Part shown: positions 1 through 64,000 of the stretch, in pieces
Layout: the number at the start of each line of letters is the position of its first letter
Numbering within the stretch: position 1 is the first letter of the stretch
NCBI GenBank assembly: GCA_963682135.1
Contig: OY821645.1
Coordinates: 2,272,001-2,336,000, forward strand
Source of the DNA: Methanothrix sp.
GTDB lineage: Archaea > Halobacteriota > Methanosarcinia > Methanotrichales > Methanotrichaceae
Direction of reading: 5' to 3'
DNA length: 64,000 nt
Position numbers and translations under genes: made by a program
The notes under the pieces: model-generated
What the model saw: the letters and a program-made list of their open reading frames with translations, nothing else
Database searches by the model: none
What the model was told of the DNA's origin: nothing

Positions 1-179
1 AAAACGGGTCATTCTCCGTCAATCTGATCCGGGGTGGCATGTGGATCATTGATGCCAGTTTTACTCAAGAGGAATCAGGAACTTTGATTGCAGAAGATTC
101 TCGCAAATTCTACAAGGCAGGAGATGTTCTGGAGTACAAGACCATCCAGGTAAAGACTGAACTCACAATATGGGTTCGA
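1..179 (+). CDS. 3' end of a hypothetical protein (runs off window)
   Basis: Frame 3 is open from the window edge to TGA at 177-179 (...EYKTIQVKTELTIWV*); not in the ORF track. Confidence 0.45.
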
Positions 180-274
180 TGATGCCAGCATAAAGACGGT
201 TCCATCGCCGCTGACCACGATCGTCTGGCGGACATCGATCACAGTTACCTTTAAGTCGCAAGAGAGCAGAAAAA

Positions 275-727
275 GTGCTGATGGCATTTTCCGATGATCG
301 GCAGGGGATGAACAAGAACATCCTGGTCAAGACCATTCAGACCATGAACCAGCACCTGCCCACTAAGCGACTCAATTTGGCAGAACTGATGACCATGGAA
401 AAGCCCGGCGTCAAGGGAAAAGATAATACATTTTTTATCATAGACAAGGCCGAGCTGAATCTGATCTCAGAGAGCCTGCCCCGGTTTCTCTGGAGCCGTC
501 TGAGACTGCCCATGCTAATTGAGATGTCTCCGGACTACGGCAACGGCGCCGCCCGGGTGCAGGGCGAACCGGAGGTGGAGCTGGTAGCCAAGATCCTGGG
601 CAAGGAGAGGCCGCATGAAAGGCAGATAATAATCTATCTTCCTGAGGTAAGGGAGCTACGACGAAAGCTTCCCACCACCACGCAGTATGCTTTTGTAACC
701 AATCTTCGGGAGAGAATAGGAGACTGA
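275..727 (+). CDS. DUF61/UPF0216 family protein
   Basis: MNQHLP..RLNLAEL and LRRKLPTTTQYAF motifs typical of this archaeal family. Confidence 0.75.
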   Translation: MLMAFSDDRQGMNKNILVKTIQTMNQHLPTKRLNLAELMTMEKPGVKGKDNTFFIIDKAELNLISESLPRFLWSRLRLPMLIEMSPDYGNGAARVQGEPEVELVAKILGKERPHERQIIIYLPEVRELRRKLPTTTQYAFVTNLRERIGD

Positions 728-762
728 TAGGTTCTTATTCATCAGGCACTAATAGTAATCTC

Positions 763-1314
763 ATGGCTGATAGTAAGCTGGCCGAAGGCGCGAAGCTTTT
801 CGCCATAAAGATGAACCTGGGTGCCTACCAGGAGGCGGCCAAGATCAAGTCTGATTTCGGCCTGCCCAATGATATGCTGGCGGGTGCGGTTCGCACGGCC
901 TACGACGTCAATATGAAGAAAGGCGAATACTCCCTGGCTGCCGATCTGGCCAAGAAGTACGATCTTTCCGAGGATCTGCGCCTGGATGCGGCTGAGCGCT
1001 CTTTTGACCGAAAGATCGACAGCGAGTTTTATCGAGCGGCTGCCGATTATGCCAAAGAGTACGGCCTTTCCCAGGATCTCGTCCGGCAGGCTGCCGTTCA
1101 GGCTTATAATAAGAGCATGAGCTTTGGTCTGGTCAAGAATGCGGCTGAGATCGCCAAGGAGTTTGAGCTTCCTCATGAGATGATGCTGCAAGCTGCCACC
1201 AGGTCATTTGATCAGCATATGAAGGCCGGCCTCTACCGCAAGGCACTCCAGATCGCTCAAAAGTACAAGCTTCCTATGGAAATGGAGGCTGCGGCTGAGA
1301 AGAAGATCTCCTGA
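763..1314 (+). CDS. hypothetical alpha-helical repeat protein
   Basis: 183-aa ORF with ~39-aa internal repeats (AA.LAKKYDL / AADYAKEYGL / AAEIAKEFEL / ALQIAQKYKL). Confidence 0.7.
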   Translation: MADSKLAEGAKLFAIKMNLGAYQEAAKIKSDFGLPNDMLAGAVRTAYDVNMKKGEYSLAADLAKKYDLSEDLRLDAAERSFDRKIDSEFYRAAADYAKEYGLSQDLVRQAAVQAYNKSMSFGLVKNAAEIAKEFELPHEMMLQAATRSFDQHMKAGLYRKALQIAQKYKLPMEMEAAAEKKIS

Positions 1315-1339
1315 ATTATCCGGACGAAAAGGGATACAA

Positions 1340-2158
1340 ATGCAGCAACAAGTCGTGCTTACCATAGGCGGCTCCGACTCGGGCGGTGGGGCCGGCATCC
1401 AGGCGGACCTCAAGACATTCTGTGTGCTAAGGCTGCATGGCACCAGCGCCATCACCGCCATTACCGCCCAAAACACCCTGGGAGTGCAACGGGTGTTCGG
1501 CCTGGAACCAGAGATAGTAGTAGAGCAGCTGCGGTCGATCACCGATGATTTCTCCATCGCCTTTGCCAAGACCGGCATGCTTCACAGCGCCGAGATTGTC
1601 ATAGCTGTGGCCCGGCACCTGAGGATGAGGGATATTCCCTTCGTCCTGGACCCGGTAATTTCCGCGGAAGCGGGCGGAAGGCTGCTTCGTCCTGATGCCG
1701 TAGAGGCGCTAAAAGCGCATCTCATTGCGCGAGCCAATGTCGTAACACCCAATATCTTCGAGGCCCAGGCTCTGACGGGAATTGTTGTTCGCGATAGGGA
1801 GAGTTGCCATCAGGCTGCCCAGAAGATCTTAGAGCTCGGAGCGAAGGCGGTAATCATTAAGGGCGGACACCTGGACTATATCGATCTCCTGATGACCGAC
1901 AAAGAGGTCATCCTTTTGCCGGGTGAGAGGGTGAAGGGCGAAAACCACGGAGTGGGATGCACCTACTCTGCCGCATTAACCGCATTTCTCGCACGGGGTT
2001 GCTCCCTGAAAGAAGCAGCCCGCCAGGCCAAAGGGTTCGCAGAACGGGCGCTTCTGGGCAGCATGCGGGTGGGCAAGGGAGTGGGGCCGGTGAGCCAGGC
2101 GGCGGCTGCGGCAGCAGCGAATGGCAATGGCCATGAGCTTGGCCTTAGCATGCGATAA
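1340..2158 (+). CDS. thiD: hydroxymethylpyrimidine/phosphomethylpyrimidine kinase
   Basis: LTIGGSDSGGGAGIQADLKTF, TPNIFEA, IKGGH, NHGVGCTYSAA motifs. Confidence 0.95.
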   Translation: MQQQVVLTIGGSDSGGGAGIQADLKTFCVLRLHGTSAITAITAQNTLGVQRVFGLEPEIVVEQLRSITDDFSIAFAKTGMLHSAEIVIAVARHLRMRDIPFVLDPVISAEAGGRLLRPDAVEALKAHLIARANVVTPNIFEAQALTGIVVRDRESCHQAAQKILELGAKAVIIKGGHLDYIDLLMTDKEVILLPGERVKGENHGVGCTYSAALTAFLARGCSLKEAARQAKGFAERALLGSMRVGKGVGPVSQAAAAAAANGNGHELGLSMR

Positions 2159-2236
2159 GGACAACCCTGAGGACGGGAAGATATAAATTGGTGAGGCAAG
2201 GATGCACAAAGGATTGCTCTAGCTGGAGTGTTGATT

Positions 2237-2455
2237 ATGGGAAGTGTAAAACCTAGTTATATCAAGAATTTCGCAATGGATCTGTTGAGAACCTACGAAA
2301 GCTCATTTAGCCCCGACTTTGAACAAAACAAACTAAAAGTATCCGAGTATACCGACATCAAAAATAAGACCATACGGAATCGTGTGGCAGGATATATTTC
2401 TAATGTGATGCGGCAGAGACGCACTCGCCGAGGCGAGGTCGAGATTGATGTTTAA
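2237..2455 (+). CDS. rps17e: 30S ribosomal protein S17e
   Basis: MGSVKPSYIK...DFEQNK...IRNRVAGYI. Confidence 0.95.
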   Translation: MGSVKPSYIKNFAMDLLRTYESSFSPDFEQNKLKVSEYTDIKNKTIRNRVAGYISNVMRQRRTRRGEVEIDV

Positions 2456-3323
2456 AGGCGTGTTTCCTGCTATAATCACGCCGTTTTTAGAAGATGAGAG
2501 CTTAGATGAGGAGGGACTGAAGAAGAACATTAAGTACCTGAATAATACAGGTATAGCAGGTATTGTTCCCTGCGGCACAACTGGTGAGTCGGCCACATTA
2601 ACCTTTGAGGAGCATAAAAGGGTAGTGGAGATTGCTGTGGAATCCTCCAAAGTGCCGGTTATAGCTGGTACGGGTTCAAATAATACCCGCGAGGCTCTGG
2701 AGCTGACGCGCCATGCCGCCAAAGCAGGTGCATCTGCTGCTCTATTGATCACCCCTTACTACAATAAACCCAATGACAGGGGCATGTTCGAGCATTTCAA
2801 GACCGTCGCCGATAAGTGCGATATTCCCATTGTGCTCTATAATGTTCCCAAGAGAACCGGAATAGATCTCAAGCCGGAATTGGTCGCGAAGCTATCCAAG
2901 GTAAGGAACATCGTGGCCATAAAGGAGGCCAGCGGAAGCCTTTCTCAACAATCTCAGATTATCGAGCAGACCCGGGGCAGTGATTTTGTCGTTCTTTCGG
3001 GTGATGATGATCTGACTCTTCCTACCATGTCACTGGGCGCTCAGGGCGTCGTCTCAGTTGTGGCCAATGTGGCTCCCAGAAAGACGGTGGCCATGGTGGA
3101 CGCTATTTTGAAGGGCGACATGGAGAAAGCCAGGTCGCTGCACTATGAGCTTGCTCCACTGGTGCGAGCCATGTTCCTGGAGACCAATCCCATTCCGGTT
3201 AAGACGGCTCAAAGGTATCTGGGACTGGCCGGTGGACCGATGCGTCTTCCTCTGGCACCAATGGCTCCGGAGAAAGAGCTTATCTTAAAAGAGATACTCA
3301 ATCGGCTGGGCGAGAGAGCATGA
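2448..3323 (+). CDS. dapA: 4-hydroxy-tetrahydrodipicolinate synthase
   Basis: GTTGES, PYYNKP, LYNVP, IKEASG, ETNPIPVK motifs. Confidence 0.97.
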   Translation: MFKGVFPAIITPFLEDESLDEEGLKKNIKYLNNTGIAGIVPCGTTGESATLTFEEHKRVVEIAVESSKVPVIAGTGSNNTREALELTRHAAKAGASAALLITPYYNKPNDRGMFEHFKTVADKCDIPIVLYNVPKRTGIDLKPELVAKLSKVRNIVAIKEASGSLSQQSQIIEQTRGSDFVVLSGDDDLTLPTMSLGAQGVVSVVANVAPRKTVAMVDAILKGDMEKARSLHYELAPLVRAMFLETNPIPVKTAQRYLGLAGGPMRLPLAPMAPEKELILKEILNRLGERA

Positions 3324-4090
3324 CGAAGATCGCCATTACCGGTGCCCTGGGACGCATGGGCACTCTGGTCATCCAGGAAGCGGCCAAGGTTAAAAATATG
3401 CAGCTAGTGGCAGGACTAGATGCTATCGGGGCGGGGGCGACTCTCCCCGGCGGCATTATCGTTAGAGATGCCACAGAGCTGGAGTCGGTCTTGAGGGAGA
3501 GCAAACCGGATGTGATCATCGACTTTACCATCGCCAAAGCTGCGGTAAATAACGTATGCACGGCTGCGGGCCTTGGAATTGACCTCGTGGTGGGAACAAC
3601 CGGCTTTTCTGCTGAGCAGCATTCCCGGATGAAAGAAGCAATAGACGGCCATGTGGCCGCAGTCATAACGCCTAACTTCGCCCTGGGCGTAAATGTATTC
3701 TGGAAGCTGGTAGCCGATGCAGCGGCGGCACTCAGAGACTACGACATTGAGATCATTGAAGCTCATCACAATCAGAAGAAAGATGCCCCTAGCGGCACAG
3801 CTCTGGCCACAGTGCAGGCGATAAAGGCGGCTCTGGGCGAAAGAGAGGTCGTCTATGGCCGGGAAGGAGTCATGCCGCGAGGACGGGAGATTGGAGTACA
3901 TGCCGTGCGCGGTGGAGACATTGTAGGAGATCACACTGTGCTCCTGGCAGGAGCCGGCGAGCGGCTGGAGATAAAGCACCAGGCACATAGCAGAACCGCA
4001 TTTGCCAGCGGCGCCGTGCGGGCAGCAGATTGGGTAGCCGGCAAAGAACCCGGAATTTATACCATGGCTGACGTCCTAAAGTCGAGATGA
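3320..4090 (+). CDS. dapB: 4-hydroxy-tetrahydrodipicolinate reductase
   Basis: GALGRMG, GTTG, EAHHNQKKDAPSGTA motifs; follows dapA. Confidence 0.97.
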   Translation: MTKIAITGALGRMGTLVIQEAAKVKNMQLVAGLDAIGAGATLPGGIIVRDATELESVLRESKPDVIIDFTIAKAAVNNVCTAAGLGIDLVVGTTGFSAEQHSRMKEAIDGHVAAVITPNFALGVNVFWKLVADAAAALRDYDIEIIEAHHNQKKDAPSGTALATVQAIKAALGEREVVYGREGVMPRGREIGVHAVRGGDIVGDHTVLLAGAGERLEIKHQAHSRTAFASGAVRAADWVAGKEPGIYTMADVLKSR

Positions 4091-4512
4091 ACCAACTTGC
4101 TAAGTCCAGCCGTAATCTAATTTTTGAAGGAAAGACGCTGGAGCCAGTCTCATTAGAGCGCAATATGGTCGGATTTTGCAGCAAATGCGACCGGGATCTG
4201 GAGAGCCTGGCATATCACTGTACAGAATCAAGATGGCTGGTCTGTGCTCACTGCAATAATGAGCACCTTATTCTGATGTGCTATGACAGGCAGTGGAACT
4301 GGCAGGGTGACTATGATCTGGAGATCTATACGGAAAAGGTTAGCATATCCTCTGTTGCCAAAGAGAAGCTGCAAGCGGTATTTACTCAAGCTGAGATCAG
4401 GGACATGATGGCCTGCCAGCAGGGCTTGCCCTACACCCGGCAAAACCTCTATCGGGCGCGGGCCAAGTATGAGAAATTCGAGAAGCTCTTCGGCATAGTG
4501 ATAGACGTCTAG
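4087..4512 (+). CDS. hypothetical protein (CxxC, possible Zn ribbon)
   Basis: 141-aa ORF coupled to dapB (ATGA overlap); CSKC...C...H. Confidence 0.7.
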   Translation: MNQLAKSSRNLIFEGKTLEPVSLERNMVGFCSKCDRDLESLAYHCTESRWLVCAHCNNEHLILMCYDRQWNWQGDYDLEIYTEKVSISSVAKEKLQAVFTQAEIRDMMACQQGLPYTRQNLYRARAKYEKFEKLFGIVIDV

Positions 4513-4572
4513 CGATCAGATGTATAGAACTAGAGACTAAAAAAGAAAATATGTTGATTGGCAAGCTAATGG

Positions 4573-5460
4573 TTAAGCATTCTTGCTGCTTTCCACCAGT
4601 TCTTTAGTGGCGACAAAGCTTGCACCTTTGCCTGCAGCATATTCGACGAACTTCTTGTAGGCATCCAGGTATTCATCGAATCCAGAGACTGTATTTGTGA
4701 AGACCGCTACCATTGGCTCGCCCTTGCCAGCAGATTCATCGAATTTGCTGACCAGAAGATTATACCAATCGGTGCCGTTCAAGCCGGCATCTTTTGCCGT
4801 CATATCCTTCAAGATAACTTCTTGCACCACGCTCACAGGGACCACATAGAAGGCAGATCCGTTCATGAGATAGGGGCCCGTCTTGCCCTGGCTCTCCGGC
4901 ATTCCCACGTCATCTACCAGGTACAATATCGCCAGATCATCCAGAATCTTGTAGCTGCTCTGGTTAAAGGAATTGGGCACGGGCATGTAACCTGCTACCT
5001 TGAACTGCGTTCCACCGCAGATATAATCATCTTCAACATATCTCTTGGTCTTGCGAAGCCGGGCGTCCTGATCCTCAAAGGAGACCAATTCATCGCTTGC
5101 GCTCATGCCTCCCATCATCAGTTCATGATTGCTCTTGGAGCCGAGCATAGTGACATAGAGTGGATACACTTTATTGGCAATATCTCCCGTGACGGATATC
5201 GAGACGGCAAGTCCTCGGGAGTCAGCCTCATTGAGCAGGTTTGTGGTGGAGTTCATCTCCAAGTTCTCCTTTTCCGCCAGACTCTTACCCTCTGCCAGGG
5301 GGGATTGCTGCATATCAATAATCACATTCAAAACGCCTGATCCGCCCTCTGCTGCAACGACCGCAAAAAGTTGCTGGGCCATTAGTAAGGCCAGTCCTAC
5401 AAATAACAGCATTTTCTTTGGATACATTTTATATACACCTCTACAGTTTATTTTAAACAT
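4573..5460 (-). CDS. secreted polysaccharide-deacetylase-like protein
   Basis: Signal-peptide-like N terminus; NodB-like barrel features (NHEL, YKILDDLAILY) but catalytic residues look degenerate. Confidence 0.55.
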   Translation of the reverse strand: MFKINCRGVYKMYPKKMLLFVGLALLMAQQLFAVVAAEGGSGVLNVIIDMQQSPLAEGKSLAEKENLEMNSTTNLLNEADSRGLAVSISVTGDIANKVYPLYVTMLGSKSNHELMMGGMSASDELVSFEDQDARLRKTKRYVEDDYICGGTQFKVAGYMPVPNSFNQSSYKILDDLAILYLVDDVGMPESQGKTGPYLMNGSAFYVVPVSVVQEVILKDMTAKDAGLNGTDWYNLLVSKFDESAGKGEPMVAVFTNTVSGFDEYLDAYKKFVEYAAGKGASFVATKELVESSKNA

Positions 5461-6023
5461 ATTATGTGTTCAATTACGATATACTACAAATCTTCTAAAT
5501 TATTTGTGCTTTTCCTGCTAATAATACTTGTGGTTGTTCTTAATCATAATCATCGCGCACAAAATTTAATGAGAAATTAATATCATTACAATATCATCTA
5601 TTTTTGATCTGTACAAAATAAATATTAAACTTTTGTTTTGCGAATCACATACTGAATACACATAAAAATTGAAATTAAGAAGTTTGAATGACTGCCAGGA
5701 TAATAATAGTTGTAATTTGAATATCAATATATAAAATTAATAATTTTTGAAACTATGAGCTTAAGTTAAAATAGATAAGACTAAGACATGTTATATGGTT
5801 ATCAGGATCTGGTCTTTGACAGGATGTATCGAATGCTATTGCCTGCATCAATGAAGAAAGACAGAATGAAACAAGAATGAATTGCACCTATAGATATCAA
5901 TGAATGTTGGTAGTAATGATAATTATGGGATCTGTTTGAAAAAAACCAGATAGCAATAGGTGAGATGCCCCTGATCGGGATAACCGGATGCAAATCAAGA
6001 AATATGGATAGGAGGAAGGAACC

Positions 6024-9000
6024 ATGTCATATCGCAATAAGGCGATAGCTTTAGTAATGCTTTTATCGCTGGTTTACCTGCTGGCGGGATTGTCGCTGGG
6101 TGCAGTCGCAGCGCCGCCCAGCCTCACGATAAACCAGCTCGTAACCTCTGAACAGACTGTGACCCTTAAAGCTCCTTCAGGAGATTACTACTACCAATGG
6201 ACCGCTGATACTGGCGGCGCTACCATTGGTCAGGCGACGACGCAGAGTTTTTCGTTTAAAGCTCCCCTGGTAACTCAGGATGAGGGCTCGAAGGCGGTCA
6301 CAATCTCGCTATACATAAGAACCAAAGAAGGAGGTTGTGTCAACCAAACGAGCACCACGATCAATGTCTATTCCCTGCCGGTTTGCGGCATAAGCGGACC
6401 CATATCAGTTGGTCCCTATGAGACTGCCACATACAGTTATTCGGGTGGAACCAGCGGCAAAACGACATTCGTGTGGAATGTTGACGGCAAGAATATCGAT
6501 GGAGCCACCGGGCCAAGTGTTGCCATAGATTGGACCAAATACAGTCTTGTCAATCACACCATCGGCATGACATTGACCAAGGATTACTCTGATGTGGCCC
6601 CCGGTTCAACCAATCCGTTCCGCAGCATAAGCTGTACTTTCCAGACAAATGTGACTTACACCACCGGGATGCAGGTAACCAAGACCCCCTCGGCAGCTTT
6701 TGCAGCGGTAGGCCAGTCAGTTATCTATACCTACACGGTCCAAAATACAGGGACAATAGGCATAAACTCACTGACACTGAGCGATGACAAGCTTGGCACT
6801 CTTACGCCTGCTGCCAAGACGATCCTGCCAGGAGCATCTACAACTGCAACTGCGACCTATATCATAAAAGAGAGCGATCTGCCAGGACCTCTGACCAATA
6901 CAGTAACCGTATCTGGTGTCGAGGACAGAACCAACAAGCCGGTCAGTGCCAAAGCTAATGCTACCGTGGCTCTGACCTATAACGCAGCCTTAAATCTGAC
7001 CAAAGTGCCCTCCTCCGCCACCGCCAAGGTGGGAGATACGGTGACCTACAAGTTCACGGTTACAAATACCGGAAACGTCACAATAAAGGGCTTGAACCTG
7101 ACGGACGATAAGCTGGGAACCATAAAGACCGACAAGACTGAACTTGCTCCGGGAGCTGTTGCAACAGCTTCGGCAACCCATGTCGTATTGGAAAGCGATC
7201 TGCCCGGACCTCTGACCAACGTGGCCACCATAGAGGGCACAGATATCCAAGATCAACCGGTTACGGCGACGGCCACAGCATCGATTGCGCTGACCTACAC
7301 ATCCGGTCTGGCTGTGACTAAGAAGCCATCCTCCAATACTGCAAAAATTGGTGATACTGTAACTTACCAGTTCAGCGTAACGAACAACGGTACGGTCACC
7401 ATAAATGGATTGGCGCTCAATGATGACAAGCTGGGAATCATCACTCTGGACAAGGCATCTCTGCCACCAGGCGAGACCGCCACAGGATCGGCAACGCACA
7501 CCATCATCGAGACCGACCTGCCCGGCCCTCTGACCAATATCGCCACGGCCACAGGCACGGACAGCCAGGGAGTGGCAGTCACAGGCCAAGCAACCGCCGC
7601 GGTCCAGCTTACTTACACTTCCACTTTGCAGGTGACCAAGACTCCATCCACCACAAAGGCAAACGTGGGAGAGACCATAACCTACCAATTCCAGGTTAAG
7701 AACACTGGATCAGTCACTATCAATGCACTGGCTCTGAACGACGATAAGCTTGGGGGCGTCACTCTGGACAGGGAGTCCCTTCTGCCTGGCGAGAGTGCCA
7801 ACGGTACGGCAACACATGTCGTTGTAGAAGGCGATTTGCCCGGACCTCTGACCAATGTCGCCACAGCCACGGGAACAGACCGCCTGGGTACTACGGTTAC
7901 AACAACGGCTACGGCTACAGTCCAGCTTACCTATACCGCTGCTCTGCAGGTGACCAAGATTCCATCTGCGAACACGGCGGCAATCGGTGAGACTGTAACC
8001 TACCAGTACTCCATCGTGAACACTGGAAACGTAACCGTAAATGCTCTGACCCTGACGGATGACAAGCTCGGCGACATAACCCTCAATACCGCCCAGCTGG
8101 CTCCCGGCGGGACAGCCACGGGATCAGCGACGCACACCATCGTCGAGAAGGACCTGCCCGGACCTCTGACCAACATTGCAACGGCTAAAGCAACTGACAG
8201 CCAGAATAAGCCGGTTACAGCAACGGCAACGGCGACGGTCCAGCTTACCTACACGTCCAGCATGAGCGTGACCAAGGTGCCTTCAAGCACAACGGCCGGC
8301 GTGGGAGAACCGGTAACATACACCTACACCGTCAGTAACACGGGCACTATTAACATCACCGGGTTGTCTCTAAGCGACGACAAACTCGGCAAGATAACCA
8401 TAGACAGGACTTCACTGGCCCCCGGAGAGAGCGCAATCGGCACTATTACTTATACTGTGCTCGAAGGCGATCTGCCCGGACCGCTCACCAATATCGTAAC
8501 CGCTACGGCTACGGATAGCTTGAAGCAGCCGATTACTGCAACGGCTACCGCAACAGTTGCTCTGACCTATACGGCCAGCCTGGACGTTGCCAAGGTGCCT
8601 TCAAGCACAACCGCCGTCGTAGGAGAACAGGTAACATACACCTACACCGTTACCAACACGGGTAACGTAACCCTCAAAGGTCTGGCTCTGAGCGACGACA
8701 AGATCGGCACCATAACACCAGCCAAGACCACCATCGCTTCGGGAGAGACAACTACCGCAACGGGAACATACACCGTGCTCGAAGGCGATCTGCCCGGACC
8801 GCTCACTAACGTAGTCACAGTAACGGCCACGGACAGCCAGAACCAGCCGGTCACAAATACGGCAACAGCTACGGTCACCCTGACCTATACGGCCAGCATG
8901 AGCGTGACCAAGGTGCCTTCAAGCACAACAGCCGGCGTAGGAGAACAGGTAACATACACCTACACCGTAAAGAACACGGGTAATGTAACCCTCAATGCTC

Positions 9001-11702
9001 TGGCTCTGAGCGATGACAAGATCGGAACTATAACTCCTGGCCAGACAACTCTCGCTTCGGGAGAGACCACTACTGCAACAGGCATATACACCGTGCTCGA
9101 AGGCGATCTGCCCGGACCGCTCACCAACATCGTCACAGTTTCGGCCACGGACAGCCAGAACCAGGCCGTAACAGCTACGCAGACAGCCACAGTCGCCCTG
9201 ACTTATACCACCAAACTGGAAGTTGCCAAGGTGGCGTCGACGGGAACTGCAGCCGTAGGATCAACCATAACCTATAGCTACACAGTCAAGAACTCCGGAA
9301 CGGTCACCATAAATGGGCTCTCCATGAATGATGACAAGCTCGGCGACATAACCCTGGACGCGAATACACTCGCACCGGGTGCAACTGCCAATGGAACGGC
9401 AACTCACCTCGTAGTGGAAGCCGATCTGCCTGGACCTATTATCAATACGGTAATTGTGACAGGTACAGACAGCCAGAACAATCCTGCCACGGCAACAGCA
9501 ACGGCCACGGTCCAGCTTACCTATACCGCTGCTCTGCAGGTGACCAAGACTCCATCATCCAACACTGCTGCTGTGGGTGAGACTGTAACCTACCAGTATT
9601 CCGTTGTGAACACTGGAAACGTAACCGTAAATGCTCTGACCCTGACAGATGACAAGCTCGGCGATATTACCATGAGTGCCGCCTCGCTGGCTCCGGGAGC
9701 GACGGCCACAGGATCAGCGACGCACACCATCGTCGAGACTGACCTGCCCGGACCTCTGACCAACACGGCAACGGCTAAAGCAACTGACAGCCAGAATAAG
9801 CCGGTTACAGCAACGGCAACGGCGACGGTAACCCTGACCTACACGGCCACGATGGAAGTTACCAAGTCTCCGTCCGCAGCTTCGGCCAGAGTAGGAGAGA
9901 GCATAACCTACACCTACACTGTAAGAAACACGGGAACAGTCTCCATCAAAGGACTGAAGTTGAGTGACGACAAGCTAAAGGAAATCAAAGTAGATAAAGA
10001 TACATTGGTACCGGGCGATACGGCTACCGGAACGGCTACCTACACTATCCTCGAGACGGATCTGCCAGGACCGTTGACAAATGTAGTCACGGTGACGGCA
10101 ACGGATAGCGCCGGGAAGGCAATGACGAGCGAAGCTCGGGCCTCTGTGGAATTAACCTATTCTGCAAGCATGGAGATCGTCAAGACGCCATCCTCCACCA
10201 CGGCCAAAGTGGGAGATACCGTAACCTACTCCTATACAGTGAGGAACACAGGAGAAGTAACTCTCAATGGTCTGGCGCTCACCGACGACAAGCTTGGCGC
10301 TATCAAGATCAACGCCAATACGCTGGCTGCCGGCGAAACGGCGACGGGCACATCAACGCACATCGTAGTTGAGGGCGATCTGCCCGGACCTTTGACCAAC
10401 ATCGTCACAGGTACGGCTACGGACACCCAGGGACAGCCGATTACCGCCACGGCAACAGCAACGGTCGCATTGACCTACACAGCCGCCCTGAACGTTACCA
10501 AGGAGCCATCTGCCAAAACCGCAGCCATCGGTGACACGGTAACCTACAGGTTCACTGTGAAGAACACAGGAAGCGTTACGGTTAACGGTCTGACCCTGAC
10601 GGATGACAAGCTAGGCACCATAAATCCACAACAGGCCACACTTGCACCGGGTGAGACCACGACCGCCTCGATGGATCACATAGTTGTCGAGTCGGATCTG
10701 CCCAGCCCCTTAACCAACGTGGTTACCGCTGCGGCCAATGACATCCTGGGGCAGCCGGTCACATCTACCGCCACTGCTACTGTAGCTCTGACCTACACGG
10801 CAACTGTAGAGATGACAAAGGTTGCATCTCCCACTTCAGCAAAGGTGGGTGAGAAGGTAACTTACACCTACACCATAAGGAATAGCGGAAAGGTCACAAT
10901 CAGCGAACTGGTACTGACGGACGATAAGCTGGGTAGCGTTACTCTGGGCCAAAGATCGGTAGCACCAGGAGGAACGGTAACCGGAAGTGCAACTTACACC
11001 ATCGACGTGAAAGATGTACCGGGACCCATAATCAACACCGCACTACTTGCGGGCAAGGATCCGGCAGGCGGTAGCGTCAGCACCAGGGCCACGGCAACCG
11101 TGACCATAACCAGGGATGCCATTACTCCGACGGTGACATGCGTTGCAGCCAACAGCGACGGCACTTTCACCGCATTCTTTGGCTACAACAATCCCAACAG
11201 CTATGCAGTCACCATAGAGGTAGGAAAGGATAACCAGTTCACGCCACCCCCAGACAGCCGGGGACAGCCCACCACCTTTGAACCGGGAAGCCAGACAGCC
11301 GTCTTTACGGTCGATTCCAAGGGCGAATCTCTAGTATGGCATCTGGAGGGTACCATTGCAGAAGCCAACAAGAACTCAGGCGGATGCTCCATGGCTTCTT
11401 GCGCCTTGGACGGGCCGACTGCCCTCTGCCAGAATAAGGAGGAGACTTACAGCTACACTGCAAAAGAGGATGCAAAGTTCAAGCATAACTACGACTGGTC
11501 CATGGATGACAAACCCCTGGGCTCCGGCAAGAGCATCACCATCTCCGGCAGCAAATTCGAGATGGGAGAGCATAAGCTCAAGCTGAAGGTCAGCAGGAAT
11601 TACAGAGAAAAAGCCTGGTCGAGTGCAGAGTGCAGCATGGCTGTAAAGGTCATACCCGAACCATCCGCGGACATATCCATGGACGAGGAGGGAGGTGACT
11701 AA
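6024..11702 (+). CDS. large secreted/cell-surface protein with 14 tandem ~106-aa DUF11-like Ig-fold repeats
   Basis: Signal peptide; 14 copies of VTKxPS..AxVGxTVTYTYTVxNTGxV...L.DDKLG...DLPGPLTN; GGAGG RBS. Confidence 0.9.
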   Translation: MSYRNKAIALVMLLSLVYLLAGLSLGAVAAPPSLTINQLVTSEQTVTLKAPSGDYYYQWTADTGGATIGQATTQSFSFKAPLVTQDEGSKAVTISLYIRTKEGGCVNQTSTTINVYSLPVCGISGPISVGPYETATYSYSGGTSGKTTFVWNVDGKNIDGATGPSVAIDWTKYSLVNHTIGMTLTKDYSDVAPGSTNPFRSISCTFQTNVTYTTGMQVTKTPSAAFAAVGQSVIYTYTVQNTGTIGINSLTLSDDKLGTLTPAAKTILPGASTTATATYIIKESDLPGPLTNTVTVSGVEDRTNKPVSAKANATVALTYNAALNLTKVPSSATAKVGDTVTYKFTVTNTGNVTIKGLNLTDDKLGTIKTDKTELAPGAVATASATHVVLESDLPGPLTNVATIEGTDIQDQPVTATATASIALTYTSGLAVTKKPSSNTAKIGDTVTYQFSVTNNGTVTINGLALNDDKLGIITLDKASLPPGETATGSATHTIIETDLPGPLTNIATATGTDSQGVAVTGQATAAVQLTYTSTLQVTKTPSTTKANVGETITYQFQVKNTGSVTINALALNDDKLGGVTLDRESLLPGESANGTATHVVVEGDLPGPLTNVATATGTDRLGTTVTTTATATVQLTYTAALQVTKIPSANTAAIGETVTYQYSIVNTGNVTVNALTLTDDKLGDITLNTAQLAPGGTATGSATHTIVEKDLPGPLTNIATAKATDSQNKPVTATATATVQLTYTSSMSVTKVPSSTTAGVGEPVTYTYTVSNTGTINITGLSLSDDKLGKITIDRTSLAPGESAIGTITYTVLEGDLPGPLTNIVTATATDSLKQPITATATATVALTYTASLDVAKVPSSTTAVVGEQVTYTYTVTNTGNVTLKGLALSDDKIGTITPAKTTIASGETTTATGTYTVLEGDLPGPLTNVVTVTATDSQNQPVTNTATATVTLTYTASMSVTKVPSSTTAGVGEQVTYTYTVKNTGNVTLNALALSDDKIGTITPGQTTLASGETTTATGIYTVLEGDLPGPLTNIVTVSATDSQNQAVTATQTATVALTYTTKLEVAKVASTGTAAVGSTITYSYTVKNSGTVTINGLSMNDDKLGDITLDANTLAPGATANGTATHLVVEADLPGPIINTVIVTGTDSQNNPATATATATVQLTYTAALQVTKTPSSNTAAVGETVTYQYSVVNTGNVTVNALTLTDDKLGDITMSAASLAPGATATGSATHTIVETDLPGPLTNTATAKATDSQNKPVTATATATVTLTYTATMEVTKSPSAASARVGESITYTYTVRNTGTVSIKGLKLSDDKLKEIKVDKDTLVPGDTATGTATYTILETDLPGPLTNVVTVTATDSAGKAMTSEARASVELTYSASMEIVKTPSSTTAKVGDTVTYSYTVRNTGEVTLNGLALTDDKLGAIKINANTLAAGETATGTSTHIVVEGDLPGPLTNIVTGTATDTQGQPITATATATVALTYTAALNVTKEPSAKTAAIGDTVTYRFTVKNTGSVTVNGLTLTDDKLGTINPQQATLAPGETTTASMDHIVVESDLPSPLTNVVTAAANDILGQPVTSTATATVALTYTATVEMTKVASPTSAKVGEKVTYTYTIRNSGKVTISELVLTDDKLGSVTLGQRSVAPGGTVTGSATYTIDVKDVPGPIINTALLAGKDPAGGSVSTRATATVTITRDAITPTVTCVAANSDGTFTAFFGYNNPNSYAVTIEVGKDNQFTPPPDSRGQPTTFEPGSQTAVFTVDSKGESLVWHLEGTIAEANKNSGGCSMASCALDGPTALCQNKEETYSYTAKEDAKFKHNYDWSMDDKPLGSGKSITISGSKFEMGEHKLKLKVSRNYREKAWSSAECSMAVKVIPEPSADISMDEEGGD
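6650..11110 (+). repeat. 14 x ~318-bp intragenic tandem repeat
   Basis: DDK(L/I) motif recurs about every 106 codons; units 5/10 and 7/8 are nearly identical in nucleotide sequence. Confidence 0.9.
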
Positions 11703-12051
11703 GAAGCTGAGAGTATTCTTCATGCACCTGGTGGCTGCTCCGCCCCAGGTGTAACCATTTTTATTAATTTTATGCACTAAATAAATATAAATTTTTAATC
11801 TGCATTAAATCCTATCCGGAAAAAAGATACTGCCGCCGGATGACGAGCCGTCATTGGCTTCCAGGTTTCAATCCTTGTTTTTGTGGAACTCACCCACGGA
11901 GCTCAAGGGGCCGGATTATCCGATCAATATTATCGCGTTTCAATCCTTGTTTTTGTGGAACTCGCCCCCGGAGTTCATGCAGATTCGTGCAGAAGAGGCG
12001 CACCGTCCGGTTTCCCATGGAAAACCACATAAATCATAATCAGGAGGCGAC

Positions 12052-13377
12052 CTATTCACCTCCCCCGGATGGCCTTTTCTGGCCGGGTTTTGTTATAGAA
12101 ATGGCTCCAAGCTCACGCATAAGAGCATTCTTCCTGCTGCCCTCTTTCAGGTGATAAAAGGCGTCCACAATTGCAGCTACTCTATCCGTCAATTGCTCAT
12201 CCTGAAATGAAGGTGCCTGGCAGGACTTATCCTGACTTGCTCCTCTCGATCTGCATTCACCTTCCTGATACAGCTCCTGGTTGATAAGAAGATGATGAAT
12301 GAGACAGATAAGCTTCCTGGCTACAGCAATAGTGGCTACATTTGGCTCCTTCTTTTTGACCAACCTCTGGAAGAACCTGGAAAGCCGTGTATTTTTCATT
12401 CTTCCGATGGTCTTTGCAGCCTGAACCAGCATAACTCTAATGTACTTGGAACCCTTCTTTGTAATTCCGCATTTTTTCTTTTTGCCCGCAGATTCGCTTT
12501 CTCCAGGATTGAGGCCGCACCATTTAGCGAGTTGGTCAGGTGTCTGAAAATCACGGTAATTTCCAATTTCAGACAATATGGCCGATGCGGATACGAATCC
12601 AATTCCTGGAATTGACATGACGATGGCCAGGTCTTTGCTCTTCTGCTGAATCTTTTTCAGGACCTCATGGCTCAGCTTTTCTATTTTGGATTCGAGATTA
12701 TCAATGAATTCCAGGGCATCTATTAAGAGCATTCTGTTTGTATCATCAAGACTTCTTTCAAGTGCTACCCTAATTTCGTCTTGCTTTTTCCTTATTTTTC
12801 CGGATGGGATGCCTTTCAAGATCTTCTCGATGGACTTCTTTTTTGCCAGACCGTCCAAAATATATCTGCCGGATTTGCAGAATATGTCGTCCATGCAAGA
12901 ACTGAGTTTGATCCCGCATGATGAAAGGTATTTGTGTATCCGATTCCGGAACTGAGTTCGTGTCTTGACATATCCGGACCTGGCTCGAGTTAGAGTCCTG
13001 AGATCTCGGTCTTCATTGGTAAATACCCTAGAGCGCTTGATTTGATTGTTCAGGCAAAGAGATGCAATCCGCTTTGAGTCTTTTGAATCAGATTTGTCGT
13101 TGGGAATAGTCTTTATCTGCAACGGATTGGCAACGATTGTATCTATGGTTTTGCTCAATGCATCATAGATCGGTATCCAATAGACTCCAGTAGCCTCAAA
13201 TGCCACCTGTTCGCATTTGTTGGCTACCAGCCATTTGCGAAATTTCCTAAGTTCAGTTTTCGTTGTCCCAAAATCCATTCGAATCGGTTGAAAATCATCG
13301 CCTGTTATTGTTGCCACGATCAAATCTTTATGGACATCTGCACCGCAAACTCTATCTCTTCGTTTTTTCATATACAT
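12052..13377 (-). CDS. IS110-family (DEDD) recombinase/transposase
   Basis: GADVHKD, FEATGVYW, KSDSKDS (DEDD RuvC-like) and SIPGIG...GLNPGESESAGK (Tnp domain). Start likely at MYMKKRR (13377/13371) rather than the ORF-track GTG at 13533. Confidence 0.95.
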   Translation of the reverse strand: MYMKKRRDRVCGADVHKDLIVATITGDDFQPIRMDFGTTKTELRKFRKWLVANKCEQVAFEATGVYWIPIYDALSKTIDTIVANPLQIKTIPNDKSDSKDSKRIASLCLNNQIKRSRVFTNEDRDLRTLTRARSGYVKTRTQFRNRIHKYLSSCGIKLSSCMDDIFCKSGRYILDGLAKKKSIEKILKGIPSGKIRKKQDEIRVALERSLDDTNRMLLIDALEFIDNLESKIEKLSHEVLKKIQQKSKDLAIVMSIPGIGFVSASAILSEIGNYRDFQTPDQLAKWCGLNPGESESAGKKKKCGITKKGSKYIRVMLVQAAKTIGRMKNTRLSRFFQRLVKKKEPNVATIAVARKLICLIHHLLINQELYQEGECRSRGASQDKSCQAPSFQDEQLTDRVAAIVDAFYHLKEGSRKNALMRELGAISITKPGQKRPSGGGE

Positions 13378-13604
13378 TTCTGCCTGGTATGGGCAGATGA
13401 TGTTTCCCTGATATGAGATAATTTCCCATACGCGTTCTATGACGCAGTCCCGTATTCGGGGGATCTTGGCTCGTTTCAATCGCGGGATCAGCCGTCCCAT
13501 AAACTTGTCAGCCTTCACTGCCCATAACCACATTTAACGTGAACGGATTACAATATGTGGTTTTCCATCCGTCACGTGTGAGCCTCTGCCTGGGGCGCAT
13601 GGGC
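13378..13604 (-). ncRNA. putative bridge/seek RNA region of IS110 copy 1
   Basis: ~230-nt non-coding region upstream of the recombinase containing GTTTCAATC (13473-13481, first 9 nt of the repeat on +) and TTTCCCAT (13422-13429, element end junction); boundaries unknown. Confidence 0.6.
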
Positions 13605-14305
13605 GTTTCAATCCTTGTTTTTGTGGAACTCGCCCTCGGAGGATACCGATTTCAGTTATATCAAGTGTTTCACAAAGAAGTTTCAATCCTTGTTTTTGTG
13701 GAACTCGCCCTCGGAGTTTCTGCTATCCTGGCCGTCGCCGGGTAGTTCCTGAGTTTCAATCCTTGTTTTTGTGGAACTCGCCCTCGGAGATGTCTATCCT
13801 CATTCCGGTCCTACGAGCAAAGTCTTGTTTCAATCCTTGTTTTTGTGGAACTCGCCCTCGGAGGCAGAAGATGAAAAGATAGAGTACCGGATGAACGAGT
13901 TTCAATCCTTGTTTTTGTGGAACTCGCCCTCGGAGCAAACTACGGTCGATGCTATCAAGGCCAAGACTGAGTTTCAATCCTTGTTTTTGTGGAACTCGCC
14001 CTCGGAGCCAGGATGAAGCAACTTGACCTTTCCAGCTTCAAAAGGTTTCAATCCTTGTTTTTGTGGAACTCGCCCTCGGAGTCATTTAAGCCACCGCCTC
14101 TGTCCACTCATAGTTCAGTTTCAATCCTTGTTTTTGTGGAACTCGCCCTCGGAGGCCAAGATTACCCTCAAGGATGCAGCAGAGGTGGGTTTCAATCCTT
14201 GTTTTTGTGGAACTCGCCCTCGGAGGGACTGGACAATCAAGGGAAGCGGTGCCGTCACCGCCAGTTTCCCATGGAAAACCACATAAATCATAATCAGGAG
14301 GCGAC

Positions 14306-15631
14306 CTATTCACCTCCCCCGGATGGCCTTTTCTGGCCGGGTTTTGTTATAGAAATGGCTCCAAGCTCACGCATAAGAGCATTCTTCCTGCTGCCCTCTT
14401 TCAGGTGATAAAAGGCGTCCACAATTGCAGCTACTCTATCCGTCAATTGCTCATCCTGAAATGAAGGTGCCTGGCAGGACTTATCCTGACTTGCTCCTCT
14501 CGATCTGCATTCACCTTCCTGATACAGCTCCTGGTTGATAAGAAGATGATGAATGAGACAGATAAGCTTCCTGGCTACAGCAATAGTGGCTACATTTGGC
14601 TCCTTCTTTTTGACCAACCTCTGGAAGAACCTGGAAAGCCGTGTATTTTTCATTCTTCCGATGGTCTTTGCAGCCTGAACCAGCATAACTCTAATGTACT
14701 TGGAACCCTTCTTTGTAATTCCGCATTTTTTCTTTTTGCCCGCAGATTCGCTTTCTCCAGGATTGAGGCCGCACCATTTAGCGAGTTGGTCAGGTGTCTG
14801 AAAATCACGGTAATTTCCAATTTCAGACAATATGGCCGATGCGGATACGAATCCAATTCCTGGAATTGACATGACGATGGCCAGGTCTTTGCTCTTCTGC
14901 TGAATCTTTTTCAGGACCTCATGGCTCAGCTTTTCTATTTTGGATTCGAGATTATCAATGAATTCCAGGGCATCTATTAAGAGCATTCTGTTTGTATCAT
15001 CAAGACTTCTTTCAAGTGCTACCCTAATTTCGTCTTGCTTTTTCCTTATTTTTCCGGATGGGATGCCTTTCAAGATCTTCTCGATGGACTTCTTTTTTGC
15101 CAGACCGTCCAAAATATATCTGCCGGATTTGCAGAATATGTCGTCCATGCAAGAACTGAGTTTGATCCCGCATGATGAAAGGTATTTGTGTATCCGATTC
15201 CGGAACTGAGTTCGTGTCTTGACATATCCGGACCTGGCTCGAGTTAGAGTCCTGAGATCTCGGTCTTCATTGGTAAATACCCTAGAGCGCTTGATTTGAT
15301 TGTTCAGGCAAAGAGATGCAATCCGCTTTGAGTCTTTTGAATCAGATTTGTCGTTGGGAATAGTCTTTATCTGCAACGGATTGGCAACGATTGTATCTAT
15401 GGTTTTGCTCAATGCATCATAGATCGGTATCCAATAGACTCCAGTAGCCTCAAATGCCACCTGTTCGCATTTGTTGGCTACCAGCCATTTGCGAAATTTC
15501 CTAAGTTCAGTTTTCGTTGTCCCAAAATCCATTCGAATCGGTTGAAAATCATCGCCTGTTATTGTTGCCACGATCAAATCTTTATGGACATCTGCACCGC
15601 AAACTCTATCTCTTCGTTTTTTCATATACAT
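14306..15631 (-). CDS. IS110-family (DEDD) recombinase/transposase
   Basis: Translation identical to copy 1. Confidence 0.95.
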   Translation of the reverse strand: MYMKKRRDRVCGADVHKDLIVATITGDDFQPIRMDFGTTKTELRKFRKWLVANKCEQVAFEATGVYWIPIYDALSKTIDTIVANPLQIKTIPNDKSDSKDSKRIASLCLNNQIKRSRVFTNEDRDLRTLTRARSGYVKTRTQFRNRIHKYLSSCGIKLSSCMDDIFCKSGRYILDGLAKKKSIEKILKGIPSGKIRKKQDEIRVALERSLDDTNRMLLIDALEFIDNLESKIEKLSHEVLKKIQQKSKDLAIVMSIPGIGFVSASAILSEIGNYRDFQTPDQLAKWCGLNPGESESAGKKKKCGITKKGSKYIRVMLVQAAKTIGRMKNTRLSRFFQRLVKKKEPNVATIAVARKLICLIHHLLINQELYQEGECRSRGASQDKSCQAPSFQDEQLTDRVAAIVDAFYHLKEGSRKNALMRELGAISITKPGQKRPSGGGE

Positions 15632-15858
15632 TTCTGCCTGGTATGGGCAGATGATGTTTCCCTGATATGAGATAATTTCCCATACGCGTTCTATGACGCA
15701 GTCCCGTATTCGGGGGATCTTGGCTCGTTTCAATCGCGGGATCAGCCGTCCCATAAACTTGTCAGCCTTCACTGCCCATAACCACATTTAACGTGAACGG
15801 ATTACAATATGTGGTTTTCCATCCGTCACGTGTGAGCCTCTGCCTGGGGCGCATGGGC
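15632..15858 (-). ncRNA. putative bridge/seek RNA region of IS110 copy 2
   Basis: Same as copy 1; GTTTCAATC at 15727-15735. Confidence 0.6.
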
Positions 15859-16189
15859 GTTTCAATCCTTGTTTTTGTGGAACTCGCCCTCGGAGATTGA
15901 ACGATAATGTCACGGATGACAGTGGAAATGGTAAGTTTCAATCCTTGTTTTTGTGGAACTCGCCCTCGGAGTTCGGGGCGATATACTGGAGCTTTCCGGG
16001 TCGGAGGGTTTCAATCCTTGTTTTTGTGGAACTCGCCCTCGGAGCCTGGAACGGTCCGGCCAGTGCGGTGTCTGAGCTGTGTTTCAATCCTTGTTTTTGT
16101 GGAACTCGCCCTCGGAGAGGGAACATTTCGTTGAAGCCGACAAATTGATTGAGTTTCAATCCTTGTTTTTGTGGAACTCGCCCTCGGAG

Positions 16190-16500
16190 AGCGGCTTTTT
16201 TTCGTCCTTTTCCCTGTTTCTCATCGTCAAACCGGCCTTTTCTCACCCTCCTTAAATCATGAGTAGAATTTATTAGAGGGCTTATAAATTCATTCCGGCA
16301 GGTGGGCCAAAAAATAGGCTTCCTGCCAAAAAACAGATAATGCATACCTATTTCTGTTTTGCATATGCACCGTGACTTTTGTAAACCTATTTCTCATCTG
16401 CAAATATCCTCTTGGTAGAAAAAGGTTTTTATGGAAAGGCTTCCATAAAACATACTCAATGTGCGAGAGTTCGAATCCAGTGAATTACTCCATGCGCAAG
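16190..16500 (-). promoter_or_regulatory. CRISPR leader
   Basis: Non-coding, relatively AT-rich stretch between cas6 and the non-degenerate end of the array; TTTATAA TATA-like on - strand near 16282-16288. Confidence 0.7.
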
Positions 16501-16541
16501 ATTTTCTTCGCAGATGACTCGACTCTGATCTCAATATATTA

Positions 16542-17225
16542 TTAGCCTTTGTTTTCCGCAAGCTTCAGCCCAACAACCGCCCCGTAACCTCTGGAGACAG
16601 ACTTGCCCAGCCCCAGGAGGTCTGGAATGGCGAAGGTTGTGGTGAACTCGCCTCGTATTCCCGTTACCTTTGTTCCCTTCAGCAGGCAGATCTCGTCCTG
16701 CATCCTGCCAACCTCCAGCCGAATGTGCTCTTTGGCCACGTAGCCCAGCCCCTTGGAGGCGGATAGGATGTTGCCCACCAGTATTCTTCTCAGCAGATCT
16801 CTTCTTTCCTCTCTGTTTGCATTTATGTATTTGGGATAGTTTTCCTGGCTCAGCGCCAACCAGGGCGTGGCGAAACTGTAGCTGTGAATCACCTCAGAGC
16901 AGCCGAACTCCTCACTCTTTAGGGTAATGCCGCGCTCCATGATGCTGTATTTGCTATCGCCCAATTTGATCTCATCGAATTTGTCGTAGATCTCCTTCAG
17001 GACATCTGCCCCCTCGTTGATGCCCAGCACGAGGGGACTATCTTCCAGCATCTTGTACTGGATGAGCGGATACTTGTAGATCAGCTTGTCTGTCACATGC
17101 TGGTGTAGCAGTGCATGCTCATTGAAGCTGGTGGCAAAGAAGCCGCGCAGTTTGGCGGCGTCCCCGTGCATGGGCGCGTCCGAGTGCAGGGTGAGGCGGA
17201 GGATTTTGAGGATCATGGTCGTCAA
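16542..17225 (-). CDS. cas6: CRISPR-associated endoribonuclease Cas6 (Cas6b-like)
   Basis: LRGFF..LLHQH..YKYPLIQYK and C-terminal G-loop GLGKSVSRGYG. Confidence 0.92.
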   Translation of the reverse strand: MTTMILKILRLTLHSDAPMHGDAAKLRGFFATSFNEHALLHQHVTDKLIYKYPLIQYKMLEDSPLVLGINEGADVLKEIYDKFDEIKLGDSKYSIMERGITLKSEEFGCSEVIHSYSFATPWLALSQENYPKYINANREERRDLLRRILVGNILSASKGLGYVAKEHIRLEVGRMQDEICLLKGTKVTGIRGEFTTTFAIPDLLGLGKSVSRGYGAVVGLKLAENKG

Positions 17226-17240
17226 GGATTTTCGTTTCGT

Positions 17241-17486
17241 CTAAACTTCGGCATTTGTTTCAATGGCAATCGTACGTGCCACTGAACCACAACTTTCAAC
17301 AGGCACTTCTTCGCCGCGGGCAATCATGCAAGCTACGAAGCCTTCAATGGCCTCCCTTGCCATCACCAGCGCCTCTTCAATCGTTCGCCCGAATGTCAGA
17401 CAACCTGGGAGAGATGGTACAATCACCGTGTAAGTTCCATCTTCCTCTTTTCGGAGCAGAACTTCGTAACGCAATGTCTCCATCAT
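17241..17486 (-). CDS. HicB-family antitoxin (short, no DNA-binding domain)
   Basis: EEDGTYTVIVPSLPGCLTFGRTIEEAL..AREAI. Confidence 0.9.
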   Translation of the reverse strand: MMETLRYEVLLRKEEDGTYTVIVPSLPGCLTFGRTIEEALVMAREAIEGFVACMIARGEEVPVESCGSVARTIAIETNAEV

Positions 17487-17598
17487 AGTAGTCTCCTATT
17501 TTATGTTGATGTTGCGGCTTTGCGGTCCTCCCGCGCATGAGCGCGTGCGAGGGCGGGAACGGGGGGGAGGATTTTTAGGAACCTGAGAATCTCCCGGT

Positions 17599-20094
17599 TT
17601 AGATAATCATGGAGCCCCCTCCGGCTCCGTCACGCATGAATCCAGTCTCCTTATCATAATAGTTGGGCAGCTCATCTCTTGAAATGTAGCCCATCTCAGA
17701 TTCATCCGCGACCAGGTTATGAGCGTATTTCTCTGGTGCGGAGATCACGTACTCGCTGAAATCTTTCCTTATAGCCAGTTTCTTTCTCATTTGTTCTTTT
17801 ATGTCCTTCTCCATTTTCAAATCTTGATATTTCTTCCAGATTTCTGCAGCGGTTATATCAATCTCCACAAATACATTTACCTTGGGATAGTCGTCTTCAA
17901 TGAGCTTGAACTTCTTGCTAAGATCTTGGAAAGACAACTGCGCCAGACAGGCCAGGTTTTCTTTTGACTTCTCGTCACCCATGCCACTCTTGACCGACTT
18001 GAAGTACTTGTTATTCAACTCCAAAATAGCTGATTCTCGAATTGAATCATTAATCGGTTTTAGGATGTCCAGGGTTTTGCTCATCAAGAACGGATCGTAG
18101 ATATATCTATAAAATTCTTTTCGATCATCTCTTAAAATAAAAATTGATACCGTGCCCTTTTCTGATTTAGCTGAGTTCCTGTTGCACCTGCCTGCCACCT
18201 GGTTTATGGAGTCCATTGGAGCGAAGTCTCGGTAGACTGTGTGCGCATCGATGTCTACGCCAGCCTCGATCAATTGAGTGCTCACAATGACCTTTCTTTT
18301 TCGTGAAGATTCATCGGCTTTTTTTCCCAAAGACCCCTTGATACTTCGTATCCGCTCCAGCCTCTCTTTTGGAATCACATTTGTAGATAGGTAAAAATTC
18401 TCCGTGTTCTCCAACTCCAGGCTCTTGATAAAATGGTAAACATTGTTGGCCGAGTTAATGGTGTTGAGAACAATCAAGAAATCTTTTTCGGGATTGTTGG
18501 TTAGATCTTCTTGTATGATAGAATTGAATTCCTCCAGGGTCAAAGCCGTCTCAATTCTGGGAATTAGTCTAATCCTATCCAGGTCCCTGAAATACTCTTC
18601 TTTATTCTGAGTTATCTCTTTTATCTCTCCCAATGCCTCATCAAAGATAAGCGGCTGCGTTGCCGTAACGAAGATGACATAGCTATTGAACTTCTCGCAA
18701 AGCATTTTCGTTGCGTCGTGAATCAATTGCCAGTACTGGTGAGGAACTGCCTGTACTTCGTCCAGAATAATTATGGCGTTTGCTAGCTTATTGAATTTGC
18801 GCAGTAACTTATTTCGGTTAGAAAAAAGGGTATAGAAGAACTGCCAGAATGTTGTTACTATTATCTCTGCGTTCCAGCCCTCCAGGAGCAGCAAGCTTTC
18901 GTCTGCCTTATAAAATTCTTCGTCCTTATCCTCAATTTTGTAGTTTACATCTGCCAGATGATGGTGCTTGAGAAGAAGCCTGGAATCCTTAAGTTTTCCC
19001 CCCTGGCTGACTACATCTTCAAAGACATCGTAATTTTGATCTATTATGCTCAGAAAGGGCAGAGCGTAGATTATCCTTGGCGTGAAATCTTTCTTATTCT
19101 TCAATCGGTCTCTCAGCTTTAGGGCAAAAGAAAGAGAAGTCAAAGTCTTGCCGGTGCCGGTTGGGACATTCAACGAGAGAATTCTGTTGTCCAGGTTCCA
19201 ATCCCTAACTCCTATCATTGTATCTTCGTAGATCTGATTCCTGAGATTATTAATATTATTTCTGTCCGAAGTGAACCCTTTCCGTTCTCTATACAGATCT
19301 ACCAGGTCTGCTGGAAGGTCTAAACGATCTGTATCTAGATCTTTGTCTCCTAGCCCCGCGTCGGTCTTGTCTGCATCCAAGAGGGCGGAGTAGAGAAACT
19401 GAGTTATGAAATATGGGTAAAGATCGGTCTTTTCACGAAGATACCTTATCATTCGCTCATCTTTTCTACTGATTTCCTTGCACGCATTTTGCAAAATATA
19501 GTTAGAAATATCATTAATATCGATTTTTAAATTTATCGTTCCTTCTCGAAAAAGCAATGCAAGAATTTGGTTTATCTCGCCTTTATCCATAGACTCAATT
19601 TGCTCTTTCGCTACTTGCAGAATTTTCTCCCTCTCCACATCCACTTCACTTATCTCGCCCATGGCGTTCATGAGGTTTCCGTGATGCTTCTTCACGGCCA
19701 GGAAAGATAATATTGGCAGAAAATTCGCTAATTCACCATTTCTTCCCGATTGGCTAAGGTATTCTTTGATTACCGCGTAAGTAAAGAAAGCAGAGAGCCG
19801 GCCATGATGGGTGCTTTCCTTGGCTTTGAGGGACTTCTTTTTTCGCTCATCTTTCTCAATAATGTATTCCTGGAAAAATCTCGTAGCTTTTCCCAGGTCG
19901 TGCGTTACACCTATGAGATAAGCAGCGTCTGCCAGGAGATCCTTATCATCTATGTTTAGAGATTTGTCTGTTACTGTTTTTCTGCTCAATTGCCCCACTT
20001 TTCTCAAGTGATCCACCAAAAGCCTGATTCGACCATCCTGCGAATCCGGGCGAGACTTGAGCTTAAAGGAATACGATTCGCTCTCGCTTTTCAT
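17599..20094 (-). CDS. cas3: CRISPR-associated helicase/nuclease Cas3 (HD + SF2 helicase)
   Basis: HDLGK HD motif, PTGTGKT, DEVQ, STQLIEAGVDID, QVAGRCNR. Confidence 0.97.
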   Translation of the reverse strand: MKSESESYSFKLKSRPDSQDGRIRLLVDHLRKVGQLSRKTVTDKSLNIDDKDLLADAAYLIGVTHDLGKATRFFQEYIIEKDERKKKSLKAKESTHHGRLSAFFTYAVIKEYLSQSGRNGELANFLPILSFLAVKKHHGNLMNAMGEISEVDVEREKILQVAKEQIESMDKGEINQILALLFREGTINLKIDINDISNYILQNACKEISRKDERMIRYLREKTDLYPYFITQFLYSALLDADKTDAGLGDKDLDTDRLDLPADLVDLYRERKGFTSDRNNINNLRNQIYEDTMIGVRDWNLDNRILSLNVPTGTGKTLTSLSFALKLRDRLKNKKDFTPRIIYALPFLSIIDQNYDVFEDVVSQGGKLKDSRLLLKHHHLADVNYKIEDKDEEFYKADESLLLLEGWNAEIIVTTFWQFFYTLFSNRNKLLRKFNKLANAIIILDEVQAVPHQYWQLIHDATKMLCEKFNSYVIFVTATQPLIFDEALGEIKEITQNKEEYFRDLDRIRLIPRIETALTLEEFNSIIQEDLTNNPEKDFLIVLNTINSANNVYHFIKSLELENTENFYLSTNVIPKERLERIRSIKGSLGKKADESSRKRKVIVSTQLIEAGVDIDAHTVYRDFAPMDSINQVAGRCNRNSAKSEKGTVSIFILRDDRKEFYRYIYDPFLMSKTLDILKPINDSIRESAILELNNKYFKSVKSGMGDEKSKENLACLAQLSFQDLSKKFKLIEDDYPKVNVFVEIDITAAEIWKKYQDLKMEKDIKEQMRKKLAIRKDFSEYVISAPEKYAHNLVADESEMGYISRDELPNYYDKETGFMRDGAGGGSMII

Positions 20095-20773
20095 TCTCTA
20101 CCTCCCAAAGTTCCTTTGCCTTGGCTTTGATGCACTCTCCGTTCCTTTCAAACAGAATCTCGCTGTAGTCAGTTACTTCTCTTGCTTCTCCCATCTCGCC
20201 TGGCATCACTTCTGAGAAGTATTCCTTTCCTTCCTCGAAATCCGGCTCAAGAAGGCATTTACCAGGCACCACGCTATCGATATCCTGGACATCTTCGCCT
20301 GAATTATGTAGCCCAAACTCACCAATGAATTTAAAGTTGCAGATGAGCTCGCTTAGTCCAAGACACGGAGTATACACCGACTGGTGACTGATGAGCAAGT
20401 CTTTAAGCTTTTTATACAATTGCTCATCGGAGTGAGAGAAATAAATTCTATAATTCGGATCTTTGACGAACTCGAATCTGATCTGGGTTCTGTTTTTGAT
20501 CAGATGCATCTTAAATGCGCTCTTGGTATCAATCAGGTTCTCTCCAATCCTCACTTTTTTCACGGGCGCCATAATTTTGCAGCCTATTTGTGCATCAACC
20601 TTAAAGAAGTGCCTGAAATACTCCGCTTTATCCAGACCGACAATGGCCCCGATCAGCCCAGAGAGAGCCGTTCGGGGTGGGAAAGAATAGGTGAGTGGAG
20701 AGCTGGTAGAGTAATTCTTCCTAAAATGGGCGTAGTCCCCCCACACATCGAATACTATTACTCTCTCCGGCAT
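20063..20773 (-). CDS. cas5: type I-B Cas5
   Basis: FDVWGDYAHFRK..SSPLTYSFPPRTALSGLIGAIVG. Confidence 0.95.
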   Translation of the reverse strand: MPERVIVFDVWGDYAHFRKNYSTSSPLTYSFPPRTALSGLIGAIVGLDKAEYFRHFFKVDAQIGCKIMAPVKKVRIGENLIDTKSAFKMHLIKNRTQIRFEFVKDPNYRIYFSHSDEQLYKKLKDLLISHQSVYTPCLGLSELICNFKFIGEFGLHNSGEDVQDIDSVVPGKCLLEPDFEEGKEYFSEVMPGEMGEAREVTDYSEILFERNGECIKAKAKELWEVENEKRERIVFL

Positions 20774-20780
20774 CTGGACC

Positions 20781-21809
20781 TCAAAACGCTATTGGCTTTA
20801 TGGCTATGCCGGTAGCTGCTGCCAATCCTTCAATTGGGAAACCGGCCCCTTCTTTGCAGAACTTAATTCTGTCGTCCACGCAAATCTCAATATCCTTGAT
20901 TGAGCCCTTCTCAGCAGCAAGTTTATTGACCAGCTCCGATATCTCCAGCTGGTAATCTATGGTGTCACGAATATTCTCATGAGGCATCTCGGTTACCAGT
21001 TTCAGCATCTTATCCAGATCCCCGATGTGATAACTCTCTTTGCTGTAATTCACCTTAAGGAGCAACCTGGGAACCTGTCCTGCTTTAGATCTGGAAATCA
21101 GGCTCTTGGTTCCATTCCAGATGCCATCCAGCAAAAGTTTTACATCATCTTCTGAGAGACCGGTGTGCTTAGCAGCGTTCTCATTTATTATACCATAGAA
21201 TGATATTAGTGAATATGGCAGAAAATCTTCTTCTCTGAACGTTGCTCTTGTAGATTTATCATCAGATGCAAAAGCTCCTTTACCCCTAAAATGCTTCATC
21301 GAGACACGATGAAGAGATCGACCGATCTTGAACTGTACTGGTCCCGTAAAGGTCAAAGATCCTTTTTCATCTTTTTCTTTATTGGTATCTTTATCGTTTT
21401 CAGTTTTTTTTCCGGGCTTTACTTTAATCTCCAAAGGTATTGTAGCACCAAATAATCTAACATCCAAGCAATTAGCTAAAATTCTATCAGATATAATTTT
21501 TCTTTGTTGTTCAAATGATAATTCTTTGATATCTACAGTTTCATCTTTTAAGAAGTCCATTGCTCTTTTCTTTGCTGTTTGCATATTGCCGCTATCATCC
21601 TTTATTTCTCGAATAAAGATCTCTTTGCCCTTAAAGTCATACAGAAAATCTCGAATAGTTCTCTTTAATCGGACATCTGTTACAATATTTACACCAGTTT
21701 CCTCGTCCATCCTAGGCTTGTTTTCATCCAGAGGATCCCCATTTGGATTTCCATCTCTTATGTCGTAGATGAAAATAATCTCTGACCTGTTCTTTATAGT
21801 TTCGCTCAT
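20781..21809 (-). CDS. cas7: type I-B Cas7/Csh2
   Basis: NPNGDPLDENKPRMD..VTDVRLKRTIRD; DVRLFGA; TGPVQF. Confidence 0.95.
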   Translation of the reverse strand: MSETIKNRSEIIFIYDIRDGNPNGDPLDENKPRMDEETGVNIVTDVRLKRTIRDFLYDFKGKEIFIREIKDDSGNMQTAKKRAMDFLKDETVDIKELSFEQQRKIISDRILANCLDVRLFGATIPLEIKVKPGKKTENDKDTNKEKDEKGSLTFTGPVQFKIGRSLHRVSMKHFRGKGAFASDDKSTRATFREEDFLPYSLISFYGIINENAAKHTGLSEDDVKLLLDGIWNGTKSLISRSKAGQVPRLLLKVNYSKESYHIGDLDKMLKLVTEMPHENIRDTIDYQLEISELVNKLAAEKGSIKDIEICVDDRIKFCKEGAGFPIEGLAAATGIAIKPIAF

Positions 21810-23706
21810 TCTTGTGTCTCCCCTTCAATCTCTGGCTCATCTTCTGTTGAATTCTTGAACAACTTATGCAAATCCATTCCCAAAACAAAATAGAAGCTTA
21901 GCTCGTCATCTCCTTCTTTCCAATTTATTCCAGACGAGACAAAGTGATTTGCAATGATCTCTTCCAGTTGCCGATAATAATTCTTGTCGTACTCTTCCAG
22001 CTTAATTTGAATTTTTGGAAGGAGTCTCTTGATCAGTGCTTCATTCATCTTCAAGCCATGTAATTTATTGCGAAATGGAGTTGCATTTTTGTCCCTCCAC
22101 TGTATGTTAAGGAGCTTCTGAGTCAATACCCCTTCCAAAAAGGTCGCCTTCTTAGAATCGCTATTGAAGAACGCCTTATTTGCTTCGAAGAACCTCTCAA
22201 TACGTAGCTCTAATGGGAGGCTTTCCAGCTCTTCGATGCGAAGAACCTCACGTTCCTGTTCATTCATGTCTTTCATCTCCGCGTTCTTTGCTTTGAAAAG
22301 AATTAGCTTCTCTATGTAGTGCAAGAGCAAGAAGCCATTCAATGAAGTTATCTTAGTAGAATAACCCTTTATGAACGCCTCTCTTACCTTACTCATTATA
22401 AAATCTATCAACAAATAATAGCTGATTTGATCTCCAACAAATATCTTGTCAACCATTTCCAAGAATATTTTATCGAAAGTTCTATTTTTAGATTCGGATG
22501 GGAAGAATCGTCTCAAAACTCCAAAATTAAAAACTAATTGGTGGTTTTCCCTCTGACCTTCGCCTAATATTAAATCATTATAAATTTTGAATATCTCATC
22601 CACTTTTTCTTTGGCTTTGAAAAGTGCTCTTAGTCTTGATGGAAAAATTCCCTCAATTAAAAGGAGGATTCTATATGATGATTGCTCCTTCTTATAAAAT
22701 ATCAAGCTGTTGCTAAAGAAATCTTTTTCATCTTTGACAGCATCACAGCATCAATGATCTTATACTCGTCAGAAGTTATCATGTTCTTATCATCACGATT
22801 TAGTTTTAGCTCCCGTTTTTGTTCCTTCTTACCCAGGATGCTCAATACCTCTTTAAGGAGCTTTTTATCATCTCCTTTAAACGTTATTTTTGGCACGAGG
22901 AGATATCTGAAGCCGTAGAAGCTAAAGTCAAGGTTTTCTTCGATGTACTTCTTTCCAACTTCCAGACGCGTGGCACAATCGAAACATACTGGTGTATTCT
23001 TCCAGGATTCATTGACATCAAATCCACCTGCAATAAATCCAGGCTTATCAAAGGTGTGGAAAGTCCAGGGAATAGCGAAGCCATATACTTCATCTTTGAC
23101 CCCTTTGCAGACTGAGCAGGCAGCATTTTTTCCCCGCGATTCTCCATGAGTCTTCTTAAGAAAATACTTGTCCTTACCCATTCGAAGCAAGATCTTTTCA
23201 AAAATCGGACATTTGCTAAGATAAGAATAGTCTTCGCCATTTTCAAAACCCAGAGTGATAATGGCGTTATCTTTCGAGTCTTTTTCGGAGTATTCCTCTT
23301 GTAGTCCTGCCAAAATTTTATCTCTCTGATCATTGATTGCGATTTTCATCTTTTTGAGGATCTCCTTTTCTTCCTCAGAAATATCATAGCTATCATAATT
23401 CTCGAACCATTTTAGGAATCTATTCTGGAAGGTCTTTTCTAAATTGCCCGCCAATTTGCTCGTGGGTGTCGCGTCAGTGCCATTTGGAGCACCTTTTTTA
23501 TATAAATATAAATTAAAATCTGTCTTAAACTCGTCTCGTATAACACGGCTAAAAGAATACTCCCCGTCCTTTTCGCATAATAATACTAATAATACCCATT
23601 TATATTTTCCATTGCTATTGGGATTCTCGATATATGTGGAAAGCGAATCTACTCCCACACTATTCTTTTGGATGTAGTCCCCGATTTTGCTTACCGCTTC
23701 AATCAC
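21806..23706 (-). pseudogene. cas8b: type I-B Cas8b/Csh1, frameshifted into two ORFs (22702-23706 and 21806-22705)
   Basis: Position upstream of cas7; CSVC..FHTFDKPGF..PVCFDC and C-terminal FLEGVL..YFVLG; tandem ACAGCATC x2 at 22737-22752 shifts the frame. Confidence 0.88.
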
Positions 23707-23722
23707 CCGAAATCACCATCAA

Positions 23723-24388
23723 TCAAACGCAAATATTCCTGTACGTGCAGTCCACGCACCTGGCCTTCTGCTTTGTCCCATCGGGAAAGTATCCCTTCTG
23801 AATTATCATTAGTATCTCGCGCACAATCTCCTTTGCTTTCTCATAATCTTTTTTCTTGAAGTCTATCTCGGCGACATAATTATTGCTTCTTGTGTAGCAC
23901 ACAAAGCCCCTCTTCACTTCAACCCCGAAGTGTTCCATGATGAGCAGCCCGTAAAGAGCCGCCTGAAATTTGTGCGTCCTGTAAATTGTATTTTTAAACA
24001 TGGCATACTTGTAATCCAAAGGCGCAGCGGTCCCATCATCCAGAAAGAGAACTTCGTCTACCTCTCCCTTGAAGTGATGCTTGTGAGAAGTCAGGTAAAC
24101 CGAAATCTCCTTTCCCGTGCAATTCAACTTCTTTCGGACATAATCCCGGTTTACCTTCTCTCGGATCTCGTGAAGCTCCCTGCCCTTCAAGACCTTGTAG
24201 CGGCGCTCCTCTCTCTGAGCGATGCCCAGGCAGTGCATGAAAAATATGAACCTCGGGCAGAACAGCCACTCCAGCGCATCAGATACCGTGACGAAAATCT
24301 CCTGCGCGGGTGCGCTCCCACTCGCGCCCTCCTGCACCCGCCCGCGCGTGGCCGCGGTCGTGGTCTCTTCCTCTGCCCCCGTCTTCAT
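23723..24388 (-). CDS. cas4: CRISPR-associated exonuclease Cas4
   Basis: FCPR, GEVDEV..PLDYK, QAALY, C-terminal CVDCTYRNIC. Confidence 0.95.
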   Translation of the reverse strand: MKTGAEEETTTAATRGRVQEGASGSAPAQEIFVTVSDALEWLFCPRFIFFMHCLGIAQREERRYKVLKGRELHEIREKVNRDYVRKKLNCTGKEISVYLTSHKHHFKGEVDEVLFLDDGTAAPLDYKYAMFKNTIYRTHKFQAALYGLLIMEHFGVEVKRGFVCYTRSNNYVAEIDFKKKDYEKAKEIVREILMIIQKGYFPDGTKQKARCVDCTYRNICV

Positions 24389-24395
24389 TTCGCCC

Positions 24396-24594
24396 TCAGA
24401 ACACCTTGGTAATCGTCATTCCCGCCACCAGCTCCCGGTCAAATCCTGCCCCGATTAGCTTGATCTTTTCAAAGCAGTCCTCGCACATGGGAAAGACGTA
24501 GACGGAATCCGATTCATCGATGACCGCCTCGCACTCCAGGGCCAGAGAGTCGGACTGATTACGGTTCAAATCGCCCAGAAAGGCGCTCTTCTGC
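24396..24594 (-). pseudogene. cas2: duplicated 3' part of cas2
   Basis: QKSAFLGDLNRNQ...MTITKVF nearly identical to the C-terminal part of 25383-25670; N terminus missing. Confidence 0.85.
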
Positions 24595-24669
24595 CGCCCG
24601 GAACAGGCCGTAGTTTTTGCATAAGCAAAATTATGCGGCGAGATGATACGGGTTTTCAACCGATAGCAT

Positions 24670-24828
24670 CTAAATAAGCGGCTTAAAAGGGACAGACTTG
24701 TTCTCTTCGTCCGGGCAATCTTCATTTAGCCACTCTAAGTCGCCATCGCTCAATTGGTCTATGACGGCATCTAGGTAAGCCCCTTTATCCGTGACGACAT
24801 GCCTTTCCTGCATAATTTCAACTGCCAT
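24670..24828 (-). CDS. small acidic protein (52 aa), possible antitoxin
   Basis: ATG preceded by AGGGG; MAVEIMQERHVVTDKGAYLDAVIDQLSDGDLEWLNEDCPDEENKSVPFKPLI*; below the ORF-track length cut-off. Confidence 0.5.
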   Translation of the reverse strand: MAVEIMQERHVVTDKGAYLDAVIDQLSDGDLEWLNEDCPDEENKSVPFKPLI

Positions 24829-24900
24829 TTAAACCCCTGGTCATGCATCTGCTTTCGATCTATATAATTCTTTAGACAAATGGATTTTTGTAGAATATAA

Positions 24901-25197
24901 TCAAATTCTATAGTCTGTATTTCTCCTCTTAGTTATTATTATATCTACCACATCAACAATGTGCGCGAGGTCATCTACCGTATACTCTATTCTTGTTTGT
25001 GCTCCTATTCGGATGCGATATTTGCGCGGATTAGATCCCGCTATCGGTGAGATATCCATCATTGGGCGAGGTGTATATGGGTCTATGCTTAATTCATTTA
25101 TGCGATCCGATATAATAACTGCCGCCTCATGGTTCAGTCGATTGAATTTATTCAAAACCTTATTCGCTCTCGTTTTTATTGTAATCTCATATGGCAA
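24901..25197 (-). CDS. RelE/ParE-family toxin
   Basis: YEITIKTRANKVL..INELSIDPY..KYRIRIG..RIEYTVD..RRNTDY; AGGAG RBS. Confidence 0.85.
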   Translation of the reverse strand: MPYEITIKTRANKVLNKFNRLNHEAAVIISDRINELSIDPYTPRPMMDISPIAGSNPRKYRIRIGAQTRIEYTVDDLAHIVDVVDIIITKRRNTDYRI

Positions 25198-25382
25198 CCT
25201 TTCTTCTCCTTAAATTTCTACGGTTAGATGCGAGATCAGACGACCACAGCAAACCATACAGCTTGTTGATAGATCCCCGGCGACATATAGTTATGCCGTA
25301 GAACGAAAGTAATCTGGGAGGGGCACGATTCATCCCGCCTTTGAAATGGCAGGAATTCTCTGTCCCCGTCTTCATTTCGCCC

Positions 25383-25670
25383 TCAGAACACCTTGGTAAT
25401 CGTCATTCCCGCCACCAGCTCCCGGTCAAAGCCCGCCCCGATTAGCTTGATCTTTTCATTGCAGTCCTCGCACATCGGAAAGACGTAGACGGAATCCGAC
25501 TCCTCAATGACCGCCTCGCACTCCAGGGCCAGAGAGTCGGACTGATTACGGTTCAAATCCCCCAGGAAGGCGCTCTTCTGCACCCGGAACAGGCCGTAGT
25601 TCTTGCACAGCTTCGCCACCCGGCTTCTGATTCTGTTCTCGGATATGTCGTAAATGACCCAGACCAGCAT
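25383..25670 (-). CDS. cas2: CRISPR-associated endonuclease Cas2
   Basis: LVWVIYDISENRIR..CKNYGLFRVQKSAF. Confidence 0.96.
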   Translation of the reverse strand: MLVWVIYDISENRIRSRVAKLCKNYGLFRVQKSAFLGDLNRNQSDSLALECEAVIEESDSVYVFPMCEDCNEKIKLIGAGFDRELVAGMTITKVF

Positions 25671-25672
25671 TA

Positions 25673-26782
25673 TCAACCTCGATTACTATCATTCTGATCC
25701 GCATTGGGCTCTCTTGCCGGTGTTTCGCATGATGTGCTTTCTCGTTCTCCTCCGCCATCTTCCCCATCCAGCTCCAGGATATTTTGATCATAATCCTCCG
25801 CCAGCTCCTGGCCTGGTCGGATGAGCGAATTGGCAATCCTGTGGCACTCCATCTGAATGGTGTTACGGGTCTTGATATTGCGGCCCCGGTAGAGAATCGT
25901 CTCCTCGAAATTCTTGTTGAGAGCCTCGATGAGGGCAGCTTTGCCGTCCTTGGAGAGGCCCATGCCCTGCTCCAGCGGCTCGAAGAACTCGTCTTTGATC
26001 ATGCGCCTGCTGAAGAGATAGACCACAGTCTCATCCACGTAAATGCGAAACATCTCAATGATATCAAAGACCAGTGACATCTTGTTGTAAGAGTCGGTGT
26101 GCAAAAAACCCACGTAGGGATCCAAGCCGGCGATGATGCAGCCCTTTTCCACCATCGAATAGAGAACGCCATATCCGTAGTTGAGCAGAGCATTGAACTC
26201 GTCTTTAGCCGGATTTCTGCTCCTTCCGGCAAAGCGATACTTCTCGGGCATGATGGCGGAGATGGCATTGAAGTAGGCCCGCGCCGCTTTGCCCTCCAAT
26301 CCGAGCATATCCTGCCGCCGGGCGTCGATGCTGCCCCGCAGCCTCTTCATCTGCTCTTTGGACTGCTCAATCTCCTCGATGAACCCATCCAGCTCCACTC
26401 TCTTCTCCTCTCTGGTCTTCCTCAATTTGACCAGAAGCAGAGTCTGGTTGTCCAATTTCTTCAGGCCCCACTCTTTAGCCAAATTCAGGCCGTCCGTTGT
26501 GTCGTAAATCTCCAGTTGCCTTCTGCGAATCAATGTGGTGCTGCCCAGCTTGGGATGCCATACCCTGCCGTAGGGGTCCCCGTGGGAATCAAGAAAAACG
26601 ATATCAATGTTGTTGTCCACAGCCAGCTTGATGGCATCGGTAGTGATATATGCAGACGTTGTAATTAAAATGCTACTGACTTTGCCCACCGCTACTTCAA
26701 AACTCCTATCCTCTCTCTTTACTAGAAAACAGTTCCCGCTCTTGCGAAGATATGCACCATAGCTGTTGATTACAAGCTGCAC
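25673..26782 (-). CDS. cas1: CRISPR-associated integrase Cas1
   Basis: LEGKAARAYF, NALLNYGYGVLY, GLDPYVGFLH, LVFDIIEMFR. Confidence 0.97.
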   Translation of the reverse strand: MQLVINSYGAYLRKSGNCFLVKREDRSFEVAVGKVSSILITTSAYITTDAIKLAVDNNIDIVFLDSHGDPYGRVWHPKLGSTTLIRRRQLEIYDTTDGLNLAKEWGLKKLDNQTLLLVKLRKTREEKRVELDGFIEEIEQSKEQMKRLRGSIDARRQDMLGLEGKAARAYFNAISAIMPEKYRFAGRSRNPAKDEFNALLNYGYGVLYSMVEKGCIIAGLDPYVGFLHTDSYNKMSLVFDIIEMFRIYVDETVVYLFSRRMIKDEFFEPLEQGMGLSKDGKAALIEALNKNFEETILYRGRNIKTRNTIQMECHRIANSLIRPGQELAEDYDQNILELDGEDGGGERESTSCETPAREPNADQNDSNRG

Positions 26783-26862
26783 GCCGTTACCCCTGGCCTT
26801 CTTACCTTCAGCAATCCATTGGCCAGTAGGCTCTGCAACTCTTCAGGTTTAATATCTTTGTA

Positions 26863-27057
26863 TCAGCGCCGCAACCGCCCCTCCAGCGGCCCCAGGGAGA
26901 TGGAGCTGATGGGCGAGTCGTGCGTGTGTTTGGCCATGGCAGAGTCTTCCTCCCCCATGATGTGAAGCAGCGCCGAGTAGAGCTGGTAGCCCTCACTGTA
27001 AGGCATCTCAAAGGCGGCCTCGGGCCGAAGGGCCAGTGTGATCTTTTGCGGCATCAC
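26863..27057 (-). pseudogene. truncated N terminus of a second Cas6
   Basis: ITLALRP..FEMPYSEGYQLYSALL...HD RAMP-like start, ends after 64 aa. Confidence 0.55.
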
Positions 27058-27213
27058 TTCGGCATTACATTCCCTTCCATTTAAACCTGTCGATTATTGC
27101 AATAGTTTCATAATATTGCAACTAAAAGCTTTTGCACTCCAGCGCCTGCAAGGATAATCTTATGATCCAAAATCCAGGTTAATCGTAGTCTCCGTTCGTT
27201 CGTCCTTTGTGCG

Positions 27214-27360
27214 CTCTGTGCCTCTGTGGTGATAGTTCGTAAACCCCTGGTTAAAATTCGCACCCAAGAATATAAACCTGAAAGCAAGCAAGATCCTACC
27301 AGCTACTATTATCAATTCCGCCCAGTGCCTGGAGCCACTTCCGAGGGTACAGTCTCACCG
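27214..27360 (+). repeat. direct repeat, left of the VapBC module
   Basis: CTCTGTGCCTCT.TGGTGA.AGTTCGTAAACCCCTGGTTAAAATTCGC...AGAATATAAACCTGAAAGCAAG, recurs at 28149-28266. Confidence 0.85.
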
Positions 27361-27456
27361 TCTTCTGGCCCGCCTGGCCAGTTCATGGCCCTAAATCTGG
27401 TGAAGATGGACAAGACAAAGCAGATAATTCTTTAAGGAAGAAAGCATAAGCATAGC

Positions 27457-27663
27457 ATGATGCCTGTAAAAGTGAGATACGAAAACAATGTTCTAAAACC
27501 TCTGGAAAAGTTGGATCTAATAGATGGAGAAGAGGTTGAAATTGAGATAATTGAATCAAATGCAGATAGAATCGTAGGCCTCCTAAAAGACATCGATATA
27601 GACTCTGTTGATCTCCAACATGCTGCAAGAGATATCTGGGTGAGAAAGATTGTATCTGATTGA
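27457..27663 (+). CDS. antitoxin, DUF104/AF2212-like
   Basis: VKVRYENNVLKPLEKLDL.DGEEVEIEI; overlaps the PIN gene. Confidence 0.88.
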   Translation: MMPVKVRYENNVLKPLEKLDLIDGEEVEIEIIESNADRIVGLLKDIDIDSVDLQHAARDIWVRKIVSD

Positions 27664-28078
27664 TACCAACATCTTTCTGGAGGCTATGCTGAAGCGGATA
27701 CATAAAAATGATTGTCAGGCTCTGCTCAGAATGATTGATCGAGGAGATGTTAAAGCCTTTGTAACAACCTATTCGATTCATTCCATCGAAACCATATTGG
27801 ACAAAATAGGGGATTTGGAAGCCCTTAAGATATTTCTGAAAAGCATTGGCAAGATGAAGGGGCTGAGCATCTATAATACCGATCTTAGAGATGAGATTGC
27901 AGTTATCGACGAGATGGAAGTAGGCTTGGATTTTGATGATGCGCTCCAATCATATGTTGCCAAGAAGCTCAATTTGGAAATAATCAGTTTTGACAGACAT
28001 TTCGATGGAGTTGAAGGATTAACCAGACTTAGGCCGAAGGATGTTCTCTCCAGCGGGAAACGAAATGAACGATTTTGA
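27650..28078 (+). CDS. PIN-domain VapC toxin
   Basis: IDTNIF, DFDDALQ, SFDRHFD acidic PIN residues. Confidence 0.92.
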   Translation: MYLIDTNIFLEAMLKRIHKNDCQALLRMIDRGDVKAFVTTYSIHSIETILDKIGDLEALKIFLKSIGKMKGLSIYNTDLRDEIAVIDEMEVGLDFDDALQSYVAKKLNLEIISFDRHFDGVEGLTRLRPKDVLSSGKRNERF

Positions 28079-28148
28079 AACCCAGGTTTCCAAATCATAG
28101 TTCTCTATCCCGTTCCTCATGCCCTGCGCCAAACTATGCAAAATTCGT

Positions 28149-28266
28149 CTCTGTGCCTCTTTGGTGAAAGTTCGTAAACCCCTGGTTAAAATTCGCGCCT
28201 CAGAATATAAACCTGAAAGCAAGATCCTCCCAGCGCCTGGAGCCTCTCCGGGGATACAGTCTCCCG
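28149..28266 (+). repeat. direct repeat, right of the VapBC module
   Basis: Diverged copy of 27214-27360. Confidence 0.85.
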
Positions 28267-28372
28267 CTGTGTAGCCCACACTCCACGTGCCCCCGGGCCC
28301 GACCGGTCATTTGCAGCATCATGCAATTGTAACACGGAAAAGCATTTATGCATTGATCGGCCATATTGATTA

Positions 28373-29002
28373 ATGAAAACCTACATCTCCCTTTCAGGCT
28401 TCGACTCCTCCCAGATCGTATCCCTGATTGTGAAATACGGTGTGGAGGGCAAAGATACAATAATCCTCATCCGCCCGGAAGTTGAGCCGGACGCACGCGG
28501 CGAGCAGACGGTGCAGGCCATCCGGGATCTCTCCCGCCAAATTGACAGCTCCATCGATCTGCAAATCCATCGCGTCGATCACAGAGATTTTGAGGGAATG
28601 GTGGTCTCCTTGAAAGCTCTCCTGGAGAATGCAAAAGGCCAGATCATCGCCAACCTCTCCGGCGGGCCGCGGGAGATCTTCCTGGCCTTCACCATCGCCT
28701 GCCTCTCAGAGGCGGGGAGGATCTTCAAGGCCACCAACTACAGCGATATCGAAAGAAGCCTCCAGGAGGTCACCCTGCCCAATATCACCGCCATCCTGGA
28801 AGATCGGCAAAAGACGATCTTAAAGGACGTAAGCGAGAATCAGCCCACTAATATTACAGATATCGCAAAGCGGCTCTCGGTCTCTGAGAGCACCATCTCC
28901 CGCCAGGTGGCCCGACTGGCTGATCTTGGGGCTTTGCACCTCCTGCAAAGGGGCAAGACAAAAGTGGTACGAATAACCCTGGCAGGAAAGATACTTCTCT
29001 AA
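28373..29002 (+). CDS. csa3: CRISPR-associated CARF-HTH regulator Csa3
   Basis: TYISLSGFD, NLSGGPR CARF motifs with C-terminal wHTH; divergent from the cas operon. Confidence 0.9.
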   Translation: MKTYISLSGFDSSQIVSLIVKYGVEGKDTIILIRPEVEPDARGEQTVQAIRDLSRQIDSSIDLQIHRVDHRDFEGMVVSLKALLENAKGQIIANLSGGPREIFLAFTIACLSEAGRIFKATNYSDIERSLQEVTLPNITAILEDRQKTILKDVSENQPTNITDIAKRLSVSESTISRQVARLADLGALHLLQRGKTKVVRITLAGKILL

Positions 29003-29056
29003 AATATGATGCAATCCACTGCAAACCACAAAGAGACTGATAATAGCCATCCCCGA

Positions 29057-29194
29057 AAAATCCTCCTGGTCACAGGCAGAATGGCACAGGCCCAGGTCAG
29101 AGCCTTTGCAGAGGGCGCGGACGTTCTGGTGGACAATATGGCCGCCTTCCTCACACCTGAGCTATTTCTCTGCGCCTCCCCACGCGGCTACGAC
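29057..29194 (+). pseudogene. 5' fragment of dihydropteroate-synthase-like gene
   Basis: KILLVTGRMA.AQVR...AAF.TPEL...ASP.GYD matches the N terminus of 41047-42552. Confidence 0.85.
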
Positions 29195-29205
29195 CCGTTT
29201 CTCTC

Positions 29206-29820
29206 TTACCGCTCTTCCTTCCTTCTCTTGCGAAGCTCTATTGCATCATTTCTTATCTTCTCGAAGTATTCAGACTCCACAATCATGGAAACCTCCCTTC
29301 TTGTCCTCTCCTGATCGATGCGAATTTCAAGCTCCTTTGCTGCCTGCAGAATATCCCTTAGCGAAAAAGCTGCCAGGACGGTAAAAATGCTCTGCAGAAT
29401 GCCGGAAAACTCCTCCCCTACCAGCAGCAGCATTCCGACCTTCGAGTCAGACCCGCACAGACCGCTGGGAAGGTGCTGCAGATTAGGGCAGAACTCCTGA
29501 TAGACCAAACCGGCAAACCAGAAGAGATCGCTCAGCATCCAGTAGAAAAGCCCCAGGGCCAAAAGCCCGATTCCCGGTCCGAACTGGTTGCCCTTCATCC
29601 TCTCGGCGAGCACTGCGGCAATGACAAACGCAGCCATCTCAGCCAGGAGCTCTATTGCTCCATTCGTGAGGCTGATCCAGTTTGATGCCGCCGCCATGTA
29701 GTCGCCGCTTGCGAAGATGGTTGAAAGCGGCAGGACGAGGATCAGCAGGACGAGATTGGCTGCTAATACCGGCATCCACCTCTTGCCGATCAGCTTGCAG
29801 ACCTCATTTATCTCTGTCAT
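29206..29820 (-). CDS. integral membrane protein (about 4 TM)
   Basis: Hydrophobic segments and a charged C-terminal helix. Confidence 0.7.
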   Translation of the reverse strand: MTEINEVCKLIGKRWMPVLAANLVLLILVLPLSTIFASGDYMAAASNWISLTNGAIELLAEMAAFVIAAVLAERMKGNQFGPGIGLLALGLFYWMLSDLFWFAGLVYQEFCPNLQHLPSGLCGSDSKVGMLLLVGEEFSGILQSIFTVLAAFSLRDILQAAKELEIRIDQERTRREVSMIVESEYFEKIRNDAIELRKRRKEER

Positions 29821-29871
29821 TTCCGCTCTCCTAAGTCACGTCGGATGCTCCCTCAAGCTCCTTAATGCACC

Positions 29872-30294
29872 TTAAGCATCCTTCTTAATCCGCCCCTTAA
29901 GAGAATTCCAGATGTTCTGTGGAACCCTGCGGGGCTGCTTTTTGGCCATGACTGCCAGATATCTGCTCTTTCCCTCCTTGATTGTCTCCTTCACATATCC
30001 CATATCTTGAAGTCTCTTCAGCCTTCCCCTGATCGTCTCCTCATCAGCATCCGCTCTTCTGGCCAGATCAGAGAGGCTGGCGCCTCCCAGCTTCGTCAAA
30101 TCAAGAACGATAGACCTCAAGAGCGGATCTGTTTCCAGCAGGCCGGCCAGGGAGAAGCCTTTATGGCCCTCTTTCGCAGTCGTCTCGTCTTTCTCTTCCA
30201 TCTCATCTCTGAGCAGACTCTCCAGTTCGTCTAACCGCTCACGTATTGCCTTCAGTTCGTCCAGAATCGACAGAGCCAGATCCTCACTTACCAT
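29872..30294 (-). CDS. coiled-coil + winged-helix DNA-binding protein
   Basis: ASLSDLARR.DADEETIRGRLKRLQDMGYV wHTH. Confidence 0.75.
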   Translation of the reverse strand: MVSEDLALSILDELKAIRERLDELESLLRDEMEEKDETTAKEGHKGFSLAGLLETDPLLRSIVLDLTKLGGASLSDLARRADADEETIRGRLKRLQDMGYVKETIKEGKSRYLAVMAKKQPRRVPQNIWNSLKGRIKKDA

Positions 30295-30520
30295 CTTCCC
30301 ACCTCCTTTCATCCAGCTCCGGCATATCCACCGGCGAGGGAAGGGGCTTGCACATTCCGCAATACAGAGCGCCTGATACTACTATGGCTCTGGAGCCTCC
30401 CCCGCCCGGGCAATACACCGATAAGATGAAGGGCATTTCAGCAGCATGCTCCTTGCATACCGCTCTTCCGCAAAACCGGCAAATGCCGTATGCTTCTTGG
30501 CCACATTTCCAGCATTTCAT
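30284..30520 (-). CDS. small Zn-finger protein (DUF2180-like)
   Basis: CWKC..AYGICRFCGRAVCKEH..CGMC. Confidence 0.75.
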   Translation of the reverse strand: MKCWKCGQEAYGICRFCGRAVCKEHAAEMPFILSVYCPGGGGSRAIVVSGALYCGMCKPLPSPVDMPELDERRWEDGK

Positions 30521-31917
30521 CTCTCTTCACCATGATGCATCAGTTTAATGGATTTGATCCCCTTCCTGAGAGCCTCGATTATCGAGCTTGCCAGCGAGAG
30601 CAGAATCAGGATCCCGGCAGCGGCAAGAATGATCCTGACGCCAATTCCCTCCTCCTGCCATATGATCTGAAAGGCCGGATAGATGGCATGGGCCCAGAGA
30701 GACGGAACCATGCTGATGAATATGATCGACCAGAGAGCAGACATCATGCCGAAGACCACAAAGATCTTCTCCTCGCGGCTAAAGCTGATTGAACTGATTC
30801 GGCCCGCCCGCAGCCTCTGCCACAGCTCTCCCTTGATAAACGCCAGAGACCTTGCCCGCAGGCCCGGCATCTCAAGATAGTTCATGAGCATGTAGTATCC
30901 ATCCCATTCCAGGAGAGGGTTGAGATTCATCAGCATGCTGAACATTCCCAGCACGGAGATCATGAAGAGCAGAGGAACAAACCCGGACGAGGGAAAGAGT
31001 GCCATGGCAATGGAGCAGATCGATGCAATTATCATAGTCACAAAAGGCCCTGCCCAGCTCACGGCAATTCTCTGATTCTTTGTGCCTAGCCACATATCGG
31101 TCGTATCCACAAAGAAGCACGGTGCTCCAAAATAGAGCAGGAAACCGCCCTTTATGACCTTCCTGCCGAAAGCCTTGACCGCGAGACCATGACCGTGTTC
31201 GTGCACAATGGCAAGCGCATAGTTGAGGAAAAAAAGGCCGACGACTCCCAGAAAAGCGCTGCCGCTATAGTTCGACAGTGCCTCTTCTTCATGGAGCAGC
31301 TGCCAAAGAAATAGGACAGATCCGATTGCGGAAAAGGCCGCCAGAATCGCCAGAGAGGGTGCGGTAAAGAGTATCCTGCCGCCGTTTCGGTATAGCCAAT
31401 CAAAATACCTGTCTGCATCTATGGCAAGCTCTCCCTGAGAGAGCCTTTGAAAGAGGCGAGCCGATCGATGGGCTACACTTTTAGCCTCGGTTCGCTCAAA
31501 GATCAATTTGTACAGGTCCCACTTGCTCTTCACCAGGAAGGAGTTGCTCTGCAGCGTGGCCAGCAGACCAAAGAGCTGATTGATGGGAGGATTGCCGAAT
31601 TTCAGCATATAATCCATTATGATATCTGTCAGGGAATGCTTTCCATCCATAAGTTTCCAGAGATAGAATCCCTTTTCATCCAGCTTGATGTATGTATCCT
31701 GGAGCGTATTCCTTATGACGTAATACTTCTCGCGGCAGAATTCCTGCTCATTGATCTCGACCTTATCGATAACCAGGGGCTTGGACCGGGAAAAGTCAAT
31801 CCTGTCCCTTAACCCAGCCCATAGGTCTTGACCCGTCGGATGCTCTTCCTCAAGCTTCCCCTCCAGGTCAGACCATAATCCTCCCTGCTCTCCTGTGCCA
31901 CCTGTGTCTGATCTCAT
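30517..31917 (-). CDS. PqqD/RRE domain fused to M50 (site-2) membrane metallopeptidase
   Basis: N-terminal YIKLDEKGFYLWKLMDGKHSLTDI (RRE-like); HEHGH, AGP and NLNPLLEWDG M50 motifs. Confidence 0.85.
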   Translation of the reverse strand: MRSDTGGTGEQGGLWSDLEGKLEEEHPTGQDLWAGLRDRIDFSRSKPLVIDKVEINEQEFCREKYYVIRNTLQDTYIKLDEKGFYLWKLMDGKHSLTDIIMDYMLKFGNPPINQLFGLLATLQSNSFLVKSKWDLYKLIFERTEAKSVAHRSARLFQRLSQGELAIDADRYFDWLYRNGGRILFTAPSLAILAAFSAIGSVLFLWQLLHEEEALSNYSGSAFLGVVGLFFLNYALAIVHEHGHGLAVKAFGRKVIKGGFLLYFGAPCFFVDTTDMWLGTKNQRIAVSWAGPFVTMIIASICSIAMALFPSSGFVPLLFMISVLGMFSMLMNLNPLLEWDGYYMLMNYLEMPGLRARSLAFIKGELWQRLRAGRISSISFSREEKIFVVFGMMSALWSIIFISMVPSLWAHAIYPAFQIIWQEEGIGVRIILAAAGILILLSLASSIIEALRKGIKSIKLMHHGEER

Positions 31918-31923
31918 CCAACT

Positions 31924-32691
31924 TCATCTAGCCGCAGCAATCCGGTCTGCAATTTTGTCAATCTCCCTGGAGATCGGATGGTCCCTCTGGCTCGCGTAGA
32001 TCACGCTCCTGCTCTCCAGCCGCATCAATTCATCCGACTGTGCAAGGACCGCCGCCACTTCACAGCCGTAGGTCTTCTCCGCTTCTCCGGCAATTCTCTT
32101 TGCATCATAGCCTGCCAGCAGCTTATTTATGACCAGCAATGGTCTCGGCACCTCCAGCCGCCTGCAGACCTCAAGGGTGACAGAAGTTCCCTGATAATCC
32201 TGATAATCAGGCCGCATGATGATCAGCAGGACATCGGAGATGGCGAGCGATAGCAGGCTCTCCTCTCCAATTCCCGGATGGGTATCAATCAGCAGATAAT
32301 CGAGATTAAGCGAGCGCATGATCCGGGAAAAGCCCTCGCTCAATGACGATACCTCGTACCCTTCCTTGAGAATCCTGGTGATGTCATTAACGCCGATGCT
32401 GGACGGGACCAGGTAGACCTTCCCCCCGGCTTCTCTAATGCCCGAAAGCCTCTCCGAGACATCCCTTGCCGCCTCCTCAATGGTGCATCTGCCCCAAAGG
32501 TAATCATTTAAAGATGGAGTCGTATCCTCTGCCTTCAGACCGAAGAATACATGCACTCCTGGAGACTGAACATCGGTATCTACGATGCATACCCGATGGC
32601 CTCTACATGCAAGGCAGGCAGCCAGGTTGGCGATTATACTGGATTTTCCTGTTCCCCCCCGAAAGGAGTGAGCAACGATGATCTTACCCAT
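31924..32691 (-). CDS. MinD/ParA-family ATPase
   Basis: HSFRGGTGKS deviant Walker A, DTD, IDTHPG. Confidence 0.92.
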   Translation of the reverse strand: MGKIIVAHSFRGGTGKSSIIANLAACLACRGHRVCIVDTDVQSPGVHVFFGLKAEDTTPSLNDYLWGRCTIEEAARDVSERLSGIREAGGKVYLVPSSIGVNDITRILKEGYEVSSLSEGFSRIMRSLNLDYLLIDTHPGIGEESLLSLAISDVLLIIMRPDYQDYQGTSVTLEVCRRLEVPRPLLVINKLLAGYDAKRIAGEAEKTYGCEVAAVLAQSDELMRLESRSVIYASQRDHPISREIDKIADRIAAAR

Positions 32692-32695
32692 GGGA

Positions 32696-34231
32696 TCACA
32701 CCTCTATTTCAATTCGACCTAAATACCTCAGATATGCCTCATCATCTGCATAATTCATGAACATGATTCGCCCGAGGGGCGCGTTTCTGGGACTGGCAGA
32801 ATTCCGAATAGGAGCTTTGCCTCCACCTGGCTTCCCACTGCCGCTCAATAGAACATGCATCATATTGCATTTATTTAGCTCGAATACAATGTCCTTGAAA
32901 TCCTTTTCCTTCAAATGGGGTGACATCTTGAGGCGGTAATCACTGTGGAACATGCGCATGATATCAAATATCTCCAGACCGTCTTCAATCCCGAATGCTT
33001 TCCGCTCATCCCAGAGACGGGAGCCGGGAAACTGCTGAAACCAGTTCATAATTGCCCATCCATCGTACTCTGAGACCAGCTTATCGGCAAACGCCACCGT
33101 CTGGAAGCATTCATTCCGGCTCTCCCAGGGAAATCCCAGGATAAAGCTGTAGTAGACGGGAATATTCCTTTCCCGAGCCTTGCCGGCGCACTTTTCCACC
33201 ATCTCCAGATCAATTCCCTTCCGAATCCTTCGCAGGCCGGACGGGTAGCCGCACTCAATTCCGGCGAGAATAAAATCCAGCGGGAGACCTGTACACAGGT
33301 CCAGAATCTTAGATCTGACCAGATCGTCGACTCTCGCCTCAAAGTCAATGCAGAAATCACCCAGATCCATAGCCTTGAGTGCTTGCAGGATCTCCTCACA
33401 CCTTTTTCGATTGCCGGCAAAATTGCCGTCAACAATGGAGAGATTCTTTCTCCCCCGACGCAACTTTCCCTCATGCTCAATTGCATGCTCAATTCGCTGA
33501 AGTGAGGCCCGGGGACGGCAGCTTCTCCACCCACCCCTCGACGCCAGTGTGCAAAAGGTGCAATTGAAACGGCAGCCGCGTGAGGTCTCAACACAGATCT
33601 TGCTGTAAATGCCCGATGGCAGAAGGTCCAGAGCGGGAAGCGGATTGTCATCCAGCTCTTCCAAAGAGAGCTGCTTACGATCTCGATTTACAGCAATCTC
33701 CCCATTCTTCCGATAGGATATTCCATCCACGCTATCAAGCGCTCTTCCGTTCTCAAGAGAATTAAGAAGCTCCGGGAAGGTCCTCTCTCCCTCGCCTCGC
33801 ACAATGTAGTCTACATCAGTTGCCTCTAAGATGTGACGGTCGGCCAGAGTGGGATGAATTCCTCCCGCAATTATGGGAAGGTCTGGATCCAATTCTTTGA
33901 CCCTTTTTGCCATTAGCCTGGCCAGGAACCAGTTGAAGCTGGTGGCTGAAATGCAGACAGCATCCTTATTCTTGAGGCTTCTCTCCAGCGCTGGAAATTG
34001 CAGGCTCGCCTGATTGTCAATGAGAGTGATTTTAATCGTTCTCATTCCATTGATTTCAAAATAATTGTCCGCCGGATCCAGCAGACAGACCTGATGGTCA
34101 GAGCGAGCTATTGATGCCAGCAAATAGATGGAATTGCACGGTGCCAACCCCGGCTGGAAAGAGTCGATTTCACGCTCGAAATTGGCTGAGCCGACATCAA
34201 ACATTGGGGCTGATGTGAGCAGAAGATTCAT
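32696..34231 (-). CDS. B12-binding radical SAM enzyme (1)
   Basis: GGIHPT, RGEGE, SRGCRFNCTFC. Confidence 0.93.
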   Translation of the reverse strand: MNLLLTSAPMFDVGSANFEREIDSFQPGLAPCNSIYLLASIARSDHQVCLLDPADNYFEINGMRTIKITLIDNQASLQFPALERSLKNKDAVCISATSFNWFLARLMAKRVKELDPDLPIIAGGIHPTLADRHILEATDVDYIVRGEGERTFPELLNSLENGRALDSVDGISYRKNGEIAVNRDRKQLSLEELDDNPLPALDLLPSGIYSKICVETSRGCRFNCTFCTLASRGGWRSCRPRASLQRIEHAIEHEGKLRRGRKNLSIVDGNFAGNRKRCEEILQALKAMDLGDFCIDFEARVDDLVRSKILDLCTGLPLDFILAGIECGYPSGLRRIRKGIDLEMVEKCAGKARERNIPVYYSFILGFPWESRNECFQTVAFADKLVSEYDGWAIMNWFQQFPGSRLWDERKAFGIEDGLEIFDIMRMFHSDYRLKMSPHLKEKDFKDIVFELNKCNMMHVLLSGSGKPGGGKAPIRNSASPRNAPLGRIMFMNYADDEAYLRYLGRIEIEV

Positions 34232-34430
34232 CTCTGGCCTCCGTGTTTTTTTTGCCTATCTATTAGAAATATTATTCTCAGATATTCCCATTTGTCTTAA
34301 TATGCTCCAAGTATTTAATTATTGCTGAAATTGATTTTTTATTGTATGTTAGATTAAACCGTATAATCAAGTTTGAAAAGCGAAATAAATAAATAGCTGA
34401 ATTGCCTACAGGAAACAAGGAGGTTTTTTC
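34232..34430. promoter_or_regulatory. AT-rich divergent promoter region of the RiPP-like cluster
   Basis: AT-rich intergenic gap between divergent genes; AAGGAGG RBS before the TTG at 34431. Confidence 0.55.
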
Positions 34431-34652
34431 TTGGCATCTAAGGAAGAAATGGAGCGATTGGTTGGAAAGGTTATATCAGACGGATCATTCAGACAGAGCT
34501 TTTTAAAAGAGCCAAAGGCGAGCGCCTCAAAGGTCGGCATAGTTCTTACGCCAGAACAGGAAGCATCCTTTAAAAAGGCTGATTTCGCCAAGATGGTTGG
34601 CGAATTAGAGAAAGTGGCCTCAAAGAGCGGCTGCATCTCTCCATGTATGTAG
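34431..34652 (+). CDS. putative RiPP precursor peptide (NHLP-clan leader, Os1348/Franean1_4349-like), core ~SGCISPCM
   Basis: ERLVGKVISDGSFRQSFLKEP..A...G..LTPEQ leader pattern; strong RBS; lies amid five radical SAM genes. Confidence 0.82.
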   Translation: MASKEEMERLVGKVISDGSFRQSFLKEPKASASKVGIVLTPEQEASFKKADFAKMVGELEKVASKSGCISPCM

Positions 34653-34694
34653 CTGTGCATAGAGACAACTAATCTTTTTTGGAAAATACCGACG

Positions 34695-36236
34695 ATGAAA
34701 GTCCTCTTGACCGCAACGCCCAGATTTGACTTTCAGATGGATTCATATAAAAATGATGTAGATTTTTATAAAAGAAACCTGCGCCCCTCTCTAGCACTAT
34801 ACCAGCTTGCTTCCCTCTTGCAGCCCAATCACCAGGTTGAGATTCTCGATCCCGCATGCAGCGACTTCTCGCTGCCGGGTGGCGGCCATGTGCACATGCT
34901 GGAGAGAGAGAGACTGAAAGCCCTGCATTTTCCGAGTCTGGAAAGAAAAATCTGCGGCATGAATGCTATCTGCATCTCTTCGACCAGCTTTGACTGGTTC
35001 CTGGCAAAATCCATGATAAGTCGCATAAAGGAATATGATAATGACTTGCCGGTAATTGTTGGCGGAATTCATTCCACAATTGCAGACCGCTACATCCTTG
35101 AGTCGTCCAATGTTGATTTTGCGGCAAGAGGAGAAGGGGAAAAGACCCTTCCAGAGCTTCTCACTGCTATGGAAGAAGGCGGCGATCTCCGGAAAATTGA
35201 GGGACTGTCGCTTAGAAGCGGCGGCGCTGTAAGGAGAAACAGGGATCGTCCACTGCTCTCCGCAAAGGAGCTGGAGGAGATGCCCCTTCCGGCAATGGAG
35301 CTCATGCCGTCTGGCATTTACGGAAAGCTCACTGCCGAGACATCCAGGGGCTGCCACTACAAGTGCGCCTTTTGTAGCATCTCATTTAGCAGAACCTGGA
35401 GAGGAATCAGCCCAGAAGCGGCGATAAAGAGAATTGAGCATGCGGCCTCATTTTCCGGAAAGCTCTACGGTCGGGAAAGATCGATCACATTGGTGGATGA
35501 CAACTTCACCGCAGATAGGAAGAGAGCTGAGAAGATCCTGGAAAGCCTTAAGGATGCAGATCTTGGAGAGATGAGCCTGGCCTTCGAAGGACGGGCAAAT
35601 GAGATATTGGATTCAAATATACTGCCCCTGTGCAGAGATCTTCCCCTGGATTATCTCTTCTTTGGGGTAGAATGCGGATACGAACGCGGCTTGAGGATGA
35701 TTCAAAAAGGAATTCATACCGATACCGTGATCAAATGCGCTGAGCAGGCAAAGAGATGCGGCATATTGCTGCACTACGGATTTATCGCCGGGCTGCCCTG
35801 GGAGACAAAAGAGGATTGCCTGAGCACCGTAGCCTTCGCCAATCGGCTGGTGTCTGAATTTGACGGTTTTGCATTCATCAGCTGGTTTCATATCTTTCCC
35901 GGCTCCAGGCTCTGGGATGAAAGAAAGAGGTACGGAATCGATGACGGTCTCGAGCTTTATGACGACATCTATCATCGAACCAAAGAATACCGTCCCAGAA
36001 TGTCTCCTAACCTCTCCATGGATGATCTCCTGGTGATTGAGCATGAGATCGATAAATGCAATCTGATGCGGGTTTTAAGCCATAATGATAAGGACAGCTC
36101 TGCAGACGAAATCGCCCATTCGGCATATTCGAAGGAGGGTGGCTACTCTCTGTCCAGGACCAAAGGATATCTTCAAAGATTTGAGCTGCCGGATAAGGAG
36201 ACATCGTTGATATACATCGATCCGATCGGATCTTGA
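34695..36236 (+). CDS. B12-binding radical SAM enzyme (2)
   Basis: GGIHST, RGEGE, SRGCHYKCAFC. Confidence 0.93.
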   Translation: MKVLLTATPRFDFQMDSYKNDVDFYKRNLRPSLALYQLASLLQPNHQVEILDPACSDFSLPGGGHVHMLERERLKALHFPSLERKICGMNAICISSTSFDWFLAKSMISRIKEYDNDLPVIVGGIHSTIADRYILESSNVDFAARGEGEKTLPELLTAMEEGGDLRKIEGLSLRSGGAVRRNRDRPLLSAKELEEMPLPAMELMPSGIYGKLTAETSRGCHYKCAFCSISFSRTWRGISPEAAIKRIEHAASFSGKLYGRERSITLVDDNFTADRKRAEKILESLKDADLGEMSLAFEGRANEILDSNILPLCRDLPLDYLFFGVECGYERGLRMIQKGIHTDTVIKCAEQAKRCGILLHYGFIAGLPWETKEDCLSTVAFANRLVSEFDGFAFISWFHIFPGSRLWDERKRYGIDDGLELYDDIYHRTKEYRPRMSPNLSMDDLLVIEHEIDKCNLMRVLSHNDKDSSADEIAHSAYSKEGGYSLSRTKGYLQRFELPDKETSLIYIDPIGS

Positions 36237-36281
36237 GAATCGCCTTAAAGGACGAATATCACAAAGGGATCACGCCGAAAT

Positions 36282-37826
36282 ATGAAAATATTGCTTACTG
36301 TCTCGCCCCGTTTTGAGCTGCACGATGATATTAAGTATATCGATATAAAGTCGTGCAAGAGAGGCTCCCGTCCATCTCTTGCTCTTTATCAGCTGGCATC
36401 AACTATTCGGGAGGAGCATGATGTTCAGGTGCTCGATCCGGCAATCAGCGACTTTCAGCCCAGGCAGCTGGAGCTGCATGGCCGGGGTGATGTTGATCTC
36501 CTGGATGCTCTGCACTTTCCTGCACTGGAGAAGAGCATCAATGGCGTCGATGTAATCGGCATCTCTGCCACGAGCTTTGAATGGTTCCTGGCAAAAATCA
36601 TGATTGAACGGATCAAGGAGAAGGATCCTAACCTGCCTGTCATCGCCGGTGGCATCCATCCCTCAATTGCCGACCGATACATCCTGCAGTCATCGAAAGC
36701 AGATTACGTTGTGCGAGGCGAGGGGGAAAAGGCCCTTCCCGAACTCTTGGCCGCCCTTCAAGATGGCTCAGATCTGGCTGGCATCGATGGCCTCTCCTAC
36801 CGCCAGGGCGAAGCTGTGCTGAGAAATAAAGATCGCAGGCCAATGACTGCTCAAGAGATGGAGGAGCTTGCACTTCCTGCCTTTGACCTCATGCCGTCCG
36901 GTCTTTATGGCAAACTGACACTGGAAACGTCAAGAGGCTGCCTCTTTGACTGCAGCTTCTGCAGCCTTCCTTTTCGCAGATCGTGGCGGGCTTTAAGCCC
37001 GGAATCGGTCCTGAAGAGGGTCGAGCATGCGGCGAACTTCACGAGCAAGCTTTACGGCGAATGCAAGGCGATCCACTTTGTTGATGCTACCTTCGTTGCC
37101 GATTCGAAAAGGGCTCTGGCAATCTTTGCCGGACTTCAGGAGATGGACCTGGAGGATACGAAAATCGCCTTTGAAGGGCGCATCAATGAGATGGCAAATC
37201 CGGAGATACTGAAACACTGCAGGAAGATTGCCATTGATTTCATAGTAATCGGCATTGAGAGCGGCTACAATGATGGATTGCGCAGAATTGGAAAAGGGAT
37301 CACCACCAGATCGGCAGAAAGATTTGGCTCAATGTCAAGGGACCTCAGCTCATACTTCCGCTATGGTTTCATCGTTGGCTTTCCCTGGGAGACAAAAGAG
37401 GACTGCCGGAAGACCATAGCCTTTGCCAATCGCATGGTTTCCGAATACGGCGGCCTTGCAGTAGTCGGCTGGTACCAGCTTTACCCCGGATCAAGTATCT
37501 GGAACGATCGAATGCAGTTCGGGATCCATGAAGGATGGGAGCTTTTCGACAGCCTGCAACTGCGGTCTCAGGCCTTCCGCTCCAGGCTAACCCCCAGGCT
37601 CTCTGAAGAAGATATCTGGGAGATTGACCATCAGATTGATACGCATAACATAATGAGAGTGCTGGATAGCGATGATAGCAGCAAAGACCGCGACGTGGAC
37701 GATCTCACCTCAGCTATTTACACTCCTACGGACGGCTATTTCCTCACGAAGACCGGCGGGTTCATAGACAAAACCCCACCCTATTTTGACCTCCGGGCAA
37801 AGCTCTTTAGCCTCGACTGGACATAG
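36282..37826 (+). CDS. B12-binding radical SAM enzyme (3)
   Basis: GGIHPS, RGEGE, SRGCLFDCSFC. Confidence 0.93.
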   Translation: MKILLTVSPRFELHDDIKYIDIKSCKRGSRPSLALYQLASTIREEHDVQVLDPAISDFQPRQLELHGRGDVDLLDALHFPALEKSINGVDVIGISATSFEWFLAKIMIERIKEKDPNLPVIAGGIHPSIADRYILQSSKADYVVRGEGEKALPELLAALQDGSDLAGIDGLSYRQGEAVLRNKDRRPMTAQEMEELALPAFDLMPSGLYGKLTLETSRGCLFDCSFCSLPFRRSWRALSPESVLKRVEHAANFTSKLYGECKAIHFVDATFVADSKRALAIFAGLQEMDLEDTKIAFEGRINEMANPEILKHCRKIAIDFIVIGIESGYNDGLRRIGKGITTRSAERFGSMSRDLSSYFRYGFIVGFPWETKEDCRKTIAFANRMVSEYGGLAVVGWYQLYPGSSIWNDRMQFGIHEGWELFDSLQLRSQAFRSRLTPRLSEEDIWEIDHQIDTHNIMRVLDSDDSSKDRDVDDLTSAIYTPTDGYFLTKTGGFIDKTPPYFDLRAKLFSLDWT

Positions 37827-37840
37827 ACCTCCAGCAGCCG

Positions 37841-39283
37841 TCAGGCGGCCATCAGTCTCTCCATGTCCTCTGAAATCGGCAGCAAACTGAGGAAGAAGTC
37901 CGGTCTTTGGCGCGATAGTTCCGCATAGATCCATATGGATAGCTCTGCAATATGCCTGTTGAGATCGCAGCTATGACTATCAGGCTCCCATACACTGCCA
38001 TTGATGGCTGCTGACTCGGCAATGCATCCGCCTGCGCATAGGTATCGAGCCCAGCAGGACCGGCAGGCACGAATATTATCGACATCGACGAGTCTCTCCT
38101 GCAAACGAGCCATTCTATCAGGATCAATTCCCTGCCGGATATCGCCCAGGGCATAATCCTCCTGCCCCACAAAACCGGGACAGGGATAGACTTTTCCTTC
38201 TTTGGAGACGCTCAAAAGGCTTGTTCCGGCTGCGCAATATCTCCTAGCTCGATTGCCGGATGCAATTGTGGAGATGAAACGCGAAAAAGCCGAATTGATA
38301 GTCGCTCCATTTATTACTGCATCCTCCAAAATGTAGCAAGCAAACTGCGAGTATGCGCTCTTCATGAGGCTCAGAGAGGCATCGTCAAGACGAAATTCCT
38401 CAACAAAACCCCGGGCATGATGAATATAGATGTGATCTGCCCCGAACTCTTGCAGGAACCTGGCAGTCTCAGCAAAATCGCTTGTCCTGCTATCCAGAGT
38501 GCTCTCAAACTGGACATTTTCATTGTATCCATCCAGAAGCTGAGGCAGCCAGCGGCAGATGCGATCAAAAGAGCCTCTTCCATCAGGAAATACCCTCATC
38601 CTATCGTGATTCTCTCGGCGGCCATCCAGACTTACGGTTACTTTGCATCTATTCTCCTTCAAAAATGATATTATATCTTCATCAAATAGAGTGCCGTTTG
38701 TGGTCAAATGATGAATGATTTTCTTTCCGGAGATTTCTTCCTTTTCCCGGGAGCATTCGATGATCGCTTTGATGACACCGAAATTTAGCAGCGGCTCGCC
38801 GCCAAAAAAGGAGATGGTGAGATTTCTGTCCGTTGATTCTCGAATCAAAAAGTCAATGCTGTCACGAGCTACCTTATCAGACATCCTGCCGCCATCTCTT
38901 CCGTATGAGCCGTGCGAAGCCAGGCAATATCTGCAGGAGAGGTTGCACTCCTCAGAAAGGTTCATCATCAGATTGCTCAAAGCCGGATCGGCTCTCTCAA
39001 ACCTAGGAATGGCCTTCTCTCTTCCTGATTTGAGCAAGCCTTTTTCTTGCAGATCGCCTATGGCTTTTGCTGTTTGCGGATCATCTTCGGAACGGGAGTT
39101 AATGGACGGGATGGCATCATCAGCCATTGACAGGATTTGAGATTCACGCGCCGATAGATCATGAACTCTCATCCCTGCCACATCAAGAGCGTAGACGCGA
39201 CCGTCCCGGCTGAAGAGATGTGCCTCAACTCTACTAAGCTGCAAGTTGCCATCCAATTTTCCACCCCAAAGACACGCAGACAC
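37841..39283 (-). CDS. radical SAM/SPASM peptide maturase with N-terminal RRE-like domain
   Basis: CNLSCRYC, FFGGEPLL, CAAG..GKVYPC, CRSCWARYLCAGGC..C; exact start uncertain. Confidence 0.92.
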   Translation of the reverse strand: MSACLWGGKLDGNLQLSRVEAHLFSRDGRVYALDVAGMRVHDLSARESQILSMADDAIPSINSRSEDDPQTAKAIGDLQEKGLLKSGREKAIPRFERADPALSNLMMNLSEECNLSCRYCLASHGSYGRDGGRMSDKVARDSIDFLIRESTDRNLTISFFGGEPLLNFGVIKAIIECSREKEEISGKKIIHHLTTNGTLFDEDIISFLKENRCKVTVSLDGRRENHDRMRVFPDGRGSFDRICRWLPQLLDGYNENVQFESTLDSRTSDFAETARFLQEFGADHIYIHHARGFVEEFRLDDASLSLMKSAYSQFACYILEDAVINGATINSAFSRFISTIASGNRARRYCAAGTSLLSVSKEGKVYPCPGFVGQEDYALGDIRQGIDPDRMARLQERLVDVDNIRACRSCWARYLCAGGCIAESAAINGSVWEPDSHSCDLNRHIAELSIWIYAELSRQRPDFFLSLLPISEDMERLMAA

Positions 39284-39445
39284 TCGCTGACTGAATTCTC
39301 ACCATTTATTTAATTTCGCTAAAGTCTATTTATAAATGTCGGAAGCGATCATGAGCTCTGCGGCTCTCTTTTGTTCCCAATTCATATCATAGATCTGAGC
39401 CTGTCTGGATTCAATATTTATATCTCGGATATGTACTGATAGATC

Positions 39446-41050
39446 ATGAGGGTCCTGTTAACTGCTGCACCAAGATTTGAGCTGCAAAAAGGTGCCCAAG
39501 ATATTGATATCCGGGCCGAGCTGACGAGCAGGCATCCTTCTCTGGCGATCTATCAACTGGCATCAATTCTGAGAGAGGGCCATCAATTGCACCTGCTTGA
39601 CCCATCGTTGAGCGATTTCAGATCGAAGGGAGGCGAGCAGATAACCGTCAAGGACCAGAGGAGCCTGGCGGGCTTGATATTTCCTGCCCTGGAAAGAGGT
39701 CTGTCAGGCATAGATATGGTTGCTATCTCGGGCACAAGCTTTGACTGGTTCCTGGTCAGGCTCATGGCCGGTAGGATCAAGGAAAAGGACCCGGAAATGC
39801 CCATCCTTGCCGGCGGAGTTCATCCAACTCATGCCGACAGGCATATCTTGAAGACGACTGCAATCGACTTCATAATCAGAGGTGATGGTGAAGAGAGCTT
39901 TCCCAGGCTTCTTCACGCTCTGGAAATTGACGGCGATCTTGAGAGCATTGACGGTCTGTCCTATCGCAAGAGCCTCAGATCGGCCAAGAAGGATGAGATC
40001 AGAATAAATAAAGACGCAACGCCTCTCTCCGCGGAAGAGATCGAGAAGATGCCCCTTCCTGCCTTCGATCTCATGCCCTCCAATATTTATGGCAAGATAG
40101 GCGTGGAATCATCCCGAGGCTGCAGGTTCGATTGCAGCTTTTGCAGCCTTCTCTACCGGAGACTCTGGAGAGGGCTCGCCCCTGAGGCGGTCTTGAAGAG
40201 AGTCGAGCATGCCGCAAGCTTCGCCGACAAGCTTTATGGAGAAGAGAAAGCGGTACAGTTCATCGACGGCACTTTTACTGCCCATGCCAGGAGATCTGAG
40301 AAGATTCTGGAGGGGCTGAAAGATATTGATCTTGGAGGTCTCAGCATTGCCTTTGAGGGTCGGGTCAATGAGATATCAGGACCGAACTCGAACATTCTCA
40401 AGATCTGCAAGAGATTTCCCATTGACTACATCTTTCTTGGAGTTGAGAGCGGATACGACAGCGGCTTGGCTAGGATCAGCAAGGGTTTCAACACAAGGGC
40501 CGTGGAAAGATGCGCATCTTTATCTAAAGAGCAGGGTGTTCCTCTGCGCTACGGCTTTATCGCCGGTTTTCCCTGGGAGGGCAGGGATGAGTGTTTGAAG
40601 ACCCTCTCTTTTGCCGACCACATTGTCTCTGATTATGGGGGACTGGCATTTATCAACTGGTTTTATCTTCTGCCGGGGTCGCGCATTTGGGACGAGAGAC
40701 AATCATATGATATCTCATGCGGAATGGAATGCTTTGACGACCTCACGATAAGAACTAGAGATTATCGCAGAGAGATCTCAGGAAAGCTGGATGACAAAGA
40801 CATCTCCGAGATTGATATGGCTATCAACAGATGCAATCTGATGCGAATGCTGAACGAAAGAGACGGATCGTCCCGCGAGAGCGTCTCATGCTCAGGCGTC
40901 TCAAGAGCCGGGCGTCTTGTGTTTAACAAGACCGGAGGATTCATCGATAGGACTCTTCCTTATTGCGAAGGTGAAACTGCTTTGCTGCGCATTGATTGTG
41001 GATACGAATATAAAGACAAACCAACAAGGAGAATAGCACAGGTTTCATGA
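39446..41050 (+). CDS. B12-binding radical SAM enzyme (4)
   Basis: GGVHPT, RGDGE, SRGCRFDCSFC. Confidence 0.93.
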   Translation: MRVLLTAAPRFELQKGAQDIDIRAELTSRHPSLAIYQLASILREGHQLHLLDPSLSDFRSKGGEQITVKDQRSLAGLIFPALERGLSGIDMVAISGTSFDWFLVRLMAGRIKEKDPEMPILAGGVHPTHADRHILKTTAIDFIIRGDGEESFPRLLHALEIDGDLESIDGLSYRKSLRSAKKDEIRINKDATPLSAEEIEKMPLPAFDLMPSNIYGKIGVESSRGCRFDCSFCSLLYRRLWRGLAPEAVLKRVEHAASFADKLYGEEKAVQFIDGTFTAHARRSEKILEGLKDIDLGGLSIAFEGRVNEISGPNSNILKICKRFPIDYIFLGVESGYDSGLARISKGFNTRAVERCASLSKEQGVPLRYGFIAGFPWEGRDECLKTLSFADHIVSDYGGLAFINWFYLLPGSRIWDERQSYDISCGMECFDDLTIRTRDYRREISGKLDDKDISEIDMAINRCNLMRMLNERDGSSRESVSCSGVSRAGRLVFNKTGGFIDRTLPYCEGETALLRIDCGYEYKDKPTRRIAQVS

Positions 41051-42552
41051 TCACTCCTTCCTTTGACAGAAAAAAGCCACCCGGCGCACCCGATTATAAG
41101 ATCCTCCTGGTCACGGGCAGAATGGCCGAAGCCCAGGTCAGATCTTCTGCCGACGACGCGCAGGTGCTGGTGGCCGATGTTGATGTGGCCGCCTTTATCA
41201 CCCCCGAGCTGCTGCTTTCCGCTTCTCCCATGGGATACGATCTTATCCTGATTCCCGGCGCCATTACCGCTGATTTCCAGGAAGCAGAACGTGCTCTTTG
41301 CACAAAAATCCGCCTGGGGCCCAAGAACGCTGCCGACCTCAAGGAAGTGCTGCGCCATCTTGCTAAAGAGAAGATCGAGCTATCCCGCACCATTCCTGCT
41401 TGCCGGCTACTGGAAGGAAATATGCGAGAAGGCGCACTCGATCAGGTGCGGCAACTGGAAGAGAAAGCCTCTTCTCAGCTGCTGATCAGGGGCATCAAGA
41501 TCGGTGGCAGCTCTCGCATGAAGGTCCTGGCAGAGATCGTCGATGCCACGCGCCTGCGCCCTGCGGTCCTGACCGAAAGGGTCCGCTACTACGATGATCA
41601 GGGCGCAGATATGATCGACCTGGGGCTGCCTCTCGATGCCCATGCCCATCAGGTGAAAGCCGCGCTGCAAACCGCCCGCCAGGCCACAAACCTTCCCATA
41701 AGCCTTGATACCATCAAGAGCGACCTGATCCTGGCTGGCTTAGAGGCCGGAGCCGACCTGATTTTAAGCTTAAACGCCGGCAATCTGCCCCAGGTGGGCA
41801 AGGCGGTAGCCGGAGCAGGCACGCCGGCGGTGATCATTCCCGGTCCCGGCTGCATCAGTTTGGAAGAGAACCTGTTAGCGGCTTTGCAGATGGGAATTTT
41901 AACTATAGCTGACCCGATTCTCGAACCGCCTCTGCAAGGACTGGCTCCCTCGCTGCAAAGGTACAGGCTATTCCAGGAGGATCATCCCGATATCCCTCTA
42001 TTCTTCGGGGTGGGTAATGTTACGGAGCTATTGGATGCCGACACGGTAGGCGTCAATGCCCTCCTGGCCGCCCTGGCGGCAGAGAGCGGCGCATCTATCC
42101 TTTTCACGCCCGAGTTCAGCGCCAAAGCAGTAGGAAGCGTGCAGGAACTGGCCCAGGCTTCAAGAATGATGCTGCTGGCACGCCAGCGCCAGGCGCCTCC
42201 CAAAGACCTGGGCCTTGACCTTCTCATCTTGAAGGAGAAGAGACACTTGCCGGAAGAAGCCATGCCCGAAACGGTAATTGAAGCTAAAAGAGAACACAAT
42301 TACCAGCCGGACCGCAGTGGATGCTTCAGGATATCAATCTCATCGCAATCGATACTGGCTCAAAATGCCGGCACAACCGTCGCGGGACGAAATGCTCGCG
42401 ACATCCTCAATACTCTCATCGATATGGGTTTGGTCAGCCGCCTGGATCATGCCGGATACCTCGGTCGCGAACTGGAGAAGGCTGAGATCGCTCTTCGCCT
42501 GAAAAGAAGCTATGTTCAGGACGAACCGCTCTGGTCCTCTGAGAAACGTTAA
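41047..42552 (+). CDS. dihydropteroate synthase-like protein (archaeal, with C-terminal DUF4346)
   Basis: KILLVTGRMA, RLGPKNAADL, KVLAEIVDA, GNVTELLDAD, HAGYLGRELEKAE..YVQD. Confidence 0.9.
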   Translation: MITPSFDRKKPPGAPDYKILLVTGRMAEAQVRSSADDAQVLVADVDVAAFITPELLLSASPMGYDLILIPGAITADFQEAERALCTKIRLGPKNAADLKEVLRHLAKEKIELSRTIPACRLLEGNMREGALDQVRQLEEKASSQLLIRGIKIGGSSRMKVLAEIVDATRLRPAVLTERVRYYDDQGADMIDLGLPLDAHAHQVKAALQTARQATNLPISLDTIKSDLILAGLEAGADLILSLNAGNLPQVGKAVAGAGTPAVIIPGPGCISLEENLLAALQMGILTIADPILEPPLQGLAPSLQRYRLFQEDHPDIPLFFGVGNVTELLDADTVGVNALLAALAAESGASILFTPEFSAKAVGSVQELAQASRMMLLARQRQAPPKDLGLDLLILKEKRHLPEEAMPETVIEAKREHNYQPDRSGCFRISISSQSILAQNAGTTVAGRNARDILNTLIDMGLVSRLDHAGYLGRELEKAEIALRLKRSYVQDEPLWSSEKR

Positions 42553-42573
42553 ATATTTGGTCTCGCGACATAA

Positions 42574-43449
42574 TTGCGGATGAAATCTACAGCTAAGGCT
42601 TTTGCTATCTTTGTAGGCATTGTCATGGTACTGTCTGCCTTTGCAAGTTTCGTGTTGTTGGGCGGCGACCAGACCGAGAACGTCGTTGTGCCGTCGGGCG
42701 ATGGCTCTTTGCAGACCTTTGGCGTCCAGGGCCGCTATGTGGAATGGGACTTTGCGGGACTACAGGATGTCCTGCAGATGTCTCCGGAGAGCACCGTCAT
42801 GGCTTACTGGATCAACCTGAGTGCATCGCAAAACCTGACGCAGGCTGTGACTGCAGCACTACCTCAGTCCATGGGCCTAAACTACGCAGGACAGATCCAC
42901 AACAACAACAAGATTGAAAAGCTGGCCGATATCAATTTTAATGGCACCTGGACAGAGTTTCACGCCGTCCAGCCATACCCGGTTGGCTACGATGGCCTGG
43001 TAATACCATATCAGGATTATATGATGATCCCCGCAGGAACCGATTACACCATCGTGTTTGGAATGCCGACCCTCTTCGGCCCACAGGATTCTGTACGACA
43101 GGTACTGGATGTGATCATGGGAGGACTGTCTGCACAAAGCTTCACTCTAATCGGCGATGATCACGCCGACCTGCAAGTGGCGGCTCTGGGCAGCGGCGGC
43201 AAGAGCATGCCCCTCTCCGGCGGATACAAGGAATTTTACATGGGTGTAAATGCAGCAACAAACGGGACCATGGGCTATGATCTAAGCGCCCGGTATCTGC
43301 AGCCCCAGGCCGCTACGAGCAGCAAGGTTGAGGAAATCGCTTCGAAAAACAATCTCAGCACTTCAACTATTGGCTCCGAGACGGAAATATCAGGACTTGT
43401 GGCTCCGGAAAATCTGCAAAGCGTGCTCATGGCCCTTCTCGGGCCGTAG
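42574..43449 (+). CDS. hypothetical membrane-anchored protein
   Basis: N-terminal TM helix; 291-aa ORF. Confidence 0.7.
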   Translation: MRMKSTAKAFAIFVGIVMVLSAFASFVLLGGDQTENVVVPSGDGSLQTFGVQGRYVEWDFAGLQDVLQMSPESTVMAYWINLSASQNLTQAVTAALPQSMGLNYAGQIHNNNKIEKLADINFNGTWTEFHAVQPYPVGYDGLVIPYQDYMMIPAGTDYTIVFGMPTLFGPQDSVRQVLDVIMGGLSAQSFTLIGDDHADLQVAALGSGGKSMPLSGGYKEFYMGVNAATNGTMGYDLSARYLQPQAATSSKVEEIASKNNLSTSTIGSETEISGLVAPENLQSVLMALLGP

Positions 43450-43562
43450 CGCAACCTTTTTACATATGGAGCTAATGGCTGATCTAATCTGAATCGTCTA
43501 ATTCGTTTAGGCGTTTTTGCGATGAATGATGATGGGCAAGCTGCCCGGAAGGAGATTAAATT

Positions 43563-43931
43563 ATGGCAAGACCAATATTCGTAAGATTTGATGTTCCAGC
43601 AGAGCTGGCTACCATGTCTCTTGAAGCCCTTGAACTGGCTCGTGATACAGGCAGAATAAAGAAGGGAACCAACGAAGCCACTAAGGCCATCGAGCGCGGT
43701 GTAGCTCGCCTGGTTATTGTCGGCGAAGATGTCACCCCTCCTGAGATTGTGGCCCATATTCCAGCTCTTTGCGAAGAGAAGAAGACACCTTACATCTACG
43801 TCAAGAAGCAGAGCGAGCTTGGTGCCGCTGCTGGCCTTAGCGTAAAGAGCGCCGCCGCGGCAATAGTCGAGCCCGGAAAGGGAAAAGAGTTGCTTGATGA
43901 AATCGTCCAGAAAGTGGCAGCTTTGAAGTAG
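43563..43931 (+). CDS. rpl7ae: 50S ribosomal protein L7Ae
   Basis: [25 protein letters not shown]. Confidence 0.97.
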
Positions 43932-43941
43932 GTGATATCCG

Positions 43942-44154
43942 ATGGAGGATGAGAACGGAGTAGCGGCAGAGGTCATAGAGGTCATCGGCGTTACCGGCAT
44001 GCATGGTGAGGCGACGCAGATAAAATGCCGTATCCTGGAAGGCAACAACAAGGGCCGCATTATCACCAGGAACTGCATGGGACCGATCCGCATGGGCGAT
44101 GTCCTGATGCTGCTCGAGACTGCCAGAGAAGCCAAGAAGCTTACCAGCAGGTGA
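43942..44154 (+). CDS. rps28e: 30S ribosomal protein S28e
   Basis: [27 protein letters not shown]. Confidence 0.97.
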
Positions 44155-44160
44155 TGGAAT

Positions 44161-44331
44161 ATGGAAGCTAGAAAGTGTTCCTTCTGCAACAAGACCATCG
44201 AGCCGGGAACTGGCAAGCTTTATGCCAAAAAGGACGGCACGGTCTTTTACTTCTGCTCAGCCAAGTGTGAGAACAACGTAGCCCTTGGCCGTGTAACGAG
44301 AAGAATCAAATGGGCCAGAAAGGGGGCATAA
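44161..44331 (+). CDS. rpl24e: 50S ribosomal protein L24e
   Basis: [36 protein letters not shown]..; 56 aa, absent from the ORF track; conserved operon position. Confidence 0.95.
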
Positions 44332-44334
44332 GCC

Positions 44335-44793
44335 CTGGCAGAGATAGAGCGAACCTTTGTCATGGTAAAGCCCGATGGCGTGCAGCGTGCGCTCATTGGC
44401 AAGATACTGCAGCGCATTGAGGAAAAAGGCTTCAAGATAGTGGCTATGAAGCTCACCCTCATGCCGGTGGAGAAGGCCAAGGAGCACTACGCAGAGCATG
44501 TGGGCAAGAAATTTTATCAGGACCTGGTAGATTTCATCACCTCCGGACCCTCCGTATCAATGGTGATTGAGGGGCGGGGCGCAATTGCCGCCATGAGGAA
44601 GATGAATGGCGCTACCAATCCGGTTGATGCTGTCTCTGGAACCATTCGAGGAGACCTGGCCATCGAAACCGGCCGAAATGTGGTGCACGGCTCGGATTCA
44701 GCAGTCTCCGCGGCTCGCGAGATAGCGCTGCATTTCAGCCCGAGCGAACTGGTGGCCTACAAGCGAATAGATGAAGCATGGCTTTACGAATGA
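44335..44793 (+). CDS. ndk: nucleoside diphosphate kinase
   Basis: ERTFVMVKPDGVQR..NVVHGSDS; conserved N terminus extends upstream of the ATG at 44362. Confidence 0.95.
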   Translation: MAEIERTFVMVKPDGVQRALIGKILQRIEEKGFKIVAMKLTLMPVEKAKEHYAEHVGKKFYQDLVDFITSGPSVSMVIEGRGAIAAMRKMNGATNPVDAVSGTIRGDLAIETGRNVVHGSDSAVSAAREIALHFSPSELVAYKRIDEAWLYE

Positions 44794-44893
44794 GATCAGG
44801 CAGGATGCATCTTCTGCCTCCTCTCATCGGAGCCTTTAAATTCTTAAAATGAAATGTAATTTTTAGACTTACTTCCTTCAGGGCGCGACCAGT

Positions 44894-46702
44894 ATGCAAC
44901 ATAAGTCCAAAAAGGCCGGCAAAGCAAATGGCGATGAGTCCAACCTCAGAACACCCATAGTAGTTGTGATGGGGCATGTGGACCACGGCAAGACATCTCT
45001 TTTAGATAAGATCAGAGGAACAGCCGTTGCCAAAGGGGAAGCCGGGCTCATTACCCAGCACATTGGAGCCACAGAGGTTCCGCTGAGCGTGGTGCAGGAT
45101 TTTTGTGGATCGCATTTCGGCAAAGAGATGCAGATTCCAGGACTGCTGTTCATCGACACGCCGGGACATCATGCATTTACCTCTATGCGAAGCAGAGGCG
45201 GCTCTCTGGCGGATTTGGCAGTGCTGATTGTGGACATTAACGAGGGCTTCCAGCCCCAGACCATCGAGTCGCTGGCCATTCTCAAACGTTTTAGGACACC
45301 ATTTGTGGTCGCCGCCAACAAGATGGATCGCATCAGCGGCTGGCACTGCGTTGCTAACGCTCCCTTTGGCAAGAGCATCAAGGCGCAAAATGAACGAGTG
45401 GCCGAGGTGCTGGATACAAGGATCTACGAACTGGTAGGAGAGCTCTACAAACATGGATTTGATGGGGACAGGTACGATCGGATCACCGACTTTACCAAGA
45501 CGATTGGAATTGTGCCCATCAGCGCCATCACCGGTGAAGGGGTACCCGATATTCTCATGATACTGGTAGGGCTGGCTCAGAGATTTTTGAAGGATAATCT
45601 AAAGCTAACGGCCACAGGTCCAGGTATGGGCACAATCTTAGAGGTAAAAGAGGAGAAAGGCCTGGGCACAACTCTGGATGTCATACTCTACAACGGCGAA
45701 TTCAACTCGGGCGATACGGTAATTGTGGGCACGGCCCATGAGCCGATCGTCACAAAGATAAGAGCCCTGCTAAAGCCCAAGCCGCTGATGGAGATTCGAA
45801 GCGAGGAGAGATTTCTGCCGGTAAAGCATGTGGCGGCAGCATCTGGTGTAAAGATTGCGGCACCCAAATTGGAGAATGCACTGGCAGGATCAACTATTCG
45901 CGTGGTTACCAATGCAGAAGAGATAGAGGCTCTTTCCACTGAGCTGAAATCGGAACTGGAGGCGGTGCGTATCGATGCAGAGAGCGAGGGCGTGATCCTG
46001 AAAGCTGATGCCATCGGCTCGCTGGAAGCACTGGTAGGGGAGCTGAAGGCCAAGAATATTGCCATTCATCATGCCGATGTAGGGCCCGTTTCCAGAAGAG
46101 ATGTGATCCGCGCTTCGGCCATCAAAGAACCCCTGCTTTCTGCGATTTTGGCATTTAATGTGGAAATCCTGCCCGATGCCATCAGCGAGATTCAGAAGAC
46201 CAATGTACCCGTATTTTGCAGCGATATTATTTACAGTATTTTAGAGAACTATGAGCAGTGGACGGAGGAGCAGAAGATGCGCATAGAGCAGGAGCGACTT
46301 GAGGCGGTTATCCGGCCCGGAGCCGTGCGTCTTTTGCCGGACTGCGTATTCCGCCAGTCCAGGCCGGCCATTGTAGGTGTTCAGGTCATAGGTGGTGTGG
46401 TCCGCACCCATGTTAATTTAATGAGGGAAGACGGTGCCAATGTGGGCGAGATTAGGGGGATCCAGGCACGCAATGAAAATGTCGGCTCAGCGACCGTCGG
46501 ACAGGAAGTGGCCATATCCATCGACGGACCCACAGTAGGCCGCCAGATTCATGAAGGCGATATTCTTTATGTCAACATTCCAGAGAAGCATGCTCGCATT
46601 GTCGAACTGGAGCTGAAGCCTAAGCTGGCAGAGGACGAGCGCGAGGTGCTGGAGAATTTCCTGGAGATCAAGCGCAAGAAGGAACCCTTCTGGGGGAGAT
46701 AG
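44894..46702 (+). CDS. infB: translation initiation factor IF-2/aIF5B
   Basis: GHVDHGKT, ITQHIGA, DTPGH, NKMD. Confidence 0.97.
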   Translation: MQHKSKKAGKANGDESNLRTPIVVVMGHVDHGKTSLLDKIRGTAVAKGEAGLITQHIGATEVPLSVVQDFCGSHFGKEMQIPGLLFIDTPGHHAFTSMRSRGGSLADLAVLIVDINEGFQPQTIESLAILKRFRTPFVVAANKMDRISGWHCVANAPFGKSIKAQNERVAEVLDTRIYELVGELYKHGFDGDRYDRITDFTKTIGIVPISAITGEGVPDILMILVGLAQRFLKDNLKLTATGPGMGTILEVKEEKGLGTTLDVILYNGEFNSGDTVIVGTAHEPIVTKIRALLKPKPLMEIRSEERFLPVKHVAAASGVKIAAPKLENALAGSTIRVVTNAEEIEALSTELKSELEAVRIDAESEGVILKADAIGSLEALVGELKAKNIAIHHADVGPVSRRDVIRASAIKEPLLSAILAFNVEILPDAISEIQKTNVPVFCSDIIYSILENYEQWTEEQKMRIEQERLEAVIRPGAVRLLPDCVFRQSRPAIVGVQVIGGVVRTHVNLMREDGANVGEIRGIQARNENVGSATVGQEVAISIDGPTVGRQIHEGDILYVNIPEKHARIVELELKPKLAEDEREVLENFLEIKRKKEPFWGR

Positions 46703-46897
46703 TCGAACCGAATTTTCTTATCAAACTGCGTGCGGCCACTCCACCCTAAACGTCTATGTGCCTCAGGACAATGGCACATACGAGGCAAATGAAAAACAAG
46801 ATCTATCGACATCATAAGTATTGTTTTTCATGGGAAAGGATGGTGTATGCTTCGGGCTGCACATAGCTATAGACAAAAATGCCGTTACTGTTAATCT

Positions 46898-48140
46898 GTG
46901 ACCACTCCCGCCAATGAATTGGCGGGCATCTAGGCTGATGCCAAAGACTGTAGCCCCAGTCTTGCGATGTTAAGAGCAGCATTGAGATCTCTATCTATCG
47001 ATAATCCACAATAGGGACAATTATGGACTCTGATAGATAGATCCTTTTTGACTATTTGACCACAGCTTGAGCATATCTGAGATGTATTTGCAGGATTTAC
47101 CAATACTACTTTCCTACCAGCATCTTCCGCTTTGTATGAAGTATATTGTACCAGTTTATTCCAAGCAGCATCCAATATGCTCTTCGCTAGGTTGTGATTA
47201 TGAACCATTTTGGTTATATTCAGGTCTTCAAATGCAATTATTCCATATTTGTTGATCCATTCTCGGCTCAGTTGTTGGGCAAAGTTCTCTCTTTGATTGG
47301 TTACCCTTTCGTGCAGATGACTTACAATTTTGCTTGCTTTCCTTCTCTTAGCAGATCCTTTTAGCAGCTTGTCACGTTTGCTTTGAGCCTTCTTGAGTTT
47401 TTCTTCATCAGCTAGAAGGAATTTAGGATTCTCGATGAACTCACCATTGGAAAGCACAGCGAAGTTCTTGATACCCATGTCCACGCCGACCATCTCATCA
47501 GATGGTTGCAGAATGTGATTTTGTGCCTCTTCAACCAGGAAAGACACATACCATTTTTTGGTTGAAGATCTTCGGATGGTCAGTCTCTTAACGCATCCAT
47601 CAACGGGGCGATGCAACTTGAATTTGATATCACCAATCTTGGATAACCAAATCACGTTGCCGTCTATGTAGAAGCCACTCTGTGGATAACTGATGCTATC
47701 GTATCTGTTCTTTCCCTTGAAGCGAGGATAACCAACTTCTTCTTCGCCAGATTGAACCCGTTTGAAGAAGGCTCTGAATGCGAGGTTAACCCTCAGAACC
47801 ACGTCCTGCAATACCTGAGAATGAACGGATTTCAGTTCCTGCTTCATCTCTTTCCAGATCGGTAGCATCCTCTTGGATTCAAAGTAGCTTACAGACTTCC
47901 CATCTTGTTCAAAGGCATTCTTTCGCATAGCCAACGTTTCGTTATAGACCCATCGGCAAAGCTCTAGTTGCTCATTCAGCTTGGTTACTTGAGCTTTTGT
48001 TGGCTTGAGTCTATATCGAAACACTCTCAATGGTTTACTTCACCTTTCTGCTTTGCTATTTGTTCAATTAGTTTACATATCTTTCGATAGGTACGGGTTG
48101 TATCCCGCCTTTGAAAAGGCGGGGATTAGCCCTGATTCCG
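46898..48140 (-). mobile_element. IS200/IS605-family tnpB-only element (IS1341-like)
   Basis: Subterminal hairpins at both ends (CCCGCCAAT..ATTGGCGGG at 46907-46926; ATCCCGCC..GGCGGGGAT at ~48102-48126); right end ...GGTCAC on - strand; left boundary approximate. Confidence 0.8.
46930..48030 (-). CDS. tnpB: RNA-guided endonuclease TnpB
   Basis: FRYRLKPT HTH; RuvC GVDMG, FEDL, DRDLNAA; Zn finger CSSCG..CPYCG. Confidence 0.95.
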   Translation of the reverse strand: MRVFRYRLKPTKAQVTKLNEQLELCRWVYNETLAMRKNAFEQDGKSVSYFESKRMLPIWKEMKQELKSVHSQVLQDVVLRVNLAFRAFFKRVQSGEEEVGYPRFKGKNRYDSISYPQSGFYIDGNVIWLSKIGDIKFKLHRPVDGCVKRLTIRRSSTKKWYVSFLVEEAQNHILQPSDEMVGVDMGIKNFAVLSNGEFIENPKFLLADEEKLKKAQSKRDKLLKGSAKRRKASKIVSHLHERVTNQRENFAQQLSREWINKYGIIAFEDLNITKMVHNHNLAKSILDAAWNKLVQYTSYKAEDAGRKVVLVNPANTSQICSSCGQIVKKDLSIRVHNCPYCGLSIDRDLNAALNIARLGLQSLASA

Positions 48141-48185
48141 TCCTAAAAAAAATTGAATATCGATGAGCTTCAAACCATCTGGCAT

Positions 48186-49652
48186 TCAATATTGCCTGGC
48201 CATGTAGGTCCGGCCAGGACTGTCCTTGCCGCAGACAGCACAGGGAGCAAATGAGAAGCTCTGGTATTGCGGCTCACCCAGCATGTTCGCCTCCACCAGG
48301 TTCTCTAATTCATGGCCGCATTCCACCGATCCACACCAGGGCACCAGAGCCACACCCACCTGCGTCTGCACCTTGGCGTCCTCAATGTTGGCGACCTCTC
48401 TTACCTTGGCCTCATGAAGACTGGTGGCTTTGGTGTAGAGGGCTTCCTGGAGCTCTTCCGCCTCTTTATTGATGGCTTGCACCAGTCCCACCATGGGCAC
48501 CGTTTTCTTGGCTTTGTCGCGACGAACTAATGTGACGACACCTTTCTCAATATCCCTGGGTCCAACCTCCAGTCGAATGGGCACGCCCTTCATCTCCCAC
48601 TTGTAGAACTTGGCGCCCGGTCGATCATCACTGGTATCCAGTTGCACTCGCACCCGGGCAAGAGATAGCTCGTCCTGCAACTGCCGGCTGACTGCCAGAA
48701 CTTTATCCTTGTCGCCCAGAAGAATGGGTACTATTACTACCTGGGTTGGGGCTACCCCCCAAGGCAGGACCAGGCCGTTCCCGTCCCCGTGCACGGAGAT
48801 GAGAGCGGCAATGCAGCGCTCCGAAATGCCGTAGCAGGTCTGAGAGACCAACTTCTGCTCGCCGTTTTCCGCCTCGTATGTGATCTCGTATGTCTTGGCG
48901 AAGGTAGAACCCAGATGGTGCGCCGTGCCAACCTGCAGAGTCTTGCCATCAGGCATGATGACATCTATGGCCGTGGTGTAATCCGCTCCGGGAAACTTAT
49001 CCCAGCTGGGGCGGCGGCTTACCAGGAATGGCAAGGCCAGACGGCGGTAGAACTCCGAGTACCTGGCAATGGCCACCTCGACCTGGTTTTCTGCATCTTC
49101 CCAGGTAGCATGAACGGTGTGCGCCTCCTTGAAAGATGTTATCTCGCGCAGGCGTATGAGCGGCCTGGTGTGCTTGGTCTCATAGCGGAATGTATTGACT
49201 ATCTGATAAATTCGCAGCGGCAGGTCGGCATGCGACCTGATCCAGAGCTTGAACATGGGATAGATAGCCGTCTCGCTCGTCGGTCGCAAGGCGAGCTTAA
49301 CATCCAGTGGAGATGTCCCGCCACTGGTCACCCAGTAGACCTCCTCCTCGAAGCCTTTGATGTGCTGAGCTTCTTTCATGAACTCGTTTTCCGGTATCAA
49401 AAGAGGAAACTGGGTCTCCTGATGATCGGGATCTAAAAGCTCCCGGATGACGGCATAGACATTTTTCTTGATGGCGTAGCCGAAGGGAAACCAGACGCAC
49501 ATACCCTTCACAGGATAGCGATTATCCACAACCTCCGCCATCATGAGCAGCTCGTGATACCATTCGCTGAAGTTATCCTTGGCCGGAAGCTTTGCTTGTT
49601 TGTTGTCCTTTGCCTTGGATTTTGAGTCGAATATCATCTTGGAATCGGTCAT
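48186..49652 (-). CDS. proS: proline--tRNA ligase (archaeal type)
   Basis: [25 protein letters not shown]-terminal ARQY. Confidence 0.97.
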
Positions 49653-50251
49653 GTAACCACCGAAATTGCAATAGGGGTGATAAAGGTTTCAATGGCCGCA
49701 GCCAGGAAGAGCAGCGGCGCGACATAGCGCCCGAGGAAATGGACCGCCACCCTGATCTCGCTGGACAGGTCGGCCTTCTCTTTGGCCAGGGTCAGGGCCA
49801 GCAGATAGCCCAGCCGAAAGCCGATAGCAATGCTCACCAGTACTACCGGCAGCTCAATAATGCCGTGGGGCAGGATTCCTGCAGCCAGAAAGAGAAAACC
49901 CGCCTTCTTTACGGAAGCATAGCCTACTATGCCCAGCAGAAAGCCGTTGCTGGTAACGACCATCAAAGGAATGAGACCCAGGCCCAGCCCCAGCAGCATG
50001 GCCATAGCCGAGGCGAGGAGATTCTTGAGGAATATTATTAGCATTATGAGGACAGGCGGCTGATCCAAAATCCACTTCAGCATCTCCAGCTCTTTCGTCC
50101 ATTCTAATGCCAGCTTTGGATCGACAGCTGCGGCATAATAACCCATCACAGTCGTCAGAGCGAAGATGAAGACGGATATGCCAATGAATATATGAATTGA
50201 CTTCAGATAGGCCAGATCATCCTTTATTGACAAGCAATATCTCCCCTTCAA
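49649..50251 (-). CDS. SpoIIM/DUF95 membrane protein
   Basis: [26 protein letters not shown]. Confidence 0.9.
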
Positions 50252-50294
50252 CCTCGTCCGGCCTTTATTTAAGGATAGCGCGGTTTCGCGAGGG

Positions 50295-50900
50295 TCATGC
50301 GCTCAGGAAATAGACGCCAAAGCAGACCAAAAAGATGCCGCATATTCCCAGGATTAGTCGATAACTCCTCTCAGAGAGGATGTTGCGTCCCCGATCCAGG
50401 CTGATGGAGACCAGAGTATACCATCCGAAGTCCGCCAGCCAGTGACCTATCAAGAATACGGCTGCGATGATTACTCCCGAATGCAGGCCGGAGAGCACCA
50501 GGGCGCTGCCGATGGAAAGCCACCAGATCCAGAAGTAGGGATTAGAGGCGCTGGTGATAATTCCTGCCAGATAAGCATTGCCTAACATCTGCCCCTCAGG
50601 CCTGGCCAATGTGGCGCTGCGGCTCCCAGATAAAGTCATAAACCCAAAGATTACCAGAGCCAGGCCGCCCACCAGAGAGATAGCGCGGGAATAACCTTGC
50701 ATGGCATCGGCCAGCCCGCCGATGATGAGGAGAAATATCAGGGTCTCAACCAGAGCGTGGCCTGCGATCACTTTTGGGCCGGCCTTCCAGCCTTCTTTAA
50801 GCGAGGAATTGACCGTGGCCACAAGCGTCGGCCCGGGAGCCAGCGCTCCGGTGAGACCGATAGTAAAGGCCATTGCCAGCATCTGCAAGATCTCGTACAT
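50295..50900 (-). CDS. LysE-family transporter
   Basis: GALAPGP, GHALVE, SNPYFWIWW. Confidence 0.9.
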   Translation of the reverse strand: MYEILQMLAMAFTIGLTGALAPGPTLVATVNSSLKEGWKAGPKVIAGHALVETLIFLLIIGGLADAMQGYSRAISLVGGLALVIFGFMTLSGSRSATLARPEGQMLGNAYLAGIITSASNPYFWIWWLSIGSALVLSGLHSGVIIAAVFLIGHWLADFGWYTLVSISLDRGRNILSERSYRLILGICGIFLVCFGVYFLSA

Positions 50901-50995
50901 TTCTCACTCCATAGCCCGGATTTCCAGGCAAAATAAGCCTTTGCCCAAGAGCAATGATGCTTGAAAGAATTAAGCCACGGAAAAGCAGACGAAAA

Positions 50996-51068
50996 TGGAC
51001 AGGTCGGGATTTGAACCCGAGGCCTCTACCATGCCAAGGTAGCGATCTTCCAGCTGATCTACCTGCCC
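50996..51068 (-). tRNA. tRNA-Ala(GGC)
   Basis: GGGCAGGTAGATCAGCTGGAAGATCGCTACC-TTGGCAT-GGTAGAGGCCTCGGGTTCAAATCCCGACCTGTCCA; cloverleaf with G3:U70. Confidence 0.96.
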
Positions 51069-51407
51069 AACAGCACTGAAGGTAAGTCGTACCCCATTTA
51101 AACATGTCGGTAGGAAGACGGTGGATGGGCTATGCGCTACTTCACATATCCCTATTCTTTCTCCAGGAAAAACTACATGGTACATTTAATGGCCGTTGAG
51201 CCCGAGGAGAAGAGCCCAATCAACCGGAAGATTCCATCCTGCATGCTGATAGGAAAAATTCCTGGTTTCGATCCTAATTTTCCTTGTCAATGGCAGAATA
51301 GGCCTTTTCCATTCTTCTATCATCGTGCGCGGATTGCAGCCGCAGCTGTACAGCTCGACACAGATCCTAAGCATTATATCCATCTTATCAGAATAGTGGC
51401 GACTATC

Positions 51408-51941
51408 ATGAAACACTGGACGCAGATATCACTCCTGTTCATGCTCCTGGCGAGCAGCGGCGAAGGGACCATGTATCTCTACGGCGGCAGCGACGCCTAC
51501 GGTCAGACAATGAGCTATCCCGGCTACGGCACTCCGCTAGCCTTCACCTCATTTGTTCCCGGCAACAATACCACAGTTGTGTCCCCAGCCTTGCTGAGAG
51601 CTACCATCTTCCGGCCCGAGTTCCGATTCCAAAAATACCAGAACGCCACCGGTGATTATCATCCCATCCTGCCCCTCTGGAACCAGTTCACCTTCTACCT
51701 GCCGTTTCTCAGCAGGGAAGACTGGTCTTTCGGCAGCTACAATAGCTATGTTCCTTCCGTTAAAAATTTCTTGAAAGATGACTGGAGCCCAGCTGGCAGG
51801 GACTATGATACAGCTGCCGTGAGGCAGTTTATGCAAGCAGACAGCTATCACGAAGGAGTCGAGCCGCATAACGATCCAGATCGCCTGGGCATCAATCAAT
51901 TCCTGGATGATGATGAGCCGCCGGGAAGACCGCTACTATGA
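51408..51941 (+). CDS. hypothetical secreted protein
   Basis: Signal-peptide-like MKHWTQISLLFMLLA; ORF-track start at 51132 is probably too long. Confidence 0.6.
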   Translation: MKHWTQISLLFMLLASSGEGTMYLYGGSDAYGQTMSYPGYGTPLAFTSFVPGNNTTVVSPALLRATIFRPEFRFQKYQNATGDYHPILPLWNQFTFYLPFLSREDWSFGSYNSYVPSVKNFLKDDWSPAGRDYDTAAVRQFMQADSYHEGVEPHNDPDRLGINQFLDDDEPPGRPLL

Positions 51942-53345
51942 GATCACGAAACGGTCTCCTCTTGCTGGAATCACGACATTGCCAATTCCCAGCTTGCTCA
52001 GCCCTGCTGCCATAGCCGCTGCCGCATCCGGCTCGCCGTGCACCACGAACACACGCTGTGGCTTGTCGGCAATCGCAGAGACAAAATCAAGCAGCCCGCC
52101 TTCGTCCGCATGGGCGCTGTAGCCATCAATAACTTCCATCCTGGCCCTTACCTCGTACTCTTCGCCATATATGTGCGCGGTCTTGTCTCCTTGCAAGAGC
52201 TTTCGTCCCAGAGTATTCTCCGCCTGATATCCTACGAAAAGAATAGTGGTCTTGGGATCGCCGATATTGCGGCGCAGATGATGCAGCACTCTTCCGCCCT
52301 CGCACATACCCGAAGCGCTGATGATAATTGCCGGCTTTGCAAGGTTGTTGAGCTTCTTCGAATCCTCAGTGCTATGGGTGTACTTGAGCATATCAAAGCC
52401 AAAGGGATCCATCCCTCCGTCCTGCAACAAGAGCTTCTCCGTCTCCTCATCATAGCACTCGGGATGCTGCCGGAAGATCTCGGTGATATTGGTTGCCAGA
52501 GGGCTGTCCACATAGACGGGTATGGAGGGAATCTGTTTTGATTCCATCAATTCGTGCAGATGATAGACCACATCCTGAGTTCTCCCTACGGCAAATGCGG
52601 GAATTATAAGCAGGCCGCCTTTATGCGCCGTCTCACTTACGATCCTGGCCAATTTCTCTTTGGCTTTATTCATAGGACCGTGATGGCGTCCCCCGTAGGT
52701 CGATTCTGTGATGAGGACATCGGCGCGCTCAAGGACCTGTGGATCTCGAACCACTGCTGCACCTTTTCTTCCCAGATCGCCGGTGAAGGCAAGCGTTGTC
52801 ACCTTCTTCTCCCCCTGACCCTCTGTAATCTCCAGCGTCACCGTAGCCGAGCCAAGAATGTGTCCCGCATCTCTAAAGGTGAGTTTTATGCCGGGAAGAA
52901 TCTCAACCGTTCGACCGTATTCAAGGGTTTGAAAGAGACGCAGTGTGCCTGCAACATCACGTGTTGCGTATAGCGGCTTAATAAAAGGCTGTCCAATTTT
53001 CGCATTCAGTTTGTTTACATATTTTGCGTCCATCTCCTGAAGGGAAGCGGAGTCGCGCAACATGGCACTACAAATGTCGCGCGTCGCCGATGTCGATAAA
53101 ATGCTGCCATCAAAGCCATTTTTTACCAGCATGGGCAATTTGCCGCTATGGTCAAGATGGGCATGAGACAGCACTACCGCATCGATGCTCATAACATCAA
53201 AAGGAAACTCTGAATTCAGCTTCCTGGATTCCTGCCGTCTGCCCTGCACCATTCCGCAGTCCAGCAGCACACGCTGCCCATTTGCCTCTACCAGATGCAT
53301 AGATCCGGTAACGGACTGTGCTGCCCCCAAGAATTGCAGTATCAA
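51936..53345 (-). CDS. MBL-fold beta-CASP ribonuclease
   Basis: SHAHLDH, AGHILGS, ESTYG, YSAHAD, VHGE. Confidence 0.93.
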   Translation of the reverse strand: MILQFLGAAQSVTGSMHLVEANGQRVLLDCGMVQGRRQESRKLNSEFPFDVMSIDAVVLSHAHLDHSGKLPMLVKNGFDGSILSTSATRDICSAMLRDSASLQEMDAKYVNKLNAKIGQPFIKPLYATRDVAGTLRLFQTLEYGRTVEILPGIKLTFRDAGHILGSATVTLEITEGQGEKKVTTLAFTGDLGRKGAAVVRDPQVLERADVLITESTYGGRHHGPMNKAKEKLARIVSETAHKGGLLIIPAFAVGRTQDVVYHLHELMESKQIPSIPVYVDSPLATNITEIFRQHPECYDEETEKLLLQDGGMDPFGFDMLKYTHSTEDSKKLNNLAKPAIIISASGMCEGGRVLHHLRRNIGDPKTTILFVGYQAENTLGRKLLQGDKTAHIYGEEYEVRARMEVIDGYSAHADEGGLLDFVSAIADKPQRVFVVHGEPDAAAAMAAGLSKLGIGNVVIPARGDRFVIS

Positions 53346-53515
53346 TGTAAAACCACCCTTTTAAAAATTCCTCGTTTTCTGTTTCCCACATGAGGTGCTT
53401 TATGTGGATTGATATTAGCGGATCATGATAAATATTCTTTGCCAGGATAATCGAGAAACTATTTAATGAAGGAAGTGAAATCAGCAACATTTAGACTGCA
53501 ATACCATTTAGACTG

Positions 53516-53896
53516 GTGAAGATTATGATTCATCCCGAGCGTGTATTCTCCTTCAAGGAGCTGGAAAGCGAAGATGATCTGGTGGAAGCCATGATCAACC
53601 ATAAATGGCCGATATGCTATGGTTTTTACTACGGAAATCTGCTCTACCTGGGTGACGGGGATAACGAGGATAAGCCTGAGTATGCCGTCATGACCATCGA
53701 TAAAACAGAAGGCCACCATGGAGTTCATGGCCGCGAGGTGGGAAGGATTAAACCCGCCGGAATGTCCGCAGAGCAGGTCCATGAATTCATTCAGAAGATG
53801 ATGGCAGGCCGCTATGAAAACGAAAATCCAGTAAAAATCGAGGCAGAACCCATATGGCATCATAGCTGCCGGTTCTGCCGGCTGGAAGAAGAATGA
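53516..53896 (+). CDS. hypothetical protein
   Basis: 126-aa ORF ending HSCRFC. Confidence 0.65.
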   Translation: MKIMIHPERVFSFKELESEDDLVEAMINHKWPICYGFYYGNLLYLGDGDNEDKPEYAVMTIDKTEGHHGVHGREVGRIKPAGMSAEQVHEFIQKMMAGRYENENPVKIEAEPIWHHSCRFCRLEEE

Positions 53897-53900
53897 ATAG

Positions 53901-54905
53901 GTGATTATCATACCCATATCTAACTACGGCGTGCTGAAGGGAAAGGCGAAAAATAAACTAGAGGGACAGGGCAAAAGCCCGCATTTCCATGTGTTGGTAA
54001 GCGATCATGAGAAGTTTCGCATCGCTTTCAACGTCAAATCCCAGGTTGAGCCATCGACTCTGCTCTATTTTATTGATGAGAACTTCGATCACCCCATCCT
54101 GAAATATCTGCCGCAACTACCCAGCGGCTTTACGAAATTGGACTGCAAAGCCGGTGGCATGGCCCTGGACTTCATCCGCAGCAACATGTTCGACACTGCT
54201 CAAATGAAGCCTTTGCCATATAACGTTCCTGGCCCGGATAACGACCTGAACGAACTGCTACAAAAATACATAAAGAGAAGTATGGCTATGCAGTCGAGCG
54301 TTATCTATGCCTTTGGTCAGAGATGGGGACCCGAGAAGGATAAGCCTGACGACTACTTCGATTTCCTGCCTGGAAACGGTATCCATGACATCCATATGAA
54401 TCAGGGAAATGCTCCACAATGGAAAGAGGATGATGGGCCCTGGCAGGACGGGGGGCTAATATTCCATCTTCCTGATGAAAAACGCTGGGTAGCCCTGTTC
54501 ACAGCTTTCCAGTCCCAATGTTTCCATACCGATGATGTTACCGGTCACAGAATCTCCCAAGCCTGCGATGTACCAGCCGCAGATGGGCGTGTGTGCATAG
54601 TAGCCGCTTTAGTCAACCCCTCGGGTTCTGACAAGGGATTGGAGAGCGTCATCATCCTCAACATCACACCCAATCCCATAGATCTCAAAGGTTGGAATCT
54701 GGTAGACAGCGAAAAGAAGAAAATGCCGCTTTCCGGAATTCTGAAAGCAGGGCAGACCATGACGTTTTCACTTTCTGGGACGGGCATACAGCTGCAAAAC
54801 GAAGGAGGAATTATAACCCTACTGGACAACAAAGGCCTGAAGGTGCATGGAGTTAGCTACACAGCAAAGGATGCTGCAAATGAGGGATGGACTATTGTTT
54901 TCTAG
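53901..54905 (+). CDS. YukJ/DUF2278 protein with C-terminal lamin-tail-like domain
   Basis: YGVLKG, GIHDIHMNQGN, WQDG; ALVNPSG.D...IDLKGW.L.D. Confidence 0.85.
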   Translation: MIIIPISNYGVLKGKAKNKLEGQGKSPHFHVLVSDHEKFRIAFNVKSQVEPSTLLYFIDENFDHPILKYLPQLPSGFTKLDCKAGGMALDFIRSNMFDTAQMKPLPYNVPGPDNDLNELLQKYIKRSMAMQSSVIYAFGQRWGPEKDKPDDYFDFLPGNGIHDIHMNQGNAPQWKEDDGPWQDGGLIFHLPDEKRWVALFTAFQSQCFHTDDVTGHRISQACDVPAADGRVCIVAALVNPSGSDKGLESVIILNITPNPIDLKGWNLVDSEKKKMPLSGILKAGQTMTFSLSGTGIQLQNEGGIITLLDNKGLKVHGVSYTAKDAANEGWTIVF

Positions 54906-55095
54906 AAACTGAGACAAATTCTGCGCATACCAGGGGTACTGTCGCAAATTAATGCTCTATCCCAGGCTAATTCATCTTTTTAGAGGCAAAAATCAGGGCA
55001 AATCGCATGCCATCTAGATAAATTAATATAATAGTATTCTGTATAACAATAATTCGAATATCATTTGTTTGACTGGGAAGCACGGAGGGAATTTG

Positions 55096-55368
55096 ATGGT
55101 TGAGACAAGGAATTTTGCCCTCAGGGATGAAAAGGGCAATGAGATTGGGGTCTTTACAGGAAAGCAACCAAGACAAGCAGCCTTGAAAGCGGCCAACAGA
55201 GGCATAACGGATATACGGCTCAGGGAGCGTGGCACAAAAAAGGTGCACATATTCGCAGGGGAAAGGGTTCAGGTAACAAAGCCCAAAGGGGCGCCCACCT
55301 GGATGCCGGATAAGATCTGGAAGCCAAAGGTCAAAAAAATGGGTGTCGAGAAGCTGGAAGAGCTCTAG
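55096..55368 (+). CDS. non-histone chromosomal protein MC1
   Basis: RNFALRD..GNEIGVFTGKQPRQAALKAANRG..LRERGTKKVH. Confidence 0.95.
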   Translation: MVETRNFALRDEKGNEIGVFTGKQPRQAALKAANRGITDIRLRERGTKKVHIFAGERVQVTKPKGAPTWMPDKIWKPKVKKMGVEKLEEL

Positions 55369-55605
55369 AAGCCTAATTTTTAAACAATGAGTCTTGTTCG
55401 TTCTGATCTGTGAGCGAACATATCTCATCATCTTATTTATTATCATATTTTGTCTTATTATACCAGACACCTTCGCGAATGCTGGCGGCCAAATGCATCC
55501 CCAATAGATCATCATCTGGAAATGAAGCGGATACAGGCCAAAGAGCCGGCACCTTGAAGGCGCAATCTATATCAATTTTGACATTGACTGGGGTGGATGG
55601 TAACT

Positions 55606-55839
55606 ATGGCAAAAAACAATAAGAAGAGCAAGGGTCCCCAAGATCGCAACAGCAATTATCAGATGAAAAACGGCAATCCAGTCTCCAAGAAGAAGGAAAA
55701 GAAATCCAATGCATCCAAGCCCGGTGAGACGAAATCTGCTGCCCAGACAAAGCCCGCGGAGCAGAAGAGCATCATCTCAGGCATTTCCAGCAGCATCACC
55801 AATGCCACAAACAGCATAAGCAAGATGTTCAAACATTAA
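55606..55839 (+). CDS. small basic hypothetical protein
   Basis: K/S-rich ORF of about 77 aa. Confidence 0.55.
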   Translation: MAKNNKKSKGPQDRNSNYQMKNGNPVSKKKEKKSNASKPGETKSAAQTKPAEQKSIISGISSSITNATNSISKMFKH

Positions 55840-55915
55840 GCGGTATTTTAAAATCGATAGGTCCGGTGTGGCAGGACGATGCGCACCGGAGATCATACCT
55901 TTATGAGGAATTGCC

Positions 55916-57247
55916 ATGAAGTTGATTGCATTCATCGTATATTTTGCCTTATCTGCCTGCCTGTTTCCATCGATGGTTGCAGCCCAGGATTTGGCATCAA
56001 ATCAAAGCGCTTATGCACCGCCGATTGCCAATGACAGCGCCCGGGTGGAATTGGTATCCTTTCTGGAAAATGCCCGAAATTTCACATTGAATAATGGAAA
56101 AGATGAGGCGCTCAAAGCCTTTAGCGACCCGAATGGTGAGTTTGTAAAGGGTGAGAAGTACATCTTTGCCTACGACTTCAATGGGACACTTCTGGCCCAT
56201 CCTTATCTGCACAACTTGATTGGCAGAAATAACCAGGATCTGGTAGACCCCAACGGGGTGCATTTCATAAAGAATCTGATAGAAGTCGCAAAGAGTGGCC
56301 AGGGCTTTGCCTACAATATCTATCCCAATCCAAATAGGTCGAACCAGACAGAGCTCAAGCTTCTCTATGTGGTCAAGGTTGATGATGACCTGTGGATAGG
56401 GTCCGGCATATACCTGCCCGGTGAGGTTCAACTCTTCAGCTTTGAGGACCAGCGAACTTTGATAGCGTTTGTAGATAAAGCAAGAGACTATGCACAAAAG
56501 AACGGCAAGGATAAGGCCATCCAGGTCTTCAATGATCCAGAAGGCGAATTTGTCACGAGAGATCTGTATGTATTTGCCTATGACGATTCGGGTAATGCTC
56601 TGAGCCTGCCTTTCCAGCCCTCGTTGGTGGGCACAAACCGGCTGGATGCCAGGGATGCCAATGGAATCGCTTTTACGAAAGATAATCTCGAGCTGGCTAG
56701 AGCCGGATCGGGACAGACCTACTACCTCTATCCCAATCCGGGAGAAAATATGAGCGAGGAGCTAAAACTAAGCTACACCACCAGGGTGGACGATAGCTGG
56801 TGGCTTGGATCAGGAATATTCGGTAGCTCATCCTCGGCCCAAAACAAATCCGCCATGAAGCCGACCAGCAGAGAAGAGCTGAAGACCTTTGTAGATGAGG
56901 CCTACAGCCATGCTCTGGTGACTGGCAGAGAAAAAGCTCTCAGGGATTTCATGGACCTCAATAGCAGCTGGGTTAGGGGGGATGTCTACATCTTTGCTCA
57001 GGATTTCAATGGAACATCTCTGTGCCTGCCTTACCTGCCCGATGAGGTGGGGACTAATCGCATGGATATTCAGAATGACCAGGGCGTTTACATCAACCGG
57101 GAGATGCGTGCCATAGCCATGAACGGCAGCGGCTTTTACGGGTACAGGTGGATAAATCCGATCACCAATCAGAGTGAGCCAAAGGTGAGCTACGTGTCCA
57201 AGGTGGATGATAGCTGGTGGCTGGGCGCAGGAATCTACGAGGCATGA
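55916..57247 (+). CDS. secreted protein with three single-Cache domains
   Basis: 3 x Y(I/V)FA.D..G..L..P....G.N....D..G...Y.NP.....K..Y...VDD..W.G.GI. Confidence 0.88.
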   Translation: MKLIAFIVYFALSACLFPSMVAAQDLASNQSAYAPPIANDSARVELVSFLENARNFTLNNGKDEALKAFSDPNGEFVKGEKYIFAYDFNGTLLAHPYLHNLIGRNNQDLVDPNGVHFIKNLIEVAKSGQGFAYNIYPNPNRSNQTELKLLYVVKVDDDLWIGSGIYLPGEVQLFSFEDQRTLIAFVDKARDYAQKNGKDKAIQVFNDPEGEFVTRDLYVFAYDDSGNALSLPFQPSLVGTNRLDARDANGIAFTKDNLELARAGSGQTYYLYPNPGENMSEELKLSYTTRVDDSWWLGSGIFGSSSSAQNKSAMKPTSREELKTFVDEAYSHALVTGREKALRDFMDLNSSWVRGDVYIFAQDFNGTSLCLPYLPDEVGTNRMDIQNDQGVYINREMRAIAMNGSGFYGYRWINPITNQSEPKVSYVSKVDDSWWLGAGIYEA

Positions 57248-57326
57248 GAATCTGAGAATTGATCCGTTGGCATCATCGTTTCCAAGCTGCCAAGGATCAC
57301 ATCATTTTTTCCATTTTTTTAGCTTC

Positions 57327-59189
57327 CTATTGCACACTGTCCCAGGCGCGCAGTACCTCTGCCACCGACCAGGCCTGAGAGATACATCCCCCTGGACGCT
57401 GGGGGCTGTCGCCGTCAAAGACCTCAGGGATTGTGTTGATCCCGCCGGCATGCATGGCTAACAGAGGACTGAGAAGCTCTCTGGCCTGGGCCAGCGTCGC
57501 CTCGGATCTGCCTTGCACTAACAGGAGAGCATCAATGAAGGGCCCCATGAGCCAGGGCCAGACGGTTCCCTGGTGATAGCTCCCATCCCTGCGGCGAGGG
57601 TCGCCCTCATATCTGCCAATATAGCGGGGATCGCGAGGCGAGAGAGTGCGTAGGCCGTAGGGCGTGAGCAATTCCTTTGTAACAACGTCAAGAATGCTCT
57701 TTTTCATGACATCCGGCAGCAGATCGGGAATTCCTGCTGCGATGATCTGGTTGGGACGAACGGTTGCGTCCTCATGATCAATCACATCAAAGAGGCAGCC
57801 GGCCTCACTATTCCAAAATTTCGGATAGCTTTCTCGAACCTTCTCTGCGAGTATTGCAAACCCAGCATCTTCGGACCTGCCCACGGCCTTGCCCAGCTTC
57901 TGCATATCTATCAAGGCAGAATACCAGAGGGCATTTATCTCGCAGCATTTTCCCGCCCGAGGCGATACCGGCCGGCCATCCAGGCGCGCGTCCATCCAGG
58001 TGAGTGCCGGACCCGATACAATAAGGCCATCCTCGTCCGATCCAAAGTCCTCCCCCGGTCGAGAATAGCGACTAACTACCTCCAGCAGCCTGGGCCAGAT
58101 CTCCCTGACAAACTCCCGATCTTTAGAATGGGCAAAATAACTGCCCACAGCTCGAACAAACCACAGGGATGCATCCACGGTATTGAAAGATCCGGCACCC
58201 AGGTCATTGGGCAAAACGCCGTCTTTCATGGCGGCTGCAAAGGATTTCAGGACCAGCCCGGCATCCTCAAAGCGCCCTGTGCAAAGCAAGAGGCCGGGCA
58301 GGGAGATCATGGCGTCCCTGCCCCAGTCATCAAACCAGTGGTATCCGGCGATAAGGCTCCTCCATTCTCCCCTTTTCACCAGGAAGGAGTCTGCGGCCCT
58401 TGCCAGATCTGCAACGGGGGCCAAGAGCATTTCCGTGCGTTCCTTTTCTTTTTTCTGCTCTGCCCTCCAGTCCGGCATGCCGGTCCTCCAGGTGGAAGCA
58501 GCTATTGCAAAGGAGGCATCTCCTGATAGCTCTATCTCGAAATGGCCCGGAGAGAAAAGGTCCTCCTTCCAGGCCAGGCCCCGCAATCGCTCCTCTTGGT
58601 ATTCGAAGTTATTGTAAATCATCTCCTGCGGAGCGTAGGCAGGCCCGTCCGAGAGGAGGGTGAGGCGGATGTCCGGGCGGAGATTTGATCGGAGAATCGT
58701 TCCCGTATCAAGAGGTTCCTGGCTCATGCCCGGCAAGGGGGATGCGCCGTGAAAGCTCCTGCTGTGTACCAGAGGAACCAGGCGCATCGTTCCCTGCCCA
58801 TTCTCGATTTTGTAGCTGATGATAGTGGTATTCTCACCCTGGATCATGAAGACTGTCTTCTCGATGCGGCAGCTGCCGATCTTATAGCAAAATCGCGGGA
58901 AGGGATCGCAGCGAAACTCCTGCAGGTATTTGAATCCCTGAGGATGGATCACACCAGGATATTGGTGATTGGCCAAGTGGATGCCCCCTAACTCCTCATC
59001 CAGGGAGCTGAGCAGAAGCCAGCGGTCGGTTGGAGGCTTTTGCGCCGCCACAAGAAGGCCGTGATAGGCCCGCGTGTTGCTGCCCACTGCGCTAGCGGAT
59101 GCATAGCCGCCCAGACCATTGGCCAGCAGCCACTCCCGGCCCGCGCCCTCTTCATAGCTCTGGGGGCGAAGGGCAAAACCAGCCATCAT
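57327..59189 (-). CDS. glycogen debranching enzyme (amylo-alpha-1,6-glucosidase)
   Basis: EWLLANGLGGYAS, AGYHWFDDWGRD, LTWMDA, YHQGTVWPW, QAWSVAE. Confidence 0.93.
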   Translation of the reverse strand: MMAGFALRPQSYEEGAGREWLLANGLGGYASASAVGSNTRAYHGLLVAAQKPPTDRWLLLSSLDEELGGIHLANHQYPGVIHPQGFKYLQEFRCDPFPRFCYKIGSCRIEKTVFMIQGENTTIISYKIENGQGTMRLVPLVHSRSFHGASPLPGMSQEPLDTGTILRSNLRPDIRLTLLSDGPAYAPQEMIYNNFEYQEERLRGLAWKEDLFSPGHFEIELSGDASFAIAASTWRTGMPDWRAEQKKEKERTEMLLAPVADLARAADSFLVKRGEWRSLIAGYHWFDDWGRDAMISLPGLLLCTGRFEDAGLVLKSFAAAMKDGVLPNDLGAGSFNTVDASLWFVRAVGSYFAHSKDREFVREIWPRLLEVVSRYSRPGEDFGSDEDGLIVSGPALTWMDARLDGRPVSPRAGKCCEINALWYSALIDMQKLGKAVGRSEDAGFAILAEKVRESYPKFWNSEAGCLFDVIDHEDATVRPNQIIAAGIPDLLPDVMKKSILDVVTKELLTPYGLRTLSPRDPRYIGRYEGDPRRRDGSYHQGTVWPWLMGPFIDALLLVQGRSEATLAQARELLSPLLAMHAGGINTIPEVFDGDSPQRPGGCISQAWSVAEVLRAWDSVQ

Positions 59190-60679
59190 TTATCCTCCGA
59201 GAGAGCGGTATTTACAGCCGCTATCAGGCTTTTTCGCAGTCGTTCTCCCTTGAAGTTCTCTGATTTCGCGAGCTGCTGCGCGAGAGAAGCATCTGCAAGG
59301 CTGGTCTTTGCCCAGAGGGCCAGATCCCCCTGGCTGCCATGATATTGCAATGATTCAAGCGATACCGTTTTTAGAATATTTTGCAGACCGGCCAGGCTCC
59401 AGGCGACTTCTCCTGTAAACTGATCGACGCCAGTGGCAAAGCGGAAGGGCGAATCTGCCAGATGGATCTTCTTCTTGAGGCGGTAGTGCAGATCACATAG
59501 AACGCTGAAGTAGGTGACTGAGGCATCAAAGGGAAGGCCGTAGGGGCTGAAGTAGCTGTGCACCTCTCCCGGGCCCCCTCCATGGGTGAAAATGTAATAG
59601 AGATGATCGGATAACAGAAGTGTCCTCCAAATCCGGAGAAGCCCCTGGTCTCGGCTCTCTTTGACAGGGGCCTCCAGCCTCTTTTGGTAGATGAATCCCG
59701 CCTGCTGCAGAGCGTTTCCCAGCCAGCAGCTCGTATCCCTCTCCAAATCAGCCCAGGAGACATAATTGGGCACCGACAGCTCCCTTTCCGGGGGAATGGC
59801 TGCAATCTCGGCAGGGCTCGCAAAGCGGAGATTTTCATGTCTTGCAATCTCATCAGGCAGGTGGCGCAGGAACTCAAATATGCCCGTTTCCACCCAATGA
59901 TGCTCGCCAAAGGTCTCATAGTCGCAGAATATGTTTATGCACTTGCCGGGGGTCGCAGCGAGCCAGCCTGCATACTTGTCGGCTGTGAGGGGGTACTCCG
60001 CCCAGCTACGTAAGGAGAAGCGAAAACCGATGTCATCGGTGAGCTTGTAGTTTCTAAGCAGCAAAGAGATGCCGGTATTGGGCGGTCGGTAGACGTAGTT
60101 GGGATCGGCCATCACCCCTTCGGTGAACACGGCCCTGTATCCCATTTGCGCGACCATTGCAGCAATCTCGTCATTGTAAATTAGCTCCGTATTCTCGAAG
60201 GTGGTAGGACGCAGCCCAAAAATATCCCAGATAAGCTCCCGATGCATCTTGACCTGCTCAAAAAACTCGCTCTTGTCCTCGTAAAGGCTTGCCAGAGAGT
60301 GATAGTAGGTCTGCTCCATCACCTCAACACACCCTGTCTCCACCAGCTTGACGAAGGAGTTCAGAACCTCGGGACGATAGGCCAGGCATTGCTCCAGGAA
60401 TACCCCGGAGAAGCTGTAAGCGACCTTGAAAGGGCGGACCGAACCCTCATGCTTTCTAATGCTCTCTAAAATCACCTCGTTGGCAGGCAGATAGCATTTG
60501 TCGGATACCCGCTCAAAGATCCTCCTGTTCTCAGAATCATCGAAATAGAAATCATGCAAATTGGGCACAGCTTCCTTTAGAGGAGAGCCGTCCCAGAAGA
60601 AATTTTTCTTGAGACGGAGGGGCTGGTGGACCTCAAAGCACAGAGAGACAAGAGTCATGTTTTCTATATCCGGCTGCAA
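59186..60679 (-). CDS. GH57 alpha-amylase
   Basis: FEVHQP, TYYHSL, NTELIY, DYETFGEH, SWAD, SDH. Confidence 0.93.
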   Translation of the reverse strand: MQPDIENMTLVSLCFEVHQPLRLKKNFFWDGSPLKEAVPNLHDFYFDDSENRRIFERVSDKCYLPANEVILESIRKHEGSVRPFKVAYSFSGVFLEQCLAYRPEVLNSFVKLVETGCVEVMEQTYYHSLASLYEDKSEFFEQVKMHRELIWDIFGLRPTTFENTELIYNDEIAAMVAQMGYRAVFTEGVMADPNYVYRPPNTGISLLLRNYKLTDDIGFRFSLRSWAEYPLTADKYAGWLAATPGKCINIFCDYETFGEHHWVETGIFEFLRHLPDEIARHENLRFASPAEIAAIPPERELSVPNYVSWADLERDTSCWLGNALQQAGFIYQKRLEAPVKESRDQGLLRIWRTLLLSDHLYYIFTHGGGPGEVHSYFSPYGLPFDASVTYFSVLCDLHYRLKKKIHLADSPFRFATGVDQFTGEVAWSLAGLQNILKTVSLESLQYHGSQGDLALWAKTSLADASLAQQLAKSENFKGERLRKSLIAAVNTALSEDK

Positions 60680-60794
60680 AATATTTACATCCTTCGCGCG
60701 ATCCTCTCGATATCCTCTCTTATTTCATTCAGTTTGGCAAAAGCTTAAATACTATAATCGAATTCTTTATTGCTCCTGTGGGGGAATCAGATAC

Positions 60795-61073
60795 ATGTTA
60801 TTTGGAATGACAATGATAAAAGTTAGCGGCGGCCAGGAAAGATCGGTTTATGATCACCTTCAGAAAAGGCCGGAAGTAAGAGACGTCTATCGTCTCTTTG
60901 GTGAGTACAGCTTCTTCTTAGTTATGCAGGCGGAAGAGAGAAATGTGATCTCCCGAATGCTCAGCGAGCTGAAAGCAAAAGAAAATGTCATCAAGACCGG
61001 GCCCGTCCTTCTCACCGCAGAAGATGGCGGCCTGGAGAACTGCAGAAAAGATTTTGCTATCGCATTGGCATAG
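60795..61073 (+). CDS. Lrp/AsnC ligand-binding domain protein
   Basis: MIKV.GGQERSVY..L...PEV.DVYRLFGEY. Confidence 0.8.
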   Translation: MLFGMTMIKVSGGQERSVYDHLQKRPEVRDVYRLFGEYSFFLVMQAEERNVISRMLSELKAKENVIKTGPVLLTAEDGGLENCRKDFAIALA

Positions 61074-61134
61074 ATTTTCGGCTTTTCTCAGTTTATCTTA
61101 AATTGAATGGCCAACCGCGCAGGTGCGCCGCTTT

Positions 61135-61572
61135 TTATCTCCTGATCTTTTCGTCAGCGCAGCTTGGCTCGACCAGAGGCGCAAACTTGGTGCCATAGTA
61201 AATTATGCCCTTGTCACCTTCTTTTCCCAGGATGCGAAATACGGGACGAACACGCATGCCGATCTTCACACCAGCCGAGCTGGAGACGATCTGACCGGTA
61301 ATCTTAGGGCCCTCATCGAGTTGAATGATGGCCAGATTATAGGGCGTCAGCCTCTCGAAATCCTCGGTGGCATTGTAGATGGTAGTATAGGTGATGATAG
61401 TACCTGTCCCCTTGAAGGTGTAATCCTCTAAATGTGCCCCGCGACGGCAGTTGGGGCAGAGGTTTCTGGGGGGAAAGAAGTATTCATTGCAGCAAGTGCA
61501 GTGTGTCCCGGAAAGATTGTACCTTTGCGGTATGCTTCTCCAGAATCTGGGCGCTTGGTTTGTCATCATCAC
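61135..61572 (-). CDS. Zn-ribbon/OB-fold DUF35 scaffold protein
   Basis: C..C..FFPPR..CPNC; [14 protein letters not shown]. Confidence 0.93.
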
Positions 61573-62732
61573 CTCGTAAATATGTGGACCAGGGCAGTTC
61601 CACCTGATCCGCCCACATTATGGGCCAGGCCTACCTCAGCCTCATCCACCTGACGCTTGCCGGCCTTTCCGCGAAGCTGCAGGACGATCTCGTAAGCCTG
61701 CTTTATTCCTGTGGCTCCTACTGGATGGCCGCAAGCCTTCAGCCCTCCGGAGGTGTTGATGGGTAGACTGCTGCCCAAAGCCGTCATCCCTTCCTCCGTG
61801 GCTTTGCCGCCCTGGCCCTTTTCCACGAATCCCAGGTCCTCTATGGCCAATATCTCCGCGATAGTGAAGCAGTCATGCACCTCGGCCACATCAACTGCTC
61901 GAGGCTGGATCCCGGCCTGGGCAAAAGCGGCCCGTCCGGCATGAACGGTGGCATCCAGAGTGGTCAGATCGCGACGATCGTGCAGGGCCAGAGTATCGCT
62001 GGCTTGGGCGCTGCCCACGATCTTAATGGGATCTTGTGAAAACCTTCTCGCATTCTCCGTGGGAGCAAGCACCAATGCCGCCGCACCATCGGAGATGGGA
62101 GAGCAGTCCAGGACATGAAGAGGGTCCGCAACCATGGGAGACTTGAACACATCGTCAGTCGTTATCTCCATATGATACTGCGCTATGGGATTCATGCAGG
62201 CATGATGGTGATTTTTTACAGCCACCTGGGCCATCTGGTCATTTGTTGTGCCGTAGCGACGCATATGCAGCTTGGCAATCATGGCATAAAGTGCAGGGAA
62301 GGTGGCCCCAAAGAAGCATTCCCATTCCCGGTCAGCGGCTGAAGCCAGCGCGTCGGCTGCCGTGCCCGTGGAGACATCGGTCATCTTCTCCACACCCGCT
62401 GCGATGACAATATCGCTATATCCGCTGGCAACCGCCAGCACCGCCTGGCGCAGCGCCAGGCCTCCGGAGGCACAGGCCGCTTCCACGCGCGTGGAGGGCA
62501 CATGCAGGCGTGAGAGGCCGGCACAGTCGGCGATGAGCGCCCCGATGTGCTCCTGCTCGATAAAACGCCCGCCGCTCATGTTGCCCACATAGAGAGCGTC
62601 AATCTGCTCGCCGGTGATCTCGGCATCCTCAATGGCCATCACACCGGCCTCAGCGATCATGTCGCGCAAAGAGACATCCCATCGCTCTCCGAACTTGGTG
62701 CAGCCTACACCAATTATGGATACGGATCTCAT
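61569..62732 (-). CDS. acetyl-CoA C-acetyltransferase (thiolase)
   Basis: [22 protein letters not shown]. Confidence 0.95.
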
Positions 62733-63766
62733 ATTCTCAGCTTGCCCTTATGCTTGGCATACATGGCATAATCAAGATATTCAGCCTCGCCGATGTAGTC
62801 ACGAACGCTCAAAGCGCCGCAGCGGATATCATCGATCTTGTCGTTCACAATTATGCTGAAGGCATCGCTTCCCGCACCCGAGCCGAAGCTGGTCACAAAG
62901 ATGCGCTCACCGGGCTGGGCGATATCCAAAGTCGCAGCAAGGCCAATGAGGCAGGACGCCGAGTACGTGTTTCCAATGAGGGGCACAATCAAACCAGGCT
63001 CGATCTGCTTTTTGGAAAACCCGAGCATCTTGGCCACACGCACGGGAAACTTGCCATTGGGCTGGTGGAAGACGGCATAATCATAGTCCTCGGGCGCGAT
63101 ATTCATACGTTCCAGAAGGCCGCGCGCGGCGCCCGCCACATGCTTGAAGTAGGCCGGCTCACCCGTGAATCTTCCACCGTGTTCAGGATAAGGCATGCCC
63201 TCCCGCCTCCAGAAATCCGGTGTATCTGAGGTGAAAGAATAGGTGCCTTCGATCTCGGCGGCCACGTCCCGACTGCCGATTAGATACGCGGCTCCGCCGG
63301 CTGCTGCTGTGTATTCCAGCATATCTCCCGGAGCGCCCTGGCTCACATCTGCGCCGATGGCCAGGCCCAGATCGATTAGATTGGATCTGACAAGGCCCAA
63401 GGCAGCCTGCAAGGCAGCAGTGCCTGCTTTGCAGGCAAACTCGAAATCGGCAGCCGTAAAAGAGGATGAGGTGCATACCGCCTGGCCCACGATGGTAGCG
63501 GTGGGCTTCACGGCATAAGGATGGCTCTCCGAGCCGGCATAAATGGCACCAATCCTTTTCGGATCGATCTTCGCGCGCTGCAAGGCATTTCTTGCCGCCT
63601 CCACAGCGATTGTCACGGTATCCTCATCCAGATCGGGCACGGATTTCTCAAAGACGCGAAGGCCCTCCGTGATCTCTTCTCCGTCCCCCCAAACCCGGGC
63701 GATCTCGTCCAACCTTATGCGAAATCGCGGGATATAGACCCCATAACTTACAATACCTGAGACCAA
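62729..63766 (-). CDS. hydroxymethylglutaryl-CoA synthase
   Basis: [30 protein letters not shown]; operon with thiolase and DUF35. Confidence 0.95.
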
Positions 63767-63772
63767 CAGATT

Positions 63773-64000
63773 TCACCCTTTGCTCAATGCGATGGTGAGT
63801 TCGTCAACGGAAAAATGTGTCGTTAGAAGAGGAATGTTCTCGACCTGTGCTATTTTGATGGCAATAGGATCGACATCGGAAGGCATTATCCCCTGCAAGA
63901 CTACCGCGCCGGGCTTGAGGTTGCTGACCCGCACGGCCACCATAGGCGATTTGCCCGAGTGAGCGCCCGTGAATATCAGGGCGCGAGCAGTGCTGCGTCC
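63773..64000 (-). CDS. C terminus of an archaeal predicted transcriptional regulator (runs off window)
   Basis: ..RALIFTGAHSGKSPMVAVRV..KPGAVVL..DPIAIKIAQVENIPL*. Confidence 0.7.
   Translation of the reverse strand, partial: GRSTARALIFTGAHSGKSPMVAVRVSNLKPGAVVLQGIMPSDVDPIAIKIAQVENIPLLTTHFSVDELTIALSKG

Follow-up and report, generated by a model that had tools for sequence, protein, structure and literature searches.

What does it take for two identical insertion sequences to occupy exactly the same point of two different CRISPR repeats, and what guided them there? The array in question lies within a 64,000-nucleotide stretch of a Methanothrix sp. genome (contig OY821645.1; hereafter the window). 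Of its 16 repeats, 14 have one and the same sequence. The leftmost two deviate by one and two bases; these degenerate repeats lie at the low-coordinate, leader-distal end. Read in the crRNA sense (minus strand), each repeat ends at its 3' side with ATTGAAAC. The Rfam model CRISPR-DR7 matched all 16 repeats on the minus strand with 34.5 bits (two with about 30.5; E = 3e-4), scores that fall below the gathering score of the model, 37. The adjoining cas genes share the direction of the array and were assigned to type I-B through matches of subtype-specific models to Cas5b, Cas7/Csh2 and Cas8b/Csh1. Regular repeats, unique spacers and neighboring cas genes thus identify a type I-B CRISPR locus (Table 1).

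Table 1. Positions of the features of the CRISPR locus and its two inserted elements, numbered from the first base of the window.
Feature	Position	Strand	Remarks
CRISPR array	11865-16189	-	16 repeats (37 nt each); 15 spacers, none repeated
Leader region	16190-16541	-	between first repeat and last gene of the cas cluster; extent approximate
Type I-B cas genes	17599-26782	-	cas1, cas2, cas4, cas8b (two ORFs), cas7, cas5, cas3
IS110-family element, copy A	12015-13604	-	1590 bp, after repeat 14 counting from leader
IS110-family element, copy B	14269-15858	-	1590 bp, after repeat 5 counting from leader
GTTTC pair, copy A	12010-12014 and 13605-13609		spacer side; start of next repeat
GTTTC pair, copy B	14264-14268 and 15859-15863		
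Transposase/recombinase gene, copy A	12052-13383	-	443 aa from MYMKKRR; DEDD_Tnp_IS110 and Transposase_20 domains
Transposase/recombinase gene, copy B	14306-15637		
Subterminal inverted repeat, copy A	13555-13568 and 12017-12030		left arm 36 nt inside left end; right arm 2 nt inside right end
Subterminal inverted repeat, copy B	15809-15822 and 14271-14284		
Predicted bridge/seek RNA	A 13386-13528; B 15640-15782	-	in 5' non-coding region
Left target guide GAUUGAAAC (predicted)	A 13473-13481; B 15727-15735	-	target loop, 3' side
Candidate right target guide CAAGUUU	A 13501-13507; B 15755-15761	-	target loop, 5' side
Left donor guide AUGGGAAA (predicted)	A 13422-13429; B 15676-15683	-	same as element right end plus core

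The two copies are 100% identical, co-oriented and both inserted at a repeat/spacer boundary. A sequence-only reading of the window had described two identical 1590-bp elements bracketed by GTTTC at the same point of two repeats, and the coordinates agree with this description. They agree equally with its proposal that removal of the element plus one GTTTC restores an array of 16 repeats and 15 spacers: the interrupted inter-repeat gaps measure 1631 and 1633 nt in the crRNA sense, which is the sum of the element (1590), one GTTTC (5) and a spacer (36 or 38 nt). Excision would therefore leave a normal array. The GTTTC bracket corresponds to a core shared by element and target (GAAA in the element sense) plus one base. 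All 15 spacers are distinct and those flanking copy A differ from those flanking copy B on both sides, which upholds the case for independent insertions previously made from the left-flanking spacers. A third identical copy, bringing the total to three, is found elsewhere in the same genome (one contig of 3,043,341 bp), outside CRISPR arrays, at the look-alike word ATATGAAAC; here, the match to the element's guide (see below) amounts to six contiguous bases only. Neither a circle junction nor an empty site was seen in the contigs of public runs.

Each element contains a single IS110-type gene, and genes for TnsA/B/C and TnsD/TniQ are absent. The gene product matches PF01548 (N-terminal DEDD/RuvC-like domain; E = 2.4e-21, residues 13-155) and PF02371 (C-terminal Transposase_20; E = 3.1e-24, residues 254-337), and, at 254 bits, exceeds the cut-off of 140 set for NF033542 ("IS110 family RNA-guided transposase"). 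The protein also resembles the IS621 transposase, weakly but genuinely (E = 4.7e-6); in this weak alignment the GxD and ESx motifs coincide, GAD facing GID and ES(A) facing ES(G), as putative counterparts of the catalytic DEDD and serine residues. As in the IS110 family, long terminal inverted repeats and a true target duplication are lacking and a short core is present at both junctions. With matches to all three models, the family identity proposed by the earlier reading held, and on sequence grounds we assign the element to the IS110 family. Its placement within the family is less straightforward. The element has a perfect 14-nt subterminal inverted repeat, retained with changes in 67%-identical relatives, as well as about 220 nt of non-coding DNA upstream of the transposase gene and about 37 nt downstream. 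From the IS1111 subgroup it has the subterminal repeats and, by the criterion of PMC11187229, the RNA order, with CAAGUUU preceding GAUUGAAAC; the downstream non-coding region is not present. Only one of three features of the narrow IS110 subgroup is found, the upstream non-coding region; absence of subterminal repeats and a bottom-strand match placed first in the RNA are not. Since the subterminal repeats and the RNA order are IS1111-like but the upstream non-coding region is IS110-like, the layout is mixed.

The predicted RNA would fold with an outer stem (AUGGGCAG / CUGCCCAU) around two loops, one for the target and one for the donor. The stems of the consensus fold are mostly invariant, and changes on both sides occur in only 3 of 26 predicted pairs. 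The sequence coding for the left target guide, GATTGAAAC (element positions 124-132), is identical to the final 9 nt of the repeat. Within CAAGUUU, only GUUU is matched at most sites, being the complement of AAAC or, by wobble, of AAAT. A right donor guide was not found in the predicted RNA. Comparison of relatives showed guides and flanks to covary: among 30 distinct guide/flank pairs representing 12 guide classes, a guide and its own flank agreed on average at 4.50 of the 8 positions that vary, compared with 1.96 of 8 for the flanks of elements carrying other guides. Guides that fit the flank beside them include GGCTAAAAC, GTTTAAAAC, CACAAAAC and CCCTAAAC. The opposite strand of the target loop tracks the right flank, UUAUUUUU occurring with AAAAATAA in L016 versus UUAAUUUU with AAAACTAA in L014, and likewise in L045 and L052. 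On the donor side, guide ATGGGAAA pairs up with right end CATGGGAAA, and in L049 and L052 the variant AUGUGAAA (ATGTGAAA) accompanies right end CATGTGAAA. An IS110-family RNA is expected to have loop strands of this kind, corresponding to target and element ends and changing along with them.

The flanks of the other copies were tabulated. In Methanotrichaceae genomes, 19 of 35 junctions coincide with a CRISPR repeat's 3' end and 16 fall outside arrays; in metagenome contigs, repeat ends account for 65 of 102 unique junctions (57 array-confirmed, 8 repeat-like) and other sites for 37, the two samples overlapping in origin (MAGs) and the relatives being non-independent. Four repeat families, sharing only ATTGAAAC, are used (23, 22, 13 and 7 unique sites), while the remaining sites are solitary (A)TTGAAAC-like words. 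No unrelated sites were encountered, contrary to the outcome that would have spoken against the sequence-only reading. Among the 37 sites outside CRISPR, all 37 have T-6, 35 have G-5, 26 have T-7 and 25 have A-8; the G of the guide at -9 is poorly mirrored (7 of 37). To the right of the element, all 28 CRISPR sites have GAAAC followed by unbiased bases. At 25 other sites the base after GAAA is C in 16 cases, T in 8 and G in 1, so that constraint on the spacer side is limited to C/T. Since this base is T at 8 of 25 non-CRISPR sites and C is constant at the other junction, the shared stretch is GAAA; constancy of the C at the repeat-side junction further implies that it travels with the element. 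Judged from these junctions, the GTTTC bracket appears to be a crossover core as opposed to a 5-bp target duplication.

Multiple copies per array were also found elsewhere: two in G035, three plus a nested one in G076 and two in L072. At three loci (L007, in the same place as L060; L087; L159) an element has inserted into the guide-coding GATTGAAAC of another copy. The G035 genome contains 162 ATTGAAAC words versus 28 occurrences of a control word, and most of the former appear to be array-located, yet four of its six copies lie outside arrays; a preference for arrays beyond word abundance was not demonstrated. The earlier proposal that the repeat end serves as a multi-copy landing pad therefore stands as regards the pad itself, given the guide/flank match and the 19/35 and 65/102 junctions, and falls as regards CRISPR-specificity, with about a third of the sites outside arrays. 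These sites, together with the third copy of the source genome, indicate specificity for an 8-nt word, not for CRISPR itself. CRISPR arrays are the main reservoir of this word.

What the data show directly is membership of the IS110 family, covariation between guides and flanks, and where the insertions occur. Given these results, we consider it very probable that the element is an active IS110-family insertion sequence whose DEDD recombinase is guided by a bridge/seek RNA from its own 5' non-coding region. From the same data we infer the base pairing, the strand bound and the position of the crossover. The target-loop strand 5'-GAUUGAAAC-3' has the top-strand sequence left of the insertion point and, by analogy with IS621, would base-pair at that place with the bottom strand. 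On the opposite strand of the loop, GUUU would pair with AAAC, or with AAAT by wobble, the two strands jointly specifying about 8 nt, (G)ATTGAAA[C/T]. Many CRISPR repeats are conserved for this sequence at their 3' end, which becomes the 5' tag of the crRNA. The donor loop carries AUGGGAAA, equal to the right end of the element plus the core, and recombination within the shared GAAA would leave a full repeat on the left and GAAAC followed by the old spacer on the right. Because the information read lies solely on the repeat side, spacers of any sequence are tolerated, and within a suitable array each repeat is a target. Spacer acquisition would generate new repeats and hence extra targets. The element may benefit from this renewal, which would amount to the "parasitism" of the array suggested earlier.

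Alternatively, the element might simply recognize a short word (about 8 nt) and strike arrays only for the many copies they hold, a coincidence involving no adaptation and no exploitation of CRISPR biology. The junctions outside arrays (37/102 unique in metagenomes, 16/35 in genomes), the third copy of the source genome and four of six copies in G035 are consistent with this explanation, as is the tendency of sister elements with other guides to go to other repeated words. Multi-copy targets are, furthermore, a usual habit of the family, exemplified by ISPpu9, which is reported to insert in REP sequences (PMC12288879). However, the guide is unchanged among elements of just 84-100% identity and its word is exactly the conserved crRNA tag; the variable spacer side is left unread, whereas sister elements pair 2-5 nt further there; and four unrelated repeat families have been colonized, some arrays several times. 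We regard mere coincidence as a serious possibility, albeit one that we do not favor. It differs from the reading of an element adapted to repeat ends solely in whether selection has acted, and both can hold.

One might go further and suppose that the element exploits the machinery by which CRISPR is expressed, the array being a safe harbor and a promoter/processing platform for an RNA-guided transposon. The target word fixes the element in the pre-crRNA direction and, as a result, read-through from the leader would transcribe the guide RNA and the recombinase gene. Cas6 cutting the intact repeat ahead of the element would give rise to an RNA that opens with the 8-nt crRNA tag and continues with the first 36 nt of the element, a spacer-sized segment ending at the subterminal repeat. 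Such a pseudo-crRNA would treat all copies as "self", since every copy and the circle junction are preceded by ..AAC, the repeat's own end. We think this extension unlikely.

The second array copy could also stem from repeats of the array recombining with one another, through gene conversion or unequal crossing-over, in place of a second transposition. Events of this sort are suggested by the G035 array with two copies, which holds three spacers twice, one set adjoining a copy, and by L008, where an element has an array of one repeat family on one side and repeats of a different family on the other. The 15 unique spacers of the window, differing on both sides of the copies, make such an origin very improbable here, as duplication of a block would have carried the adjacent spacer along; moreover, the third identical genomic copy indicates recent mobility. 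Finally, an artefactual second copy, compatible with the 100% identity of the two, with short-read contigs stopping at their ends and with public-run contigs not bridging them, is hardly credible in a single-contig genome with differing flanking spacers and with the multi-copy arrangement recurring in many independent assemblies (G035, G076 and L072 among them).

Bridge/seek-RNA recombinases are under development as programmable genome-writing tools, and their natural targets reveal the guide lengths and mismatches that are tolerated. Read as an RNA-guided element directed at repeat ends, the one described here offers a natural case of minimal one-sided recognition, with about 8 nt on one side of the crossover and any sequence on the other, in a lineage whose insertions reach even the DNA that codes for its own guide. 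An IS110 transposon, RNA-guided itself, is thereby directed at the storage locus of another RNA-guided system, CRISPR, and this in widespread methanogens, in four repeat families and frequently with several insertions per array. Each insertion cuts a spacer off from its upstream repeat and may terminate transcription of the array; in this way the elements may wear down the immune memory, cause segments of arrays to fuse or be duplicated, and travel along with CRISPR loci.

A literature search found no paper describing insertion of IS110-family elements into CRISPR repeat ends by their own guide RNA, the closest published cases being protein-guided, Tn7-like transposons that target arrays. Bridge-RNA recombinases of the IS621/IS110 group have reportedly been described by Hiraizumi et al. 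(2024, PMC11208158). The IS621 group (Durrant et al. 2024, PMC11208160) and the present element have in common a recombinase with DEDD and Tnp domains, a guide RNA whose coding sequence lies upstream of the recombinase gene, a pair of internal loops for the target and for the joined element ends, a core included in the guides and no real target duplication. The long guide matching the top strand, described for IS621 on the 5' side of the target loop, is on the 3' side in the present element. Also unlike IS621, this element has a protein that is only weakly similar (E = 4.7e-6), subterminal inverted repeats, a right-hand target half that is practically unread and a CRISPR repeat end as target. 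The IS1111-group seekRNA elements ISEc11, ISPa11 and ISKpn4 (Siddiquee et al. 2024, PMC11187229) resemble it in their subterminal inverted repeats and in an RNA where the complement of the top strand is placed ahead of the stretch matching the bottom strand, but have the non-coding region downstream of the transposase gene, whereas here it lies upstream, as in the IS110 type. Cyanobacterial Tn7-like transposons (Chacon Machado & Peters 2025, PMC11837452) are likewise minimal mobile elements, present in multiple copies and recurring at a fixed position in CRISPR arrays, which are proposed to give them a safe, transferable landing site, as may apply here. In their case a protein (TnsD/TniQ) recognizes the repeat and insertion occurs at a fixed distance inside the spacer, whereas the present element, in an archaeal host and free of Tn7 genes, would use its own RNA and inserts at the repeat/spacer boundary; the resemblance is confined to the choice of target.

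Host repeats present in many copies are also targeted by ISPpu9 (PMC12288879) and ISPpu10 (bioRxiv 10.64898/2026.03.19.712850), although these are REP or other intergenic sequences and not CRISPR. In Thermus, a 32-bp end segment of the reference sequence of IS1000 (IS1000A/B, IS110 family) is identical to CRISPR repeats, which Blesa et al. (2019, PMC6352166) read as recruitment of IS segments by CRISPR and not as targeting; phylum and element lineage both differ from ours. This printed case is a warning that an IS boundary and a CRISPR repeat may be mistaken for each other in annotation.

The window's CRISPR array is interrupted at two places by an IS110-family element (see table). In the crRNA sense, a complete repeat stands upstream of each insert, and GAAAC followed by the old spacer lies downstream. 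With 1590 + 5 nt excised, the two affected gaps become spacers of 36 and 38 nt, and all 15 spacers of the array are unique, arguing for two separate insertions as opposed to the duplication of a block. The sequence-only reading had described co-oriented 1590-bp copies at the repeat/spacer boundary of two different repeats, which their coordinates confirmed, and had considered them independent insertions, a view that the unique spacers and the normal spacing after removal support.

All 16 repeats were matched on the minus strand by the Rfam model CRISPR-DR7, at 34.5 bits and, for two of them, about 30.5 bits (E = 3e-4), scores that all lie under the gathering score of 37. On this strand, ATTGAAAC forms the 3' end of every repeat; of the two at the low-coordinate end of the array, one has a single change and the other has two. 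The high-coordinate side of the array is occupied by an AT-rich leader and a cas cluster of type I-B (cas1, cas2, cas4, cas8b, cas7, cas5, cas3), both on the same strand as the array, indicating that the array is transcribed from right to left. It is the only array with this repeat in the whole genome.

Features of the CRISPR array and of the inserted element (window coordinates unless stated otherwise)
Feature	Position	Strand	Description
CRISPR array	11865-16189	-	16 repeats of 37 nt
Inserts	12015-13604 and 14269-15858		1590 bp each; 100% identical, co-oriented
Recombinase gene	12052-13383	-	single gene of the element; 443 aa, DEDD_Tnp_IS110 and Transposase_20 domains
Left target guide	13473-13481 (element 124-132)		GATTGAAAC; equals the 3'-terminal 9 nt of the repeat
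Donor segment	13422-13429		ATGGGAAA; about 50 nt past the target guide, identical to element right end + GAAA
Perfect inverted repeat	36 nt inside left end and 2 nt inside right end		14 nt

The recombinase scored 254 bits on the NCBIfam model NF033542 ("IS110 family RNA-guided transposase", cut-off 140) and showed weak similarity to the solved IS621 transposase (E = 4.7e-6). Its gene is preceded by about 220 nt of non-coding DNA. Rfam searches (E up to 1) found no RNA family within the element, the CRISPR repeats being the sole matches. Just 3' of the gene, a 9-bp hairpin and then a T-rich run (12042-12064 and 14296-14318, minus strand) may stop read-through of the pre-crRNA into the array's older portion.

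The distribution of relatives was analyzed in genomes and in metagenomes, two samples that are not independent since MAGs derive from metagenomes. A protein search with one genome per species returned 19 loci, all in Methanothrix or Methanotrichaceae assemblies, while 57 of the family's 105 genomes, the window's own included, gave a DNA match to the left 260 nt. In the genome set, elements carrying the GATTGAAAC guide, fragments and miniature copies included, accounted for 35 left-end junctions after removal of repeated occurrences of the same place: L002, L003 and L025 (equal to the window and L001), L026-L032 (repeating L006-L011 and L021), L029 (the place of L055), L066 (that of L019) and L007 (that of L060) were counted once among the fetched loci, and L020 and L023, devoid of a left end, contributed right junctions only. 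Of the 35 junctions, 19 coincide with the 3' end of a CRISPR repeat, and the other 16 are located elsewhere. In 17 of these 19, the locus shows recurrence of the 36-nt flank, 3-38 times and with the spacing of repeats; the remaining two, located at contig ends, resemble repeats in sequence alone. One genome (G035) has two copies in one array, and in another (G076) an array of 38 repeats contains three copies and a further, nested one. Other copies are not at sites unrelated to the repeat: outside arrays, they occupy solitary words that resemble the repeat end.

Metagenome contigs were scanned with an exact left-end pattern that says nothing of the flank and is therefore unbiased in this respect. 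At least 120 stretches were obtained. They carry at least 124 junctions, and merging those with identical 70-nt flanks leaves 102 among the matches listed. Among these listed matches, 57 of the 102 unique junctions were in confirmed arrays, 8 had repeat-like flanks at contig edges and 37 were at other sites, including one degenerate repeat and one guide DNA of another copy. Of the 60 junctions with the guide-RNA region present, 36 were at CRISPR repeats among the matches listed. Over the unique junctions, the repeats hit fell into four families (23, 22, 13 and 7 unique sites) having only the ATTGAAAC end in common. No viral contig matched the exact left-end pattern. Thus, the targeting of CRISPR repeats put forward from the sequence alone is supported, with the amendment that what is recognised is the word rather than CRISPR itself.

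Both samples also contained a gene-less miniature derivative of about 87 bp (L048, element-sense 1501-1586; L053, element-sense 195-281), in which the outermost ~45 nt on the left are joined to ~40 nt ending in the right-end motif, with the same flanks (..TGAAAC / GAAAC or GAAAT). Presumably it is mobilised in trans. Many matches to left-end positions 1-45 only were found in G042, G057 and other genomes, and miniature-type junctions account for 13 unique metagenome sites, 4 of them in arrays, among the matches listed.

The genome of the window, a single contig of 3,043,341 bp, harbors three identical copies of the element and one 67%-identical relative. The third copy lies outside any CRISPR array, between a membrane-protein gene and a glycosyltransferase-like gene, with a left flank ending in ..GGATATGAAAC and a right flank beginning with GAAAT. 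The word ATTGAAAC occurs 132 times in this genome: 16 times in repeats, twice in the array copies and once in the third copy. Under uniform insertion over the 129 pre-existing words, the probability of finding at least two of three copies in the array is about 0.04 by our own arithmetic. No array preference beyond word frequency is apparent in the data, as exemplified by G035. There, the word is found 162 times versus 28 for a control word, largely in arrays (among the matches listed), and four of the six element copies are outside arrays. Array insertions may be lost by recombination between repeats. Integration of the element by Cas1-Cas2 as a giant spacer was rejected given that the repeat is not duplicated and that many sites are outside arrays. 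In contigs from four public sequencing runs (X1, X2, X5, X7), neither the circle junction nor an empty site was seen; junctions at the same spot were unbridgeable by 31 letters on both sides, and loose contig ends in these runs corresponded only to third-copy flanks and further non-array sites.

Sites outside arrays suggested which bases are read at the target. Among the matches listed, TGAAAC is nearly invariant at the 37 non-CRISPR sites (T in 37, G in 35), the two preceding bases are A in 25/37 and T in 26/37, and the guide's G at -9 is unfavoured (7/37). On the right, GAAAC was found at 28/28 CRISPR junctions; at non-CRISPR junctions, the base following GAAA is C in 16, T in 8 and G in 1 of 25. 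Bases beyond are unbiased in both classes, and the resemblance between the ends of the two spacers that adjoin the window's insertions is accordingly ascribed to chance. Since the left junction keeps its C even where the right junction has T, the crossover would fall within GAAA and the C would be part of the element. The target read thus appears to span about 8 nt, all on the repeat side, so that insertion would be possible before any spacer. One-sided reading would also explain copies inserted in the guide-coding GATTGAAAC of other copies, at L007 4370/4371 (the same place as in L060), L087 and L159. In L007, the host copy lacks its first 127 nt, as if tandem left ends had recombined. A right flank AAACTTG accompanies a weak left match in two loci (L011, L059); compensation by the right flank is unsupported as a rule, all four bases matching at 2/25 non-CRISPR and 2/28 CRISPR sites.

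The word read at the target matches a segment of the element's putative guide RNA. The fold predicted from an alignment of 29 distinct left regions of relatives has AUGGGCAG / CUGCCCAU as its outer stem. Its first internal loop, which GGCU/AGCC closes, bears a small hairpin in the middle, and its second loop contains the ATGGGAAA segment. The stems are mostly invariant; with changes on both sides in only 3 of 26 pairs, the fold is plausible, not proven. Covariation of guides with flanks is the decisive evidence for a guide function. Over 30 distinct pairs in 12 guide classes, guide and own left flank were alike at 4.50 of 8 variable positions, versus 1.96 of 8 for flanks of elements with another guide. 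Guides GGCTAAAAC, GTTTAAAAC, CACAAAAC and CCCTAAAC each adjoin an identical flank word, and the opposite strand of the target loop is the complement of the right flank: UUAUUUUU with AAAAATAA in L016, UUAAUUUU with AAAACTAA in L014, CCCUUU with AAAGGG in L004, UCAUUUU with AAAATGA in L045, and likewise in L052. The switch of the donor segment from ATGGGAAA to ATGTGAAA coincides exactly with a right end of CATGTGAAA (L049, L052). We postulate that the guide segment GAUUGAAAC of the element RNA sets the target word.

A right donor guide did not emerge from this comparison: no covarying complement of the left end (core and first bases) was found in or upstream of the donor loop. The segment GAGGGUUU in L044 and L050 fits the left ends of these elements; the window group has no comparable segment. 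AUGGGC, the outer-stem strand complementary to the left end GCCCAT, was rejected as a guide and is tentatively read as structure because it does not change where the left end does.

The 67%-identical sister element (L004, element ~1486-3013; G000:C1:3001954-3003390 in the window's own genome) has the guide CCCTAAAC and sits at ..CTCTAAAC / GAAAGGG, an instance of natural reprogramming within one genome. Sister elements with guide GGCTAAAAC (L014, L016, L017, L018, all from one MAG) target another multi-copy sequence: they occupy a longer intergenic repeat in four copies or more, whose similarity extends over tens of bases on both flanks.

Mechanistically, the element belongs with the IS110/IS1111 RNA-guided recombinases. 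According to Siddiquee et al. (PMC11187229), IS1111-type RNA presents the complement of the top strand first and the long match second, the IS110 type has the opposite order, and the IS1111 non-coding region lies downstream of the gene. By these accounts, the element resembles IS1111 in its guide order (complement first, long match second) and subterminal repeats, and IS110 in the position of the non-coding region though not in guide order; it would therefore be a mix of IS110-like and IS1111-like features.

The family typically targets host repeats present in many copies; ISPpu9, for example, inserts in REP sequences (PMC12288879). The literature yielded no explicit account of an IS110-family element targeting CRISPR repeats, although the supplements of Durrant 2024, Siddiquee 2024 and the 2026 preprints may list such targets; "CRISPR array" is absent from the main text of Durrant 2024. 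Protein-guided Tn7-like transposons of cyanobacteria are described that target CRISPR arrays, at a fixed position in the spacer (PMC11837452). The nearest published precedent among IS110-family elements is the reported identity between a 32-bp end of the IS1000 reference and Thermus CRISPR repeats, read there as recruitment of IS segments by CRISPR (PMC6352166). Compared with the Thermus case, the element described here is archaeal, of an independent lineage, with a different guide layout, targets the terminal 8-nt tag of the repeat and is documented by a much broader site sample. The "half-match" recombination preprint (10.64898/2026.08.31.748434) was rejected as a direct precedent because it deals with donor-only versus target-only matching, not with left versus right halves.

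Each insertion would leave the upstream repeat intact and part the next spacer from it, so that a normal crRNA could no longer be made from that spacer. Since the target word fixes the orientation, all array copies are co-directional with the pre-crRNA and the leader promoter could drive the element; that it actually does so, with Cas6 cutting in front of the element, seems rather improbable. None of 1414 distinct spacers from all fetched arrays matched any of four element variants beyond chance matches of 12-17 nt.

In the cas cluster, cas8b is broken up into ORFs 22702-23706 and 21806-22705, which differ in frame and each match one half of Cas8b/TM1802 models, with an 8-bp tandem duplication at the break (22737-22752, minus strand). 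Judging from this split, type I-B interference may be disabled in the window strain. Two ORFs of the cluster, at 24396-24725 and 25383-25676, resemble cas2, the one in full (E = 1.8e-19), the other in part (E = 1.1e-6), with extra small ORFs between them.

Two further arrays showed rearrangements adjoining the elements. In the G035 array with two element copies (L056, G035:C1:2744000-2751400), three consecutive spacers occur twice, one set directly adjoining a copy, which points to a duplication. In L008 (2781-4369), the element follows the last of 31 repeats and is itself followed by one spacer and two repeats of another family; this arrangement may reflect the fusion of two arrays by recombination between elements.

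Follow-up and report, generated by a model that had tools for sequence, protein, structure and literature searches.

What directs an insertion sequence to exactly the same place in different CRISPR repeats? The question is raised by a Methanothrix sp. genome (3.04 Mb, one contig), from which we analysed a window of 64,000 nucleotides (contig OY821645.1, positions 2,272,001 to 2,336,000). The window holds a CRISPR array of 16 repeats (11865–16189) that is interrupted twice by identical 1,595-bp insertions (12011–13605 and 14265–15859). Both insertions lie directly 3′ of a complete repeat and are on the (-) strand, the orientation that Rfam assigns to the repeats. The region studied here, 13378–13604, very probably forms the non-coding left terminus of an RNA-guided insertion sequence of the IS110 family and encodes a bridge/seek RNA. 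The mechanism of RNA-guided insertion was published in 2024; the layout of this element, which is a hybrid scaffold, and its CRISPR-repeat target are unusual. Coordinates of the features discussed below are collected in Table 1.

Table 1. Features of the element, its flank and its putative guide RNA in the window
Feature	Position	Strand	Remarks
IS110-family element, copy 1	12011–13605	(-)	1,595 bp; ends ambiguous within GAAA(C) common to both
IS110-family element, copy 2	14265–15859	(-)	Identical to copy 1
CRISPR repeat, left flank (target) of copy 1	13605–13641	(-)	Last 8 nt are ATTGAAAC
Recombinase gene	12052–13371	(-)	439 aa, begins MKKRRDRVCGADVHKD
Subterminal inverted repeat, left arm	13554–13568		Starts 38 nt inside left end; 15 nt, 100% complementary to 12017–12031
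Subterminal inverted repeat, right arm	12017–12031		Stops 6 nt before right end
Structured core of putative bridge/seek RNA	13384–13531	(-)	About 148 nt; bounds are those of the fold
Basal stem, 5′ strand	13516–13526	(-)	Pairs with 13388–13399; 11 pairs, 98.0% of cells paired, 2 compensatory pairs
Basal stem, 3′ strand	13388–13399	(-)	Helix 1; ends about 12 nt before ATG
Target-binding loop closing stem, 5′ strand (GGC)	13511–13513	(-)	Pairs with 13468–13470; 98.8% of cells paired, 1 compensatory pair
Right target guide, ACAAGUUU	13501–13508	(-)	Complementary to top strand AAAC(TTGT), i.e., core plus right flank
Inner hairpin of target-binding loop, GGGA..UCCC	13484–13498	(-)	2 compensatory pairs: GC to AU in 5 sequences, AU to GC in 2
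Left target guide, (G)AUUGAAAC	13473–13481	(-)	Identical to target top strand, so pairs with bottom strand
Target-binding loop closing stem, 3′ strand (GCC)	13468–13470	(-)	Helix 2
Hairpin CCCG-AAUA-CGGG	13449–13460	(-)	Kept only in closer relatives
Invariant hairpin UGCGU-N-ACGCG	13431–13446	(-)	Directly 5′ of left donor guide; invariant in 28/28 sequences
Left donor guide, AUGGGAAA	13422–13429	(-)	Identical to right end plus core
Segment homologous to relatives' right donor guide, CAGGGAAAC	13402–13410	(-)	Identical to right end plus core
Guides of copy 2 (offset +2254)	15727–15735; 15676–15683; 15755–15762		Left target; left donor; right target

The element and its relatives

Three copies of the element, 100% identical, occur in the genome: two in the CRISPR array and a third (L003) outside any array. 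A fourth genomic relative, here called E2, is 66% identical. The recombinase contains the Pfam domains DEDD_Tnp_IS110 and Transposase_20 (PF02371; E = 3.1e-21 and 3.5e-24) and scores 254 bits against the NCBIfam model NF033542, "IS110 family RNA-guided transposase", for which the cut-off is 140. Its PDB matches, the IS621 transposase (E = 4.6e-6) and the ISCro4 transposase, are both distant. An exact look-up with three start variants returned no identical protein in the collection searched. The start of the gene was placed from the first position of the Pfam profile and from a coding test of the upstream frame; with this start, 227 nt of non-coding DNA lie upstream of the gene, and about 41 nt (12051–12011) follow the stop codon. 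An inverted repeat of 8–15 bp occurs at the same subterminal places in 18 of 18 representatives, and its sequence co-varies.

Relatives were collected from a scan of one genome per species, which gave 17 loci, and from a search of 105 Methanotrichaceae genomes, 56 of which contain matches (E ≤ 1e-30; identities between about 31% and 84%). Sixty regions were retrieved and 69 copies were oriented. Duplicates of other loci (L001, L002, L005, L007 and L008) and loci that are truncated or have no left end (L015, L019, L021 and L022) were excluded, and L077–L082, a separate group at about 34% identity, were left out. Five of the 69 oriented copies were dropped because anchors are missing: L018, L044 and L051, in which the RNA region is deleted or degenerate, L041, which is nested, and L076. 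About 70 related Methanotrichaceae copies have one RNA architecture in common; these relatives are kin, so all counts given below overstate independence.

Insertion sites and the crossover core

Read on the (-) strand by Rfam, the CRISPR repeat ends in ..AAGGAUUGAAAC; the Rfam family CRISPR-DR7 gives 16 matches of 30.4–34.5 bits, all of which fall under the family gathering score of 37. GAAA borders both ends of the element (13609–13606 and 12014–12011). The third copy has the flanks ..GGATATGAAA/C..element..GGGAAA/TCTAATT (slashes mark the borders), and the crossover should lie inside GAAA because these flanks show only GAAA to be common to the target and the element ends. A short core is thus common to the donor junction and the target, no target-site duplication extends past this core, and L003 confines the crossover to GAAA; only AA or AAG is common in other subfamilies.

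Among 22 unique insertion sites of close relatives, the bases A, T, T, G, A, A and A are each matched in 20–22 of 22, and the next C is matched in 17 of 20. Repeat arrays hold 12 of the 22 sites; these arrays belong to at least three repeat families, all of which end in ATTGAAAC. We take these 8 nt to be the part of Cas6-type repeats that becomes the crRNA 5′ handle. The role of the repeat end as a crRNA handle is the reason why it stays conserved across repeat families. The third copy occupies an imperfect site, where the left guide is matched by TGAAAC (7 nt, TGAAACG, if the first base of the element is included). Another copy is inserted in the bridge-RNA gene of a second copy, precisely where the sequence for the left target guide ends, as is expected if guide-encoding DNA mimics the target. 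[quoted passage not shown]

A non-coding region with two terminal matches

In the sense of the element, 13481–13473 (-) reads GATTGAAAC, which equals the final 9 nt of the CRISPR repeat, and 13429–13422 (-) reads ATGGGAAA, which is identical to 8 nt of the element right end, ..CCATGGGAAAC (12020–12010). Both matches terminate in the GAAA that flanks the element ends, and copy 2 has the same repeat-end and element-end segments at +2254. The original prediction had reported these two matches, had read both as running into a GAAA(C) crossover sequence and had placed a small hairpin between them; each of these observations holds, with the hairpin (CCCG-AAUA-CGGG) at 13460–13449. It also cautioned that matches of 8–9 nt can arise by chance. 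This caution was addressed with 20,000 first-order Markov versions of the 227-nt region, in which core-anchored matches were counted. Matches of at least 9 nt to the repeat end occur in 57 simulated regions and matches of at least 8 nt to the element end in 363; both occur together in 1 of 20,000, which argues against coincidence.

Translation of the region as the recombinase N terminus had been named as an observation that would overturn the bridge-RNA reading. An ATG at 13533 opens a frame of 493 aa that runs through the upstream region. The Pfam profile starts only at residue 63 of this long ORF, and in 24 of 29 relatives the upstream frame meets a stop within 54 codons; one such stop sits inside a guide (CGTGATTG in place of CGCGATTG). 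Substitutions among close relatives show no third-position bias upstream (e.g., 6/6/4 by codon position, compared with 22/8/62 in the gene), and upstream indels of 1 and 2 nt are present among relatives. From these sequence comparisons, the region 13378–13604 is non-coding and is not the recombinase N terminus. A search of 11800–16300 against Rfam 15 at E up to 1 gave only the sub-gathering CRISPR-DR7 matches and no match to a bridge-RNA family.

A conserved RNA fold

The 148-nt core has a minimum free energy of −49.6 kcal/mol (z = −2.63), and an equally good fold is reached in 2 of 200 shuffles. It folds like the consensus of its relatives, whose RNA scaffold is common to elements with recombinase identity of at least 42% (28 representatives, 41 invariant columns). 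Four helices are supported by RNAalifold and by pair counting: the basal stem, the closing stem of the target-binding loop, its inner hairpin and the invariant hairpin. Over these four helices (23 base pairs in 28 sequences), 98.3% of cells pair, compared with merely 26–53% in slid controls. Compensatory changes affect five pairs, a number reached by 2 of 500 shuffles, and 13 cells, a number reached by 0 of 500. Of 401 genomes in a phylum-wide sample, 6 carry the invariant hairpin motif, some of them from two other families, and none carries the reversed control.

Target guides

Four windows were cut from each RNA at conserved anchors and were compared with the junctions of the same element and with junctions of unrelated guide types. 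The left target guide lies on the 3′ strand of the internal loop of the target module. Among relatives with recombinases that are 42–85% identical, the segment homologous to GAUUGAAAC varies with the left flank. For 50 unique cognate pairs of left guide and flank, the mean longest exact match is 8.08 nt, with at least 8 nt in 40 pairs and at least 6 nt in 47, whereas the mean for 2,038 non-cognate pairs is 4.27 nt and a single pair reaches 8 nt. When the data are grouped into 21 left guide types, the median match to the own site is at least 6 nt in 21 of 21 and at least 8 nt in 16 (five types have a median of just 6–7 nt), and 1 of 358 non-cognate type-level pairs reaches 8 nt. Examples are CUGCGGAAAC with the flank cctgcggaaac, UUUAUAAAAC with tttataaaac and GUCAUAGAAAG with gtcatagaaag. 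Two close relatives have guides that differ by one base (CGCAAAGA and CACAAAGA), and the same base differs in their targets. Two copies in another family of the phylum have left-guide matches of 9 and 11 nt, as read by eye. The left target guide that had been predicted at 13473–13481 is thus supported, with a segment that tracks its own left flank through 21 guide types.

Among the 22 insertion sites of close relatives, just 9 match the G that opens the 9-mer (13481), and the effective left target guide is therefore AUUGAAAC. At its other end, G13472 matches the second base of the left end of the element. Left target guides extend past the target by 1–2 bases (C, CG, AC, A or G), which repeat the first bases of the left end. 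By analogy, this extension may correspond to the handshake guides of IS621.

The right target guide precedes the left one and occupies the 5′ strand of the same loop. Of 58 cognate pairs, 22 have a match of at least 6 nt between the guide and the reverse complement of its own right junction; the corresponding count for non-cognate pairs is 52 of 2,792. The pattern mis-parsed the right junction of L042, which is included as a low value. The best match is at least 7 nt in 12 of 25 right guide types. Examples of right guides and their junctions are CCGCCGUUU and AAACGGCGG, CGCAAUUU and AAATTGCG, UGAUAUUUU and AAAATATCA, and CCCACAUU and AATGTGGG. For the guide type in the window, the ideal right flank is AAACTTGT, which the close relatives L012 and L023 match over 8 and 7 nt. 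The two array insertions in the window have as right flank the spacer behind the repeat and for this reason match over only 4 and 5 nt; most of the recognition at these sites would come from the 8-nt left guide. Inspection by eye of the position where IS621 has its right target guide (13472–13431) revealed no complement of GAAAC plus flank.

Donor guides

The segment at 13422–13429, predicted to be the left donor guide, follows the invariant hairpin and co-varies with the right end of the element in six variants (AUG-GG/AG/CG/UG/GC/GU-AA), which supports that assignment. In 22 of 29 cognate pairs, the longest match of this guide to the right end of its element covers 7 nt or more. Co-variation of guides with targets and element ends across homologues, which had been proposed as a check, is thus found for the left target guide and the left donor guide.

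A right donor guide, defined as a complement of the core plus the start of the left end, is recognisable in some relatives. The third hairpin of L047 and L053 is followed by a segment of 9–10 nt that is perfectly reverse-complementary to the core plus the left-end start; the corresponding segment of L054, L049, E2 and L032 fits the left-end start only with bulges. No right donor guide of this type is recognisable in the window element or its close relatives, all of which have no U-run; at 13410–13402, only GGG:CCC could pair. Two other segments were considered for this role and were set aside. The 5′ strand of the basal stem, UAUGGGCAG, complements GCCCAT of the left end, yet it stays unchanged when the left end of relatives changes, and it co-varies with the 3′ strand of the basal stem. 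GAUCAU, which precedes the basal stem, complements ATGATC at +8 of some left ends; its position relative to the U-run is incompatible with a colinear duplex.

Relation to known bridge and seek RNA systems

In the published description of IS621, the RNA has a stem, a left target guide (nt 50–58), a stem-loop, a right target guide (nt 77–80) and then the left and right donor guides (PMC11208158), with left guides that pair to bottom-strand DNA and right guides that pair to top-strand DNA (PMC11208160). Set against the parts of these papers used for comparison, the window element is like IS621 in having a recombinase with DEDD and Tnp domains and an RNA specified by a long left end that precedes the gene (PMC11208160, PMC11208158). 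It is also like IS621 in the order of target module before donor module, in left guides that equal the top strand and run into the core, in a right target guide that is complementary to the top strand and overlaps the core, and in handshake-like extra bases. The two elements differ in that the target loop is mirrored here: with the right target guide at 13508–13501, 5′ of the left guide, the order within the target loop is the reverse of that of IS621. Right before left is the order in all relatives. An order and register that fit IS621 had been part of the original prediction; the succession of target module and donor module agrees with it, and the order of guides inside the target loop does not. 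Further differences from the published IS621 features are subterminal inverted repeats of 15 bp rather than 2–3 bp, a recombinase of 439 aa rather than the 326–341 aa of the solved ones, a core within an A-run rather than CT, an archaeal host, the absence of a recognisable right donor guide from this copy, and proteins that are only distantly alike (E = 4.6e-6).

The seekRNAs of the IS1111 family offer the second comparison. According to the account in PMC11187229, as far as it was drawn on here, the top-strand match lies 5′ of the bottom-strand match in ISEc11, ISKpn4 and ISPa11 and 3′ of it in ISEc21, which belongs to the IS110 family; a few IS1111 exceptions, e.g., ISMtsp17, have an upstream non-coding region; and ISMch6, a relative of ISEc21, exemplifies natural retargeting through few guide changes. 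If "top strand" in that paper is the sense of the recombinase gene, as we assume, then the window element resembles IS1111 elements in that its top-strand-complementary segment precedes the bottom-strand-complementary one. It also resembles them in having subterminal inverted repeats within their range of 7–17 bp and target matches that overlap at the insertion point (PMC11187229). It differs in that its non-coding region and RNA lie upstream rather than downstream of the gene and in the length of its recombinase, 439 aa compared with 330–350 aa (PMC11187229). With ISEc21 it shares a guide RNA encoded in the upstream non-coding region, although the order of the target segments is opposite (PMC11187229). 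The order of guides and 15-bp repeats are IS1111 traits, yet the upstream RNA and a recombinase of 439 aa are IS110-type traits, so we file the element as a hybrid within the IS110 family sensu lato. It is a bridge/seek-RNA element of hybrid architecture that belongs to neither described group (IS110 in the sense of IS621/ISEc21, and IS1111).

A literature search that combined bridge RNA or IS110 with CRISPR repeats and archaea found no report of RNA-guided homing of IS110-family elements into CRISPR repeats; its scope was narrower than the supplementary tables of Durrant 2024 and Siddiquee 2024, which may list relatives. In the part of a Thermus survey available to us, a shared stretch of 32 bp was taken to be CRISPR repeats that resemble an IS1000 fragment, not as RNA-guided homing (PMC6352166).

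Proposed mechanism and alternative explanations

The RNA would be transcribed from the left end and bound by the recombinase. Its structured core (about 13531–13384 on the (-) strand) consists of a basal stem with a target module and a donor module. The target module is an internal loop closed by GGC/GCC, in which the 5′ strand ACAAGUUU would pair with the top strand AAAC-TTGT; the donor module begins, after the invariant hairpin, with the left donor guide AUGGGAAA. An excised circular intermediate would join the element ends (..CCATGGG-AAA-CGCCCATG.., with the junction ..CCATGGGAAA/CGCCCATG). A DEDD/Ser recombinase could then use the RNA to align the circle junction with ATTGAAAC sites, and strands would be exchanged inside the shared AA(A). 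Exchange at this position would place the element exactly after the last base or bases of the CRISPR repeat and co-orient it with the array. The match of the guide segments to the repeat end and to the element end explains the fixed landing spot of the copies in CRISPR arrays.

The sequence matches could also be footprints of earlier recombination, e.g., a captured flank, with the protein picking its target by direct recognition of DNA. Internal deletions and the nested insertion do show these segments recombining as DNA, and the conserved subterminal inverted repeats could be protein-binding sites. We consider this explanation very unlikely: the segments have a fixed place in a conserved RNA fold, two of them lie on opposite strands of a loop in opposite senses, and 21 guide types follow different targets while the recombinase diverges to 42% identity. 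RNA guidance, moreover, has been demonstrated in the family, as reported in the consulted parts of Durrant 2024 (PMC11208160), Hiraizumi 2024 (PMC11208158) and Siddiquee 2024 (PMC11187229). A transcript that does no more than control expression of the recombinase, as a 5′ leader or regulatory RNA, would fit the position of the region immediately before the start codon (the basal stem ends about 12 nt short of the ATG), and regulatory small RNAs were earlier proposed for ISPpu9, as mentioned in Durrant 2024 (PMC11208160); such a leader would have no reason to co-vary with insertion flanks and with the right end of its own element, which makes this a highly improbable account of the region. Chance matches, or translation of the region as the N-terminal part of a 493-aa recombinase, are hardly credible: an ATG-initiated frame is open from 13533 and single matches do arise randomly, but the joint occurrence of both matches is the rare outcome of the simulations, the frame is closed in most relatives and has no third-position bias, the Pfam domain begins well inside the long ORF, and the segments track flanks in 21 guide types.

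Implications

A guide RNA that is encoded by the element accounts for identical insertion sequences at the same position of different Methanothrix CRISPR repeats, and insertion sequences within arrays elsewhere can be re-read likewise. It is possible, although we hold it as a tentative and rather doubtful reading, that these elements form a distinct archaeal bridge-RNA lineage with a mirror-image target loop, in which one clade homes to CRISPR arrays via ATTGAAAC and has an altered donor reading. Such a lineage would mix the IS1111 guide order and long subterminal repeats with an IS110-type upstream RNA and a long recombinase. The guide of the clade would be fixed on ATTGAAAC as a near-universal 8-nt crRNA handle, and arrays would either serve as multi-copy safe harbours or be blunted by the insertions. 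Replacement of the canonical right donor guide by a second copy of the right end would imply that the donor is read differently.

The relatives also provide a natural series of reprogrammed guides, with at least 21 left-target guide types on one scaffold in one archaeal family, which is useful for working out guide rules on a backbone of mixed IS110-type and IS1111-type traits. Bridge recombinases are in development for genome writing, for which an archaeal scaffold with guides of 8–11 nt on both strands could be practical. Large-scale mining of variants of bridge systems is under way, as outlined in the portion used here of a recent preprint (bioRxiv 10.64898/2026.10.21.760802).

RNA-library cover of the non-coding region

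Contigs from RNA libraries (four runs from four studies of peat, wetland and biofilm) cover the non-coding region of relatives that are 88–99% alike, and one such contig of a relative spans 13404–13594. This cover is a weak hint of transcription from environmental relatives, in libraries that may contain DNA. Across 18 RNA runs, only 0.10 of the sampled words are present. In runs X8 and X9, the non-coding region is covered and the recombinase gene has little or no cover, a type of cover that cannot rank expression. Short pieces in run X8 have adapter ends at 13518 and 13396.

Target sites of related elements

E2, a relative of the window element, differs from it in its target guides, which read CCCUAAAC and CCCUUU, and is inserted at ..CTCTAAA/GGGATGG.. 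(slashes mark insertion points or junctions). Relatives in other genomes are inserted at ..CCCTAAA/GGATGGGG.., which is apparently a repeated sequence. Another subfamily (copies L043, L045, L046 and L048) has the guides UAGUGAAAC and CCGCCGUUU and occupies a GC-rich palindromic repeat, ..AGTGAAAC/GGCGGCG..CACCCGC..GCAAGC... Bacterial IS110 elements are known to target REP sequences, a behaviour that insertion of this subfamily into a palindromic repeat resembles.

Locations of the related element and of minor features in the window and in relatives
Feature	Location	Description
E2 (L004)	G000:C1:3001936-3003390; about 1504-3035 in L004	66% identical to the window element, same genome
Degenerate CRISPR repeats	window 11865-11973	array's outermost two repeats on the low-coordinate side
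Outermost hairpin	window 13569-13604	imperfect; left-end nt 1-36, before the subterminal repeat
Internal deletion in L018	about 1370-1500 in L018	within the RNA region
RNA-library pieces (X8)	window 13466-13518 and 13396-13464	adapter-bordered at 13396 and 13518

Rearranged element copies

In L039 and L041 (genome G076, contig C12), the bridge-RNA gene of one copy is interrupted by another element copy directly behind GATTGAAA, which encodes the left target guide; the DNA coding for this guide is itself a target. Two further copies have internal deletions in the RNA region. The sequence after the GGGAAAC segment is fused directly to GATTGAAAC in L018, and GTGAAAC of the flank is joined to GAAC/GCG within the RNA gene in L044. 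Both deletions look like recombination between short repeats, one target-like and the other donor-like. Locus L075 (genome G094, contig C139) contains a head-to-tail pair of copies in which the right end abuts the left end (CATGGTAAA/CGCCGCATG), which is the sequence that would be expected of a circle junction.

Element ends, RNA fragments and array terminus

The outermost hairpin is preceded by an intact CRISPR repeat and corresponds to CATGAGCC..GGCTCATG in relatives. A longer form of the RNA might carry it as a 5' stem-loop; alternatively, it might serve the donor as a DNA feature. Short contig pieces from X8, a wetland RNA library, terminate in sequencing-adapter sequence and may represent small-RNA fragment ends of a relative, contigs being no proof of ends. 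The degenerate repeats read ..CACCCACGGAG and ..GCCCCCGGAG, compared with ..GCCCTCGGAG, and are consistent with the leader-distal end of the array.

Follow-up and report, generated by a model that had tools for sequence, protein, structure and literature searches.

A spacer-sized segment behind CRISPR repeats in Methanothrix sp. is probably the conserved left end of an IS110-family insertion sequence

Introduction

The closest described systems are RNA-guided insertion sequences of the IS110 family. IS621 and other bridge-RNA elements of the IS110 group (Durrant et al. 2024, PMC11208160; Hiraizumi et al. 2024, PMC11208158) encode a DEDD recombinase with a Transposase_20 domain and have a long left end upstream of the gene, with loops whose strands match the target and the donor. 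Of the two target guides, the left one is in the same sense as the left target plus the core, and the right one complements the core plus the right target. Target and donor share a core, no target duplication is produced, and repeated genomic sequences such as REP sequences are preferred. The IS1111 group (IS4321/IS5075, ISEc11) uses seekRNA, and Siddiquee et al. 2024 (PMC11187229) describe RNA-guided targets, long near-perfect subterminal inverted repeats, asymmetric terminal extensions of about 7 and 3 bp, and a non-coding region downstream of the gene. For ISPpu10 and other REP-targeting IS110 elements, expression depends on the state of the element. According to the preprint 10.64898/2026.03.19.712850, a promoter arises at the circle junction, structures on the 5' side of the bridge RNA affect expression, and the integrated junction is a terminator that blocks read-through.

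CRISPR arrays are also known as targets of mobile elements. Cyanobacterial array-targeting Tn7-like transposons are minimal elements with one orientation to the array and several copies per genome; their TnsD/TniQ protein reads the repeat, and insertion occurs into the spacer (PMC11837452). To date, only such protein-guided transposons have been described as homing to CRISPR repeats. In Sulfolobus, Cbp1 binding sites lie inside an IS110-family element, which is not a case of repeat targeting (PMC10883916). The searched literature, including PMC11208160, PMC11187229, 10.1101/2024.06.21.599552 and 10.64898/2026.10.21.760802 in their available parts, gave no report of an IS110-family element that targets CRISPR repeats, and the supplementary target tables of PMC11208160 and PMC11187229 might list some.

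Results

The window, which is the whole stretch of 64,000 nucleotides analysed, contains a type I-B CRISPR array with two IS copies inside (11865-16189, - strand). The 37-nt repeat, CTCCGAGGGCGAGTTCCACAAAAACAAGGATTGAAAC on the - strand, occurs 16 times, and the spacers measure 34-39 nt. The repeat reads GTTTCAATCC...CTCGGAG on the + strand and ends in ATTGAAAC on the - strand. Degenerate repeats lie at the low-coordinate end of the array, and past 16542 the - strand carries cas6b, cas3, cas5, cas7, cas8b, cas4 and cas1. This arrangement places transcription of the array on the - strand, starting at about 16190. The presumed leader (16190-16541, - strand) was placed by its position and by the degenerate repeats at the opposite end, and extends from the first repeat to cas6b (16542-17225, - strand, with Cas6b_N and Cas6b_C domains). 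The cas8b gene (Cas_TM1802; 21806-23706, - strand) is frameshifted and split into two ORFs, with an 8-bp tandem duplication (GATGCTGT twice) near 22737-22752. Type III RAMP genes, with three matches to PF03787, are also present in the genome.

The two IS copies are 100% identical and lie on the - strand. Copy A occupies 12010-13604 (1595 bp, counting an ambiguous 5-nt GAAAC) and copy B occupies 14264-15858. Both have a perfect 15-bp subterminal inverted repeat, with the left-end arm at 13554-13568 and the right-end arm at 12017-12031 in copy A, and with the corresponding arms at 15808-15822 and 14271-14285 in copy B; no other perfect pair of that length was found in the region. Exactly 36 nt separate the left arm (from 13568 or 15822) from the adjoining complete repeat in both copies. 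This 36-mer has the same sequence at 13569-13604 and at 15823-15858 (- strand). At the opposite IS end, GTTTCCC alone stands between the arm and a full-length spacer (36 and 38 nt). A complete repeat lies directly upstream of both copies, and the recombinase gene and the array share the - strand. The original prediction, made from copy A, of a 36-nt segment behind an intact repeat, with a second instance in copy B and an element co-oriented with array transcription, was borne out for both copies.

The IS ends are ambiguous by 4-5 nt, with GTTTC (GAAAC in the direction of transcription) at both junctions. The crossover core TTTC (GAAA on the - strand) lies at 13606-13609 at the left-end junction, and its counterpart lies at 12011-12014. 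A third copy in the genome, outside arrays and again 100% identical, shares only TTTC with its flanks and keeps the 36-mer, which answers the question whether copies outside arrays retain it. In this third copy, the base adjoining the 36-mer, which in the array appears as the first base of the "intact" repeat, is element-derived. The extension beyond the crossover core is therefore 37 nt at the left end versus 2 nt at the other. Target-site duplication was absent, and the shared core is GAAAC, GAAA or AAA, depending on the site. The non-coding parts of the element comprise 233 nt upstream of the recombinase gene and about 45 nt downstream.

The recombinase gene (12055-13371, - strand, ATG at 13371) encodes 439 aa with DEDD_Tnp_IS110 and Transposase_20 domains. 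PF01548 (N-terminal DEDD/RuvC-like) matched with E = 3.1e-21 and 76 bits (cut-off 29), and PF02371 (C-terminal Transposase_20) with E = 3.5e-24. A longer ORF with a start at 13533 runs into the non-coding RNA region. The comparison with the IS621 transposase 8wt6 gave E = 4.6e-6, a sequence similarity of only 29 bits. The GID, EATG, KxDxxD and ESG motifs of IS621, which we take to be the catalytic motifs, align with the recombinase. ESAG stands here in place of YESG in IS621, and the conserved serine is presumably the nucleophile. Among the 73 listed gene copies, 72 keep ESAG and the exception has QSAD. Judged by its DEDD recombinase and its left-end bridge-RNA-like region, the element is an archaeal IS110-family IS. 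This agrees with the earlier proposal of an IS with a bridge RNA, and the bridge-RNA-like left end follows directly downstream of the 36-mer.

Both the length and the position of the segment are conserved. Related genomes yielded 64 junctions; 41 of them had a segment of 35 nt, 13 had 36 nt, nine had 31 nt and one had 37 nt. The metagenomes, an unbiased sample in which 89 junctions were located through an internal anchor, gave 35 nt in 67, 36 nt in 18, 34 nt in two, and 32 and 31 nt in one each. The segment was kept in 76-97%-related elements of Methanotrichaceae genomes and metagenomes (mostly 35 nt, range 31-37), and miniature derivatives of about 84 nt keep it as well. Two or three sister lineages without CRISPR-repeat targeting have a segment of 31 nt, and there may be a link between the longer segment and life in arrays. 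In L166, two identical 1596-bp units stand head to tail, which may represent a circle or a tandem dimer. The original prediction had named a circle junction without the 36 nt as evidence against it; the right-end/left-end junction of L166 contains the segment.

The left-end non-coding region (13372-13604, - strand; 15626-15858 in copy B) has a bridge-RNA-like structure. RNAalifold with 20 left ends gave a hairpin within the segment, in which CG is replaced by UA on both sides in five sequences; a second stem with AU to GC in six sequences; and a stem closing the target loop with UA to CG in five sequences. One position of the segment hairpin is A, C or T without compensation in the CRISPR-targeting lineage. 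The left end folded as a single sequence gave z = -1.75, a value that is uninformative alone. A search of the whole window against Rfam at gathering thresholds matched one tRNA alone and no left-end family, and Rfam 15 may not hold a bridge RNA model. In copy A, the 36-mer includes the hairpin SL0 (13579-13599) and the 5' arm of SL1, and it contains a CACGTGACGG stretch besides the hairpin.

The candidate left target guide, GAUUGAAAC (13473-13481, - strand; 15727-15735 in copy B), is identical to the last nine nucleotides of the repeat, and these include the crRNA tag AUUGAAAC. The candidate right target guide, GACAAGUUUAU (13499-13509, - strand), has the complement AAACUUG, which corresponds to the core plus the first spacer bases. 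The candidate left donor guide, AUGGGAAA (13422-13429, - strand), is invariant in the donor loop and identical to the right-end terminus ...CATGGGAAA; the right donor guide has only a tentative, discontiguous candidate, which leaves the donor loop half assigned, and the donor ends are invariant. The two strands of the target loop are GAUUGAAAC and AAGUUU. Guide and target vary together in relatives. GAUUGAAAC goes with flanks ending in ATTGAAAC, and the opposite strand matches AAAC(T/C)TG. CCCUAAAC goes with ...CCCTAAAC, with AAAGG(G/A)TG matched by the opposite strand, and GGCUAAAAC goes with ...GGGGCTAAAAC, with AAAA(T/A)TAA. Both loop strands are altered to fit the flanks in three sister lineages with other targets. 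By homology with IS621, the element would be RNA-guided.

The target spectrum was determined from the same junctions. Sixty-seven of the 89 metagenome junctions end exactly in ATTGAAAC. In 45 of the 89, the element follows a repeat from one of four CRISPR repeat families, all of which were verified to form arrays. Insertions outside arrays accounted for 42/89 metagenome junctions and for 20/30 in the genome set. A role of the spacer side in site choice was considered and set aside: of the 16 boundaries between repeat and spacer in this array, two are occupied (CGG.. and TGG..), and others fit the right-guide complement TTG better; family-wide, there is only a weak preference for T after GAAAC.

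Discussion

The anatomy, the conservation, the guide-target covariation and the target spectrum observed here support one reading, to which we assign a probability of about 0.8: the 36-mer is the conserved outer left end of an RNA-guided IS110-family IS, and a guide that matches the repeat end places the element behind CRISPR repeats. The segment would fill the interval from the recombination core (GAAA, then C) to the left-end arm of the 15-bp subterminal inverted repeat, and would serve as a conserved cis element and as part of the transcribed RNA. It would carry the conserved hairpin, one arm of the next stem-loop, and (C)GCCCATG as the donor right arm, whose palindromic partner is CATGGG at the right-end terminus. 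One strand of the bridge-RNA target loop would match the last nine bases of the repeat, and the other would pair with AAAC and the first spacer bases. A crossover in the shared GAAA core would then regenerate the repeat and fix the orientation. On this mechanism, the 36-mer stands directly behind an intact repeat because of the target choice of the element.

Compared with IS621, the element has the same kind of recombinase, the same long left end upstream of the gene, the same arrangement of the putative target guides, a candidate left donor guide, and a shared core without target duplication in repeated sequences. It differs in its archaeal host, in a core within AAA instead of CT, in the perfect 15-bp subterminal inverted repeat with a 37-nt left-side extension, and in its target, which is the 3' end of CRISPR repeats instead of REP sequences. 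The IS1111 group is alike in its subterminal inverted repeats, asymmetric extensions and RNA-guided targets. The inverted repeat of 15 bp falls within the 7-17 bp of that subgroup, but the element has its long non-coding region upstream of the gene and extensions of about 37 and 2 nt. Like the Tn7-like transposons of cyanobacterial arrays, the element is minimal, has one orientation to the array and occurs in several copies per genome; here, however, the repeat end would be read by an RNA guide, and the element inserts precisely where repeat and spacer meet.

IS110 elements are known for bridge-RNA homing to repeated sequences, and the guide here appears to be set to the AUUGAAAC tag, which is common to many systems of types I and III. 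In Methanotrichaceae, at least four repeat families have been entered by one element lineage together with its miniature derivatives. Each insertion strips the 5' tag from the following spacer. The locus may be a natural case in which one RNA-guided system preys on the locus of another, and it offers a natural test of guide-target covariation for archaeal bridge recombinases.

Transcription running in from the leader, followed by a Cas6b cut, could plausibly yield an RNA that starts with AUUGAAAC and continues into the left end; such a product is not required for the anatomy. A stronger version holds that the element hitch-hikes on the array: targeting of the repeat on the sense strand would bring leader transcription, and a Cas6b cut 8 nt upstream would free the bridge RNA and the recombinase mRNA with a defined 5' end. 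We regard this as a tentative possibility with rather low odds. Co-orientation is obligatory and the upstream repeat is complete, as it would demand. Cas6b of type I-B is described as leaving the 8-nt AUUGAAAC tag regardless of the downstream sequence (PMC3479195), and PMC13626964 states that bridge RNA is weakly expressed from integrated IS621 copies. If the proposal were true, the weak expression of integrated IS110 copies would be solved. A weak pointer comes from contigs of RNA libraries that run from a CRISPR repeat into the left end, with DNA carry-over possible. In library X8, the repeat side of record 26 comprises 26 aligned letters plus 11 more, that of record 27 comprises 8 aligned letters plus 22 more from another repeat family (just under the 31-letter rule), and records 23 and 24 of library X7 run from an unclassified ATTGAAAC flank into the left end. 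These libraries are kept as contigs with a 0.05 share of words and carry no strand, level or 5' ends, and their uncovered parts are meaningless; the word depth in X7, which is higher over the left-end core than over the coding sequence, is not usable as a level. Against the proposal, about half of the insertion sites lie outside arrays, the third genomic copy included, and arrays simply offer the motif in large numbers, much as REP sequences do for other IS110 elements. According to the preprint 10.64898/2026.03.19.712850, moreover, a related element insulates itself from read-through. State-dependent expression would be a likeness to ISPpu10-type elements, whereas the element here is embedded in a transcribed array in the sense direction, with no terminator identified at it. 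The locus opens a testable question, namely whether array transcription and Cas6 processing feed the transposon guide RNA.

A further extension, which we consider doubtful, casts the lineage and its miniature derivatives as parasites that have specialised on CRISPR arrays. In this view, their guide would be set to the near-universal 8-nt crRNA tag, so that any array ending in ATTGAAAC is open to them, and the leader promoter and Cas6 would give a tag-bearing bridge RNA. The segment of 35-36 nt, compared with 31 nt in the non-CRISPR sisters, would be sized so that the processed 5' end is held in a crRNA-like manner, and the miniature derivatives would represent a pseudo spacer-repeat unit.

A reading close to that of the original prediction is still less probable, to the point of being remote: an RNA of the tag and the 36-mer would be cut back to the size of a crRNA and taken up by Cascade or a type III complex, where it would guide autoregulation or serve as a decoy. 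The length of 35-36 nt falls within the spacer range. Behind the segment, the miniature derivatives have a local hairpin and GGGAAAC, which together crudely resemble a repeat. The genome has type III RAMP genes, and type III complexes mature crRNAs via 3' trimming. The type I-B crRNAs of Haloferax can do without the 3' handle and have trimmed 3' ends (PMC4326828, PMC3479195). An RNA from the Cas6b site would resemble the type I-B crRNA described by Richter et al. 2012 (PMC3479195) in having the AUUGAAAC tag and then 35-36 nt of fixed sequence. In contrast to a crRNA, it would have no downstream repeat, its sequence is invariant and structured, and its "protospacers" are always flanked by repeat-like GAAAC. 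GAAAC stands directly upstream of the would-be protospacer in all copies, in the miniature derivatives and at the right-end/left-end junction. Since GAAAC also flanks genuine spacers, a type I system would have to see it as non-PAM, and in type III the tag would pair with it as "self", by the established rules of self-discrimination. The frameshift in cas8b at this locus also speaks against loading. In addition, the sequence and structure of the segment are conserved even in lineages that are never found in arrays, and an RNA of this kind would arise from whatever sequence stands behind a repeat, which makes the inverted-repeat boundary irrelevant to trimming. A guide function of the 36-mer is thus unlikely.

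That the element once picked up a spacer from an array and still carries it as the 36-mer, an alternative offered by the original prediction, is favoured by the length of the 36-mer and its place beside the repeat alone and has virtually no probability, because the segment is kept in the non-array copy, in relatives (64 genome and 89 metagenome junctions, 31-37 nt) and in the miniature derivatives, and contains a conserved hairpin and stem arm. The 36-mer was searched, as proposed, against phages, plasmids and viral contigs, and nothing there matched it (best E 0.4). The 36-mer adjoins a repeat on one side only and never lies between two repeats among 1398 array spacers; none of these spacers matches the element over its full length, and the best match is a 21-nt partial one in a T-rich stretch. 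The locus also carries a warning that conserved spacer-sized segments in arrays can be transposon ends rather than spacers.

A thrice-repeated genomic element containing GGATTGAAAC was considered as another IS and rejected, as its sequence is presumably 23S rRNA. The 36-mer falls inside the local spacer range, and of the 1398 spacers 124 measure 35 nt and 356 measure 36 nt, with the mode at 37 nt; we infer that its spacer-like length is a coincidence.

Two Identical Elements in a Type I-B Array

Two copies of one insertion sequence (IS; 12010-13604 and 14264-15858; 1595 bp each, 100% identical) interrupt the CRISPR array at 11865-16189 on the minus strand. The array contains 16 repeats of 37 nt (CTCCGAGGGCGAGTTCCACAAAAACAAGGATTGAAAC on the minus strand), of which the two at its low-coordinate end are degenerate, and its spacers are 34-39 nt long. 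It is read on the minus strand, with the presumed leader at about 16190-16541. From 16542, also on the minus strand, lie cas6b, a gene for a HicB-like antitoxin (17241-17486), cas3, cas5, cas7, cas8b (two ORFs), cas4 and cas1, and the locus is of type I-B. An ORF of 1892 aa with 318-nt tandem repeat units (6024-11702) may encode a surface protein with repeated domains.

Each IS copy is placed precisely at the border of a full-length spacer (36 and 38 nt) and the adjoining repeat. The arms of a perfect 15-nt inverted repeat are at 12017-12031 and 13554-13568, and the distance from the right arm to the CRISPR repeat is 36 nt (13569-13604; 15823-15858). Re-examination of the array coordinates bore out the original prediction on this point: a 36-nt segment outside the inverted repeat stands directly behind an intact repeat. 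The recombinase ORF (minus strand, ATG at 13371) encodes a 439-aa protein with DEDD_Tnp_IS110 and Transposase_20 domains, which matches the IS621 transposase structures distantly but significantly. The non-coding stretch upstream of this gene, the left end, is 233 nt long, compared with only about 45 nt past the stop codon.

The genome of the window is one contig of 3.04 Mb; besides the two array copies, it has one more identical copy, which lies outside all arrays, and one 67%-identical relative. Written in the reading direction of the recombinase gene, the two boundaries of this third copy with its flanks are ...GGATATGAAA/C-GCCCATG... and ...CCATGGGAAA/TCTAATT.... A check proposed at the outset, whether copies outside arrays keep the 36 nt, came out positive: this copy retains the whole segment. 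Element and target share only GAAA at this site, and the copy shows that the C adjoining the segment is a base of the element. At the array copies, the corresponding bases are GAAAC on both sides, which indicates that the upstream repeat is regenerated by insertion.

The Left End as a Putative Bridge RNA

An alignment of twenty distinct left ends was folded to obtain a consensus structure. The consensus has four parts, one of which is a hairpin inside the segment (TGAGCC...GGCTCA), where CG changes to UA on both sides in 5 sequences; the lineages with a 31-nt segment differ here mainly in a shorter loop. The 5′ arm of a second stem-loop is the last 9 nt of the segment, and the arm of the inverted repeat lies in its loop; here AU is replaced by GC in 6 sequences. 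The other two parts are a long closing stem and an internal loop with GGCU/AGCC as its closing pairs, where 5 sequences have CG in place of UA. On its 3′ strand, the internal loop reads GAUUGAAAC in all elements behind ATTGAAAC; those behind ...CCCTAAAC have CCCUAAAC, and those behind ...GGGGCTAAAAC have GGCUAAAAC. The opposite, 5′ strand varies in step; its complement is AAAC(T/C)TG, AAAGG(G/A)TG and AAAA(T/A)TAA, respectively, and matches the core and right flank of each lineage. This is the guide arrangement of IS621, where the left guide has the same sense as the left target and core, while the right guide complements the core and right target, as set out in a part of PMC11208160. An invariant AUGGGAAA, identical to the right-end terminus, is a candidate left donor guide; no right donor guide could be picked out confidently.

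Homology and covariation suggest that the element is guided by RNA and would work like an IS110-group bridge-RNA element. Those IS110-family features that gave a clear outcome are all present (both protein domains, a loop whose strands match the left target, core and right target, and a short shared core with no target-site duplication), and two of the three IS1111-group features are lacking. It shares the gene-upstream non-coding layout with the IS110 group and the long subterminal inverted repeat with the IS1111 group, as these groups are described in portions of PMC11208160 and PMC11187229. Overall, the data point to a bridge-RNA element that probably homes to the CRISPR tag and has miniature derivatives.

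Target Choice and Position Behind the Repeat

The guide reproduces the last nine bases of the window repeat and the last eight of three other repeat families. A crossover in GAAA would join the repeat end to the (C)GCCCATG of the element. Because the asymmetric target fixes orientation, co-orientation with the leader would be automatic.

For an unbiased sample, metagenome contigs were scanned for a 20-nt anchor from within the left end; the scan gave at least 127 anchor matches, spread over at least 120 loci. Among the matches listed, 89 distinct junctions had at least 28 nt of flank after duplicates were merged (two matches without a recognisable start and one with too short a flank were left out). 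An exact ATTGAAAC end was present at 67 of the 89, and 45 stood behind a repeat of one of the four families (12, 23, 6 and 4). The others of these listed junctions comprised 42 other sites, one inside another copy's guide region, and one right-end/left-end junction. The family consensus strings were taken from these same flanks; array status was checked independently by periodicity, and each family forms arrays in the loci (72-76 bp). With the same exact anchor, 10 of 30 junctions in the genome-derived set were in arrays.

The genome of the window contains 132 ATTGAAAC sites, compared with 92 expected from composition. GATTGAAAC occurs at 39 sites, of which 16 are repeats of the window array and 3 lie in the elements' own guide regions. 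Two or three further arrays with other repeat families have repeats that all end in ATTGAAAC, and they carry no insertions. These arrays, and three RAMP-family (type III-like) genes distant from every array, were noted on contig C1 at ~69.9-76.4 kb, ~2949.7-2950.4 kb and ~797-807 kb. By the site counts and two such unoccupied arrays, no other local source is as rich in the motif as CRISPR arrays, which in this respect resemble the REP sequences used by IS621. Three of the 39 sites lie in identical loci (G000:C1:827065, 2880936 and 2994475; G000 denotes this genome) with a perfect, unoccupied GGATTGAAAC target; these loci are probably 23S rRNA genes.

The closest functional parallel for array homing is a cyanobacterial Tn7-like family, in which the repeat is read by a protein, as described in a section of PMC11837452. 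In the literature searched, no IS110-family element was described as having CRISPR repeats as its programmed target; an unremarked listing in supplements or ISfinder is possible.

Relatives and Miniature Derivatives

A search with the recombinase protein found 16 loci in Methanotrichaceae, Methanothrix and Methanosarcinales assemblies (62-97% identity), and 57 of the 105 genomes from the same family had a match to the left end. In the relatives found, the left-end upstream flank always ends in (A)TTGAAAC or a near variant, and the right end is ...TTTTCCATGGGAAA. Many left-end matches span the first 45 nt only and belong to elements of ~84 nt, which are made up of the segment (35-36 nt), a 9-bp inverted repeat with a 24-nt loop between its arms, and GGGAAAC. 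From this make-up, they appear to be non-autonomous miniature derivatives keeping just the two ends. They are inserted behind (A)TTGAAAC in arrays and elsewhere, and the repeat spacing at one locus (L207) is 158 instead of the usual 73. Since the miniature derivatives keep the segment, it would be needed in cis, or at least always carried, and is not a spacer. Such elements were seen at L044, L048, L052-L060, L066, L067, L070 and L071 and at metagenome loci of the unbiased sample. The genome of the window has no miniature element of this type; one of the sister type lies near G000:C1:2839615.

The segment measured 35 nt at 67 of the 89 metagenome junctions among the matches listed, 36 nt at 18, 34 nt at 2, 32 nt at 1 and 31 nt at 1, the last being a mis-set start. 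At 64 genome-derived junctions, it was 35 nt (41), 36 nt (13), 31 nt (9) or 37 nt (1).

In a nested insertion (L007 2269-5328/L086; L122), the guide-coding region of one copy has received a second copy exactly after its GATTGAAAC, and the interrupted copy is left 5′-truncated, starting at nt 128 of the left end. The DNA that encodes the guide is itself a target for the element, and for this reason nested or self insertions recur. A single element at L008/L028 has a GTTGCAGCGAAC...GGGATTGAAAC-family array upstream and a ...GTTCCACGAAAACAAGGATTGAAAC-family repeat downstream, which could mean that elements in two arrays have recombined or that two arrays abut. A sister lineage (L039, L072-L078; 31-nt segment, guide GGCUAAAAC), occurs in at least 6 contigs, always behind one dispersed ~25-nt sequence, ...CTACACTTTCTTCTGGGGCTAAAAC, with CTAATGGTTTT downstream. 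Its target is a different repeated sequence, not an array.

The Segment as a Proposed Guide or Spacer

Cas6b of type I-B systems whose repeats are 37 nt long leaves a tag of 8 nt, AUUGAAAC, with trimming at the 3′ ends (an excerpt of PMC3479195), and the 3′ handle is dispensable in Haloferax (an excerpt of PMC4326828). An RNA made of the tag and the left end can therefore reasonably be expected, provided that transcription runs through the array.

That the segment then serves as a crRNA-like guide, as the original prediction proposed, is unlikely. Its 35-36 nt do fall inside the spacer distribution (1398 spacers in all, with 35 nt in 124, 36 nt in 356 and 37 nt in 427), the segment of the non-CRISPR lineages is 31 nt, and type III genes are present in the genome. 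The comparison of lengths is effectively one lineage against its sisters, so the difference is indistinguishable from chance. However, GAAAC stands directly before the segment in all copies and miniature derivatives and at the right-end/left-end junction. GAAAC also precedes genuine spacers; it must be a non-PAM for type I, and in a type III complex it would base-pair with the tag. In addition, cas8b of the window locus (21806-23706) is split by an 8-bp tandem duplication, GATGCTGT GATGCTGT, at 22737-22752, coincident with the break between two ORFs that cover profile positions 1-323 and 334-601 of Cas_TM1802. The segment is also conserved and structured in lineages living outside arrays. The other proposal, an old spacer captured by the element, is refuted by the retention of the segment in the non-array copy, the relatives and the miniature derivatives.

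The RNA data are metatranscriptome contigs with a small share of query words. A few run from a CRISPR repeat or other ATTGAAAC flank into the left end (records 26 and 27 of library X8; 23 and 24 of X7). They are weakly compatible with read-through, since they are contigs with possible DNA carry-over and neither strand nor 5′ ends, and one record is below the 31-letter rule. Two DNA-like runs contained the element at 100% identity, the third-copy flank and miniature derivatives.

Metagenome contig L166 (3197 nt) consists of the same 1596-bp unit twice (100% identity), joined head to tail as ...CCATGGGAAAC/GCCCATG..., and begins and ends at GAAAC. From this layout, it may represent the element in circular form or as a tandem dimer. 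A circle junction excluding the 36 nt had been named as the result that would speak against a role for the segment; the joined form includes the segment either way.
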